The notes beneath the pieces are model-generated. The model did not search any database, was not told the origin of the DNA, and worked only from the letters and a program-made list of their open reading frames with translations. From NCBI GenBank assembly GCA_012862495.1, contig BLSG01000343.1, forward strand, positions 59,984 through 123,983: 64,000 nucleotides of DNA, in the 5' to 3' direction. The number at the start of each line of letters is the position of its first letter. Position 1 is the first letter of the stretch. The DNA comes from Thraustochytrium aureum (Eukaryota). This document shows positions 1 through 64,000 of this stretch, piece by piece. The position numbers were made by a program, and so were the translations under genes.

Positions 1-76
1 TACGGTACCATAGTATTACCAGCCTGCCTGCCTGCCTGCCTGCTTTCACTTTGGAGCCTGACCCCCCAGCCGTGCC

Positions 77-2075
77 ATGGACCCCATGAACGCATCGAAC
101 GGCGAGTATGAGGATGAATTAGCCAGCATTACCAACGGCATGTACGGCGGCTTCGACAGCGACGACCATGCCGAGGAGCCTTCTCGCCCGACGTCGGCGC
201 CACCGACCTTGGACATCTCCAACCAAAACCTATTCGCCTTCACCTCGGGGTCCTCCGCGTTCCAGAGCGGCGAGGACAGCTTCCCCGCCCTCGGGGAAGA
301 CCACTTCCCGCACATCTCATCACACGGAACGGGCTCGCCACCCTCGGCCTCGTCGGCGTCGATGTCAGCGTTCTCCGCGGTATTACAGGTCACAGCGCCC
401 AACCGCCCCTCGTTGGCGGCCTTCCAGTGCGCGACCCTCGCAAGCGGACTCAGAGCATCGAAAAGTTTCTCGCACAGTCCCCGGGAAGCATACTGGGGCC
501 ACGGAAACGGTACGGCCTGACTGCGACGGGGGCTCCGCGCCCCGGGTCCACGGTGGGCGGAGCAGGTCGAGGGGGCCAAGAGCCACCCATTGAGGATCCC
601 ATGCACTTTATCGCAAGCGAAAGCCCTGGCCACTCGCTGCGCGGGCTGCGCAAACGTCTCGACGCGCTTGATCTTCGCTCCTCCGGTCCCGACGATAGCG
701 AGACCCTACAGCGGCAGCTCTACCTCCAGCACCAGCAAGATCATAGTCAAGGGTACAACTTCAACCTGCACGCGCGGGGCGGCGTGCCTTCTGTGCCCGA
801 GGGGGACGCGCTTAACGTAAGCATTAGCCCCGGCGTTGGGGCCTCGTCACCTCTCGGCAGCGCGGCGGGCACGCCAACGGCTCCGCGGTCGCCCCTACAC
901 TCGCCGTCGCCCCGGCTTCCCCGGGCGCCGGCGCCGGCGATGGGGTGGACCTGCGCCAAGGCTCGATGGATACCAGTGTTGGCCAGAATCACCAACAGCA
1001 GCAGCAACTCCTCCACCAACAGCAGCACCACCACCATCTGCTCCTCCAACACGGCTCGCAACAAGGGCTCGATGGCGGGTCCAGCGATGGCCACCTCGCG
1101 CCGAGCAGCTTTGGGACGCACGAGAGCGACTTCTCCATGTACGTGCAGCCGCAGTCGATGTACATGCAGCCCCTGTACATGGCGCAGCAGCACGCGCACG
1201 AGTTGCCGCACCAGCAGTCCTCCATGTACATGCAAGTTGCGCACGGAGACATGCAGCACGCATACTTCTCGCCCCACGGGATGCCGCCGCCCCCGCCGCC
1301 CTTTCAACCGCCGGGGCTCGCCGCCGGCCTCGCCAACGCCCAGCATCACCACCAGCACTTCATGCCCGTGGGGGAGCCGAGCGTCAACGGGCTGCAAAAG
1401 GTCATTCTCCCCAACGGTGCAGAAGCCATGATCGTGCCTATGATGCAGCACGGCTTTGCCCCTTACAACGGCCAGCAAGCGATCCCTCAGCCCCCACCAG
1501 GACCGCCGCCCCGAGGCGGGATGGTCAACCCGTACGGCGCCCAACCAGCCATGCACGCCAGCCACCTCGCGCAGATGGGCACGGCGCAGCAATTCCACCC
1601 CAGGGCGCGCCGCGGGCGCGGTGGCGGTCCCGGGGGGGCTGCGCCACCTCCTGGGGCCTTCCCTCGAGGGGGCGGGGGGCGCCAGCAGCCGAGAGGCCAC
1701 CACCACGGTACCAAGGTGGAGGGCCAGGTCATCGCTGCGAACGCCTCGCTCGAGGAGTTTAAGGGCAGCATCTTTCAGCTCTCGCAAGAGCAAAACGGAT
1801 GCCGCTTTCTGCAGCAAAAGGTGGACCGCGACGGGCCCAGCGCGTGCTGGACCATCCTCGAGGAAGTCCGCACGCGCCTCGTCAAGCTCATGATGGACCC
1901 CTTTGGCAACTACCTGTTCCAAAAGCTCCTCGAGCACGCGACCACCGAGCAGCGGCAAGTAATGCTCGACGAGACCAAAGACTCGCTGGTCTCCGCCGCG
2001 CTCAACCTGCACGGGACGCGCTCTGTCCAAAAGTTTATCGAAGTGTGCGGCGGGACGTCGCTGTGCGACGAGCAG
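77..2075 (+). CDS. Pumilio/PUF-family RNA-binding protein (partial; frameshifted; runs into gap)
   Basis: A low-complexity Q/H/P-rich N-terminus is followed by PUF repeats: 'GSIFQLSQEQNGCRFLQQK', 'LMMDPFGNYLFQKLLE', 'AALNLHGTRSVQKFIE'. Coding appears to pass through ORFs 77..520, 427..1431 and 945..2657. The 3' end lies in the N-gap starting at 2076. Confidence 0.88.
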
Positions 2076-2605
2076 NNNNNNNNNNNNNNNNNNNNNNNNN
2101 NNNNNNNNNNNNNNNNNNNNNNNNNNNNNNNNNNNNNNNNNNNNNNNNNNNNNNNNNNNNNNNNNNNNNNNNNNNNNNNNNNNNNNNNNNNNNNNNNNNN
2201 NNNNNNNNNNNNNNNNNNNNNNNNNNNNNNNNNNNNNNNNNNNNNNNNNNNNNNNNNNNNNNNNNNNNNNNNNNNNNNNNNNNNNNNNNNNNNNNNNNNN
2301 NNNNNNNNNNNNNNNNNNNNNNNNNNNNNNNNNNNNNNNNNNNNNNNNNNNNNNNNNNNNNNNNNNNNNNNNNNNNNNNNNNNNNNNNNNNNNNNNNNNN
2401 NNNNNNNNNNNNNNNNNNNNNNNNNNNNNNNNNNNNNNNNNNNNNNNNNNNNNNNNNNNNNNNNNNNNNNNNNNNNNNNNNNNNNNNNNNNNNNNNNNNN
2501 NNNNNNNNNNNNNNNNNNNNNNNNNNNNNNNNNNNNNNNNNNNNNNNNNNNNNNNNNNNNNNNNNNNNNNNNNNNNNNNNNNNNNNNNNNNNNNNNNNNN
2601 NNNNN

Positions 2606-2637
2606 CTCTCTCTCTCCTCCTCTCTCTCTCTCTCTCT
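2606..2637. repeat. (CT)n microsatellite at gap edge
   Basis: ctctctctctcctcctctctctctctctctct directly after the N-run. Confidence 0.8.
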
Positions 2638-2808
2638 TGAGGGGGAGAGAGCTGTAGTAGAGCTAAAACGCGTTCGAACTGCTCGGAAGGTTGCACAGCT
2701 TGACGGACAACTTGAGGACGATGAAATAGTTGAGTTCATTTGGAAACTACAGCGCAGGGAACCGTACGGTTGTCCGGACGAGCCATGCCCAAGCGCCTGC
2801 CAATCCAG

Positions 2809-4147
2809 TCAGGCATCAGCATCGCAGCCGAGGCCGTCAAAGCCGTCTTGCTCGCACTTGCGCCCCGCGACGTCACACGCAAATCGCATCGCAGCTTCAA
2901 ACGACTCGCCACGCAAAAGGCCAACCAACAGGCCCGCGTTGAACGTGTCGCCTGCACCGATCGTATCAACCACTTTTGCACACTGTCGGGCAGGGACATG
3001 AAACACACGGGCCTCGTCGCAGCGGCTTGCCCCAGGAAAAGCCATGCCAAATGCCCCCGACTCACCCCACGCGACGGCAATCTTGGCATTCTCCCGAAGT
3101 TTGCCGTTCCGGGCCAAATCAGTCAAAAACTCCTCTGCCGAGCTCTTGCCGCGCCCTTCAACAAAGACGCGGCTGAAGATGACCACGTCTGCCAGTTGAG
3201 CAAGCGAGACCACGTCCCCGCGCCGCTCCTTTTCCACCTCAAGCGAGACGGTGCAGCTCCCGCTGACGTGCTCCATCATCTTTCGCGTCTCGCCAACATC
3301 GCGGGCCTCAAAGTGTGTCCACGTGTAGGCGAAAGGAATGTGTACAGAGTCAAAGTCTTCAAAGCTCACCTCCGGCAGACCCCGGTAATGCAGAATCGTC
3401 CGCGTGCTAGGGCACTGGATGATAAAGGACGACGGCACCATGCCGGCCACCCCGCCCGTGAGGACGCCGAGGTCCACGACATTGCTTTTCTGCAGCAAGT
3501 CGCGCACAAAGGTAGCCGTCGGGTCAACGCTCTCCGAGGCAGTCGCGTAAACGAGAGAGCACTGCACTTGGTCAAACTGGCTGGCAACGCGAACCAGGTT
3601 GGCCCCGTTCCCGCCGAGTCGTCGCAGCCGATTCTTTGATCGGTATTCCTGGTCCTCTCTGCGCCGCCAGGCGGACACGCTGCGCTGTTAGTCTCGGCCA
3701 CTCTCTGGAGAGAGCCAAACAGGTCCGGCAAACAAAAACGTACACAGGGAACGCATCCATAACGTCAATGATGTCCACACAGGCGACGCCGACAACCAAA
3801 ACCTTTTCCTCGCGAGAGATTCGCGGCCGTTTCCGTCGCTGTCGATCCAACGACGCCTCAAGGGTGCGGTTCGCGCTGCCTTCGCAATCTTCCTCCTCCC
3901 TTCCTCCGTATGGCTCGCCCGACTTGCCCGAGCGCTGGTCGTTCTCGCGCTTGGCCCCGACGCGAGGACCAAGGCTTGTGGAAGCGCCCCACGCCGCCGT
4001 ATCGCTTACTTTGGCGTCAGCGGCACCCTCGTCGTCGACCTCGACCAGGTGATCGGCGCCGCCACTACCGACGCCGCCGCCGAGCCCTTCCAGGTCGTCC
4101 GCCTCGTCCTCCAAGTCGCGGTTCGCGGCCTGGAAGCTGCGAAACAT
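2809..4147 (-). CDS. Ketohexokinase-like PfkB/ribokinase-family sugar kinase (5' end uncertain)
   Basis: Motifs: 'KVLVVGVACVDII', 'GGNGAN', 'TRTILHY', 'WTHFEAR', 'SLEVEKER', 'ADVVIFSRVF', 'WGESGA' and the PfkB signature 'VVDTIGAGDTFNAG'. ORFs 3572..4147 and 2809..3678 are joined by a GT-AG intron, giving 'MDAFPV|EDQEYRS'. Confidence 0.88.
3659..3743 (-). other. Spliceosomal intron (85 nt) in the kinase gene
   Basis: Donor GTACGT, branch-like GACTAAC, acceptor CGCAG. Removing it joins the two kinase ORFs in frame. Confidence 0.8.
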
Positions 4148-5354
4148 CGTCGGAGGCCTCCGCGTTCGTCCGCGGCGCGATCAACAGAGGGGCCGGCGAA
4201 CAGCGCCCAGCCTGCAAGCCCGCCCCCTCCGACCGCAGCGCCGCAGTCGACTCTGCAAGCGCGGCCTGTCCTTGCCGCGCGCGCTTGGTGTGCTGCGGCC
4301 CCTTTGCGTGGCAAGAGCTGCCAGAGCTCGCCTGGCCGCGCAGTTGGCTTCCTGGAGGCCTTGCAAGCGGCCTGCCACTCCAGAGCCGCGAGAGCGATCG
4401 GTGTGTCGCTGGCAGCGCTGCGAGGCCGCGGGGGGGAGGACTGCTGGACAGGATTTTCCTTCCTTCGGTGGCGTGGCCCATGCGGCCAGAGCATGTGGCC
4501 CGAAGAAGAGGAACACAAATCGATCTTGACGGCCCTGCGTCTTCCCCCCCCCCGACTGTGGCCGTTGACCGCGACTTCGAACACGAGAGGCACGACGTCG
4601 CGCCGCATTGGTCGCGTCCATGGCTGCGACGGTAAGTCCTTCGTCTACTTACTCCAGGCTAACTCTCTCTCTCTCTGGTAGCTCTACTAGCTAGCTAGAG
4701 CGAGTAGAGGCTCTACCTGTCCTGCTGTGCGCCTCGCATGGGCATTGTGCGGGCGAGGCAGCAGCAAGGATGCGCGTCGATCGATGTCTTGCCAAACAGA
4801 TGTTGTTCTCAACTTACGAAACACCTGGACTGCGCTTTCAATCAAACGCTCGAGCGACACGTGGCGAGCAGCTCCATGCGCTGTGCAGGCAGGCGGCTAA
4901 CGCCGGCTGGAGGCCTTTCCTTTCCCACCAACTTGATCCTTGACTGCTGGCAGGCTCACACGCAGGCAGGCCAGCAGGTAGGTCTCAGTTGTCGCTGGAG
5001 CGGCCTGCTGGTTGGGCGCCAGGCACTCCGTCGCACTCTGGAAGCCCGTTGAGGGGTGCACCGGCAGTCCTGGCGCCGCTCCGCTCGGCTTACATCGCGG
5101 TCCTGGCTCGGGGGTCAGTGGACGCCGGTTTCGCCGAGCTGGGCGTGCCGATCCTGCTCGAACCCACGCGTTAGTTCCGTTGAACTTGGGCGGCCATCGC
5201 CCTTCTCGCGTCGAGCAGGCGAGGCAGTGCCCGGAGATCCGCCGCCGCCGAGGCAACTAGCGAGCCAGCTAGCAGCGACGAGCAGTCGAGACTCGCTCGG
5301 CCCGCGAGTGAGCTGGCGACGGCGCGCAGAGGCCGGCGAGTCGGCCTGCAAGCC

Positions 5355-5410
5355 AGCCTGCCTGCCCGCCAGCCTTCCCCTGCCCGCCTGCCTTCCTGCC
5401 AGCCTGCCTG
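5355..5410. repeat. Degenerate (GCCT)n tetranucleotide repeat
   Basis: agcctgcctgcccgccagccttcccctgcccgcctgccttcctgccagcctgcctg. The same motif occurs at 21-44 and ~36754-36766. Confidence 0.6.
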
Positions 5411-5767
5411 CGCTAGTGCGTGCGCTCGGGCGCTGAGGAAGGCAGCACAGCCAGCAAGGCAAGGCCGCAGAGCGCGCGGTTGAGCTGCGGCGGGCCGCGC
5501 TGAGCGATCGCCAGGGATTTCTCCCTGCGAGAGCGACGCAAGGCCTAGACGCAGTTTGCCGCGAGCTGCNNNNNNNNNNNNNNNNNNNNNNNNNNNNNNN
5601 NNNNNNNNNNNNNNNNNNNNNNNNNNNNNNNNNNNNNNNNNNNNNNNNNNNNNNNNNNNNNNNNNNNNNNNNNNNNNNNNNNNNNNNNNNNNNNNNNNNN
5701 NNNNNNNNNNNNNNNNNNNNNNNNNNNNNNNNNNNNNNNNNNNNNNNNNNNNNNNNNNNNNNNNNNN

Positions 5768-8700
5768 AGGGGGATATGGAAGCCCAACCGTGGATGAGGT
5801 AATATCGGCGCTGGCAATGTCACGCGGCCAGAGAGGCAGCGGGAAGGGGACCGACGCTTGGAGGGCAGACAGGCACAATATCTCAATGAAAACCAATACA
5901 GCCCTCGCCGTCGCGGGGAGCATGCGGTGTGTGCGGCAGACCGAGGTGTCTAGAGTGCCGCCGAGCCGACGCGATAGCGCCCTGGGAATACTCCCAGTGT
6001 TGAACCGCTCGCACCCACTCATGCTGATGTGCGCGTGCATATATCACTTGATTGCCGTCCCATTAAGGCTGGCATTCTTCTTACCACCGCTTGACGACAC
6101 CTCCCAAGAAAGTGGTGCCGCGAGAGGCGCTCCCGTGCGACTTATACTTCTGTGGGCAGCCGCCGAGCTCGTCTTTGTTGACGCCCCGGTGGCGCTCGAG
6201 CACTTCTTCCGTGGAAACGCGAACAAGGTCCTCCCAAGGACGATGAGCAAATCGCTCATCCTCTCCAGCGAGAAGCTTGCCGAGGCCGTCTCGAGAAGCC
6301 AGGAAAAGGGATTGGCCAAAGGCGCAAGGGCACTGCGTCGAGCAATCGTCAGTGCTGCTTGCGACCTGCCGCTTATCGAGACCACTGGGGCACTCGTCGC
6401 CCTTGCTGCAGGCCCCAACACAGCAGCCGTTGCTTGGTGCTATTTGAGGCTGCTCAAGGTGATGCAGTGCCGACGCGCCGGCTTGTTTTACAGCGCGCTT
6501 CGCAGTGCTGCTCGGCCTTATTTGTCGCACGCTGCACTTCGTATTGTGGCTCTCCTCGGCTGCATTCTGCTGTCCGGACACATTATTGCGTGCTGCTGGT
6601 CCGCTCTGGCCCACGACTCGGTCTGCGAGCCTTCGGCGGACGACCTGCACAGCAGCCAGGGACCTGCTCGCTGGAATAACTGGCGAGACGGGGACATGAT
6701 GATCTGCCAGACAGCGGCAAAACGGGCAGGCTGGCCAGATAGCGGCCTGTCGTCTTGTGGGGCGTGTGCCCCAATATCGCACCAGTACATGCGCGCGGCG
6801 TATTTTGCTCTCATTGTGCTTTCAACGTGCGGGTTTGGCGACATCACGCCCCAAAACCACCTCGAAACCGTATTCGTGCTCTTCTGCGAAATCCTGGCTG
6901 TCTCCGTGTACGTGCTCCTCCTCTCGAGCATCACGTCGCTAATTAGCAACGCGGATGCCGCCCACCTCGCTTTTAGCCGCCGCGTCGGCCTCATGCGCCG
7001 CTACCTTGAGGACCACGACGCGGACAAGGAGACAAAGCTCAGGGTGGCTCGGTACTTTGACTTGCTGTGGGACCGAATGGCCGGCGTCGACGACAGCGCG
7101 ATGCTCGAACGACTCCCACACGGGCTGCAAGTCAACGTCAAGTTTGCGCTCTTCTCAGAAAATTTGCTCAAGGACAAGACCTTTGCAGTGTGCGACCAGG
7201 TCGTGATGGAGCAGGTCCTTCGCGTCGGCGTTTTGCAGAGCTATCTGCCAAGCGAGCACATCTTTGATGCAGGGACGTTGCCAACAGCAATTTTCGGCGT
7301 TCTCGCGGGCGGCATCATTCTTTCGGGCGGGCAAAGTCCGCTAAAAGTCAAGGAGCGAGGCATTGTCGGCCACATTGAACTCCTTGCGGCTGTGCCGTAC
7401 CGTTTCACGGCCGCCACCTGCTGGAAGGCAGCTTTCACCGAGGTTTTCGTCTTGAACCGCGAGCCGCTGCTGGCAACGCTGAAACGCTATCCCGCTTACC
7501 TCGAAAACGAGATGAGAAGCTCTGCCGTCAGGCAGCTCAAAGACGAGACCTGGCTCCTCTCCTACGAAGAGCATCTAGTTGATGCCATCGCCGAGGCAGG
7601 CAAGGCCCACGGCACCCTCTCATCCGCACTCTTCTCGATGCCGCACCAGCCAAAAACAACCAAGGTCACGCCGACTACGTTGTCTAGTGCGTTCGAGAAC
7701 GGTGCTGAGCCAAACAACCAGGGAGACGCTAGATTGGGTTCTGCGGCGAGCATCTCGCGAGCGCGCAGGAGCAGCAGCCTCGCCATCGCCCAGATACAAG
7801 AAGGGCGCACCAATGTTTCGCATGCGCGATCCTCCGCGGAGCACATTACCACGGCCAAGGCCACGCATAGCGAGCTACGTTACTTCGTGTGGCAATGTGG
7901 TGCTTTCGTGTGCATTTTGAGCTATGTTGTCGGGGCACCCGTTTTCCTGGTGTTCCTCGACCACAACCGCCAGGGTGACATGCTCACCGCAGCGCAGTGC
8001 ACCGCTCTAGCAGCTGCCTACGCTTCTGATGCATTCTGTTGGACAGACCTCGGGATGCGGGCTGCCTCTGCGATTGCTCTGGCCCGCGCGGGTCACGCGT
8101 CCAGCATTCCGTTTTCGTTCCTTGCTCGGCTAGGGGTCGACACTGTTGCGCTCGCGCCAATCGACCTCGTGTATGCCGGCCTCGGGGACATTCGTATGTG
8201 GGCCCTCTTTCGCACTTTGCGTGTACTCAAGGTTGCGACAATCTCTGAGCCAATGGCGGCCGTGCAGACGATTATTGAGCAAAAGACAGGACGCCTAGAC
8301 ACCGCTCTCGTCCACGCTTTGCGACTGCTTTTGGCAATCCTGCTCAGTGCGTTCTGGATGCTGTCCTTCTGGTCGTGGCTAGGCCTGAGCGACCAGCTCA
8401 AGTCCGGGACTGGCTCGTGGTCCTCGCTCGACCCGGTATTGCTCGTGGCGAGCAACTGCTCCTCGACGGGCAATGACTGCAGCACGCAAGAGCCGACTGT
8501 CTCCGTCGCAATGCGCTCGCTGTACTGGGCGATAACTACCGCCACGACCGTCGGCTACGGGGACATCAGCGCAATCAGTTTGCTGGAGACAGCAGTGGCG
8601 ATGGTCGGCGTTTGCGCAGTTAGCCTTGTATTCTACCCGTCCATCGTGGGAAGCATAAGCGTCCTCCAGGCAGTTCCCTCCGAGGCCGGCAATATTGAAA

Positions 8701-11700
8701 AGAGCGATGCGCTCGGGGCCAGCAAAGATGTCCTCGTCGAGCGCACCCGTGCTTCAACGACGATTGCGGGGGTCGACGAGCGAATCCGCTCAGACGTCAA
8801 GGCGTTCCTTGACGACGCCACCGCAACGTCACGGTTGACCACGAGGAAATGATGTCCTCGCTTCCTGGGTGGCTGGCCCGTCGCGTCGCTCTGGACGCGT
8901 ACGGCGACATCGTGCGGAACAATGAGCCACCTCGCAAGGGGGCAGCCTTGGTTTGTGCTGCAGTCGGTTCCGTTGGGGCGCTGCCTTCCGCAGCAACGCC
9001 AAGGGTGCACGGCCTGCTGCGGCAGGTGTCGGAAGCACTAGTTGCCGAAATCTGCGTGCTGCTTCGGCCCCAATTCGTCCCTTCCGGGACAATACTGGCC
9101 TACCGAGACGAGATTGCCACTGAAGTGTTCTGGTGCCTTGCTGGCAAGCAAGAACTACNNNNNNNNNNNNNNNNNNNNNNNNNNNNNNNNNNNNNNNNNN
9201 NNNNNNNNNNNNNNNNNNNNNNNNNNNNNNNNNNNNNNNNNNNNNNNNNNNNNNNNNNNNNNNNNNNNNNNNNNNNNNNNNNNNNNNNNNNNNNNNNNNN
9301 NNNNNNNNNNNNNNNNNNNNNNNNNNNNNNNNNNNNNNNNNNNNNNNNNNNNNNNNNNNNNNNNNGACCGCCTCACGCAAGGGACCGAGGATAAGGCGGG
9401 GGAGGAAGGTCAATCAACTGCTCGGCCGGCGTTGCGCGTCGCAAACGTCCCTGGTCCTAAGACTGGCGGGGGCAAGGGCGTCGGACTCGATCGCTCTGTC
9501 ACGCTTCGACGCCAGAGCACTTCTACGGCCCTAGCTCTCCAATCTCCGACTCTGGAGAAAACGCGATTCGTCATCTTCCCCTTCACGACGACGATGCTTC
9601 GCATGGATATTTTGACCATGTACTTTTCTCTCCAAACCCACCTCCTGGTGCCGCTTGGAATCGGGGCTATCTCAAGCGAAGCGTGCTCTTTGCAGAACGA
9701 CTCGTGGATCGTCCTCTTCCTCTTCGCCAACGCGGTCGGCGACGCGTTCGCAGTGATCGAAATGCTGCTCAACGCGTTCGTCTACGCCGTCATCAAGTCA
9801 GGCCGGGTGGTCACAAACCGCTACGAGCTTGCGTCGACGTACTTTTCGAGCCGCAAGTTTGTCGTCGACCTCGTCGCCAGCCTGCCGGTCGACTGGATCT
9901 TCCTCGCAGCGTTTGGCGGGGCCAACTCCAACGCGCTCGAGTGGGTGATGTGGCTCCGGCTGCTCAAGCTCGCGCGCGTGCTGCAACTGAGGCACTACAT
10001 CCCCAAGCTGGAGCACCTGCTCGCCGAGAGGGCCCGGATATCCTCGAATGGAATCAAGCTGCTGCATCTGATTATCGTGATGATGGTGTTCGCTCACTGG
10101 TTGACCTGCTTTTGGGTTCGATTTGCGCATTCAGACGGGAAGCGAGCGACGTGGGCTAGCCGCGATTGCATACTCCTTGGAACGTGCTTTTCTCACAACA
10201 GCACCAGTCTAGGGCAGATCAACGAGTCCATCCCGACTGCCAGCCCGTGCGAAGGGTATGGCGTGCTCCGGACCTACCTTCGCGCAGTCTACTGGGTCTT
10301 TGCAACCCTCAACACTGTGGGCTTCGGCGACGTTGTGCCTTCAACGTTTTCCGAGACAACGTTCGCAGTCAGCGTCATGTTCCTCGGCGCTGGCATGTAC
10401 GCCTTCTTGATCAGCAGCCTTGCGAACGTGGTCGCCAATCTAGACAAGACCGCTTCCACGTTCAAGGAGATGCAGGAAATGATCCGTCGCTACGTGGCGC
10501 ATCGGCGCCTGCCGCAGTCGTTACGAGATAAACTGATCTCCTACACGGAGCAAATGTGGCGCAACCAGCGTGGCGGGACCATGGCAGAGGTCTTGGAGTT
10601 TTTGCCGGCGTCAGTCCGCTTTGATGTGTTGGCCTCGATGGACAGCGGGCAAATGCTCCGCCTCGGGCTCTTTAAGAATTTGGCTCCGCCAGTGCTCGCC
10701 TCGCTTGTGCGCGAGCTCCGGCCATGCACTTTCGCGCCAGGGGACAAGGTGTGCCGGGCTGGGTACCCTTGCGAGGAGCTCCTAATCCTCCTCAAGGGCT
10801 CCGCGACGCGAATCGCCGAGGACGGCGTCACCACACTCTCAAAGCACAACAACGAAGGCGTTTTCGGCACGGAAGAGTTCCTTGAGGGCGCGATTCTGCA
10901 AACCACAATTCAGTGCTCGTCGTTCTGCGAGATGCTTGTCTTGCGCGGTCCTCAGTGCACGACATTGCCCAAGCGTTTGGCTGCGGGGACCGCCTCGCAG
11001 CAAATGCGGCGATGCTCAAGGGGGCTTCAGAGACACTCAAGCTTGCCGGCAACCTGAAAAACCGAAAGGTGACCAAGATGCTTGCAAGCGAGAACGTCCG
11101 GGTTGGCCCGAAATGTGTCCACCCCTCGAACAAGCGGCGCGTCGCATTCGAGGCGGTCATGTTCGTCGTGACGTTTTACGTTATCGTGTCTGTTCCTTTT
11201 CGCATCGGCATGCTTGCAGACCCGAGCCTGTACGTTTTAGAGGGGGGGCTGGTCCTCTGGGTCGTATTTGACGTTCTAGTGGTCAACGGCCTTGGCGCCA
11301 TAGACATGTACCTGCACGCGGCGAAATTCTCCTACTTTCATGATGGCGTTCTTGTAGCGGACTCGCGGCTCTGCCGCCAGCACTACAGGTCGAATTGGCT
11401 TTGGCACGACGCCTTCGCCACGATACCGGTGGATCTTGTTTGTCTCTTCGTGTCTCTCGTGGCATCGCCGACCAACGCGTTTCACGTCTGGTCGATTGCG
11501 CGCTTACCGACGGTCTGGCGCGGCATCCGAATCCAGAGCTACTTCTTCCCACTGCTGCAGTTCCATCTCCATGAGAGCGACGTGCAAATCAGCGCTGCCA
11601 TGCTGCGCGTCCTGCTCAAGCTCTTCAACACGGCTGCTATCGTGCACTGGATTGCGTGCATTTTGTACTATGCCGCTTTTATCGAGGGACTGGACGCGAG

Positions 11701-12685
11701 CTGGGCCGTTGTCGAGGTTGGGAACCTTGACACATCCAAGGTGCCCTTGTCTCTGGCGTACACGCGGTCGCTCTACTTTTCTGTCACAATGTTCACCACA
11801 GTGGGGTTTGGCGATTTGGTCCCGAAGACGTTGGCGGAAACGGTGGTGGCCACCTTTGTTTTGCTGGTGAGCCTCTTCATCTATGCCGACCTCGTCGCCA
11901 ACGTAACGACGCTTATTCAGAACGCGGACGCCGCAAGCAACCGCCAAGGCACGACCCATGCTGCGATCACCCGAATGCTGCTCGCCAGGTCTGTGGACCT
12001 GCGCATCGTGGATCAGGTGGAGGAGTTCTTCCAGTCCAACTTGCTTTTTGCCAGGTTTGGCGTCCGCGAGTCTGAAATCCTCGCCGTCCTGCCTGGGTCG
12101 ATCCGGGCTGAAGTGGCCGAGCACCTTCACTTGGCGAGGCTGACAGAGGATTCCTGCCTTTGTTACCTCCCAAAGTTTGCCCTCGGGATGATCGCCAACG
12201 CACTTCGCTATCGGTGCATGCTCACAGGGGACATATTCGGGTGCGAAGGGACCACGGTGACTGAGATGGCGCTGGTCTACTCGGGCTGCCTTCACCTGAT
12301 TGCAGAGTCTGGCGACGCCTGCAACCCTGCAAACGCCAAGAACGCGATCCCTGACTTTGAGCGCACCAACACCCCGCCGCAGCTGATCAACGCGGTCAAG
12401 CGGGCCAGTAGCAAAGCCCTTTCGACGGCGTCGTTTGCATCGTCCAACGTTATGGGGCGGCCGGTAAGCCCTGGAGATCTTGTTGGGCACGAAGGTTTGC
12501 TCGGCGAAGATATGGTGTGGACCGCAGTCAGTACCACCGTGTCAGAGGTTTACGTTGTCGACTGCGCTCTGCTTGGCGAAATCATCGCATTGTACCCCGA
12601 CTGCCAGGCCGATGTGCAACAAGCCGCCCGCCAAAAGGTGGACTTGCTCAAGACGGCTGAAGGCTTCCGCCGGCTCGCGTCCTGA
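5768..12685 (+). CDS. Four-repeat cyclic-nucleotide-domain K+ channel (CNGK/tetraKCNG-like); 5' end in gap; frameshifted
   Basis: Four K+ selectivity filters: TCGFGD (~6825), TVGYGD (~8547), TVGFGD (~10314), TVGFGD (~11798). Each is preceded by an S4-like basic helix (e.g. LRLLKLARVLQLR) and followed by a C-linker and CNBD-like region. Spans ORFs 5556..8852, 8849..9394, 9042..11057 and 10913..12685. Confidence 0.85.
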
Positions 12686-12745
12686 ATGATACTCTCTTAT
12701 ATGCCCTACATTTGCCCAAAATTTTGTGAAATCGGTCCTTCTACT

Positions 12746-13935
12746 CTAGTGTCGAGGCTTGCCAGCGCTCTGCTCGCCGACGCGCGCCTGGATCGCAAGG
12801 TCGAACTCGGTCGCCTCGCGGAGCAGGTTCCTCGTCATCAGGTTGTTTTCGTCGGGCCCAAAGCAAAGGCGGGCCATGTTCAGGGCCTCACGAAACGCCG
12901 CGGAGGCTTCGGTGCGGTTTGTGTCACCTCGGGCCGCCTCAGCCTTCGCGAGGCTGTGGAGCAACTTTGCCTTGAGGGGGTGGGCCCCGGGCGAGATCCA
13001 CTCGGCGTCTTCGAGGAGGCCCTTGAGGAGGGCCGAGAGCTCCTCCGCGGAAACCTCGATGGAATCTGCTTGCTGGGCCGTCCCGCCGTCCTCCCCTTGC
13101 TCGTTGGTCCTAGTGAGCTCGTTGGTCCTAGTGAGCTCGTTGGTCCTAGTGAGCTCGAGCGCATGTTCGCAAATTGCCAAGGTTGCGTGAAACACGAGGT
13201 GGTGCTCCCGCCTAAAGATCCCGCCACAGAGTTCCGTTTCTACCTCGCAGATCGTACTGGGCTTCCGGTTGGCGAATTCTTTCTCCGCAGCAAGGTAGCG
13301 AGTGAGAGCGGCTCGTTCAGCCTGGACTGAGCAAGTCAGGCACCGCCAATCCGTTCGCCTGTCGCCGCGCCCGGTCGGGCAGACGACGTGCTCGAGCGCG
13401 TCCTTCGTCTCGGTCCCTTTGTTCCAGGTCAACGCCTCCGCTCGGCATAAGAAGGCGCGGCACCTGTCGATAGCTGATGGGATGCAGAGCTCGCACTCGC
13501 ACGGAGCGCCGAGCATTGCCTGAACGACGGCCTGCCGTGTTTGCGTAGGCTCAAAGGCCAAGCCCCCGACGTGGTCGAGCGTGAGCAGCTCCCCGGGCTC
13601 GAGCTGTCGAAGGGCGACCAAGGAAAGGCGCCCATTCTCGTCGAATGCGGCGTTCGCGTTTGGTCTGCAACTGTGCGGACAGCTCGAAGCGAGCGGAAAG
13701 ACGCCCCAAACCTGGCAGGGTTCCTCGCAGCACACCAGGTGGGCCCTGACTGCACCAAGGAGGGCCACCAAGGGCTCGCCCTCCCGCGCTAGCAGCTCTT
13801 CGGCCACGATGCTTCGGAGGACTTGGCTTCCAAGTATCTCGGCGGCAGCCTGGCGCAGCCTGTCAACTTGGGCTGCAGCGGCGGCCGGCCGGGTCGGCTC
13901 GTGCGCGAGGCCGCGCAGCGCCTCCGCGGCGGAGT
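12746..13935 (-). CDS. SMYD-like SET-domain protein (partial; 5' end in gap)
   Basis: 'GVFPLASSCPHSCRPNA', 'LVALRQLEPGELLTLDH', post-SET 'CECELC', a further Cys motif 'WRCLTC' and a helical TPR-like C-terminus. Confidence 0.82.
13099..13157. repeat. 18-bp coding tandem repeat, 3.3 copies (ELTRTN)
   Basis: gctcgttggtcctagtga x3 plus gctcg, in frame within the SET gene. Confidence 0.9.
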
Positions 13936-14667
13936 NNNNNNNNNNNNNNNNNNNNNNNNNNNNNNNNNNNNNNNNNNNNNNNNNNNNNNNNNNNNNNNNN
14001 NNNNNNNNNNNNNNNNNNNNNNNNNNNNNNNNNNNNNNNNNNNNNNNNNNNNNNNNNNNNNNNNNNNNNNNNNNNNNNNNNNNNNNNNNNNNNNNNNNNN
14101 NNNNNNNNNNNNNNNNNNNNNNNNNNNNNNNNNNNNNNNNNNNNNNNNNNNNNNNNNNNNNNNNNNNNNNNNNNNNNNNNNNNNNNNNNNNNNNNNNNNN
14201 NNNNNNNNNNNNNNNNNNNNNNNNNNNNNNNNNNNNNNNNNNNNNNNNNNNNNNNNNNNNNNNNNNNNNNNNNNNNNNNNNNNNNNNNNNNNNNNNNNNN
14301 NNNNNNNNNNNNNNNNNNNNNNNNNNNNNNNNNNNNNNNNNNNNNNNNNNNNNNNNNNNNNNNNNNNNNNNNNNNNNNNNNNNNNNNNNNNNNNNNNNNN
14401 NNNNNNNNNNNNNNNNNNNNNNNNNNNNNNNNNNNNNNNNNNNNNNNNNNNNNNNNNNNNNNNNNNNNNNNNNNNNNNNNNNNNNNNNNNNNNNNNNNNN
14501 NNNNNNNNNNNNNNNNNNNNNNNNNNNNNNNNNNNNNNNNNNNNNNNNNNNNNNNNNNNNNNNNNNNNNNNNNNNNNNNNNNNNNNNNNNNNNNNNNNNN
14601 NNNNNNNNNNNNNNNNNNNNNNCGTGCGCGAGCGAGGCGGGCAGCGCGGCAGGCGAGCAAGGCGGAG

Positions 14668-17600
14668 ATGGTGCTCTCCGGCCTGGTAAAGCGCGTGCTG
14701 CAGCGGTTCTTGGACGCGTTTGTGGAAGGGGAGTTTGACGTTGCGGTGAGCCTCTTTGCAAAGCACGCCGTGGAGCTCGACCACCTGGAAGTCAAGTGCG
14801 ATGCGTTGAACTCGATGCTGCTGGACGGCGTCGTGCCGGTGCGCCTCGTGAGGGCGTATGTAGGTAAAGTGACGCTTGATGTGCCCTTCGCCAGGCTGGG
14901 GTCGCGCCCCGTCAAGTTGAACCTCCAGGACGTTCTCGTCCTTGCCCAAACTACGCTCGAGACAGACTGGGACGAAACCAAGGTGGCAGAGTCTCTCGAT
15001 GAAGCCTTGAAGGCGGCAATCAGCGCGCTCCTCGCAGAGCTCCACCCGAACGCTGCGGCCAGCCTTCTGGCGGAGGGCAACGAAGGCGGCCTCGGGTACT
15101 TTACGAGCGCCGGTGTTCTCAACCGAACTATCACGCGCGTCCTGGACAACATCGAGGTTTGCGTAGAACGCGTCCATGTGCGGCTTGAGATGCCCTTTCT
15201 TGAAACGCCGCTCGAGCTCCTGGCCGCCACGCGAGCAAGAAGAAGGCGGGACGGAGCCGGCGCTGCAGAGGTCGCCGTGCACGCAGATGCGCACCCCAAG
15301 AGCGGCGAGCGCGACCGGCTCTATCACGGTGGCCTTCCGCTATGTTGGGATCCGACTGAAGAGTCCGCAAGCGCCGTGGAACTATCTCTTGCCTCGATCT
15401 CCATGATCACCACCGACGAGAACTGGAACCACCACTTTGACGACGACTGCGACTTTATCGTGTTCAAGCTCTTGCGCGCAAACGGTCTAGAAGCCCGAAT
15501 CCGATCTCGCACAACGCCGCTCGAGCGCTCCGTGGCAGCTGGAGGCGACCAGACGCCTGGCTCGCGGGTGCCCATCATCGCACTGTACAACACGTTCCTG
15601 GCGCAGCTTGACGATGCGCCGTCAGACCAGCCCATACTGAGCCCACTCTCGCTGGAGCTGCGCGCGCGGCTCAACACGGCCTTCCACCTTGGCCCTGAAG
15701 AGCCGTACCGCGTCGATGCGCAACTCAAGGCCTCGCCGCTCGTAGTTGGGTTGGGCCTTACTGAGCTCGTCATTTTCGCGGCTCTGGGGAGCCACCTAGG
15801 CCGTCATAGCGCGTGGCTGAAGCGCGTGTCGGACCGCCGGCGCCGCCGGTGCGACCTTGCGGTCAAGCGGCGCCGCGACCTCTCCGGTCGCGACCCACTT
15901 CTCGAGTACCTGGACCTTTGCGCTCAGCGCGCGCGGGTCATGGCGCGAGACCTGAACGCCTCGGAAAGGGAGGCGTTACTCGCTAACCTAGCGGCAAACG
16001 AAGACTTGGTTTTCCTGGAGCGCAACTTGCCGTTTGAAGATATTAAAAGGGTTGCCACTGCGGCCGCGAACAAGGCATACACCACAAAGCGATTCAAGAT
16101 GCGCCGCTTCGGCTCCACCGACACGGGATTCGCGGAGCTCAAGCTTGACTATCTCATTGCCGGAGGCAGCAGGCGCATCGCCGACACCGGCGAGGAGGAC
16201 GACAGAATCGGCGGCGACCCAGCCGCGAATGGGGCCGTCGTCACAGCGACTGGCTGGCGCCAGGCAGGGCCTGGAACCCCGCCGCAGCAACCACACGGGC
16301 CAAAGCGCACCCCTGCAACTTCGGACGCGCAGAGCAAGGCCAGCGACGGTGGCGACGATGAGGCGCTCTGGCGAGATGCCGCCACAGAACTCGAACAAGC
16401 CTTTGGGGCAGCAAAGGCCGGGCAACTAGGAGAGCCTGCGCCGGCGGAGCTTGACCCGGACGAAATCGAAATCACGTTCAGCGAAGGCGAGCTCGGCTTG
16501 GTGCTGGACAACAGCTTCAACGCAGATTCCGCAGTCGTAATCTCGTGCGTCCCCGGCTCGCAGGCAGCTCGCACGAGGCTGATCGAGCCAGGAATGGTAA
16601 TTACCGCCATCCGCGGCTACTCGATGCGCCAGCGCCACTTTGAGCAAGTCGCAGAGGCGTTAGAGACTGCGAGGCGCCCGGTGACAATCCGCTTTCGCGG
16701 GACCGAGCGAAGCGCACAAGCCGCGTCCAAGTTTGTGCGAGGCACAAAGGTCAACTTTGCGCGATTTCTCGTCGCGCTCGACTGCGTTGACCTCACGCTC
16801 GTCGCCAACAGCGCCGCACGCGCCACATCGTCGTCCCTGTGCTCTTTGCGCATCATTGGTCTTGCTGCGCGGATGCGGGTTCTGTCGGCTGGCGCTGCGC
16901 GAGGCTTGTTCGAGCGGCTCAATCACATCGTGGACCTGGATATCGATGTGGGCATTGCATTCCTGGACGCTATCGACCTGACGCGCGAGGGCGACGCCGA
17001 AGGCGGCGCCATTCTTTCGAGCGTTCCTGAATTGAACGAAGACGGCCAGCCGCAGAGTCTCCCCAACTTCGAGCCCCCCCCAGGCGCCACAGACCACGAC
17101 CAAGCGTTCGCGTTATCCTTTTCCCCCTTCTCCAGCCTAGAGGACGACTCCGTGGCTTCGCTGTTGCGCAACGCAGACTGGGTTCGGCATGCCTTCGTAG
17201 CCAACATGCTCTTTTGGGACCGCCGCCCAGGCCGCCACAAACCTGCTCCAGCGTCGTGGTCTCTGTCCTTTGGCGAGGCCATTGAGGCAATGGAGTCCTT
17301 TCCCGCCTGGTCGCGCGCCGCTGCAGCCGCCTGCGGATCCGACGGGATCACCGCTATCCCTCTCGCGGCACGGCTTAAGAGGGAGCACGCCAGCAGAGCG
17401 CGACGGCTCCCGCAGAGCATTCAAGAGGCTTCCTTGCAGCCCTTTGCGTGCGTTTCAATCGCGCTGCGGTTCCCCGACCCGCTGCTCATGTCGGGGGCCG
17501 GCGGCCCAGAGGCCTCACCTGCACACACAGCGCAGCGCGGCGCGGGTCGTTCTGATTCGCCTCGGCGGGAGAGCGTGGCTTCAGCAGATATNNNNNNNNN

Positions 17601-20600
17601 NNNNNNNNNNNNNNNNNNNNNNNNNNNNNNNNNNNNNNNNNNNNNNNNNNNNNNNNNNNNNNNNNNNNNNNNNNNNNNNNNNNNNNNNNNNNNNNNNNNN
17701 NNNNNNNNNNNNNNNNNNNNNNNNNNNNNNNNNNNNNCTGCGTCGGAATCCAGGCTGGGAGGAACCTGTGAGCGCAAGCGAATTCTCTCGCTCCAGGGCA
17801 GGGTCTGGTGGAGTACAAACCATTTCCCACTTTGCGCAGCGCCGCAAGCGCTTGCGGGCCGCGGACCACACCGACCGCGAGAGACAAGTGATCGGCGTAA
17901 GTGGCGTGGTCTCAGACCTGGAGGTTGTCCTTCGAAAGAACCTCTTGCTGAGCTTGCTGGACCTCGGCGACGGCCTTGCAAACTGGACAGCCGGGCTCGG
18001 CGGCCATGCCAGAAAGAGCGTCACGCAAGAGCAGCCAAGCGCACGCCCCGTGACAAACAGCTCAGCTATTCTCGAGCGAGCAGACGCGCCGCTGTATCGG
18101 CTCGCACTGTCAATATCCAGCTGGAGGCTTGTCCTACCAAGCTCTGTGGTTCAGTCTGAACAGTACAAGGCGATAGACCGCGTCTTGCTCGTTGTTGGGC
18201 CCCTTCGGACCTTCTCGCTGCAAACTTTGCCACGCCAGTACGAGGCCGAGGAGGAAGGTCACATGCCGCTGACGGGCCAGGCCTACTCCGAACTGGACAA
18301 CCTCTATTTAACGCTCGACTCGGTTCGCGTCGTGGCCGTCTTGCCGCAAACGAGCGGAACGACTGGTGCTCAATCTTCTGGAGCCCCGCCGCGCGCGGCC
18401 AGGGACAACGACCGATTCTTTGACGTGGAGACGCCAAACTCTACAGCATTTGCAGAACAAAGCCGCCAGCGCTCGCTAAGCAGCGACTTTGGATCGGTGT
18501 CATCCGGCGACGACGGCTTTGAGGATGCGCTATCAACAGACAGTCGCAGTGAGGATGGTGCCTACCGCGGCGCCAGCCTCGGGGTCGGTGCTGCCTTCGT
18601 GGGGACGAGCGCTCTTGGGAAGATGGCGCCTCGCCGGCAAGTCAGCTGGAAGGATTTTCCAGCTAGCAGCGAGGCGTCCGGCCCAAGCAGCGAAGGCGAA
18701 AGTGGGAGTGAAAAGGGATCGGCCGTAGCGGGCGTTTGTGACGAGCCAGCCGTCGCTTCAGACGACGAGGGCGACGACGACAAGACCTCCGCTCTCGACG
18801 GACCGGTGGTTTTTGTCAACCTCGGTCTCAAGCTTGTGCGAGTCACGTTTCACGGCGCCCCGTACAGTTCCCAGCCTGTTCAGGTCTCTGCGGTCCTCAG
18901 CGCGCAGCCGATCATCCTGAGCGAGCAACATCTTGTCTTGCTGCTCAAAACGGCAGCTTGCCTCAGCGACGCTGCTGCTGACATAGGCGAGCTGCAGGCA
19001 AAGCGCGCGGCGACGGGCGAGGCGGCGACTGCAACGCTGCAGCACCTCGAGCGCCCACAACGTCGTCAAAGTCTGCAGCCAGCGACGTGCGGCTGCGCTT
19101 CTTTCACGGCGCGTCGGATGTGTTCCAAGCGATAAGCTTCATGGAGGAAGGCCTCTTGGCGGCCGCCGAGCGCGTTTTGTTGGAGACGACAAGCCCGAAG
19201 GCAGCGACGGAAAGGCTTTGCAAGTGCTGGTGCGCAGCGAGCCCATTTCCCCAGAGCTCTCTGCAGAGCTGTTCGAAGCTTTCCTTGACTTTTTGGGCGC
19301 ATCTCTTGCCGCAGAGGTCGCAGGCCGCGTCTCGGCAGACTGGATGGCTGGGCTTGGCATACAGCAGTGCGTTGATAGGATTTGTGCCTTTTTCTACGGG
19401 GCCTTTTTGGGAGGAGGCTGCGCTTCGTCGAGCCGCGCAAGCTGGTGCGCGAGCAGCCAAGTCTGACGGCACTTTGGACTCTTCTGTTCCAGACTTGGAT
19501 CTGAAGAGAACGCGCAAGGGCCCTGTGGACGACAAAGGGCAGAGCTATGGATCACATCCCGCAGAGCCGCCCGACGAGCCGGGCGTGGCTGAACTCGATG
19601 CGATCCTCGACGCGCAGGCTGTATCCCTCGACTTGTATTTGGGCGACCTCCGCATCACCGCGCTGTCCCTTTTTCACCTGAACGTACGAGACATTAACGC
19701 AAACGCCGCGTACTCGTCGTTGTTACAAGTTAGCGACGCTGCGATTCGGATTGGGACTGTTCGGCTCAACAACTTGGAGGAGACAGACAAGGAGCTTGCT
19801 GTTTTGTCACCGCTGCGGGAGGACCGTGCCTCAGACGAGTATAGCGTCGCGGTTTCCTTGCGCCTTCACCACGCACAAGCTCAGCTCAGGCACTCCGGGA
19901 GCAGCGGCGCGGGGCGCTCGGGTCCAGTCTTTGACCAGGAGGACGATGCTGATAGCGACGCTGCGAGTTCGTCTGCTGATCCCTCAGATAGCGTCGACTC
20001 GGGCCAGCTCCAGGAGCCCCCGCGCTCGTTGCCGGGGCCAAACGTCGCTGGGGTTGACAACGATCAATTCCTTGAAACCAGCTCTGCTGGCGTCGCGTCT
20101 GCCCCAGGCTTGCTCGACGTTTCCATGGGCTCAGGCGCGGGCAAGGCTCTGACCAAAAGGCTCCGCCGCACGCTTCGCTGCCTTGCCCGGATGCATCGCT
20201 ACCGGCTTCGTGCCCAAGAGCTGATCAAACTAGACGTTGACGCGCTAGCCAAGGTCGTCGCCAAAATTGAGGCGTTGGAGGCAGAACTTGAGGCTGTCGC
20301 AGTTGAAGCTGCCACACAAGATTTCGGAGTGGACGCTGCAACCCATGGTGCTGGAGAACGGACTCCCGATGTGGGCGCAAGCGCTGCTGCGGATGCCCTC
20401 GATACGGGGTCTGTGCAGGCGCTCAGCCGCAGAGGGACGGCCCTCCGCCGCAGTCTCTCATCTGCGGTTGCCGCTGCAGTGCGCGGCCTTCGTTCAGAAG
20501 ACGTCGAGCGCAGTCACATCACTCGCTCTTCGATTGCCCTCTCCGGGCCGATCACAAACGATTCATCGAAAATGTTCGACCTGGGCCATGGCGTCGGGGC

Positions 20601-23600
20601 GCCTTCAATCCTGCGCTTGGAAACCCGTGGAGCCACCAGCGTTTCCACTTTGGCCGAGTACGAGCACGCGATCACCGTACTTGCGCGCCACGTGCAGCGT
20701 GCGGCCGCAACGTTGGCGGCGAACGATCATGAGAAGGGCAAAGGGCGCTCCGCCGGCTTTGCAGAGCTCTTTTGCGCAGGTTCAATTCGCAGGCGTTCTC
20801 GTGTCTATCAATGAGCTCTTTGTTCGAACAATTCTCAAGGCGATGGCAAGGCTCGACGAAATTCTCGCACATACCACGTCAAAGGCCTCGGTGCAAGAAG
20901 AGAAACACGATGCGCCAGCATCCGCCTTGCCGGCCGCTGAGTTTGCGGCTCCGACGCTGCTGTGCGGAATCAACGCCGCAGTGGAGCTGCATTCTGTCTA
21001 CGTCCATTTCGATCCAAGTCAACGGCGCGACGTTTCCAAGGGGCTGCACAACCCGCGGGCCACAACTTTGAGTTCGGCCGGTGATGTCGGCCGCGCACAG
21101 AGCATCGGTTTGGTGCGGCGGCCAAGCCGAGGTGCGGCCCCGAGCATGACGAGCGAGCGGGAAGCGGCCTCCTGCGAAAACGACGTCTCGGCGACCCTCG
21201 GGCTCTCTCTCTCAATCAGCTACGCAGCAAGGCAGTCGTGCGAGGTAGTCTCGCTCGGAATGGACCGCGTCACGCTGGCGCTGGCGTACAACAAAGCTCT
21301 TGTCCGACAGGACCGCGCAAAGCAGCGTACGGACCGGAGGCCGGACATATCCGGGGCGGACGTCTCGCACTCTCTGCTCAAGCCCTGGAAAGGCGTCCTC
21401 AACTATGCCCTCTTCCGCAACCCGCAGGACTCGGCCAGGGTTTTCCGCCAGGTGACTGGGGAGTTTGCCCCGGCACGCTTTTCGGTGTGGACAACAGATC
21501 TTATTGCGCTGGCGCATCTCGGAAACAGTGCCGCCGCGCTGGCCGAGCTAGGAACAGCGGAAAACGAAGCGAGGCCGTCGGGCGAGAGCTCTGCCGGTCC
21601 AGGCCATCAGAGCGCCCCGCTGACGCAGCCAACAAATGCCCTGCGCGGCCTCTCTGATGCAGCCGATGCACGCGCGCCGCCCGAGAACGTGAGAGCGGAC
21701 GCTCTCGTGGAATCTACGGACGGCATGCCCGCAAGGATTCGCCTCGCTATCCGGCACCCCGCCTCGATATTGGCCTTGGTTCAAGGGGGCGCCTCCGCCG
21801 TGGTCAGCTCCAAAGCTTTCGGTGAGCTCGAGCTCTTTGCAGCACGTCTGGAGAGTCTCCTCCACCTGCACCAGCCGGTGGAGCCGTCGTCAGCATGCGA
21901 TCCCTTGACCACAGCGGAGGTGCGCGAAGCTGAACTCGCCGCACGCGCGTTTCGTCGCATGCTGTTTGGCTTGCCACAGGCTTTGGATTGGGTCAACGAC
22001 GTCACGCGTGTCATTGGCGCCTCCAGCGCGCATTGGGCAATCGAAGTAGTGACCCTTTTGCGCATCGACTTAGCCGAGCGCGCGGACTCTGATGGCCCAG
22101 ACCAGTGCGCGGAGGGCGTGCACCAGGCAAGGTTGTCGACACGTGCTCCGCTCCGCCCAGTCGTGGAACATGAAGACGACTCTGACATCGATGCAGATGA
22201 CGAAGACGAAGAAAGACCTTGTGCCAGCGGGGTGGGCATAAGCGACTCGTCAAGCGGGGCATCGGGCAATGGGGTGGCCGACGAACTTGCCAGCGGCGTG
22301 TATGACCAAGCAACGCTCGTGTTGTCTGGAATCCAGCTCGAGCTCGTCAAAGAAGTCCTTCGTGTGGAGACTTCGCTTGAAACATTTTTGCCGGTAATCC
22401 TCGTCGAAGTAGGCAACGTGCACGCGCGAGCCGAGTCCAACTCCGCCTACACGGACGATCTCGTGCTCGCGATGCTTGTCAGCCTAGAGTCACGCTACTA
22501 CAACCGACGCATCGGGTCGTGGGAGCATCTCATCGAGCCATGGTCCCAAGTCAAAGTCAGCCTGTGCGTTGCAGAGGGTCGACAGGGAATCAACTTTGAC
22601 GTTGACTCTTACAATCGGCTCAACATCAACGTGTCTGAGGACCTGCTCGCCCTGCTTCTGCAGCTTCAAAACGACGTCAACGACACTCTGGAGCGCTTGT
22701 CGGCCCTGTCCGAGGCTGCCGCGGCGCGAAAGGCTGCGCAGCGTGTTGAACGCGCGACGACTCTATCATACAACGCGACAGCGCGACAAGGTCCAACATT
22801 GCATGGACCTGCTCCAGCTCGGAGCATAGCGCAGCGAAGCACTTCAAAAGCGCCAAAGCTCTTGGTCACAAAAGCGGGAGAGAAGGGGTTGGCCGACCAT
22901 TGGATCGTCAACAACACGGGCGTGGATATCGTCATGTACGACATGTTTCAGATTGGTTGTAGTTACAAAGGCCTCCTGAAGGTGGAGTATCGCGATGGCT
23001 GGGACCTCCCGAGCCACGCGAGGTGGCGAGAGCAGCCAAACATTCGGCTCACGCTTTTGCCATTCAAGCGCAAGTTCACCGTCGGGAGCCTCTCGGGCCC
23101 AGGAGATGGACCGGCAATGGACATTGAGCCAACGAAGGGCTCGCAGCTACAGGGCAAGGCTAGATNNNNNNNNNNNNNNNNNNNNNNNNNNNNNNNNNNN
23201 NNNNNNNNNNNNNNNNNNNNNNNNNNNNNNNNNNNNNNNNNNNNNNNNNNNNNNNNNNNNNNNNNNNNNNNNNNNNNNNNNNNNNNNNNNNNNNNNNNNN
23301 NNNNNNNNNNNNNNNNNNNNNNNNNNNNNNNACGCACGGATCGATCGAAGGACCCGGAGAATACCCCAACGAGCGGGTAGGTCAGCGCCGTCGTATTGCG
23401 GAGGACGACAGCGACGACGATTTGCTGGGGAGCGGGTCGAGCTCGGGCTCCGACGCGGACGCGGAGGACGAAAACATGCACGGCCAGGTTGGGGCTCTGT
23501 TTACACTCGAATATCCGGGCGCAAGCAGCGAAGAGGTGCCCCAGATGCTGATTGAAGTAAAGGACAGCTCAGGGAGGTACCTAAGCGCCAAGATTGACCT

Positions 23601-26600
23601 GGTGACGCACATCCTCTTCCCAAACGTCACAAGCACCGAGTGGTTCCCGCTCGGCAGTGACGACCAGAGCGATGGGGACGCGGCGGAGATGCTGTTGTCG
23701 ATCCGCTTTGAAATGAGCGAGTCGGAGGCTTCTGGGTCCTCCGGGAAATGCGAGCTAACCCGCTCATATGGCGGGCGCGACACTGCGATCAAGCCCTTTC
23801 GCGTCGCCTCTGGCGCTACGGTGCCAATGGACTTTGGCCTAGTGCCCAAAAAGCACTGGTTCAAGTCCTTCAATCGTGAAGGCATCAACGAAGTGATTGC
23901 GAAGCGACACTTTACAACGCTGCGCTCGGTTGCGCTCGACTTTTCCCGCGGTGTTGACTTCAAGAGCCGGGACACACCATTATTGTTGATAGTGCCGGTC
24001 GACGACACTGGCGAGTTTATGCTCAGCGCAGATGTTCGGCCCGACTTGGTCGTTGACGAGGGCGCTCAAAGAGGGCTCCGCAAGCCTGTTGTTCTGTCTC
24101 AGCCACTATATGAGCTGAGCCAGGCAGGCGAGATGGGAGCGCAGAAAGGGGGACGACGTGGGCGCAAGTCGAGCAGCTGGCGCGAGCCTGGCGGACGCGG
24201 ACAAGTTGTCGGGGCCACGCTTGAGCCGGGAGGTGCAAGCAAACCCCCGAAAGAGGCGCCGACGTTCCGGTTCAATCTTCTCGCGACGAGCGCGATGCGG
24301 GACCGCAAAAGGCGCGTGCTCTTCCTCGAATCGCCGGTCAAGTTTTCGAACAGGGCCTCGGTTCCGATTGAAGTGATGGTGTGCGAAGCTGGATACCTAA
24401 CGTCGGCAGAAGGCAAGCACGACCTCTTTCCAACCCTACAGCACGTCTCGGTGCACGATAGCAGGGTCGCGAGCAGCGGCAACTTTCTTCGGTCATATGG
24501 CCTTGGGGTCGACTCGCTCTTCGTGATGTCCAGGTCGACCAAGTGGGTCGACGGGGGCTATGTGCTGACGGACGGACTCGAGGACGCAGCTACGCTTGAG
24601 GTCTCAACGGTGCCTGCTCGCGACGCTGCCGAAGACCATCCCGGCAAGCCTGGTACGGACAGGTCTTCTGCAACGTCCAGCCTGTCGTCCTTTGTGGAGT
24701 TCACATTCAATTCCCCACGCATGATCTGCATGTACAGGGTCACGCCAACGGAGCTGCAGGTTTCTCCCGAGCAGCACGCCGGCCTCGGCACTGCTGAGCG
24801 CGGCGCCCAAGTCGACTCGTCGCGAATCGGGGTGGATCCCCTTGGTTGGGTCGTTTTCGGAAGGCGTTATTCAGAGGAAGAAGTCGAAGATCCTGGGGAA
24901 TGGGAGGAGCTCGACCGACGAACCAACATCAGCTTCGACGACAAGCGGCGCCCCAAGCAGTTCTTCTTGCCTCTCGCAGACCAATTTCGCTGCTACAGGA
25001 TCCAGTTTTTCGCTCGGCCGCGCCCCCGCGACGCCGTGCAGAGCCCGATCGACGCTCCCGAAAGCGCCCCCGAGACCATCGACCTCTTCCGAGCGGCGTG
25101 TGGCCCGAATGGGACATTCCCCATCGCCTTGTCCAGTATCAATCTCTACGAGGAATCCTTCCCATCAAGCTCTCGGGTCAGAGAGCTTGATCAAGCGATG
25201 ATTCGCGCTTCATTGGCAAAGCTCGCTCTTGACCCCGAGGCCGAAAACTTGGCGATGAGCTCTGACGGCGAGGAGGATGACGGGGGCGAAGGGGACGGGA
25301 CGCTTTTGGAGCGAGAACGCGCTCCGGTGTTGTCGCGTGGGCCGAGCTCTCGTCCTGGACGTTCTTCATTTCGTCATCCTCAGGTGGAGGAGGAGGGCGT
25401 CACCGATGATGGGTGGCGATGCATGCTCTGCGCTGAGACGAACCCGCGCTCGACTTCAGAATGCACTTTGTGCGGCAAGGTGCGACCCATGAGACGCCGC
25501 CGAAAGCTGGCCAGCGCCGATTTCGCAGAGTCGCAGTTCGGGCAAATGCTCAGCAGCGAGCACCTGCGCCTTCGGCGCAAGCTGCAGGCAGCGGCTATCC
25601 GACGGCGCGCAATAGCGTCGGCACAACAATACCAGGCGCAGAGACAGCATCAAAGCGCAGCGAAGCTTTCTGCCATTGACGAGCTCGACCCAGACAGCGC
25701 CAACCTGCAAGCGACGTTGCGCGTTGGGCCCCACAGTGACCAGTTCAAGCTCAAGCGCAAGGTTGTAACCCTGGGGCACGAGGGGCTAGCAATCGCCAAC
25801 GCAGAGAATCGGACAACGGCGCTGTACCAGCACTTGGCGCACCACCGTCTCAATCCCGAGAGCGTCGCGGACGCCTTCGGGATTCACAATCGCGGCTTGC
25901 CTGAAACGCCCACCCAGCGACGTCGTGGGCGTGGGAAGGGCCCCGCCGTCGTCGAGTTCACGCCGACAACGGAGGTGATCGTTCTCGACCGAAAGAATCA
26001 TCTCATACTGGTGGTTGAGAAAGATCGGGCGCGTGCGGCGGCCGACGGCGAGGCTGGAGTGAGCGCTGGAGCACGCATCGTGCACGGCTTGTCGCTTGCG
26101 GACGGGATATTGCTTGCCCTCCCTGATTCGCGAACGCTCAGGTTGTGGCTCGAATCCATCCAAGCCACTCTCTCGCGAGTCCGGCGTGCAAACCAAGGTC
26201 TGGATGTTGAGATCGAGGCCTTTAGTGGGATGCGGCGTGTTGTGGCACCCGGTGAGATCCTTGCCATCCCTCTCAACTTTTTATACAGTCGGACCAAATG
26301 GTCGCTGTTTATCAAGCCAGAGATTCGGCCGGGGCAGCGGGACGTGACTTGGGCGCGCGTTCTCGAGCACGTGTCCGCCCAAGCGCTCAACATGCCTGAT
26401 ATTGTTCCGGATGTCATTTGCGCGAAAAGGCCTGTGCCTGTCGTAGACTTTGGGGATGGGCCTCTTGATGAGGAAGTTGCCTCTGTGGATTCGTACGCCT
26501 TTTCGGCGACCTTCAAGCAAAGCTTCGTCAAGAGCTATCGCGCAGATGACGACGAGGCGCGGAACGGCCGCCAGGAGAATAACCTCGTGCCTCGAGTGAC

Positions 26601-29600
26601 GATCGCTGTGCGGCCCTGGGTTGTACTCTCCAACTCGCTTCCGTACACGCTCGAGATCCGGCTGTTCGTCCCAGCAACGGCGCAGGAGGAAGATGCGGAC
26701 GCTCGCGCCGAGTCAGAGTACAGAGCGCACGAGAGCCGCTCTCGCGGTGGATTTGGCACAAGAGGGTCGCGTGCCACGAAGAACAAGTCGGACGATGAAG
26801 ACGACGCGGTGTCTGATGATTCCGGAGTGGCGGCAAAAAGTGGAGTCGGGTCAGAGCGCTCCTTTGTCCTTGGCGAAGGGAAGGGATCCGTGCTTGTTGA
26901 GCCTGGTGGCGAAATCGCAATCTGCCGCGTCGCCAAGGACACGGCGGTGAGGTTCCGTCTGCCGGACTTGGGCACGGGCTGGTCGGCACCGCATCGCTTT
27001 CTCGAAATCGGGATCGTCGCGGGTAAGCAGCAGTCGGCAAGCACCAAGTCTGGCCCGGAAAGTGCTTCGGCGGAGGAGCGGCGCGCTGGGTTGCGGAGTG
27101 GAAGCGTGGTCTCGTTCTGGGTGCCTGGTTCGGCGGAGACCAGTCTCTCGGACCTCCTTGCCGAAGCGGAGATCGAGCGATCCCAAGACCCCTCCGGCCC
27201 TCTGCGCGTGGTTGTTTACTCGCCATTCTGGTTGTACAACTTTAGCGACTCGGTCCTCGTCGTGCGACCGAGCACGACATTCCTCCAGAAAGACAAGTCC
27301 GTGGACACCGTTCTCGCGCCACACTTTAGCGGGGAGTGTACGAAGTCGAGCGAGCGCACACTGCTGCCATTCATCCGAGCTGTCAACTCAAAGGGGTTGC
27401 AGGTCGCCGTCGCGCTTCCGCGAGACCTCAGGAATGTTCTCGGCCAATTCTCTGGCGAAACGCGGCAGGTCGGCGAGAACAACTGGATGCTGGGTTCGCG
27501 AGACTTTCGCGACCTGTCCGCGTCGGGCCACAGCGGGATCCCGTCGGCGCGCGACTTTTTGGTATCGTCCTGGTGCAAGCCCATCAAGATCAATCTCTCC
27601 TCGGGAACGCTGCAGAAGCGGTCGTTCAGGTTTGTGCTCAACTCGCTTACGGTTTTGCGGCGCGAGATTGGTATTGAGGTGGTCACAGGCGGCTCGAACG
27701 CCTTCACGCGAAGCGTGCAAATCATCTTCCGGTGCAGGTACCTGCTCGTGAACCGGGTCCCAGCCACCTTGCTGCATTTCACGCAGGACCTCCCGGAAGA
27801 TGAAGCACCGGGAACCTGCTTGAGCGAGCGCCGTGCAGAGCGCGAGATGCGAACGCTTCATGCCAAATTCTTCAAGCGAGCTGATGTCGAAGGACCATCA
27901 GCCAGAGCAGAGCAGGTCGACGGCCCAAGGGGAGACTTTGGCGAGCCAAGCGGAGCTGACGGCGGCCCGTCCTCGCCCCCCGCGCGGCGAAGCTCGCGCG
28001 TAGACTCTGGTGACACGTTTATAGAGCACGGGGATGGGGACGAAGTCGTGGACGGTTTTCACGCACCAGGGGTCGATGTCGTCGGGTTCGATTCGTACAA
28101 GGGCAGCTATCTTCTGCCTCGCCCCACAGAGTTGCGGTCCTACCATTTTGGCGGCTTTCGCAGCCAATATTTGCATCGCGAGTCGCTCTTCTCTTTCACT
28201 GCTTGCGACGCGGCTGGGAAATCACAGACGCTGCCGAGCGCGCCTCTAAGCGCAGATCGCGAGGTGGAGATTAGTGTCCTCCTTCGATCCCCTGCCGGCA
28301 GTAGCCGCCCCGAGCGCGGGGCGAGGCGCATCCGCGTTTCCGTGCGCGAGGAAGGTGCGACGACGTTTGTCCTGTTCGACGAGGACCAGACGCCCGGGCC
28401 AGTCCCTCGGCCTTTCTACCTGCTGCGAAACAGGAGTTCATACCCGATCGAGGTCTGGCAAGAGGGGGTCGCTCGAACTTGCCGCAACCTAGTCCTGCTG
28501 CCCTCCGACCAATTTGCGTTCGCGTGGGACCTGCCATCTAGAAGCCCAGTGGTGAATGCGCGCGCTTTGATGGAGCTGGCCGAGGACCAGGCCGAAGCGG
28601 TGCGGTACAAGGACCTTGTGTGGGAAAGCGGGGGCGAAGATCCCCCGCCCGCCGCCTTTAAAGCGATCTCGCGTCAGGAGCACTTTTCATTGACTCGGTC
28701 CAGCAGTTCGACAGCATCCTTGTCAACGAGGTGCGCCAAGAGTTTGGGTTTTCTCGCGACGTGATCCAGAATCACCTGGTCTCGGCTCGCGTCGCCGTCG
28801 AAGGTTTCATTGACGAGTCCACGCGCATACTCGAGTTTCGCGATGAGCGTGAGAGCGGGCGAAAGCGGGTCGAGCGCTCTCGCACCTCCCAAGCAGGCTC
28901 CATTGCGTCAGGGGGCGAGACGACGGGATCTGCTCCGATAGGATTTGGCGGGAGCATTGACGAGCCTGCCGCTGGGTTGTTCTTTGTCTCCCTCCGCGTT
29001 GTGCTCAAGGCTGGACCCCGCCTCAGTCCCCAAAAGGCGTACTCAGTTGTAGCACGTTGCGGAGGCAAGAGCCGCGAGTTCAACGCGGAGGTCTTGGCGA
29101 GCGACGATGTTGACGATGCGATGCTGAGCGTGTTTGAGCCTGTCGAATTCAGCCTCAGCGACCGGCCGAGCCAGGTTTTCTTGCTGGTGTACGAGCGCGC
29201 CACGAAGGCGGGTGCCGAAAACACCCTCGTGCAGACGGGCACAGTGGCTCTTCATGGCCAGGTGTGGAGGCTTGAAGAGAAAGGCACCAGCGCGGGATGG
29301 CTGCACGTCAACAGCTTGGCTTGGCTCGAAATCGCGCAGAAAGTCGAAGAGCAAGAGTTGTCGCGTCGTCGCCGAGTGGAAGAACTCCTGTCGCATGGCA
29401 TGCCACTGCGAAAGTTGTCGCAGCATGCGACCACAGGCGAGCAAGTCGTTGAAGCCCTCGAGCGGCCGCTATCAAAGTCAGCACGGAAACCCTTGTCGGG
29501 CGCTGTGCGAGGCGCGGCCCCCGAATCGTCACAGGGCGTGTCTCGGGCAGCAGGTTCGGAGTCGTTCGGGACGTCAGCGGGCGGGGTCCTTTCGAGCGAA

Positions 29601-31785
29601 GCTTCGAGCCGGTCTGACGTGAAGCGATCNNNNNNNNNNNNNNNNNNNNNNNNNNNNNNNNNNNNNNNNNNNNNNNNNNNNNNNNNNNNNNNNNNNNNNN
29701 NNNNNNNNNNNNNNNNNNNNNNNNNNNNNNNNNNNNNNNCGGTCTGACGTGAAGCGATCGCTCATGTTTGAGATGCTGAACGATTCGCTGCGAGCGCAAG
29801 GCACCTCGTTGAGGCCACAGCGAGCCCTGGACGAGGCAGCTCCGCTGGACGCGGGCAGCCCGGGAGGACCAGAGCGACAGGACTCGTGCGAAACCAACGA
29901 TACACGCATGGCAATCGACTATTGGCCAACGTACACGCTGCACGACCCGAACGAGGCCAAGGGATCGATTGCTGAGGCACTCGACCCGCGGAAGATTTCG
30001 TTTGCCCTGCAGAAGCGGTTCTTGCACAAGCTGGAGGCCGTCTCGGCCTTGAACTCTGAGGCGTGGATCCAGGTGCGCTGCGTTTCACGAGTTGCCTTGC
30101 CCGGGCTGGTGCGCACTGGTTCGAGGGCCCTTGCTGCCGGCAAGCCTCAATCCAACGGGGCGGGGGAGCACCGGAATGCCGCGTTTCGCCCGGTGCCTGG
30201 TGCAGATAGCGCTGCGGCACCCACGCCCACGCCGCCGCCCCTTATCCTGCATCTTTTCCTGACCTCTATCGGTGTTTCATTCGTGCACGCCGAGCGGCGG
30301 CGCGAGGTGTGCTACGTCATTGCGCAGCGCGTAGGCATCAAGGCGAACTTTGAGGCGGGGGCCAATGTGTTGTCGACGACCATCGGCAACTTTCAGATAG
30401 ACAACCACGACCCGGGCTCGACGTTTCAATTGGTTCTATACCCGGAGGAACTTGTCCCACCGACTGCTCCCGACGGCTCGCAGCTCAAGTACCCGTCTCC
30501 CGAATACTTTGTTGCCCGCCGGAACATGTTTCGGCTCGACCTTATCGCGCGCCAGAACCGGCAGTTCCTGGAGGTCGAGTCGTTCGAGATCGACATCGCC
30601 CCGATCAAGCTCAATGTGGAGGAGGCGTTTATAGGGAATGCGCTTCGCCTCGTCTCCAAGGCGTTATCGAGCGAAGAGGTCACAGAGGCGGTCGGTGCGA
30701 TGCGGCTGAGACGTGAAATCTTGCACCCGCCTTCCATCAACGCAGAGTTTGTGAGCAACATCCGCGCCCTGGGTGACTTTGTGTTTGTGCACTACTTTCG
30801 GGTCGCCGACGTGGTGGTGGTTCTTAACGCGAGGCTGCAGGGGGGCGCAGACCTCAAGGGGCAGGATGAGCTCAGCTTGCAGCTGCGCCATCTTGTGCCG
30901 AAGCTCTCGATCGACGAGCTCCGCTTGCGGTTCCGCGAGTTTGCGCGATCCAACCGGTTCGAGCCCAAGGCCGAGTTTTCGCGCAAGCTCGAGGGCCACA
31001 TATGGAGCGAAGTGCTCTATGGCAATGCCTCCAAGGTACTTGCGCAGACGAATGTGGTCGTCAATCCGCTCCCGTCCGCAAAGATCATCCTCAAGGGCCT
31101 CTCTGATGTGTTCTGCCAACCATACAAGCGCGCCCACTTGGGAGTTCGGGGCTGCTGCACGGGTTGCCAGCTGGGCCTCACGTCGCTCATCGCCAACCTC
31201 TCCTCGGGCGTGACAGAAATCGTCTATTCTTCGACAAGACTGGCTGTCATTGCAGTCGTAGAGGTTGCAGGGGCAGACAGGTTTGATGTGGTCTCGCGGC
31301 CAACGGTGATCACCCTCGCGGCGGTTCGCGAAGTTTCGCATGCCATTTCGAACTCATCTTCCAGGATCTCGTACGACCTGCTCAACGACCGCGTGCACGC
31401 CGCGCCTGTGCGCGCACCGCGCAAGTTCAACCGCCGTGGAAAGCTAACACTCTATGGACCAGGCAACTTTCCTCTTGACGAGGAGCTCGTCCGCCAGACG
31501 CGTGCTTCTGCAATCATCCGCCGTCGCTGGGAGGCTGCGAAGACGATCCGTCGGCTCCGTGAGAAGGCTAGGCAAGACGGCCTGCTCGCCGTTGCCATGG
31601 CCGACTTGGACCAGCTCCGAGGCGTCTCCGCGGCGCGTCCTGGGATTGCCATGCGCTTTTGGCTCAGTATGAAGGGCCTCGCCAGTGCCTTCAAGACCGA
31701 GTTCCAGAACGCGCGCAACACGGAGGCCGAGACGGAGGACCCCGATGCCGCTATTGAGTCCGACAAGCTCCTCCCGTCCCGCTAG
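14668..31785 (+). CDS. VPS13: VPS13-family bridge-like lipid transfer protein (~5500 aa; gaps and frameshifts)
   Basis: Chorein-N start 'MVLSGLVKRVLQRFLDAFVEG...PVRLVRAYVGKVTLDVPFARLGSRPVKLNLQDVLVLA'. Also 'YYNRRIGSWEHLIEPW...LNINVS'; VAB/SHR-binding-like repeats ('VVVYSPFWLYNFS', 'YLLVNR', 'YLLRNRS...VWQ...FAWDLP'); and C-terminal 'IGVSFV...REVCY...IGNFQIDNH'. Spans ORFs starting at 14668, 17270, 19087, 20267, 23422, 28731 and 29749. Confidence 0.88.
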
Positions 31786-31990
31786 TTCGCCTGCGAACGC
31801 CTGCCGCCCCGCAAGGCGCGACCCCGGTCGACCGGACTCGTCGACGACAGCCAGGTGCAAGGACGACAACGGAGGAGCGCGGGCGACCGGTGCCGTAGGA
31901 AGGGAACGCAAGTCACTTGTAGTACTCTCAATCAGCGAAGCGCGAGCCGAGCAACTTGAAAACGCACTTGCACCCACTACTTACACTGGG

Positions 31991-34900
31991 TACCCTCACT
32001 CTGGCCATTCCCGTGTAGAATTTTAAAAAGGCCAACAAATTGGCGGTGCCTGTCGTCATCCAGACCCAATAGCAGTCCAACCCATCACGTATGCTCGCTC
32101 GCGTCTGCAACGTCACAAGCTCCGCTGGTCATGCAACCTGGCACTGGAGGCTTGGAAGTGAGGAAAACGGCCACATCTGTCCGATCTAACTGAACTGATG
32201 GGCCAGATCTTGAAATTCAAGTTAACATGATGAACAAAGGCAGCCTTCTTTTGCCCAAGTCGGAGAAATAGGTAGTAACAGAGCAAGTCAATGACGTTCC
32301 CGAGCTTGGAACGCGACTTCGGCTGAGGGATGGATTCGAGCGCTTGGCTTACACGAGAAGGCAATACGCAACAGCTCAACCCTTGATGTTCCCGATTAAA
32401 AATTTAAGTTTCGACTTGTGCAGAGAATGTGGCTCGGGGTCTGCGTTTTCGCTTACTTGACGCTCCAGCATGAGGTTGCGCTGGTGGTTCGGTATCATCT
32501 TGCCCCGGCCCTGCACTATGCTCGGGACACTCCGTCACATTGAGACTTTGCGTTGGCGGACCGTCACTCGTTGTCAAGTAAGTCGCCTTCTCCGGGAAGC
32601 GAGACAGGATACAAGGCGGGTAGGGGACGCACTGGAGCGAGTGAAAGTCAGCAAAGCAGTGCTTGCAAATCGGGATCCTGCATACCGAGCACTGCTTACT
32701 CGTACTCCGACCCATCCGCGAAGTGTACTTGGCGTCGTGCTTCTGGTTCACGCAGAACTTGCAACAAACACTGCACGTCTGGTTTGGTGGCCCCTTCACG
32801 AGAGCGTGTGTCTCGTCTCGGTTCAGGCGACGGCGAAGGAACGCAGGGTCCTTGTTTGCGGCAAAGAGAGCGTTGTACTTGACCTCCGTCGTCTTCACAA
32901 CGATGTCAGGCTGCTGGGGAGGCTCACTTTGTGCAAACACCTGGGGGGTGATTCTGCCTTTCGCGGCCTTGTTGATATTGAGCTTCTCCGGTTTATCCAA
33001 ACCCTTGGTGATGCCCATCAGGAAGACACGGTATGTAGTTCCTTCAGAACGCTCTCGACAAAACTTTGGAAAGGACTGGTACTCCTTGATACGGCGTATC
33101 CCCAAAACGAGCCAACGCGTTGACGCGGTAAGCGTTGTAGAGGCAATAGTCAAGGTGAACCAACCAGAAAAGCGATGACGGCTGCATAGGCCCGTAATCC
33201 GGTTTCTGATTGTTGATCGCCCGCCGCATTGTGTCCGCACCCGCCATGAAGTGGTTCGAGGCAGAAACCGTTTTAGGTACCAGCCTTCTGCACCGTGGGG
33301 GCGTGCCATGCTCCGAACGTCCGCGTCATGCGCCTTCCAGAGCCCAAGCGTCAAGTCTACGGTGTGGTGCTCGATCGCATAGCCGTAAGCCGGGTGACGG
33401 TCAGGCGCAATCCGCGGGGGGGCACCCTCGTCGCCGTACGCGAAGCCCATGTGACGGTCTTGGATAAGCTTGAAGAAACGGACCCACGCACCGCGCTGGG
33501 CGGTGGTGACCTGAATAAGCACCGCACGCGAGATCGAAGTCCTCGTCGAGAATACGACAAGAGTATAGTCCAGCCCAAGAACAGCCGCGTGGTGAATAGC
33601 CTGCGCCCTGTGGGATGCGTTGGGAACTGCATGACGAAACTGAGCTGTCCCTGCCGTAACCTCCTCAAAGCGAGATGTCGACGCAAGCTCGAGACGAGCC
33701 TCTGTGTTGTCTGTGCAAGAGGTCTTGAACTCTAGCGCAACAAGACACTGAAACTCGTAGCCGGAGCCCTCGTCGTGCTTGCGAAGGAGAGCAGCAACGC
33801 CGTCAGGAGAGTCTGCCGCAAAAGTGCAGCCGCGAGTAGCCACGAGACCATACTCCTTCACGTGGTCAAGAGCAAACTTCCTCTTCGAAGCGTCCTCGAC
33901 GAACGCACCGATGCCTCGCATGATAGAAGCCTCGTTCGCAGAGCCAACTCGAAGGGGGCTCAATGCGTTTCGAAACTCGTTTGGCTTCATGAACCAGAAG
34001 CGCATCATCAATCGAAGCAACGCGATTTGGGCGTTTGCGCCATTCTCGTCGTCGCTGGACGACTCTGGACCCAGTATCGCATTGCTAACGGGGTCTCCGA
34101 CACGTTCGTCTTCGTCCTCGCAATCGTCGTCAGAGTTGGATAGAGCAGCAGAATGGCGGGTCGCGGATGACGAGTGCATTGGCTGCAGCGTGGTCGGCGT
34201 TGATGTGGAGCTGGACTGTGCAGCGTCTGATGGGCTCGGTGGAGGATGCGTGGCAGCGGCCTGCCATTGGGGCGCGATGATCGCACCAGTGTCTCGATGC
34301 AGCTTTGCAAAGACCGCCGCGAGGCCTTGCTTGGTGTTCGTTTTGGGCATTGACGAGAGCATGCCCGAGTCGACGAGCCCCTTCGCCGCGGCCCGCATCT
34401 CGTCCAGGCTCATGTTTTCTTTGTAGTACACCGCGGTCGCTCGGGAGGCCCCTTTCCCGTTTGAGGGAGGGCGTGCCGCCTTGACTCGATGCTTTGCGGG
34501 CACAGCACTCACCGGGATCTCGGCATGGACCACAGATGTTGCGTTGTTGGCTGTGAGCCGCATTTGGGGATTGAGTTGCGCAATGCTCTTCAAAGTCGTG
34601 TGCAGAACGTTGAGCTCTGGCGTGTCAACATACGCTGCTTCAGCATAGTTAAGCATCACGAACGCGGCAGAGCTGGTGCACCGGAATGCGCGAGCAAGGA
34701 ACCAGGCCGGCGTGCGCTGGTGCTGTGTGAGCACGTAGATCCCTGACTCCATCTTTGCATAGGCAAACAAGATCTTGTCCCGTTTGGTGGCGCTCTCGCT
34801 CAACGCCTCCATTGGTGCGACAGTGTGGGGTCTCCGCGCCACTCCGCCTGGGGAGGTGGGATTCGTACCCTTTGTCACTTCGTAAACGAAGCGAGGGCCT

Positions 34901-36502
34901 TTGAAGCACTTGACCGACGTGATGAGCCGGGCAACCCTTGCCTTGCCCTGTCCGTGCCTTTGGGCCAAAGCCTCGACCCCAAGGCTCCGGTTCTCGGCTA
35001 CAAAAGCCGTTCGCGTACCAAAGAGGCCAACATTGACACGCCCGTTTGAAGTCGCCTCTGTAGGAGTTCGCTCGGCCGTCGCGAATGGGAAAGATTTGGT
35101 GTCTCGGATGGTCCCGAGGAACTGGATCCCAACGTTCTTGAGCATGCTGAGAATGTTGGTCATCTCGTCGCCTTTGGAGAGGGCCAAGTACCCACGGTCG
35201 ATGAAAACGACAAGTTTCCGGGCTTCGTGCAAGGGGATCCTCTTGGCTTGTGCTACCCCAAAAAGCGTTGCCAAGACCTCCTCCACGACGCCCACCGTGC
35301 TGGAAGTGAGTTCCTCGAAGCATGTTGAGAGAACCAGCTGCGTTCCGACACTGACGACGGCGTGCACGACAGGTTGCGTCTTCTTTTTCCGAGTTGTCTG
35401 CAGCCTAAAACCACTCTTTTCCCACGTCTTGGAGGTGTACGGCAGCTTGTCGTCATCCAGGTTGACCCAGGTGACGCCAGGCACGAAGAACAACGAGCTC
35501 CAGTACGTTCGACAAATGTCTTGGACTTTTCGCAGGTCTGGGTCGACGCTGTACACGGGGTTGAAGTCTCCTTCCAATGACGACCTCGCACGCTTCGAAC
35601 TGAATGGCTTGTCCATTTCGGCCATAGCCTTTCTCACGCGTTCGTGAGCGGGTATGTGGTCCATGCACAGGTTGAGACCTAAATTCATCCGTTTGTAGTC
35701 TGCAATAGACATGCGGAATACACGAAGGTGCACTTCGACCCGCAAGAACATGAATATATCTCGCAGGTCGATGGACTGGTCAGCACTCTGAAGCCACTTC
35801 GCAAACTCGCTCAAATAGTTGGGCGGCAGGCAGGCCAGGAAGCAGGTGGTGGGGTCCGTCAAGTCCGTAGACCCCGAGCCCTCCACAACCTTGCCCACTT
35901 TGTCGAGGATAAACTCCGCCTCGGCCTTCGCCTTCTCCAACAAGATGGAATCGGCGGAGTTGTACTCAATTGTGACGTCGTCGACGCGAAGACGGTTGCT
36001 TTTGAGCTCCCCATGGTACTCCGAGCCAGCATCAGAGAAAGAGGTGTAGAACCACCCAGTTCGGGAACTGGGCGGCAACGGCGGCTCCAGTTCCGGACTT
36101 TCGTCTTCTGAAGCCCACGACGACCCGGACGACTCGTCGTCGTCTGTGTCACTCTGCTCACGCCCATGCAGCATTCTAGCTCCGCCACCGCCGAGCGCAG
36201 AGTCCTGCGCGCACTTCCCAATGCGCTGCCTATGCGCTGCACTCTCCGCCCTTTGATTTCCTTGCGGTTCACTCGTCGCCGCTGCAACCAGCTTGCTGCT
36301 CGTGCTCTGCCTGATGCTACTCTGCCCTGGAGGTGGCGGGTAGATGCTCACGTGTTCAAAAAAATCCGGTTGCTCCAATGAGCACAGCAGATTTCAAGAA
36401 CGAGGCCGGCAAGGGGAGGCACGATTCTGAACGTGAAAAAAAGGTTAAAATGTTCTGCCGATGTTTTAACTGAAATCTCCAGTTAAAAAAGGCGTGAGGG
36501 TA
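31991..36502 (-). mobile_element. piggyBac-related DNA transposon carrying a YqaJ-like nuclease (~4.5 kb)
   Basis: Inverted termini TACCCTCAC (31991-31999) and GTGAGGGTA (36494-36502), i.e. piggyBac-like CCCT...AGGG ends flanked by TA. It has AT-rich subterminal tracts, is visibly less GC-rich than its flanks, holds one large transposase ORF, and sits between two host genes. Confidence 0.75.
32404..36174 (-). CDS. piggyBac-type DDD transposase with inserted YqaJ/lambda-exonuclease-like PD-(D/E)XK domain and C-terminal Cys-rich domain
   Basis: D1 'VNLDDDKLPY' (~35455), D2 'VFIDRGYL' (~35197), then 'GIQFLGTIR'. YqaJ motifs 'QRTPAWFLARAFRCTSS', 'GSANE', 'EYGL...ADSPDGV', 'LEFKT', 'HRAQ'. D3 'SASNHFMAGADTM' and 'LFWLVHLDYCLYNAY' are in a shifted frame (~33100-33310). 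C-terminal 'CSVC...RSTSKQCSVCRIPICKHCFADFH'. First ATG is at 36174; the frame is open to 36378. Confidence 0.85.
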   Translation of the reverse strand: MLHGREQSDTDDDESSGSSWASEDESPELEPPLPPSSRTGWFYTSFSDAGSEYHGELKSNRLRVDDVTIEYNSADSILLEKAKAEAEFILDKVGKVVEGSGSTDLTDPTTCFLACLPPNYLSEFAKWLQSADQSIDLRDIFMFLRVEVHLRVFRMSIADYKRMNLGLNLCMDHIPAHERVRKAMAEMDKPFSSKRARSSLEGDFNPVYSVDPDLRKVQDICRTYWSSLFFVPGVTWVNLDDDKLPYTSKTWEKSGFRLQTTRKKKTQPVVHAVVSVGTQLVLSTCFEELTSSTVGVVEEVLATLFGVAQAKRIPLHEARKLVVFIDRGYLALSKGDEMTNILSMLKNVGIQFLGTIRDTKSFPFATAERTPTEATSNGRVNVGLFGTRTAFVAENRSLGVEALAQRHGQGKARVARLITSVKCFKGPRFVYEVTKGTNPTSPGGVARRPHTVAPMEALSESATKRDKILFAYAKMESGIYVLTQHQRTPAWFLARAFRCTSSAAFVMLNYAEAAYVDTPELNVLHTTLKSIAQLNPQMRLTANNATSVVHAEIPVSAVPAKHRVKAARPPSNGKGASRATAVYYKENMSLDEMRAAAKGLVDSGMLSSMPKTNTKQGLAAVFAKLHRDTGAIIAPQWQAAATHPPPSPSDAAQSSSTSTPTTLQPMHSSSATRHSAALSNSDDDCEDEDERVGDPVSNAILGPESSSDDENGANAQIALLRLMMRFWFMKPNEFRNALSPLRVGSANEASIMRGIGAFVEDASKRKFALDHVKEYGLVATRGCTFAADSPDGVAALLRKHDEGSGYEFQCLVALEFKTSCTDNTEARLELASTSRFEEVTAGTAQFRHAVPNASHRAQAIHHAAVLGLDYTLVVFSTRTSISRAVLIQVTTAQRGAWVRFFKLIQDRHMGFAYGDEGAPPRIAPDRHPAYGYAIEHHTVDLTLGLWKAHDADVRSMARPHGAEGWYLKRFLPRTTSWRVRTQCGGRSTIRNRITGLCSRHRFSGWFTLTIASTTLTASTRWLVLGIRRIKEYQSFPKFCRERSEGTTYRVFLMGITKGLDKPEKLNINKAAKGRITPQVFAQSEPPQQPDIVVKTTEVKYNALFAANKDPAFLRRRLNRDETHALVKGPPNQTCSVCCKFCVNQKHDAKYTSRMGRSTSKQCSVCRIPICKHCFADFHSLQCVPYPPCILSRFPEKATYLTTSDGPPTQSLNVTECPEHSAGPGQDDTEPPAQPHAGASSKRKRRPRATFSAQVET

Positions 36503-36804
36503 GCTACTCACTCTACGCGCCCGGAGAGAACACCAGTCTCACCAGCGAAGCGCGAGTCCTGCCCAAAGCGTCCTTCAGGGCCACCACGTCGCATGCCGTG
36601 CCATCCGTCTCCACGGATCACGCACGGAGAGCGACGTGGCTGGCCGTGCTGGCGGTCCTGGGTCCTGTCAGGAATTCAAAAAACAACCGAAGGCCAAAAG
36701 GAGCGCGCGAGCGAGCAGAGCCGCAATCGGCGCTGCAGCGGTCCAGCGCGCCGGCCTGCCTGCCTGCTGCGTGCGTGCGTGCGTGCGTGCGTGCGACGCC
36801 AGCG

Positions 36805-39374
36805 ATGGCGCACGTTGGACGCTCGCTGGGCGCGGGCGGGGCTGGGGCGAGCGATGCGCCTCGCGGCGATCTGCTCGGCGGCGCAGGTTCCGGGGATGCC
36901 CAGGTGAAATGGTCTGGGCTGGTGGCAGCGACGCGCTGCAGCCTGGACAAGTGGGCGAAGGCGGCCGAGACTGCGCGAGAGGGCGGCGACGGAGGCGTGG
37001 AGCGAGTCGCGGAGGAGCTCAAGGGGAACTTGGGGCTCGTTGACACGGCGATCGAGGGGATGAAGAACTGCGCCGCGGGTGAACCGCAACTGCTTGCCAG
37101 GGCCTGCCTGGACTTGGCCGAGTTGAACAGCATGCTGCTGCAGCTTCGAGTGGACAATTTTGAGGTGGACACAAGGTCCTGGACGCACGTTGTGGACCTG
37201 TGCACGGCCCACCACAAGCTCGTCGGCTCGGAGCTGGAGCTCGACGCGATGGTCGGCGTCGCCATGGCCGCGGTCGAGGACGGCATCATGACCCTCCAAA
37301 TCGCGCTGCACGCGCCGCCTAGCAGCCCACCGTCCGCGCTTCCGAAGCAGCGCTCGCTTCTGACGTCGGCCAAGTTTATCCGAAACAACGTCGGCAGGGT
37401 GGGCTTGCTTTTGCGAATCGCGCGCCGCGTGCGGGCCAAGGCGTGGCGCGAGGCCCTTGCGAGCGCCGCGCCAGCGAGCGCTCTTGAGGAGGCAGCGGTC
37501 TCCCCAGAGGGGCGTCTTGCGTGCCGTGTCGCCCTTGCGCTTGAGGGCCTAGCGCGGTGCTGTCAGCAGGCCACGGAGCGGTCCCGGTTCCCCGGCTTCC
37601 CGCCTGTCCTGCCCAAGCTTCGAGCGAGCGTGGCCAAGCTTGCCGATGCAGTTGCCCATCCTGCTCCAGCGGGAAGCTTGATCGCCGCGACTGTAGTGAA
37701 CGAGCTGTGCCGCACCGCGCACATCAACCTCGCGGCGTTGACATGGGCGCGAATCGGGGCAGCAGTTGGCGAGTCGCCCCTTCTCGGCGGCGAGGGAGAC
37801 CCCGCAGGGTACACTTGCGTCGTGGACGCTTTTGCCGCCTTCTCAACGCGGTGAGCTCGAGTAGGGACATGTCAGTCTACGCGGAGAGCGACACGGAGAA
37901 CATAATCGACAACGCCGCGGCTGGGTACGTGGGGCTTTGGAAGGGGGGCGCGCCCGAAGCCGGCCTTCCCGCTTGGCCCAGGGCGGAGAATGAGCTAGTG
38001 GACATGTTGGCGGCTGGCCCGCCGCACGCGAGGGAGTGGGCGGCGGCTGTCGTTGCCAGAGTCGTTCAACTGGCTGCCAACTCGGAGGCGGGCGGCCAAG
38101 TGCCCGCGCGACGGCTCTTGGCCGCGGCGGCAAGGCGTGCTGCAGTCACCGCACAGGGNNNNNNNNNNNNNNNNNNNNNNNNNNNNNNNNNNNNNNNNNN
38201 NNNNNNNNNNNNNNNNNNNNNNNNNNNNNNNNNNNNNNNNNNNNNNNNNNNNNNNNNNNNNNNNNNNNNNNNNNNNNNNNNNNNNNNNNNNNNNNNNNNN
38301 NNNNNNNNNNNNNNNNNNNNNNNNNNNNNNNNNNNNNNNNNNNNNNNNNNNNNNNNNNNNNNNNNNNNNNNNNNNNNNNNNNNNNNNNNNNNNNNNNNNN
38401 CACAGGTGGACACGTCGCTGCACGTATTGAGCGATGGTGGTGCGGGGACGGGGGAACGCGTCCTTGCATTGCACTCGTTGATGTGGGCTGTTGATGCCGC
38501 GCTTGCGCTAGGCGGGCCAGGCTCTGGGCCGTTCTTGGCTGCCACTGCGTGTCGCGCGTTGCGAGTAGTCGCTGACTCTGCCCGGCGTGCGAGTGGATCT
38601 CCCGCCCAGCTCTGTGGGGCCCTGGACGAAGCCGTGCTTGACCTCTGCGCGCTTGCCCTTGGCCAGCATGTTGGCGCCGCACTTGAGACCGAGCACGTGA
38701 TTCTAGTGGCTGGCTCCGTCAGGGCCTTGGTGGCAAGGCAGGGCCAAGCAGCTTGTGGCAGGGCCTGCCCCTTGCTGGCTAGCTTTGCTGGTATCCCGGC
38801 GCGCTCCGCGGCCGCCGCGGACGCCGTGCATGCCATCCGAGCGCTAGCAGGCGATATGTTTGTCTCCGCGCGCGGGGACGTGGTGGCGGAAGCTCTTGTG
38901 CGCGAGGCTTTTGGTTATCTCGTGAGCCACTTTCCGGTCAAGTCGCAAGGTGTGGTAGGCTCGCTTCTTGCTGATGAGGCCCGCCCAGATTTCGTACGCC
39001 ACCTGCAGCGCAAAAAGCAGGCCGCGACTCAGGCGTCGGACGTCGTGCTCAATAGAGAGCTTGACGTCCCGTGGCCCACTGGCAAGAAGCGCTTGCGGGC
39101 GCCGTTGGCAGCGCTCGCCGTCAGCGTTGTCGACACGGTCAGGGAGCATTGCATCAAGCGGGCCAAGCTCAGCGAATGCCCAAGAGCAGGCTCGGATGCG
39201 CACCGAGTTCGGGGGGCGTTGGAGCGCATGCGTCGCGCCTGGGGCGAGCTGCGCCCAATGATGCGCAAGCGCGCCGACCCCGCGAGCCCCGAGTTGGACG
39301 GGCTTGCCGAGCTCCAAAAGGGTATTTTGCTGCTCGCGCGCGAGATGGAAAGCGAGATTGCCGATCTGGCATAA
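36805..39374 (+). CDS. Helical hypothetical protein, possibly FIRRM/C1orf112-like (frameshift near 37850; internal gap)
   Basis: Long Ala/Leu-rich ORFs 36598..37854 and 37557..39374, ATG at 36805. The segments 'DTRSWTHVVDLCTAHHKLVGSELE' and 'ALVREAFGYLV' loosely recall C1orf112 from memory. The coding call is solid; the family call is weak. Confidence 0.45.
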
Positions 39375-39512
39375 TTTCTAGGCGGTCTATCGATGGCGCG
39401 GTGAAGGGCGTGTTGGACGAGCCGGCGGGAGCGGAGAATATTCAAGCGCCGCAACAATTTGACGCGGGCCTGTTGAGCTCGAGTCCAGTTTTCACATCCA
39501 TTTGAAAAAAAG

Positions 39513-40900
39513 TTAGTCGATGCGGAACACTGCCGCGCCAGGCCAGCCAGCCTGCACAAGGACCGCCTCCACAGCCAAGTTGAACTCGTAGGAGCCGCAA
39601 ACTAGAAACCGAATTGCCGGTGTTTTGGAGCTCTCGGCGGCGGGCTCGACTGCGTACACCCCGTCCAGGTGGGCAGCGACGACACCCGCGTCAACGGGCC
39701 AGTGCGGCCTTGCCACGCGCTCGGGTCGATCGGCTTGCTGAGCACATGAGAGACCCTTGCAAGGAGAGCCGCATCGCCAGACGCAGCACTTTCCAGCTCC
39801 TGCATGAACGCGGCATCCTCCTCAGTCCTGTTTGCGACCAAGAGGGACAGCGACGGGGCATTTCTAGCGAGGCTTCCCGCGGCGCGCTCCCTCGCAACAA
39901 AGTCAACGACCTGCAGCATCGGCATAACTCCTGTGCCAGCTGCTATCATGCAAACATGATCCACACTCGATCCTTGAGCCTTGCGAAACGCAGCTGCCCC
40001 GAAAATCTCGACCCGAAGCGAGCTGTCGGCCAGCGCAAGGCCCCAGGCCGAGCGCTGCACAAGCATCTCCAAATGCAACCCTGGCTCGGCCGTGGCCAGC
40101 AGCACGCTCATCTGGCCATCCTTGTAAGCCTTGACGAGGAGGTCGACGCGACCGTCCCCGCGCGGACCGAGCAGCGCCTCAATACTCTTGTCAAGGACGC
40201 CTTGGCCTGGTGCCCCCGCGAGGAATGGCGTAAACGGCCGTTCCACGACGATCTTATCCAACTTTCGACGCAGCTTTACTATTGTTCCCGGAACCTGCAA
40301 GAGGTTGCGCTGCTCTTCGGAGAGAGAATCGCTTTCGACGCGAACGAGGGCGCAGTGGCGGCAGCCAGGCACTGGAGCGCTCGCAGCAAGCTCGCACGGT
40401 ACCCAGCCGTCCGCGCTTCGCACGTTGCTGGCCGTCGTTTTCTTCGTTGGTCTCAAGCCCATGCGGGCCAAGATGCCGCCAGGCTTTGCTGCTGCGGCGC
40501 TGCCTCCCGCGGCGCTGGCCGCGACGGCGGCGCCGGCGTCGCTGCCGTCGTCCTGAACGATCCAGCCGACGATGCACTTGTCCAGCATACCAATGCTCAC
40601 CCACGGGTGAACCTCGTCGAACAAGGTCGTGCCGTCATCACCGACAGCACGGGCCAGCTCCGCGAGGCCGCCCGGGTGATAGGGCCCGTACTTGGTCACG
40701 TTATAGACCTTGCCGTGAATTACCATCCAGGCGTCCATGGCGAGGTTGTTGTGCTCGCGGACCTCGGCGAGCGTCATCGCCCTGGGGCCGCCTTCTGCGC
40801 CGAGCTGTTTGGACATTTGCGTGAGCTTCATCCAGTCCATCTGACTAAACCCCGGCCCGAGCTTGACCTTGCGCCTCCCGCGCGCCGGCGCGAGCTCCAT
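39513..40900 (-). CDS. Cytochrome b5 / NADH-cytochrome b5 reductase fusion (CYB5R4/NCB5OR-like)
   Basis: 'RRKVKLGPGFSQMDWMKL', heme-ligand motifs 'YHPGG' and 'VHPWV', FAD motif 'RPFTP' with 'LLVKAYKDGQMS', NAD motif 'MIAAGTGVMPMLQ'. The C-terminal 'FLVCGSYEFN' is in ORF 39513..39716 after a frameshift. Confidence 0.9.
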
Positions 40901-43165
40901 CGTACTGTTCGGGGCCTACGACCGTGCCGCAAGTACTCCGAATGGCCGCGAACTGCTGCGAGGTGCCCGCGGTGTCGTTGCCTCGCAGGACTGCTGCGCA
41001 AGGCGATCGCCACGGCGCGTTTGCGGTGGTCGAGGGCAAGTGTTGCGCTGCCTTTGCTGCTGTCGAGGACAAGTCTTGCAGCGCGCTTAGCGCGCTTCTC
41101 GTCGTCGGGCTTGTGCACGAGATGCCGCGGCGCTGTCAATCAGAGCAAGTCGCCACTCCGTTGCGCGTGCTGAGGGTCGCCGAGGAGAGCCAACACGGCG
41201 TCGGATGAACTTGCAAGTGAGTGAGTGATACGTTGATGCGGTTGCGTTGATGAACGTGATTGACGAGCGCTTTGCGAGCGGCGAGAGCAGTCGAGACGGC
41301 CTCCGCTCACGTTCCGCGGAGGAGTAGGCTGCACCGTCTCAGTACGTAGGTACCGAAATAGAGGCCTACGCTACGCACTTGCTTTGCTCTGCGCGACGGC
41401 TTCCGATTTTCCTGTGGCAGCCCTGAATGAAGCGTTGGATGGCCCCGATGGCTTGCACGCACGATGCGCGCGCGCGCGTTGCCGCGAAGGAGCCGCTGTG
41501 CGCCTGTAGCGCCAATCATCGACTCACGTGTCAATTCGAATCAATTCGGCGCGCGTTTCGGTTGGTGGTGCCAAGCGTGGACGTGCTGAACTCGGGGATG
41601 TCGCGCACCGCCACATCATGGTCAGGTCTGCACGCCGCCGCCGTGGTTGCAAGTGGCTGTTTCTTGAAGTACGCGTTGGGTGATGGACGCCGGCGGCTGA
41701 AGGACCCGTTCGTCAGACGAGACGGGTGGCACCTCGACCACTCTACTCTCTGAAGGACTTGCTGGCTTTCGTGCTGCTGTGCTCTCTCGAGCGCCGTGCA
41801 TTCATCGTCTGGTCTGTTGATAGCGCGCAGCCTGCCTGTGTCTAAAGATTCGGATGCTGGCTGCTGAGGGATGAAAGGCTCGAAGAGCTCCCGGGCTGAC
41901 GCCAACGAGAGCTGAACGGCTTGGAAACCGACCCGGCTTCTGCTCAGACGCAACGCAGACGGGCCATGGTCCCGTTTCATGGAGGTGTTTGTCGGCAGGC
42001 CAGCCTGCCGCCTCGTCCAGGTTCGCTGTCGAGAAGGCGCTGAATAACAGCGCGAGGTGGCATCCCGCTGGATCCTCGTCGCGCTGTGCATCTGGAGCAG
42101 CGGCCATGCTCCTGCACTGTTTGCTGAACGCCTGGCCGCTAGCCGCACGCTTTCCTGACCACTCGAACGGAGCGCNNNNNNNNNNNNNNNNNNNNNNNNN
42201 NNNNNNNNNNNNNNNNNNNNNNNNNNNNNNNNNNNNNNNNNNNNNNNNNNNNNNNNNNNNNNNNNNNNNNNNNNNNNNNNNNNNNNNNNNNNNNNNNNNN
42301 NNNNNNNNNNNNNNNNNNNNNNNNNNNNNNNNNNNNNNNNNNNNNNNNNNNNNNNNNNNNNNNNNNNNNNNNNNNNNNNNNNNNNNNNNNNNNNNNNNNN
42401 NNNNNNNNNNNNNNNNNNNNNNNNNNNNNNNNNNNNNNNNNNNNNNNNNNNNNNNNNNNNNNNNNNNNNNNNNNNNNNNNNNNNNNNNNNNNNNNNNNNN
42501 NNNNNNNNNNNNNNNNNNNNNNNNNNNNNNNNNNNNNNNNNNNNNNNNNNNNNNNNNNNNNNNNNNNNNNNNNNNNNNNNNNNNNNNNNNNNNNNNNNNN
42601 NNNNNNNNNNNNNNNNNNNNNNNNNNNNNNNNNNNNNNNNNNNNNNNNNNNNNNNNNNNNNNNNNNNNNNNNNNNNNNNNNNNNNNNNNNNNNNNNNNNN
42701 NNNNNNNNNNNNNNNNNNNNNNNNNNNNNNNNNNNNNNNNNNNNNNNNNNNNNNNNNNNNNNNNNNNNNNNNNNNNNNNNNNNNNNNNNNNNNNNNNNNN
42801 NNNNNNNNNNNNNNNNNNNNNNNNNNNNNNNNNNNNNNNNNNNNNNNNNNNNNNNNNNNNNNNNNNNNNNNNNNNNNNNNNNNNNNNNNNNNNNNNNNNN
42901 NNNNNNNNNNNNNNNNNNNNNNNNNNNNNNNNNNNNNNNNNNNNNNNNNNNNNNNNNNNNNNNNNNNNNNNNNNNNNNNNNNNNNNNNNNNNNNNNNNNN
43001 NNNNNNNNNNNNNNNNNNNNNNNNNNNNNNNNNNNNNNNNNNNNNNNNNNNNNNNNNNNNNNNNNNNNNNNNNNNNNNNNNNNNNNNNNNNNNNNNNNNN
43101 NNNNNNNNNNNNNNNNNNNNNNNNNNNNNNNNNNNNNNNNNNNNNNNNNNNNNNNNNNNNNNNNN

Positions 43166-44197
43166 CGAGCTGGCTGTCAAGGATAGCGCCACGGTGATCT
43201 GTGTACGGCGGAGGCCGCCGGGGTGTCGGGGCGAGCGCCCACGGTAGGGTTTGCTGAGCAGTTCAAGCGCAAGTTTGGCAAGGCCGCCGTGGAAGCGCAG
43301 CCCTTCCTGCGGGGCTACTTGGGCGGAGAGGAGTTTTTCCAGTTCGAGTCCGACTGGGAGGTGCTCCTCGGGCAGAGCGAAGTGATCAACTGGCTACGCA
43401 GCACGCCCGATCACATGGTCACGATGCGGTACCCCGGCGAGTTCAAGCTGGCCGGCGGCAACGTGGACGGCGGCGAGTCCCTGGAGCACGCGGCGAAGCG
43501 CGAGCTTGAGGAAGAGTTCCTTCGACCGGCAGAGACTCAAGTTCCGCGAGAGAGCATCATCCTGCGACCCTTCTCGGTCAAGCAGACGCGCCCGATCCGC
43601 TCCAGGTCCAACCTGATGTACAACTATGTGGCAGTGGCGGAGGAGAACCCCTGGCTCAACAACTTGGACATTGATGAGATCAACTCGGCTCTGGCCGCGC
43701 GACGTGCCGAGTTCACTGCATTCCTCAAGCTGCCGGACTGTCCTTACTTTGCCTACCCGCGCGTGCAGAAGGAGGCAATGAGCCCGGAGGTGTACCAGCT
43801 GCGGTGGGTGCCGCTGCAGGAAGCTGTCGAGCACTGCCTCACCAGTGTGCTGCCGGACGTCTATGTCAACGAGTGGCAGCGCGAAGAGTTCTTCCGGGTG
43901 GCTCGCACTCGCCGCGACCCCCTAATTATGACTGGGGCAACGCTCATTGAGCTCGAGATGTTCGCCGACCTTGAGGCCCTCACCCGGTATTGCGACAACG
44001 TCAGCTTTGAAGAGCTCCGTGCCGAAGAGCAGTGGCTTTTCCCAGGCATGACGAACGACGAGGTGGTGGACACGTTTCGCCGCCGCCTTGGACCTGAAAA
44101 GCGTGCCAACCCAAGCTTCCGCCCGCTCAAGAACATTGCCGAGCGTCGGGCGAGGAACCGGACCGCCGCAGCTCCAGCGCGGGCTGGAAAGCTTTAG
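43166..44197 (+). CDS. Nudix hydrolase (5' end probably in gap)
   Basis: Nudix box 'GGNVDGGESLEHAAKRELEEE' in the 324-aa ORF 43223..44197. Confidence 0.88.
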
Positions 44198-44379
44198 TTC
44201 GGTCGAAGAGCGAGCCGCGCACCGTCTTTGCCCAAGACAGACAGCCAAGTTGTTGATTGACTTTTTTAAAAATGCGATGGGGAAGTGGGGAAGTTTGGAT
44301 GCACACAAAGACGAACGCAGCGCTCTCTCTCTCCCTTCTCTCCATATCGATCTGAAAGGGTGCCTCAGGCCAACCGACT

Positions 44380-46528
44380 TCAGAGCCAAACGCGCACGTG
44401 GAGCATACTCGACTGTGTGCTGCTGCTCAACAGCAGGATCCCCTCGTCGCAGCGCCGCCCCTCCGAAGTGCGGTCCATTGGGGGAACTACACGCAGCGGG
44501 ATTCGCCACGGCGACGTCTGCGTTTTCGAGTTGACAATTGGGAGCGCTATCCGCGGGCTGGCCCGCCCTTGCGTGTCCCGCTCGCCCTCTTTGGGGTCCT
44601 TGCGAGCGGTTACAAACTCGAAACGCAAGAAAGACCGAACCTGAATGAGGTCTGTCTCAAAGTCTGGCGGCGCGTCCGGGGGCACGGTGAGGATGATCGT
44701 CTTTGTGGCGTTGAAGGCTACCTGGGCCGTGCGAGACAGCACGACCCGCGTCCACGGCCCAACCCCAAACGACTGCGGGTCTTCAGCCTTGGCCGACAAA
44801 CCTCGGGCCCGCCCGCCTTTCTCGAGAGCCGTGAGCGGGTCCAGGGCTGCCGCCAAGGGGTGGCGGGCACTTGCTTCGCTCCTCTATCTCGAGCGCGACA
44901 GTGACCTGAAAGCAGGGCACAACAGCGTCAGAGAAGTCGAAGAACAAAAGCAGCTGCTCCCCTGGCGAAACAGTGTCCCTGTACATGTGCAGGTGGGCCA
45001 TGTGCCGCGACTCGCTTCCGATACGGAAGACCTTTTCCCCGATCATGCGCTTCGGTGAGACCGGGCCGGAACTACGCGACATTCGCGCGGCTTCCGAGGC
45101 GCTGCCCACGCTGTCGGCCTCCGCCGCATAACCAGACGTGGCCCTGGCTGCGCTGCGGTGTTCGACGCGCTCCCGCGCCACCAACCCGGTGCTGTCAAAA
45201 TCTACCATTCGAAAGGCGCTGTCGGTCGGGTTTACAAGAAGNNNNNNNNNNNNNNNNNNNNNNNNNNNNNNNNNNNNNNNNNNNNNNNNNNNNNNNNNNN
45301 NNNNNNNNNNNNNNNNNNNNNNNNNNNNNNNNNNNNNNNNNNNNNNNNNNNNNNNNNNNNNNNNNNNNNNNNNNNNNNNNNNNNNNNNNNNNNNNNNNNN
45401 NNNNNNNNNNNNNNNNNNNNNNNNNNNNNNNNNNNNNNNNNNNNNNNNNNNNNNNNNNNNNNNNNNNNNNNNNNNNNNNNNNNNNNNNNNNNNNNNNNNN
45501 NNNNNNNNNNNNNNNNNNNNCCAGCTCCGGACCTCAAAGTCGTGCTCCTCCAGCAGGAAGGACGAGAAAGAGTGCAGCCGCGCCTCGCGGCCATTGCGAG
45601 GGCTCTGAACCCATCCTGGCGCGGCGGAGGCATCGTCATCCGGTGTCCCGATGGTCGAGCACACGCGGATAGGGAGGTGCATAACGTGGGCCTTCTCGCT
45701 GTGGCCCAGCTTCCCCCCCACGGTGAGGACGTAAAAGTATCTTGCCGCAGACCCCTTGTACGAAGGCGGAATCGACTCTGGCAGGCGGGCTTCGAACGCA
45801 AAAGCCACCTCTGTCCCGGGCTTGCCCTGCAGCGCACAGGCCACCACCTCCGGCGGGCTTGCAAAAAGGCAGTTTCCGTACTTGCCCGCGAGTAGCGTGA
45901 CGTCGGGCATGCTGTGGCTCGAGAACGAGGTCGCCTCTGAGAGGAAGTCCTGCGACTCGTCATAAGCATCCAAGCTAGCAAGGTTGACCTCGCTGAAACT
46001 TGAGGAGCGATTCTGATCGCGGAGGCCGGTTTTGCCAACCTGGATGCTGCTCTTCGACCTGCGCAAAACGTTCATGCTGGCCTCCGCGCGGTGAAGTATC
46101 CCGGATTCGTGCGCCTGCCGTAGCCGCTTGGCGCGGTCGTCCGGATCAAATCCGGCTTCTGCCTCCTCCGCGACGTCGACGGCGTCGCGTGGGGAGACCA
46201 AATGGGGGTCGAAGGCTACGTGCCCGTGCACCTGGACGGTTGCCCACTCAAGCATCATCGGCTTGCCGCGCGGGCGGGTCCCATTTCCAATCTCTTGGTT
46301 TGGCGCGCCTCCGTTCTGCCCCGCGTGTCTCGGCCCTCTCCGCGCCGCGTCCCGGCCTTCGCCGCGTTCGCCAGTCGCAGAGCCGCCAGCTTCGGGAAAG
46401 TAAAAGTAAATCCTACAGCGCACAACGTCGCCCGCAAAGTACGACTTTTGCGACAACACCACGTCCAGCCCGACCTGTTTCCCCGCGCCGCCGGCCTTGC
46501 CCCCAGCGCCTCCCGCTGCAAACGCCAT
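44380..46528 (-). CDS. RGP1: RGP1 (Ric1-Rgp1 Rab6/Ypt6 GEF subunit), arrestin-fold
   Basis: 'SYFAGDVVRCRI', 'LEWATVQVHGH', 'CLFASPPEVVAC', 'LPESIPPSYKGSAARYFYVLTVG'. The C-terminal 'PPDFETDLIQVRSFLRFEFVT...WRIPLRVVP' is in ORF 44380..44856 after a frameshift. Confidence 0.85.
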
Positions 46529-47120
46529 CGTCCGCGCGCCAATCCCGCCGATCTCCACGCCGTCTCAGGACCAGCCGCGCGCGTCGAGCGCGCTCGCGCG
46601 ACGCCAGAACACGAGCAGGACCTGTGGCGCCGCAACGAAGCAGGAGCAACAACCACGACAAAAACAACTACAAATGCCGCCCAAACGCGGCGCAGGCAGC
46701 CCGCCGCAGGCCGCAAGGCCACAGGCAGACTGGCAGACAAGACTGGCAGGCTGGCTCACTGACTCGCTGACTGACGCACTCTCCTTGCGCTGCCGAGCGC
46801 CGCGCGCCGCACGCAGCCAAACGCGCTCTGCCGCGTCGTGTTTTCGGCCCAACACTGCGGCTTTCACAGAAACGCAGCGTGTGCGCTACCGAGCCGCGCT
46901 CACGTCACATGGGGGCTCGAATGACGGGGTTGGAGCACGGCGTAACGGATCTTGGCGCATGCGGCGGGCGCCGGGATGAGTTGACGATGAGGATGTGGAT
47001 GGACGCGGCCAGAGTCGGCGTGGCTGCGTGGAGCGCGGTTGGAAGAGGACGTGGCTGTTTGTTGTGAACGTGGACGGGGCTACGGTGAGGCTCTGTGTCC
47101 ACGTCTACTCGAGCAGGTTA

Positions 47121-47284
47121 CGTCAAGGCGTCGTGGCTGCGTCTATTCGTGGCTGCGTCTATTCGCTGTGGCTGCGTCTATTCGCTGTGGCAGCGTCAAG
47201 GCCTCGTGGCAGCGTCCGGTTGTCGTGGCTGCGTCAAGGCGTCGTGGCTGCGTCAAGGCCCGCGTCTATTCGCTGTGGCAGCGC
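47121..47284. repeat. Irregular minisatellite with core GTGGC(T/A)GCGTC
   Basis: About 8 copies of gtggctgcgtc/gtggcagcgtc, followed by alternating tails tattcgct and aaggcgtc. Confidence 0.8.
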
Positions 47285-47319
47285 CCGGGTGTCGAAGCGC
47301 GCGACCGCAGCGGCTAGGG

Positions 47320-49786
47320 ATGGAGGATGATGCGAGAGCTACGGATCATCGCGAGCCGTCGATGGACGAGCCTGCGCGATCGAGTGGCACGACGGTGACA
47401 GGGTCGCCGAAAGATGGCCTGGGTGGCATCAGAAGGCTCGTGCTGACGAGGAGGGGCAGCTCCAGTAGCCAGATCGCGGTTCATGCGCGCAGAGGCTCGA
47501 GCAGCACGCCACGAAGTCCCCCACGCAAGGGCTCGGCGAAGAGACGCGTGTCCAAACTTGGCCTAGGCGGCGAAACGATGGCGAGCATTCTGCAGACGGA
47601 TGGTGGGAGGACACGCGGGTCGATGGCGCACGAAGCTGCGCCGCGGCTCTCGCTGCAGGAGCGCTTGAAAGGCAACCACAAGCTTGGGCCGAGGCGCAAA
47701 CGCACCCTCCAGCACGTGAGTGCCATTGCAGTTGGCGTCTCGGGGCAAGGAGCGCAAGTGGGACAGAAAGGAAACGGGAAAAGCGCAACTCTGAGCGCCG
47801 TTCTTGCCAACCAAATCGAGAGACTGGAGACCAAGACCCGGCTCCTTGGCGTTCCTGGACCGCGAGGGAGAGCGGAGGAGGACCCCCCCGGCGGGTCGTT
47901 GACACGGCGCGCGTCGAACGCGCTGCTGGCCGGCCAGAACAACATCAAGTTATGGAGCAAAGTGCGCTCTGCCGTCAAGATGGCCGGAGCAATTGGGCGT
48001 ATCAGCAAGGAGACCGAGAGCGCCAAGCGGATGCGGATCAAGCGACATTGGGACCTGGTGCGGCAGATCGCTCGCGCAGCAATCTCCTTGTCTGTCCTGA
48101 CCGACAAGCGCGACCAGGCCGACAGCAAGGTTGGGATTAAGAACTACACGCGGTTCTGCAAGATCCTCAAGTCGCACCCCAGTTCTCGAACCAAGTCTGA
48201 CCTCGACTTCCTCCTCAAGTCAACGCGCCACCTGGCCTTCTTTAACTCGACGCGACAAAACGCCACCAAGAAAGCGTCCAATTTGCGGACGGCAACTACA
48301 GATCTCACCAACTCGGTTGAGATTTCAGACCTTCAGCACCTCGAGCTCTGCCGCACCATGACCCTTCGCCGCGTCGATAATTCGCATGAATTCATCTTCC
48401 GCCAAGGCGACACCGGGGAGGAGTTTTTCATTATTCTGGAAGGCTCTGTCGCGGTGCAGCGCAAGACCGGCAAGGCGGGCGTCAACCGCACGGTGGCGCG
48501 CCTAGAAGCGGGAGCCAGCTTCGGAGAGCTCGCCCTTTCCGGGGCCAGCTCGGGCAGCATGCGCACGGCCTCCGTCGTGACAATCGAGCCGTGCGCCTTC
48601 CTGGTCATCCACAAGGAGGACTATGCGCGCATCCTGCGGAACACGCATCAAGAGGCTTTCGACCAAAAGATCAAGTTTCTTCAAAAGGTTTCCGCCCTCC
48701 AAGACCTCTCCGAGAAGGACATATTCAACATCGGCATCTGCCTCCAGCTTCAAAAGGTGCGCGTCGGGTCGCTCATTGCCAAAGAAGGGGCCACGCTGGA
48801 CCCACTCCGGTTCTTTATTATCGTCAAGCGCGGCGAGCTCGAGGTCCGCAAGCGCGTCGCGCTCGACACAGACACCAAGAAGGGCAAGGTGAAACTCGCT
48901 GGCGCGCAGCCAGCTTTGCAGTCCACTCCAACTGACAGCGACAATTACCGACACCTCAGTCTCTGCCTCATGGGCCCCACAGGAATCAATATGCGACTAC
49001 CGCGCACTTGCGGGCCGCGAGGACCAGACGTATTCGTACCCGTTCTCCGTCGTCGCCAACACCTTGGTCGAGTTCTACTGCATCTCCAAGCACGACATGT
49101 TCGGGAAGCTCAGCGCAGAGAGCGTGGCATCCATCCAGCGGCGCATCAGTAGGTTCCCAGATGAGCGAACCGCGAAGAACGCGTACGCGCTCTCCATCGG
49201 GTGGCGTCGCTACAAGGAAGACCTCATTCAGACCGTAATCGCGAACAGGCACAAGGACGACAAAACGCTAGATCCTGCGCAAAGTCGCCTACACGCCCGA
49301 GCTCTTGAGCAGCGCATGCTCGCCGCCAAGGCAGACGCAACAAAGCGCGGGGCCACGCGCCCCGGCGCAGACCGTCAGCCTGTCCCAATCCCGCCCAAAG
49401 CAGCCCGCCATCGGCACTCGTCAAAAGCGCCAGGACACTTCCGCAAAAGCGTATTCGAGCGGGGAGGTGCGACCGCGTCACGGGAGCACGAAGACGGAGC
49501 AAGCGCGAGCCTTGGTTCCCGGGCGCACGCCCCGCTGCTTCGACAGGGTTCTTTCACCAACACGATCAACGTCAAGCGAGAGTCTGCTCTGCAGCGCGTT
49601 CTGCCGCCAGGCTCTCCACGCGTGCGCGAGGAGCGCCGTGTCGCCGAGGAGCGCCGCGGCTTTGCTGATGCGGCACAGGAAATGCAAGAGTTTCTTGAAG
49701 ACGGCTTTACACTCACGCGCCACGTTTACGACAACGCGCTCAGCGAGGGCGCGCGTTTCTTTTGCAAAAGTGTTCTATGGGCCTAA
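47320..49786 (+). CDS. Protein with two cyclic-nucleotide-binding domains (CNBD2-like architecture); frameshift near 49000
   Basis: Domain 1: 'FIFRQGDTGEEFFIILEGSV...SFGELAL...MRTASVVTIEPCAFLVIHKEDY'. Domain 2: 'GSLIAKEG...FIIVKRGELEV...VEFYCISKHD'. Confidence 0.85.
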
Positions 49787-49924
49787 AGGAAAATTCGCGC
49801 GATCCGAGACGCTGTTCGGAAGCCACTTCTAGCCTCGGCCCGCCAACCGCGGGCCACCTTCTGCTGGGAAACTAACTTGCTCCGCAGCAGTTTCTTCACA
49901 ACATCCCCTACAAGAAAGCGCGCG

Positions 49925-52900
49925 CTATCGAGGGGGCGAGCGCCCTTGCGCCCTGGCCGCGCGCGCTACGGTTGTCCATGACACCGTCGAAATTGGCGGC
50001 CCGCCTATCCCGCTAGCCTTCTGCTCCGTTGTGCCCTTGAGTTCTTTCTTCTCGAGCTTGATGAGCCTCTTGATGGCACTTGCCCGGCGCTCCTGCGAGG
50101 TGCGCATCTCGAGGCAGACGCGTTTGAGGTCATCCATCTGCCAAACCGAGCCGTGGCTCTCAGTCATACTCATGCCGCCAGTACTGCTCTTCAACGAAGC
50201 TGCAAGTCGCTGCGTCTCAGGCGCTCGGTGAGGCAGCGACTGCGCGGGTGCAATGTTGCTCACCGCCCGCGCCACTCGTCCTTGCGCGAGCTCGTGCGCT
50301 GCGGCGATCTCGCTCTGCTGCATAACGTCGCAACGCTGCCTCGTCGCCTTGAGCTCTCTCTCCAGGCCTTGAATGCGCTCCAACAAGTCTCGCTTTTCCG
50401 CTTCCCAAAGCTGCTGGTGTCGTTTCTGACACGCAGCAGCTGCATCCACTTTTCGCTGCAACGCCCGCTGCTCTTGGGCGAACCGCTCGCGCTCTGCCTG
50501 CGCTTTGGCTTGAAATTCTCGAGCTGCACGACGCTCGCGACGCGCAACCTGCTCTTGGGTGTCCTTGGCCGACCTCAATACGCCAAGCGCATTCTCCTCT
50601 ACGGAGCTGTTCCGAGCGCGCAGCCGTACCAGGGCGGCCTCCATTCCTTGAATGTCTTTGGTAGCCGCTGACAGGGCACCCCGCAGCTCGGACTGCGTCT
50701 TCACAGCCTCGCTCAGCGCTAGGTGCTTGTTCCGCAGGTCCCGAGCAAGCTTGGCGTTCTCCGCCTCTAGCCTCGCGCACTCTTTCGAAAGCCCGCCGGC
50801 CTCGCTCTCTACGCTTTGGTTCTCTTCAACTTTGTGCAGGAGGATCTCGCGTTGCAGCTCGAGCTTCCCTTCAAGCTCACCTGCGCGAGCGTCGGCTTTC
50901 TCCGCAATCTGTTTCAATCTCGCCACCTCGGCCGCTAGCGCATCGCGCTCGACCACCACCGTCTCGAGTCGCGCCCCAAGTCGAAGGTGTTGGAGGACGC
51001 ACCTGAGCGAGACCCCAAGTATGCGCCCAACAGAGCTAACCAGCTCAACCTCATCTGCACTAAAGTCAGCGAGCACGCCACGCTCGCTCTTGTTTGCGAG
51101 CTGCACCAGACCTACTGCGCTGCCGTTCCTGCCGGGCCCAACAATTGGCGCGCATACAGTCGAGCGGACCAGTGGCACTCCAGATGGGGAAACGAAGCGC
51201 TCAGCGCCGAGTCCAGCTCGCCGACCCCCCTGGCCCAAACCTGTCGGGTCAGAAAAACTGCTGCAAGGGGACCAGGCTCCTCAGCATGACCCTCGCTCGT
51301 TCCGCCCTGGCGCATAACGCGAACCACTGGCCGGCGGCCCCCATCTCGCTGGCCGACAGTCCAGAGCTCGCCGCTCAACTCGTCTAGGATGGCAAGGCTG
51401 GCGGCCTGGCAATTGAAGACATCGCAAATTGACTTTTGCACAGACCCGAGTGCGCGGGCGAGCTGCTCCTCAGAGGAGGCTGCGGCAACCTCGCCAGCCC
51501 AAGTGCTTGCAGCCTGGCGAACCTGATCTGAGCGCTGCGAAGCCGCAACTTGACCCGCCAAGTCTCGCGCCGCCGACTCGGCAGCAACCAGGCTGTCGCT
51601 TGCCGCGCTGGCGCTGCGCTCAAGGTCANNNNNNNNNNNNNNNNNNNNNNNNNNNNNNNNNNNNNNNNNNNNNNNNNNNNNNNNNNNNNNNNNNNNNNNN
51701 NNNNNNNNNNNNNNNNNNNNNNNNNNNNNNNNNNNNNNNNNNNNNNNNNNNNNNNNNNNNNNNNNNNNNNNNNNNNNNNNNNNNNNNNNNNNNNNNNNNN
51801 NNNNNNNNNNNNNNNNNNGCGCCGAAAGAGCGCCTCAACAGCCTTCGCAGCGTCGCAAGGCAGCGGCTTGCCGCGAGCGCTGCATCTGCCGGGAAGGCGC
51901 GAGCAGAGCAAACGCGGACTACGCCAAGCACTTCGGCACGGGCAGCGTCCCAGAGAGGTGCACAAACCAAGCCGACGCTCGGACCCCCCCGCACCACGCA
52001 GGCGTCATAGTCTGGATGGAACCTCTCGTCACGCCTGGCGTCGCCAAGCGCAATCTCTTGGCCCGTTCTCGCGACAAATCCAAGAATGCCAGCGTCCTGG
52101 CCGCGGGCCGGAAACTTTGCATCCCCGCGCAGGAAAACGTGGGCTACGGCAGCATTTTCAGCGACTGAATCGCCACCCTGGACAAAGCAGGGTCTTGCGC
52201 CCCCGCGTCACCTACAAGTAGCGGCGAAATGATTTGCGGCAATCGGGCAGCTACGGCGCTTCGAAGCTCCTCTGGCGCCGCCGCGCTCGCTGCTTCCGCG
52301 CACAGAATCCCGAGCTGCCCACCAGCGCTTGCTAATTGCGACACGCTGCGGAACTCTGCTTTGAGGCTCTCGAGGTCGGCGACGGCGGCTTGCGCAATCC
52401 GCGAGTTGGCGTCGCGTGCGCTCAGCGCGGATCGCGCCACAGCCTGCAAGCCGACCAGAACGGAGAGCGTGCTCAAAATAGAGTCGACCGGTGCATCTGG
52501 CCACGCCCAGGATGCCCTATCGACCATGCGCACGAAAGCGACGGTTCGGGTCCCTGGCTGAGCGTCTTGGTCCAACTCTGGGCACGTCAGCGGGACGAGC
52601 GCAAAATCTTGCTGCGAGCCAGCTGGCGACGACAGAGCTTGGTCCACCGAGATAACTTGGATTGCGCGCGCGCCAAGGAGGTCACGCAGACCCTGCTGCA
52701 AGGCGGCCAAGAAGTCGACGTTGGGCGAAGTAGCCTGCGCGGCGACGTCGCGCACGACGTCAATGAGCCGCTGCGAATGGGTCTTGGCGAGAGACAGCTC
52801 TGCACAGAGTGCCGATGCACGCTCCTCGATTCCTGACTCGAGATCTGCGGCACCTTGACGGGCTTCGCGCAATTGGTCTTCGAGCTTCTCCCTGTCCCTC

Positions 52901-55900
52901 ACGATTCCCTCGCAAACCTTCGCGGCTTGCACCACATCTGCAATTGCCCGGACACATTCATGGAAAAGAGCCAACTCGTGAACCGTCGTGGGGTCTTTGG
53001 CCTCCGCCTGCACATCGAGAACCGCTACTGTCTCGCCCTCCGAGACTTGGCGAACAGGTACCGCAACTCGACCGTTCGCGAGACTCGGCTGACCGCTGGA
53101 GAATACGAAGTTTATCACGCTATCTGCCGCGATCCAATCAGTCGAGCCGCCCACTTCTGCGACGGATCCGCGTCCGCTCGCCGCGTCTCGGGCGAGATCG
53201 CTGGCCCCAAGTCCTTGCAGCGCAATAAGGCGACCTTCGTCCTCGATGTACAATGCGCACTCAGCACGGTCGAGGCCTGCTTTTGCAAGGACTTTGCCGA
53301 GGGAGCGCCAAACGAGCACAGCAACAGCGGCCGGGCCTCGAGGCACTGCGGAAGCAAGCTCGCCCGCAAACCGGGCCGCCTCCCTAAAGCCGGCCCCAGC
53401 TGCAATTATGCCCTCGAGCTTGCGTGTTGTGGCGTCGACGCGAGACCGCAGGCGCTCTTCATTTCGGAGGCACTGGCTGCTCTGCTCAGCTGCTACGAAA
53501 GCCTGCCGCTCCAAAGTGCANNNNNNNNNNNNNNNNNNNNNNNNNNNNNNNNNNNNNNNNNNNNNNNNNNNNNNNNNNNNNNNNNNNNNNNNNNNNNNNN
53601 NNNNNNNNNNNNNNNNNNNNNNNNNNNNNNNNNNNNNNNNNNNNNNNNNNNNNNNNNNNNNNNNNNNNNNNNNNNNNNNNNNNNNNNNNNNNNNNNNNNN
53701 NNNNNNNNNNNNNNNNNNNNNNNNNNNNNNNNNNNNNNNNNNNNNNNNNNNNNNNNNNNNNNNNNNNNNNNNNNNNNNNNNNNNNNNNNNNNNNNNNNNN
53801 NNNNNNNNNNNNNNNNNNNNNNNNNNNNNNNNNNNNNNNNNNNNNNNNNNNNNNNNNNNNNNNNNNNNNNNNNNNNNNNNNNNNNNNNNNNNNNNNNNNN
53901 NNNNNNNNNNNNNNNNNNNNNNNNNNNNNNNNNNNNNNNNNNNNNNNNNNNNNNNNNNNNNNNNNNNNNNNNCTCCGAAAACGGCCGATGCGCCCTACTG
54001 CAGTAGAGTACTGCGAGGGTCTCGCCGAGTGCAGACTTGACCGCCCAAAAAGCGGCAGTGCGGCTTGGCTCCATGTTGTCTTCAGACGCGCTGAACGCCG
54101 CACTCTTGTCGACGCGCTCGAGGAAAAGCTCCAAGCTGTGGTCCCGGTTTCGAAAGGCAGAGTAGACAATGCTGGGCTGGTCAAGCACGATGCTTGTCGG
54201 AAGCGTGCACGGCGCGCACGAAACCCGACAGACGTGCACCTCACCAGCCGCACTATGGTCCGGCGCCTCGTCAACATACACTGCCGCGTCCTCCACGTCC
54301 AGCATTTCCTTTGCGAGACGAGCGACCTGGTGGGCGATATGAAGAATGCGGCTTGCGCCCCCGTGCCCCACAGTTACAGCAGCACCGTCGAATCCGCGAG
54401 GCGAGCTCGACCGGCCGCGCGGCGAGCCTGGCGGGGACGACCCTACCATGCAAGCTTCTGCATCGTGTTTGATATGCGTTGCGAAGCGGCCGAGTTCGGT
54501 CCCCAGGAAAAGGGCGCGGAACCGCTCTCGGTGACCGAGCCTGCGGGGTCAGGGTCTACTCGTCGGCTTGCGGACACTACGGGGAAGAGAAGATGGTACG
54601 CGATGTCGAGGGCTCCTGCGTTGGCCTCCCCTGCGGTCTCGGCCAACGAACGCGCGCGCTCTGCGCTTTCAAGCGTTCGGCTCGTAGTTGCCAGCTTCTC
54701 TGCAAGCTGAGCCGCTGCGCCCGATTGCTTGGCAATGAGGCTGGCCGCCACCAGACGCTCTTTGCAGACACTTACGACGACACCTACAAGCGCCGCAAGA
54801 CGTTCAGCTCGGCGCGGCAGCGGGCCAAGCTGCCCGGCTCTATGAAAGGCAACCACTCCGCGTAGCTTTCGTGGCGACTTCCGGCCACCATCTTCACTAG
54901 GCAGCTTTCCTGCAGCAAATGATGACTGCTCCCACACGGGAGCGCAGACCAAGCCCTCCGGCCGTGATCCGGCATGGAGCCCGGCCAAGTCGCTGCGCTC
55001 GCTGAACCTGCTGTCGTGAAATACATCCTGCACTGCCACGACACTCGCGTGCTGAGCACATGCACCAACGAGGCCGTGCCCGACCTTGCATCGAACTCGC
55101 TTCTCGATGCCTCCTGCCGCGTCCTCGGAGGTCCAGAGCGTACCGCTGTCATCCTCCTCAAGGAGAAACAAGCAGCAGGATTCGCAACGAGCGACCGCAG
55201 GGAGAAGTGCTCGCACAGTGTGCAAAGCGCCACCAAGCCCAGCCTCGCCGGCGCTTGTCTCGAGCGAAGTTGCGAGAAAGTCGGCTTCTGCAGCGCCGTC
55301 TTCCAGCTGCGATTTCAACGCGGCGAGACGGTCCTGCACTTGAGCGCATTCCGCGTTGGCGAGGGCCAGAGCAGAGTTGGTTTCTTCGAGTTGCCTGGCC
55401 CACGTCACGGCTCGGTCCGCGACCTGGGCGAGAGTCCTAGCACCCGCGATGTCAAGATTGGATGCGCTCGTTCCTGCGACGAGGAGAATCCTAGTCTTCC
55501 CGACCGGAACGACGATCGCTGCGGTTGCCGGCGCAAGGTTGCTGGCTCTCAGCGCAGCATTGAGCGAGTCACCAAACGCGCGGCGGCGTTCTACGAGCTC
55601 AATCTGGCCGCTCGCTCGGTCGAGCCAATCAATGAGAGGGCCCAGGAGCGCGTAGTCCTCCTCCACTTCGAATGGCGATAAGGCGGCAGATTCACTTGCA
55701 CTGTGCAACGCAACGCGGCCATCAGGCGTGGAGGCACCACAAGCTATCTCGAAAAACGCGGCGAAATGGCCACCTAGGCACTCCGCCGCGTTCTGAAGGC
55801 CGAGAGCCCAGATTTGCGCAGAAGGCACGCTGCGCGCCGTGAATCGGGCAAGCACACTACACAGCTCTCGAGTGCGGGCCAAGTGCGAGCGCGCTTCTGC

Positions 55901-58900
55901 CTCACCGCCCTTCAACGCCACGATCTCCTGAGCGAGCACCCCCGCTCGTTGCTCTCGCTCTCCAAGTGCGGCGTCGAGCAGAGCGAGCCTCTCTACAATG
56001 CGCGCGGTGCCTCCAACGACTTGCAAATACTCGCTCGACCCCCGCCAAATCGAGATCCAGTGGCTCGCCGAGGACCAAATAGGCCCCCGCTTGGGGCCGA
56101 GTGAGAAACCTGCATCGCGATCCGGCTTGTGACTCGTGACGGCGCACGTTCCAGCGCCACCCATCGCTTCGGAGAGTGCTGTTGCAATCCGCTCCGCCTC
56201 GGGGACTTGCTCTGGGCCTTCGAGGGATGTGATTGCCGCAAGCGCCACGCCGGCCAAACGATGTTGTCGCTTGAGCTCGGCTTTGGCGTCAGCGGCCCCG
56301 GCGGCAGCCCTGCCGAGCTCCTCGCGCGCGCGATACAGCGCAACAGCGCTTGACGAGACCCAACGCAGCATGTGAACTACCATGGCGTCCAGACCACTTG
56401 AGCCTGCCGCCGACACGCCAAGGCTTCGAACGAGAAGGACGCCTGAGAGGGCGTCGGGGTCATTAGGGTCCTGGACGGGCAGGGCGACGAGCCTACCTTC
56501 ATACTGCACCTCGCCCGTTGAAGAAGCCGCTCGAACGAGCGGAAGAACAGCGCGAGAGCCCCGATTCCCCTCGTCTACCGCAAAGAATTCGCACTCCACT
56601 GTGCCCACTGCGCAATGCCCGAACGCAGCGGTAGTCAAGCGGCGCATTGCTTCGCTCAAAGAGCGATCTGCGAGCGTCTCAGGTACAGCTTTGGCCATGG
56701 CAGCGAACGACTCGGACAGCCCCAGCACGTCAGTTGACGCGCGAGACAGTGCTTCGACCTCGGTCTTGGCGATGTCAAGCTCTTCCGCCAAGCTCACGCA
56801 CTTCAGCATTGCTGGCAGTACTGCCGCAACGACACGAACAAGCAATGGGTTTTTGCAGCGCGCCGTGTCGGATCGTCGCGCCGCTCGGGCAAGAGAACCG
56901 CTTGCAGATGGCCAGTTGTCCCAACAGGAACAGCCCAGTTGACCGCGCCGCTTCGTCAAAGCCGGGGTCTGCAGGATAAGATGGCGCGGAAAGGCAAGGC
57001 GTCTGGAAATGCGGCTGCAACGGCAGCTTGCAGCCGCGCGCGGCCACTGCTGCATGCCGCGACGGCTATCTCGTACAGACCCGTCAGACTTGCCTGAACG
57101 TCTTGAGCTTCAATTGCCAAGGTGCGCAAATGAGCCGACGCCTGAGCGTTATGGATAAGCCCAAAGGCGTGGTGTCCAAGTGCCTCCAACAGCCGCCGTT
57201 CCCTCTCCGTGAAGGGCGGCCCTTCCGCGTTCACGGAGCTTACCTGAATAACACCAGCCACAGCCGCATCGGTCTTGGGCGCAAGCCTCCGTCTTTCACC
57301 AGTTCGCTGCAGCAAATGCTCTCGGGGGATGATCGGAACAACAATCATCTGCTGCGTTCCTGGCTCGTCGCTGCCAAGGAGCAAGTCATACTGGCGCAGC
57401 CCCGAAGCGTCCACGACGCGAGTCTTCGCAGTAACAGCAACGCGTCCAGGAATCCCCGCGCCAAGTGGGACAACGGCTCCGGTCCTTGACGCTGGCGCGC
57501 GAAGGTGGAGTCTTGGCGGGTCTTCACCCTCGACGAGGTAGACTGCCACCGCATGGAACGCCTCAGGAGCGTCGAGCTTGCGCGGCCCAAAAAGGGACGC
57601 TGCGGCTTGTGCGACAGCCTCGCAAACTTGTGCTTGGTCCTGTTTTGGATGGTTCTCGCCAGCAAGCAGGAGGCTTGACTCAACCTGCTCAAGAAAGTCC
57701 CAGAGCTGCTTGTTTTCGACTCCGCTCTCCCCGCGGCTCTCCCAGAGGCTCTGGAGTTCTTGTTTCTTCTGCTGCGTGGCTGCTTGTGCCTGCGCTATGT
57801 CTTGTTGGAGAGCCTTGGCCCGCGCAATGCAGTTGAGCTGCGCTGCGATAGCCTTCGCCAAGCGCACGAGGACCCTCTCGTCGCCTTCACCGAAGGGCTC
57901 GCTCGGCTGTCTGGACGGCCGAAAGTACGACAAGCTGTTCGGGATGCTTCGCCTCGACTCGTTGGCACAGGATTGCGCGGGGGACGTCTTCATTCACCCC
58001 AAGAACGTTGCGGTTGTTGTAGACCCTATTGGAGCCAACGACAATGCGAAAGAGGTCAGACGGAGAAGCGCTAGCGTCCTCGGCCATCTCTATCGCAGCG
58101 GTGTCGCTCTGAAGCACTGCACTGGCCCCGCAAGCGACGCAAGCGCAGACTTGCTCCACGGATTCACAGGCCATGAGGTCTAAAAGCCAGTCTGAAATAG
58201 CAGCTTCGCGCGCCGCCGCCTCCCCTATGGCCCCGAGTTTTGCCTGCAGGACGGCGAGCTCTTCTGCGGCGCCCAGAAGGTCCCTTTGCCGAGCGGCAAG
58301 CTGCTGGCGCGCATGAGCGCCCTGCCGGTCTAAAGCGAAGCGTGACCAGGCGTGCTTTGCGAGCAACTGCGCGAGCGCAGAATGTTCCTCATCGATGTCG
58401 CTAGCCGAGCTGGCCATGACCAGCAGCGCTTGAGGCACGCCCCCCGGTCCTGGGAGCCCGTCCAGAAAGAGCTGAACCGACCCACCTGACATCCCCCGCG
58501 GAACTTGGGCCTGCTCCGCAGGCGGAATGGTGATTCGAACGAAATCATAAGAGAGCGTTTCCCGCAGCAACGACTCGAGGAAGCGAACGATGCCTTCGAC
58601 CGAGTCGCTCGCCTCGGCGCCGTCTGTCGGGCTCGCGGATGCCGCCTCCAAGCCCTCCAGGAATCGCTTTGCGCCGCGCCGTGATGCGACTAGCTCTGAT
58701 CCCCGGCGCTTGTACGCGGCGAGGGCATTCCCTACATCGTCCAGCGTCTGGTCTTTGAGCCGCTCTACGGACGCGCACTGCAGGACCTCAGCAAGGCACC
58801 CAACGACGAAATCAAGAGCGTGCTCGTCCAACGTGCTGCCGCTTGAAACATCTGCAAGCCGAACACGGAGCACTGCGTTCGCCTTTTCAACTCCGTCAGC

Positions 58901-59653
58901 CTCACCTGGAACGACCGGGATCGGGATAAAGATCTCGTCGCCATTCTGGAAGCGCTTTCCGGACTCTGCGACAAACGTCGGCCCAGCTCCTGCTTCTCCC
59001 ATCGACTTGATGGCTTCAGGGAGGACCAGCTCGCACGCTCGGCAGCGCAAGCCTTCGGCTAAAGCGGGTTCAGATACAAGCGCTACCGCTGCTGCGTGGC
59101 TACGCAATCGAACGAGATCGATAACGAAGTGCAGTAGTCCTGCCCACCGTTCTGCATCGTTTTGCGCCGTCCGCAGGGCGTCCAGGTCTGCATGCAGTCC
59201 TTCAACGTCGACCTGCAGCGCATGTCCACGCTCCTCAGATGCCTTTCGCCGCTTCTTTTCGCGCTCCCAGAGCTCGCGCAAGCTCGCGTTCTGCTCGGCG
59301 AGGATCGGCAGAGCGCGCAGTCGTCGCTCTACCTCTAGCATTGCAATTGTGCTGTCCGCGCCAGTGGGCCCGCTGGCGCCTTCATCTGACCCGTCCTCCG
59401 AACCGCTGTCCTCGCTGCCTACACTATGCCGAGCCACCGTTTCGCGCACGCCGAGGCTTCGCAGGTTGACGCCAAGCTGCGCCCCGCCGGACGAGGACGG
59501 TGACGAGGTGGAGGAGGCTTCGTCGTCTGACACGCGAACGCTCAAAAGGTCGGGGCTGCGCTGCACGGGCGCCGCATCGCCCCGTTCACGCTTTCTCTCC
59601 GGCGTAGGCGTCGCTGCAAGCAGCTGTTCCCCCTCGCTGCCCTCCCGCTCCAT
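49925..59653 (-). CDS. Large multi-GAF-domain, coiled-coil protein (gaps and frameshifts)
   Basis: Repeated GAF-like units alternating with coiled coils: 'CESCCLFLLEEDDSGTLWT...GHGLVGACA...DVFHDSRF...LVCAPV', 'GAGIPGRVA...MIVVPI...GVIQV...PFTERE', 'VFNCQAASLAILDELSGELWT', 'STVCAPI...VGLVQLANK...FSADE'. ATG at 59653, stop at 49925. Confidence 0.78.
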
Positions 59654-59734
59654 CCGCTCGCATCCCCTTCGCTCGTTGGGGGTCTGCAGCGCTCAACCAC
59701 TGCCGGCAGGCGCCCTTCCTGGCGGCCAGCCTAT

Positions 59735-59828
59735 CCCGCGTTCCCGACCCGGCCCGCGTTCCCGACCCGGCCCGCGTTCCCGACCCGGCCCGCGTTCCCA
59801 GCCCGGCCCGCGTTCCCAGCCCGGCCCG
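59735..59828. repeat. 18-bp GC-rich tandem repeat, ~5 copies
   Basis: cccgcgttcccgacccgg x3, then cccgcgttcccagcccgg x2. Confidence 0.9.
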
Positions 59829-59932
59829 TCCCGCCTGCCTCAGGACCTCGCGTTCCCGCCGACGTGCAGACCAGACAGCCCCTTCCGCTCCGCCCAGCAC
59901 CTTCTGCGCGAGCCGCGATCTCAACCGCCACC

Positions 59933-60250
59933 CATAGGCGTTGCGTTCCCCAAACGAATTGCCCCTCAGGACGATTTCATTGGATTTGCGTTCCCCAAAC
60001 TAACTGCCCCAATTGCCACTGAAAGGAAGACCTCACGGGAGCTGTGGTCGTCATGAACTGCGCTAGAAATGAGCGCATTGGAGTTGCGTTCCCCAAACGA
60101 ATTGCCCCGCAGGACGATTTCATTGGAGTTGCGTTCCCCAAACTAACTGCCCCAATTGCCACTGAAAGGAAGACCTCACGGGAGCTGTGGTCGTCATGAA
60201 CTGCGCTAGAAATGAGCGCATTGGAGTTGCGTTCCCCAAATTAATCGCCC
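59933..60250. repeat. 143-bp tandem repeat (~2.2 copies) built from a ~33-bp sub-repeat (5 copies)
   Basis: CATTGGAGTTGCGTTCCCCAAA-like motif starts at 59933, 59978, 60076, 60121 and 60219 (spacing 45/98/45/98). Confidence 0.92.
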
Positions 60251-60760
60251 AACGGACACTTTCCCCAGTCCGTCAACTCAGCAGCCACGCAGGACACGCA
60301 GGCAGGCAGGAGCGCACGTAGACAGGAGCGCCAAGGCTCGTAGACAGAGTCGGGCGGGCAGAGGCTGCTGGAGCGCACGATTCCATACGCAGGCGGGCAA
60401 GGGTGTTGGCGCTCGCTCGCGCAGGCTGCGGCCCGGACGCCGTCGTGCGCACGACCAAACCCCGCATAAAAATCGCTCAGGCGCCTTGAAAACCTCTGGG
60501 TGGCCAGCCCTTGAGGAGCGCCAGACGAGCTGCAGCGCACAACCGAGTTTGGCGCAAGGTAGCGACGTGGATCGCGTTGGCGGCCGAGCGCGCGCTGCGC
60601 CACGGGCTTTTCGTTTCGTGGAGCAAGGCGCCACGGCAACACAGTTTCCTGGAGGATCGCCAACCTGTTGGCCTGCCGATCGCGAGGCGCGGACCCGCGA
60701 GGCCAAGCGGCTGCGCTCCCTTTGCACACGGGCTTTTAACGCCGCCAGCAGTACGAAGAC

Positions 60761-63700
60761 ATGGATGTTAAATTCGCCAAGTGCAAGGCCGTGTTCGAAG
60801 ATGCAGTGAGCAAGCTCGAAGGGCTGGACAAAATCAAAGCAGAGTTTGAGAAACTGTACCAAGCGCTCGAGAAGAGCAGCGAGTCGAACGCGCGGCTGCA
60901 AAAGAAGACAGCAGACCTGGAAACGGAGATTCTCCTCCAGCAAGAGAAGGTGGCGAAAAGCAAGTCTGACGATGACGCTCTGCAGCACACGCGAAAGGCG
61001 GTCAAGGAAGAGATCGAGAGGAACGGTCGAAAGATCCAGGAGCAGCGCATCCTTCAGCGCAACAAGCAAGACAGGATTACCGAAGTGAAGCAAGAGATTG
61101 CCGCCCTCGACCGGCAGATGCAGTCCGGAAACGGGTGGACGCAAGAGCAGGAGAAGGCTCTGTCGCAGCTGCGAAAACGCGAGGCCGACCTGTCGCACCT
61201 GCTCGAGCAGCGGCTTACCAGCTTGCAAGTGAGTCGATCGGACGTCGAGCTTCTCACGGGCAACTTACGGGCGGTGGAGGCGCGGAAGGTCGAGCTAGAG
61301 GCCGAGCTGGCCGGGATTCAGAGCCAGGTGGACGAAAACGAGGCAGCCTGCAAGAAAGCCCAAATGCGACGCGACAGAGTCGACAACGATCTTCGCGCCC
61401 TCAAAGCCAATGTAGAGAGGTTTCAGCTCGAGCTCGCTGAGAAAGACCGTGTCATGGAGGCCGGCGAGGAGGAGCTCGCAGCGCTAGACCAGCGCGTCAA
61501 GAATGCCAAGCAAAAGATGCAGGCCTACCTCAAACAGTATGACGAGCTGTTCCAGGAGACGCACAAGCTTACTGAGGAGCTCGAAGACCAGACCCGCGTC
61601 AACGAGCACCTCACTGAGGTCGTCGGTGAGCGCGAGGCCGCGATTGAAGCCTTAGAGCGCGAGAAGAAGGTGTGCCTCCGCGAATCGAAAACGCTGCAGG
61701 CGCAGATCGAGCACGCGCAAAAGCGCATCGCTGAGGTCGAGGAAGCCAAGTCGAAGGCCGAGGCCGAGCGGCTGGTGGTCCGCGAGCGCTCGCGCGTCAG
61801 TGAGCACGAGATCGCGACGGCTCGCAAGCAGAACGACTCGTTGCAGCGCCAGGTCGACGACCTCGTCAAGGAGCGCGAGATTCTTAACAAAACGCTCGTC
61901 AAAGCCGAGGAGCGCACCAAGCAGGTCCACGACCTTATCGCGGTGTACGGCAACTCGCGAAAGAACCTCGAAAACGAAATCCAGGGCTACAAGACCGACG
62001 CAATCCGCGAGCGGCAGGCCATTGAGACGCTCGAAGAGGAGGTCCAAAAGTACGAGAAGCAGCTCAATATGGAGACGCAAACGTACCTGAACACCCTCGA
62101 GGAGGTCAAGATGGCCGACGCGCGAATCATCGAGCTGCAGAAAAGATACAAGAGGGCGAAACAAAACTCAAGCAGCAGGCCAACCTCTACGAGGCGGTTC
62201 GGAGTGACCGCAACCTGTATTCAAAAACCTCCTTGACGCGCAGGAGGATATTTCTGAGATGCGCCGTAAGTTAACTCTGACTGCACGCTTTGCGCGTGTG
62301 GAAAGGTGGGCGGGCAGAGCCGCTTGGCTTGGCTCGGCTCGGCTTGGCTCGGCCCGGCTCGGCTTGGCTCGGTTCGGCTCGGCTCGGCTTGGCTCGGCGG
62401 ATCGCACATGCGCTCACTTACAGTATGCAATCACTTGTGCTTTGCACGCGCAGGCAAGTTCAAGATCATGAATCACCAAATCACGACGCTCAAAGACGAA
62501 ATCACCGGCAAGGACCACAGCCTCGTAAAGGAGCACTTTGACCATCACAAAGTCGAAAAGGAGAGGGAGATCCTCAAAAACGAGTTGACCAAACTCCAGA
62601 AGCAAACTCTCTCTTCGGAGCAGATAATCGCCAGCCAGCAGGCCGAGCTCGTCAAGCTCACGCAGATCATGCACGGTAAGTTTTGGCTTCCCTCGTGGCT
62701 TCTTGAGACGGCCCAATCGCAAGCCGAGTGGGAGCCGACCTGACAGATTCCTCGCCTTGTGCTGCGCAACATCCACTTAGATGCCGAGGAGGAGCAATCT
62801 CGCCAAAGGAAGGAGTTTGGCAACATCGTCTCAGAGCGCGACCTTCTCGGAAGTCAGCTTATCCGCCGCAACGAGGAGCTGGCCAGCTTGTACGAGCGGA
62901 TCAAGGTCCAGATGAGCGCGCTTCGCAAGGGCCAAGCCCAATACAACGAGATTGTCAAGCACCTGGCAAGTATGCGCAAGACTGCCATGGCGCTCAGAGA
63001 GGAGCGCCAAAAAGTCGACGACCAGGTTTCTGCTATCCCCGAGCTCGACGCGGAGCGGATTCAGCTTGAGCGTGAGATTGCCCAAGAAAAAAGCAAGATC
63101 AAGGCGTTGAGCGACGAGATGGAGCGCCCTCTGAACGTGCACCGGTGGCGCAAACTAGAGAGCAGCGACCCGCAGCGCTTCGCTCTTATCCGAAAGATAC
63201 AAGGCATGCAAGTCAAGCTGATCAAGAAGACGGAGGAGGTCGCGGTGAAGACGCAGCAGATAGAGGAGCAAGAGAAGCTGTACGTGGAGCTCAAGAACGT
63301 TCTAGCCCGCCAACCAGGGCCAGAGGTGGCAGAGCAGCTCGCCATGTACCAGCAAAACCTCAAAGACAAGCACCGCCAGATCAAGGAGATGGAGGCCCAG
63401 CTCGCCGCTAGCCGAGCGCAGGTGAACGAGCTCAAGTTTGAGATCGACTCGCTCAACCAAGAGGGCGCGAATCTGAAAAGCAAGTATATTGCGCGCAAGC
63501 GCCAAGAGCTCATGCAAGCGCAGCATAACAACAACGACGACGAATCGAGCGACGATGAATCGAGCGACAGTGACAGTGACAGTGATAGCAGCAGCAGCAG
63601 CAGCAGCAGCAGCAGCTCGTCGAGGAACGGCAACGCAGCACGGCCAGCGGTGAAGCGAAGGGCAGAGGCAGATTCTGAGAGCGAGGACGAGAGCGGCGCC

Positions 63701-63808
63701 CAGGTACTTCGCAAGGGCAGTGCACACCGTTCAGTCGACGTGTCGGCTGCGGGGGTCGAGGTCGTCGCGAACTCGGTCGACCTCGGCTCGGAGTCTATGG
63801 ACGTCTAA
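60761..63808 (+). CDS. CFAP58: Cilia- and flagella-associated protein 58 (CCDC147)
   Basis: Long coiled coil with 'EFEKLYQALEKS', 'KFKIMNHQITTLKDEI', 'ERDLLGSQLIRRNEEL', 'RPLNVHRWRKLESSDP', 'LYVELKNVLARQPGPEVAEQL'. Two introns, two A-run frameshifts (~62145, ~62227) and an S/D-rich tail. Confidence 0.92.
62266..62453 (+). other. Intron 1 of CFAP58 (188 nt) containing a (GGCTC/GGCTT)n pentamer repeat
   Basis: GTAAGT...GCAG; splicing gives 'EMR|RKFKIMNHQ'. The repeat is at ~62322-62398. Confidence 0.85.
62676..62780 (+). other. Intron 2 of CFAP58 (105 nt)
   Basis: GTAAGT...CTGAC...TTAG; splicing gives 'IMH|DAEEEQ'. Confidence 0.85.
63525..63617 (+). repeat. Coding microsatellites (AAC/GAC)n, (GACAGT)n and (AGC)n
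   Basis: Encodes NNNDDESSDDESSDSDSDSDSSSSSSSSSS in the CFAP58 tail. Confidence 0.85.
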
Positions 63809-64000
63809 TTTGTAGAATCAGAACGTGTCTGCGACTTTTTCCCGACCTGTCTGGCCAAGGCAGAGCAGAGCCAGCTTCGCAACTTGACGCGATGACGGCG
63901 GCGAGAGGCGACCTTGCCGCGGGCTGCCTTGACAGGACGATGAGATAATTTACGAGCGCTGGCTTCGTCTTCTTTTTCTTTTTTCTGAAGCGAGCTCTGG

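What the first reader, a model, noticed from the sequence alone, without database searches (positions are those of the whole stretch)
32404..36378. piggyBac-type transposase with a whole YqaJ/lambda-exonuclease-like nuclease inserted inside its DDD catalytic core
Seen in the sequence, in order: D1 'NLDDDKLPY' (35446-35460), D2 'FIDRGY' (35188-35199), 'FLGTIR', YqaJ motif I 'LTQHQRTPAWFLARAFRCTSS' (~34670-34730), 'VGSANE', 'GL...ADSPDG' (33799-33810), 'LEFK' (33724-33732), 'HRAQ', D3 'NHFMAGAD' (33233-33256), 'LDYCLYNAY', and a Cys-rich tail ending 'CSVCRIPICKHCFADFH'. Established: these match the piggyBac layout (xDExM, DNxF/Y, GTVR, YNxxMGGVD, D..xNAY, C-terminal Cys-rich domain) and the YqaJ/Red-alpha PD-(D/E)XK motifs. 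Canonical piggyBac has only a ~100-aa spacing between D2 and D3; here it is ~650 aa. ISL2EU elements carry YqaJ as a separate ORF. Inference: a two-nuclease transposase in which a 5'->3' exonuclease could process donor ends or target DNA, or promote homology-directed repair. The PD and ExK residues are intact. It may match a little-studied Repbase group (e.g. piggyBacX); I cannot check that here.
Basis: partly seen in the sequence, partly recalled or inferred. Interest (0 to 1): 0.92.

Follow-up and report, generated by a model that had tools for sequence, protein, structure and literature searches.

The report
PiggyBac transposase with built-in exonuclease
This is a damaged copy of a eukaryotic jumping gene whose piggyBac-type cut-and-paste enzyme carries a second, lambda-exonuclease-like domain inside its catalytic core, a design shared by a wide protist family; that domain likely chews back the broken DNA ends left by each jump.

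Summary
Observation confirmed. The minus-strand gene (36174-32404) has no Pfam hit itself, but has 383 relatives at E<=1e-3. All 50 held relatives with both transposase halves carry the nuclease core between them. An AlphaFold model of a relative (pLDDT 85) superposes on piggyBac as one body across the insert (Z 20.9, 376 residues) and on lambda exonuclease within it (Z 14.6). All 34 relatives with an intact DDD triad keep the nuclease E-D-E-K site, and the two domain trees largely agree, so this is an old fusion, not a nested insertion. A SAP-like motif splits the nuclease. This copy has two compensating frameshifts around D3; one is absent from two public runs. A contig in one run lacks the whole 4.2-kb stretch. 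No terminal inverted repeats or two-sided target duplication were found. The nuclease's role is inferred: most likely resection of donor ends. Nine paper searches found no description, but the RepeatMasker class PiggyBac-X could be this group (untested). This scan found the family before on other DNA.

The parts
32404..36174 (-). Transposase-exonuclease gene, about 1255 codons, ATG 36174-36172 to TAA 32406-32404, no intron needed; two compensating frameshifts
   Evidence: an intact relative is one 1241-aa ORF in raw DNA (L004)
34830..36054 (-). N-terminal half of the piggyBac-like core (helical DNA-binding part, RNase H strands, insertion-domain strands); boundaries approximate
35452..35454 (-). 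Catalytic D1 (equivalent of piggyBac D268 by profile alignment)
   Evidence: (D in 73 of 84 covering rows)
35197..35199 (-). Catalytic D2 (equivalent of D346)
   Evidence: (D in 75 of 86 covering rows)
33331..34743 (-). Inserted lambda-exonuclease/YqaJ-like domain, including its own internal SAP-like motif and linker
34669..34731 (-). Exonuclease motif I (Q 34719-17, W 34704-02, R 34692-90)
34291..34434 (-). SAP-like helical motif inside the nuclease (by alignment; no Pfam hit in this copy)
   Evidence: Pfam SAP hit in 14 of 39 relatives, 9 above the curated cut-off
33601..33948 (-). Exonuclease catalytic core: E 33933-31, S 33810-08, D 33804-02, E 33732-30, K 33726-24, Q 33603-01, all intact
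33105..33313 (-). D3 segment read in the shifted frame; D3 at 33235-33233; Ser at 33259-57 where 80 of 83 covering rows have Trp
   Evidence: (E 4e-21 to the family D3 profile)
33310..33320 (.). First frameshift (approximate position); not bridged by any laid contig
33104..33105 (.). Second frameshift; contigs of runs X1 and X2 have one base fewer here
32641..32775 (-). C-terminal cysteine-rich domain (CxxC...CxxC...CxxCxxxxH)
   Evidence: weak zf-Tnp_2 hits in 3 of 39 relatives
32272..36513 (.). 4242-bp stretch skipped by one contig of run X1 and replaced by 38 other letters; approximate extent of the element
   Evidence: tables 5 and 5c; table 7
32268..32271 (-). CTAT directly outside the downstream joint; possible target site, not matched at the other end

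Best explanation
This is a broken copy of a piggyBac-superfamily DNA transposon whose single protein holds a DDD transposase and, inserted inside it, a lambda-exonuclease-like nuclease that likely resects the 5' strands of the chromosome ends left at the donor site. Shown: the architecture, its family-wide conservation, and intact residues at both predicted active sites. Predicted: the two transposase halves fold into one piggyBac core, with the nuclease hung at the C-terminal edge of the insertion domain, just before the W-N..G.D motif. Inferred: the transposase excises by the piggyBac hairpin route, since the equivalents of Y439 and N440 are kept as Trp and Asn. The nuclease, helped by the SAP motif, would then load on the 5'-phosphorylated flank ends and chew them back. 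That would block the seamless re-ligation typical of piggyBac and steer repair to the sister chromatid or homologue, which can restore the element and so raise copy number, or to end-joining with filler. This copy is probably decaying.
For: Family of 383 hits, many full-length relatives of about 1030-1450 aa; nuclease core between the halves in 50 of 50. Profile hits to piggyBat, piggyBac and exonuclease 3syy in the expected positions; the C-terminal half rejoins piggyBac at residue 433, the end of its insertion domain, which lines the target DNA channel (PMC7351741, passages). Model pLDDT 84.9, pTM 0.81. VIA: 6x67 Z 20.9, rmsd 3.9, 376 aligned, model 95-1052 on chain 117-514; lambda exonuclease 3sm4 Z 14.6, rmsd 3.6, 204 of 228. 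34 of 34 rows with DDD keep E-D-E-K, and W, R, S, Q of the nuclease are kept in all 34; that these form the 5'-phosphate pocket in lambda exonuclease is recalled. Domain trees share 7 of 10 and 9 of 12 supported splits. One X1 contig lacks the element and has 38 filler letters, not a clean four-base site. Between the window and X2, 10 of 15 in-gene substitutions change the residue, close to neutral.
Against: No activity was measured, and nothing here identifies the nuclease's substrate. No terminal inverted repeat was found in the window or in L004, and no target duplication on both sides. The X1 joint is one contig of depth 3.6 with a 41-letter short side; its filler resembles the window's own junction sequence, so it may be an internal deletion or a diverged allele rather than an excision footprint. 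The fold was predicted for relative P0001 (36% identical), not for the window protein, and I had no coordinates to measure distances between sites. Two supported splits conflict between the domain trees. Lambda exonuclease works as a ring-shaped trimer (recalled; PDB title 'toroidal'), which a piggyBac dimer would not supply in the same way.
Confidence: 0.42

Rival explanations
1. The nuclease trims the four-base 5' flap left on the transposon ends after hairpin opening. That would free the element from needing the same palindromic sequence at donor and target, allowing a non-TTAA or asymmetric target such as CTAT.
For: No TTAA at the X1 joints; CTAT sits at one joint; the loop after D1 aligns with a four-residue gap against the piggyBac omega loop, which organises TTAA recognition; human MGME1 and Cas4 are weaker fold matches, Z 7-8.
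Against: The flap is not needed for piggyBac reactions in vitro (PMC7351741 passage), and host flap nucleases could remove it (own knowledge). The best fold matches are duplex-end exonucleases. Target duplication not established here.
Confidence: 0.28
2. The nuclease is a TnsA-like second-strand cutter: the DDD site nicks and transfers the 3' end while the PD-(D/E)XK site cuts the 5' strand, replacing the hairpin step.
For: Tn7 pairs a PD-(D/E)XK nuclease with a DDE transposase (recalled). The nuclease site is never lost when DDD is intact, 34 of 34.
Against: The hairpin-contacting positions Y439/N440 are kept as Trp (80 of 83) and Asn (76 of 82). Top fold matches of the insert are exonucleases.
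Confidence: 0.17
3. The nuclease is an unrelated gene or element that inserted recently into a piggyBac gene.
For: The insert is large, and this copy is damaged right behind it.
Against: In frame and at the same place in 50 of 50 relatives with both halves, at 19-38% identity; one clean ORF in L004; largely congruent trees.
Confidence: 0.02
4. This locus is a host-domesticated, immobile gene (for example in DNA repair) and its breaks are assembly errors only.
For: No inverted repeats found; X2, from another study, appears to carry it at the same place; one frameshift is absent from X1 and X2; the window also has an indel that splits a neighbouring host gene.
Against: One X1 contig lacks the whole stretch; 10 of 15 differences from X2 are non-synonymous; both catalytic sets are intact across a patchily distributed family.
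Confidence: 0.11

Closest known systems
piggyBac (Trichoplusia ni, PDB 6x67) and piggyBat (PDB 9c0f) transposases; Pfam PF13843
   Same: DDD triad with D1-D2 spacing 78-100 (piggyBac 78), GT motif, P..x.[YW]N..G.D, N-x-Y helix, C-terminal Cys-rich domain, same predicted core fold.
   Different: D2-D3 spacing 488-834 residues against 101; nuclease plus SAP motif inserted; Trp for Y439; no TTAA or inverted repeats found here.
Lambda exonuclease / YqaJ family (PDB 3sm4, 1avq, 3syy; PF09588)
   Same: Fold (Z 14.0-14.6) and Q-W-R-TS, G..NE, SPDG, ExK, Y..Q motifs.
   Different: Fused inside a transposase and itself split by a SAP-like motif and an acidic linker; Pfam YqaJ hits are weak, 4 of 39 relatives and none above the cut-off.
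KolobokE
   Same: [quoted passage not shown]
   Different: [quoted passage not shown]
ISL2EU (PHIS superfamily)
   Same: Carries a YqaJ domain of unknown role (PMC4482050, passages).
   Different: YqaJ is in a second ORF; DDE/THAP transposase; AT target duplication; reported there from animals only.
RepeatMasker/Repbase class PiggyBac-X
   Same: The label is used for Plasmodiophora brassicae repeats (10.1101/2025.07.30.667784, one passage), a species that has a member of this family (P0028).
   Different: No sequence or definition was available; identity with this family is neither shown nor excluded.

Membership tests
piggyBac superfamily | RNase H-fold DDD transposase homologous to piggyBac | tested here: met
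   Family profile E 3.7e-16 and 3.8e-11; Z 20.9 over 376 residues for the model of P0001; PF13843 above cut-off in 1 of 39 relatives, weak in 3 more
piggyBac superfamily | C-terminal cysteine-rich domain | tested here: met
   Conserved Cys/His columns, aligned to the piggyBac CRD
piggyBac superfamily | Terminal inverted repeats | tested here: inconclusive
   None above shuffles in the window or L004, but the true ends are not fixed
piggyBac superfamily | TTAA target site duplication | tested here: inconclusive
   No TTAA at the X1 joints 32271/36514; TTAA occurs at 32222, 32396 and 36483; ends unresolved
piggyBac superfamily | Hairpin excision and seamless donor repair | not testable with these tools
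   Y439/N440 equivalents kept as W/N; the X1 allele is not seamless but its origin is unclear
canonical piggyBac transposase | About 100 residues between D2 and D3 | tested here: not met
   488-834 in 34 intact relatives; about 654 in the window
lambda exonuclease/YqaJ | PD-(D/E)XK fold with lambda-type motif I | tested here: met
lambda exonuclease/YqaJ | 5'-to-3' exonuclease activity; trimer ring | not testable with these tools
   No assay; no complex prediction run
ISL2EU | YqaJ in a separate ORF beside a PIF/Harbinger-like transposase | tested here: not met
   One ORF; best transposase match is piggyBac
KolobokE | [quoted passage not shown] | tested here: not met
   Nuclease lies between D2 and D3
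PiggyBac-X | Similarity to the Repbase/RepeatMasker PiggyBac-X reference proteins | not testable with these tools
   No such library held; one mention in the paper library

The most novel reading that the evidence does not exclude
An undescribed, ancient lineage of piggyBac-type transposons, spread over diatoms, labyrinthulids, plasmodiophorids, an ichthyosporean and oomycetes, whose one polypeptide holds two working nucleases: the transposase cuts and pastes, and a built-in lambda-type exonuclease resects the donor break so that homologous repair regenerates the element, turning seamless cut-and-paste into a self-copying drive.
Probability: 0.3. Interest if true: 0.88.

Novelty: new variant of a known kind. 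Interest (0 to 1): 0.7.

Why it matters
Several eukaryotic transposon groups have recruited a lambda-exonuclease-like domain (ISL2EU in a second ORF, KolobokE downstream), and the ISL2EU paper states that its role is unknown. Here the domain sits inside the core of piggyBac, a structurally solved transposase, in intact intron-free ORFs. One point mutant could therefore test what the nuclease does in transposition. It also shows that the piggyBac core tolerates a 400-700 residue insert at the end of its insertion domain, which bears on engineering. The family is nearly invisible to Pfam and is annotated as hypothetical, SAP or B-box protein.

Tried and rejected
No whole genome was held, so copy number in the host is unknown; no second copy lies in the window. 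Pfam and PDB sequence searches with the window protein found nothing useful. The word-indexed search with the window protein found no hit; with A1 it found 8. The 'shorter' search covered only 30-43 residue proteins and is uninformative, so insert-free close relatives were sought only among the 158 proteins held. Single-sequence folding of the nuclease core failed (pLDDT 32). Viral contigs: none or two weak motif-I-only hits, not followed. Prokaryotic genomes: none with two clade-specific patterns, a weak test. No RNA holder listed; no evidence on expression. Inverted-repeat searches were negative. Short look-alike words at the ends of L004, the window and the X1 filler were not above chance and were dropped. 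Most named full-length relatives lie on 3.3-7 kb contigs, which fits repeats but also fits short assemblies; not used. The Kojima 2019 review was not held. A second Atlas query did not complete. No complex prediction was run.
Full report
Observation. The minus strand holds a frame open from 36393 to 32404, with the first ATG at 36174. The D3 motifs NHFMAGAD and LDYCLYNAY lie in another frame. A profile of the family's D3 region matches that frame from about 33313 to 33105 (E 4e-21) and the main frame on both sides, so there are two compensating one-base shifts. The host is a eukaryote: neighbours include VPS13, cyclic-nucleotide-gated ion channels, Rgp1 and CFAP58. The window protein alone has no meaningful Pfam or PDB hit.

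Family. A full HMMER scan gave 383 proteins at E<=1e-3, 138 at 1e-10; I saw the best 150. The Atlas gave one cluster at 0.96 with 218 of 256 features shared, 1206 aa, SAP in 20% of 56 members, commonest taxon Oomycota with phylum known for 2. Of 158 proteins held, 50 matched both the D1-D2 and the D3 sub-profile, and all 50 had the nuclease core between them. The sub-profiles were built from 31 of these sequences, four of the 50 are near-duplicates, and the query contained the insert, so this is not a blind test. L004 shows the layout as one intact 1241-aa ORF in raw DNA.

Domain identity. The 150-row profile hit piggyBat (E 3.7e-16; profile 27-324 and 709-866), piggyBac (E 3.8e-11) and exonuclease 3syy (E 0.0013; profile 403-613). 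The 31-row profile gave weaker transposase hits (6x67 4.4e-6, 9c0f 0.24) and several SAP proteins at profile 527-595. Pfam on 39 relatives: DDE_Tnp_1_7 in 4 (1 above cut-off), YqaJ in 4 (none above), SAP in 14 (9 above), zf-Tnp_2 in 3 (none above). AlphaFold2 on relative P0001 gave pLDDT 84.9 and pTM 0.81. Foldseek ranked piggyBac first (E 8e-5), then Tn5 and lambda exonuclease; viral matches were YqaJ-type nucleases and IS4-like transposases. VIA-align superposed piggyBac 117-514 on model 95-1052 in one alignment (Z 20.9, rmsd 3.9, 376 residues), so the halves on either side of the insert close into one core; lambda exonuclease matched model 501-938 (Z 14.6, rmsd 3.6, 204 residues). The C-terminal half rejoins piggyBac at residue 433, the end of the insertion domain 372-433 (PMC7351741, passages).

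Both sites are conserved. Forty of 150 rows covered all seven catalytic columns: 34 had DDD and E-D-E-K, none had DDD with a broken nuclease site, 4 lacked DDD but kept E-D-E-K (these include the window row, off-frame at D3, and truncated P0010), and 2 lacked both. The 34 also keep W, R, S and Q of the nuclease; their role as the 5'-phosphate pocket of lambda exonuclease is recalled, not looked up. D1-D2 spacing is 78-100 and D2-D3 488-834. Trees of the N-terminal transposase half and of the nuclease for 35 long sequences share 7 of 10 and 9 of 12 supported splits, with 2 conflicting pairs and a distance correlation of 0.60. This fits one old insertion inherited with the transposase.

State of this copy. 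Contigs from two studies (X1, X2; X3 gave the same rows as X2) have one base fewer at 33104/33105, and X2 reads Trp where the window reads Ser at the near-invariant Trp before D3. The first shift is not bridged; an X1 contig stops aligning at 33314 with 12 letters left over. X1 also has an extra base at 37834 that puts two neighbouring host ORFs in one frame, so the window assembly probably carries indel errors. Against simple error, 10 of 15 in-gene substitutions between the window and X2 change the residue (two beside the indel and those outside the gene were left out), close to neutral; contig depth is only 2-4 and some contigs may be paralogues. I read the copy as probably decaying.

Mobility. 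One X1 contig joins 32271 to 36514, skipping 4242 bases that hold the gene and little else, with 38 other letters between. Other X1 contigs carry the gene with 0-2 substitutions each, and diverged relatives occur in X1, X2 and X5. No terminal inverted repeat exceeded shuffles in the window or L004. CTAT, a target suggested by an earlier scan note, lies exactly outside the downstream joint, but the upstream end offers only CTAC about a dozen bases inside. Ends and target are unresolved.

Mechanism. piggyBac excises through hairpins, contacts them with Y439 and N440, and leaves ends that re-ligate seamlessly. The family keeps Trp (80 of 83) and Asn (76 of 82) there, so I infer the same chemistry. 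The nuclease is closest to duplex-end 5'-to-3' exonucleases and is attached to the domain that lines the target channel. I favour resection of the donor flanks, promoting homologous repair and copy gain (0.42), over trimming of the transposon-end flap (0.28) and a TnsA-like second-strand cut (0.17). None of these was tested. Confidence in the architecture itself is about 0.97.

Comparison and novelty. It works like piggyBac by fold and motifs and belongs to the superfamily on protein criteria, but fails the canonical D2-D3 spacing; the DNA criteria are unresolved. KolobokE (passages) and ISL2EU (passages) carry a similar nuclease outside the core. Nine answered paper searches listed no description of the internal fusion; I read find-passages of nine papers only and no supplements. 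A 2025 survey of over 13,000 piggyBac subfamilies reports N- and C-terminal fusions and has no occurrence of 'exonuclease' in its main text; its unread supplement lists fusion domains and may bear on this. The label PiggyBac-X occurs once, for P. brassicae; Repbase and Dfam could not be searched, so the group may already be named. This scan noted the same family in at least three other genomes; those are AI notes, not independent support.

Noticed in passing
window 36487-39374 (+): Two overlapping host ORFs (36487-37854 and 37545-39374) fall into one frame with the extra base that run X1 shows behind 37834; probably one gene split by an assembly indel. The first ORF has no Pfam hit; the second was not scanned.
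   Followed up: partly
window 13750-31785 (+): A very long VPS13-like gene with a weak PDZ hit, broken into seven ORFs by N gaps and frame changes; ends about 490 bp from the element's downstream joint.
   Followed up: no
window 5484-12685 (+): Three tandem ORFs holding about four ion-channel units, some with cyclic-nucleotide-binding domains; a further cNMP-binding ORF at 47089-49152.
   Followed up: no
window 32271/36514, run X1: The 38 letters between the joints contain an 11-base tandem duplication and near-repeats of flanking words, as in templated end-joining filler; they also resemble the window's own junction sequence.
   Followed up: partly
run X1 contig of 3937 nt, matching window 33352-33408 and beyond: A diverged, apparently collinear family member at depth 11.6 against about 3 for host contigs; further relatives near 80% identity at 34549-34767 in X1, X2 and X5.
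   Followed up: no
L004 4984-5068: A 31-base, 94% inverted repeat with 23 bases between the arms, about 800 bp downstream of the intact relative.
   Followed up: no
proteins P0013 and P0015: Full-length relatives in which both catalytic sets look degenerate yet the ORF is open; possible domesticated copies.
   Followed up: no
L001 5001-5090, L002 1296-1403: Viral contigs with a weak match to exonuclease motif I only; probably ordinary viral YqaJ genes.
   Followed up: no
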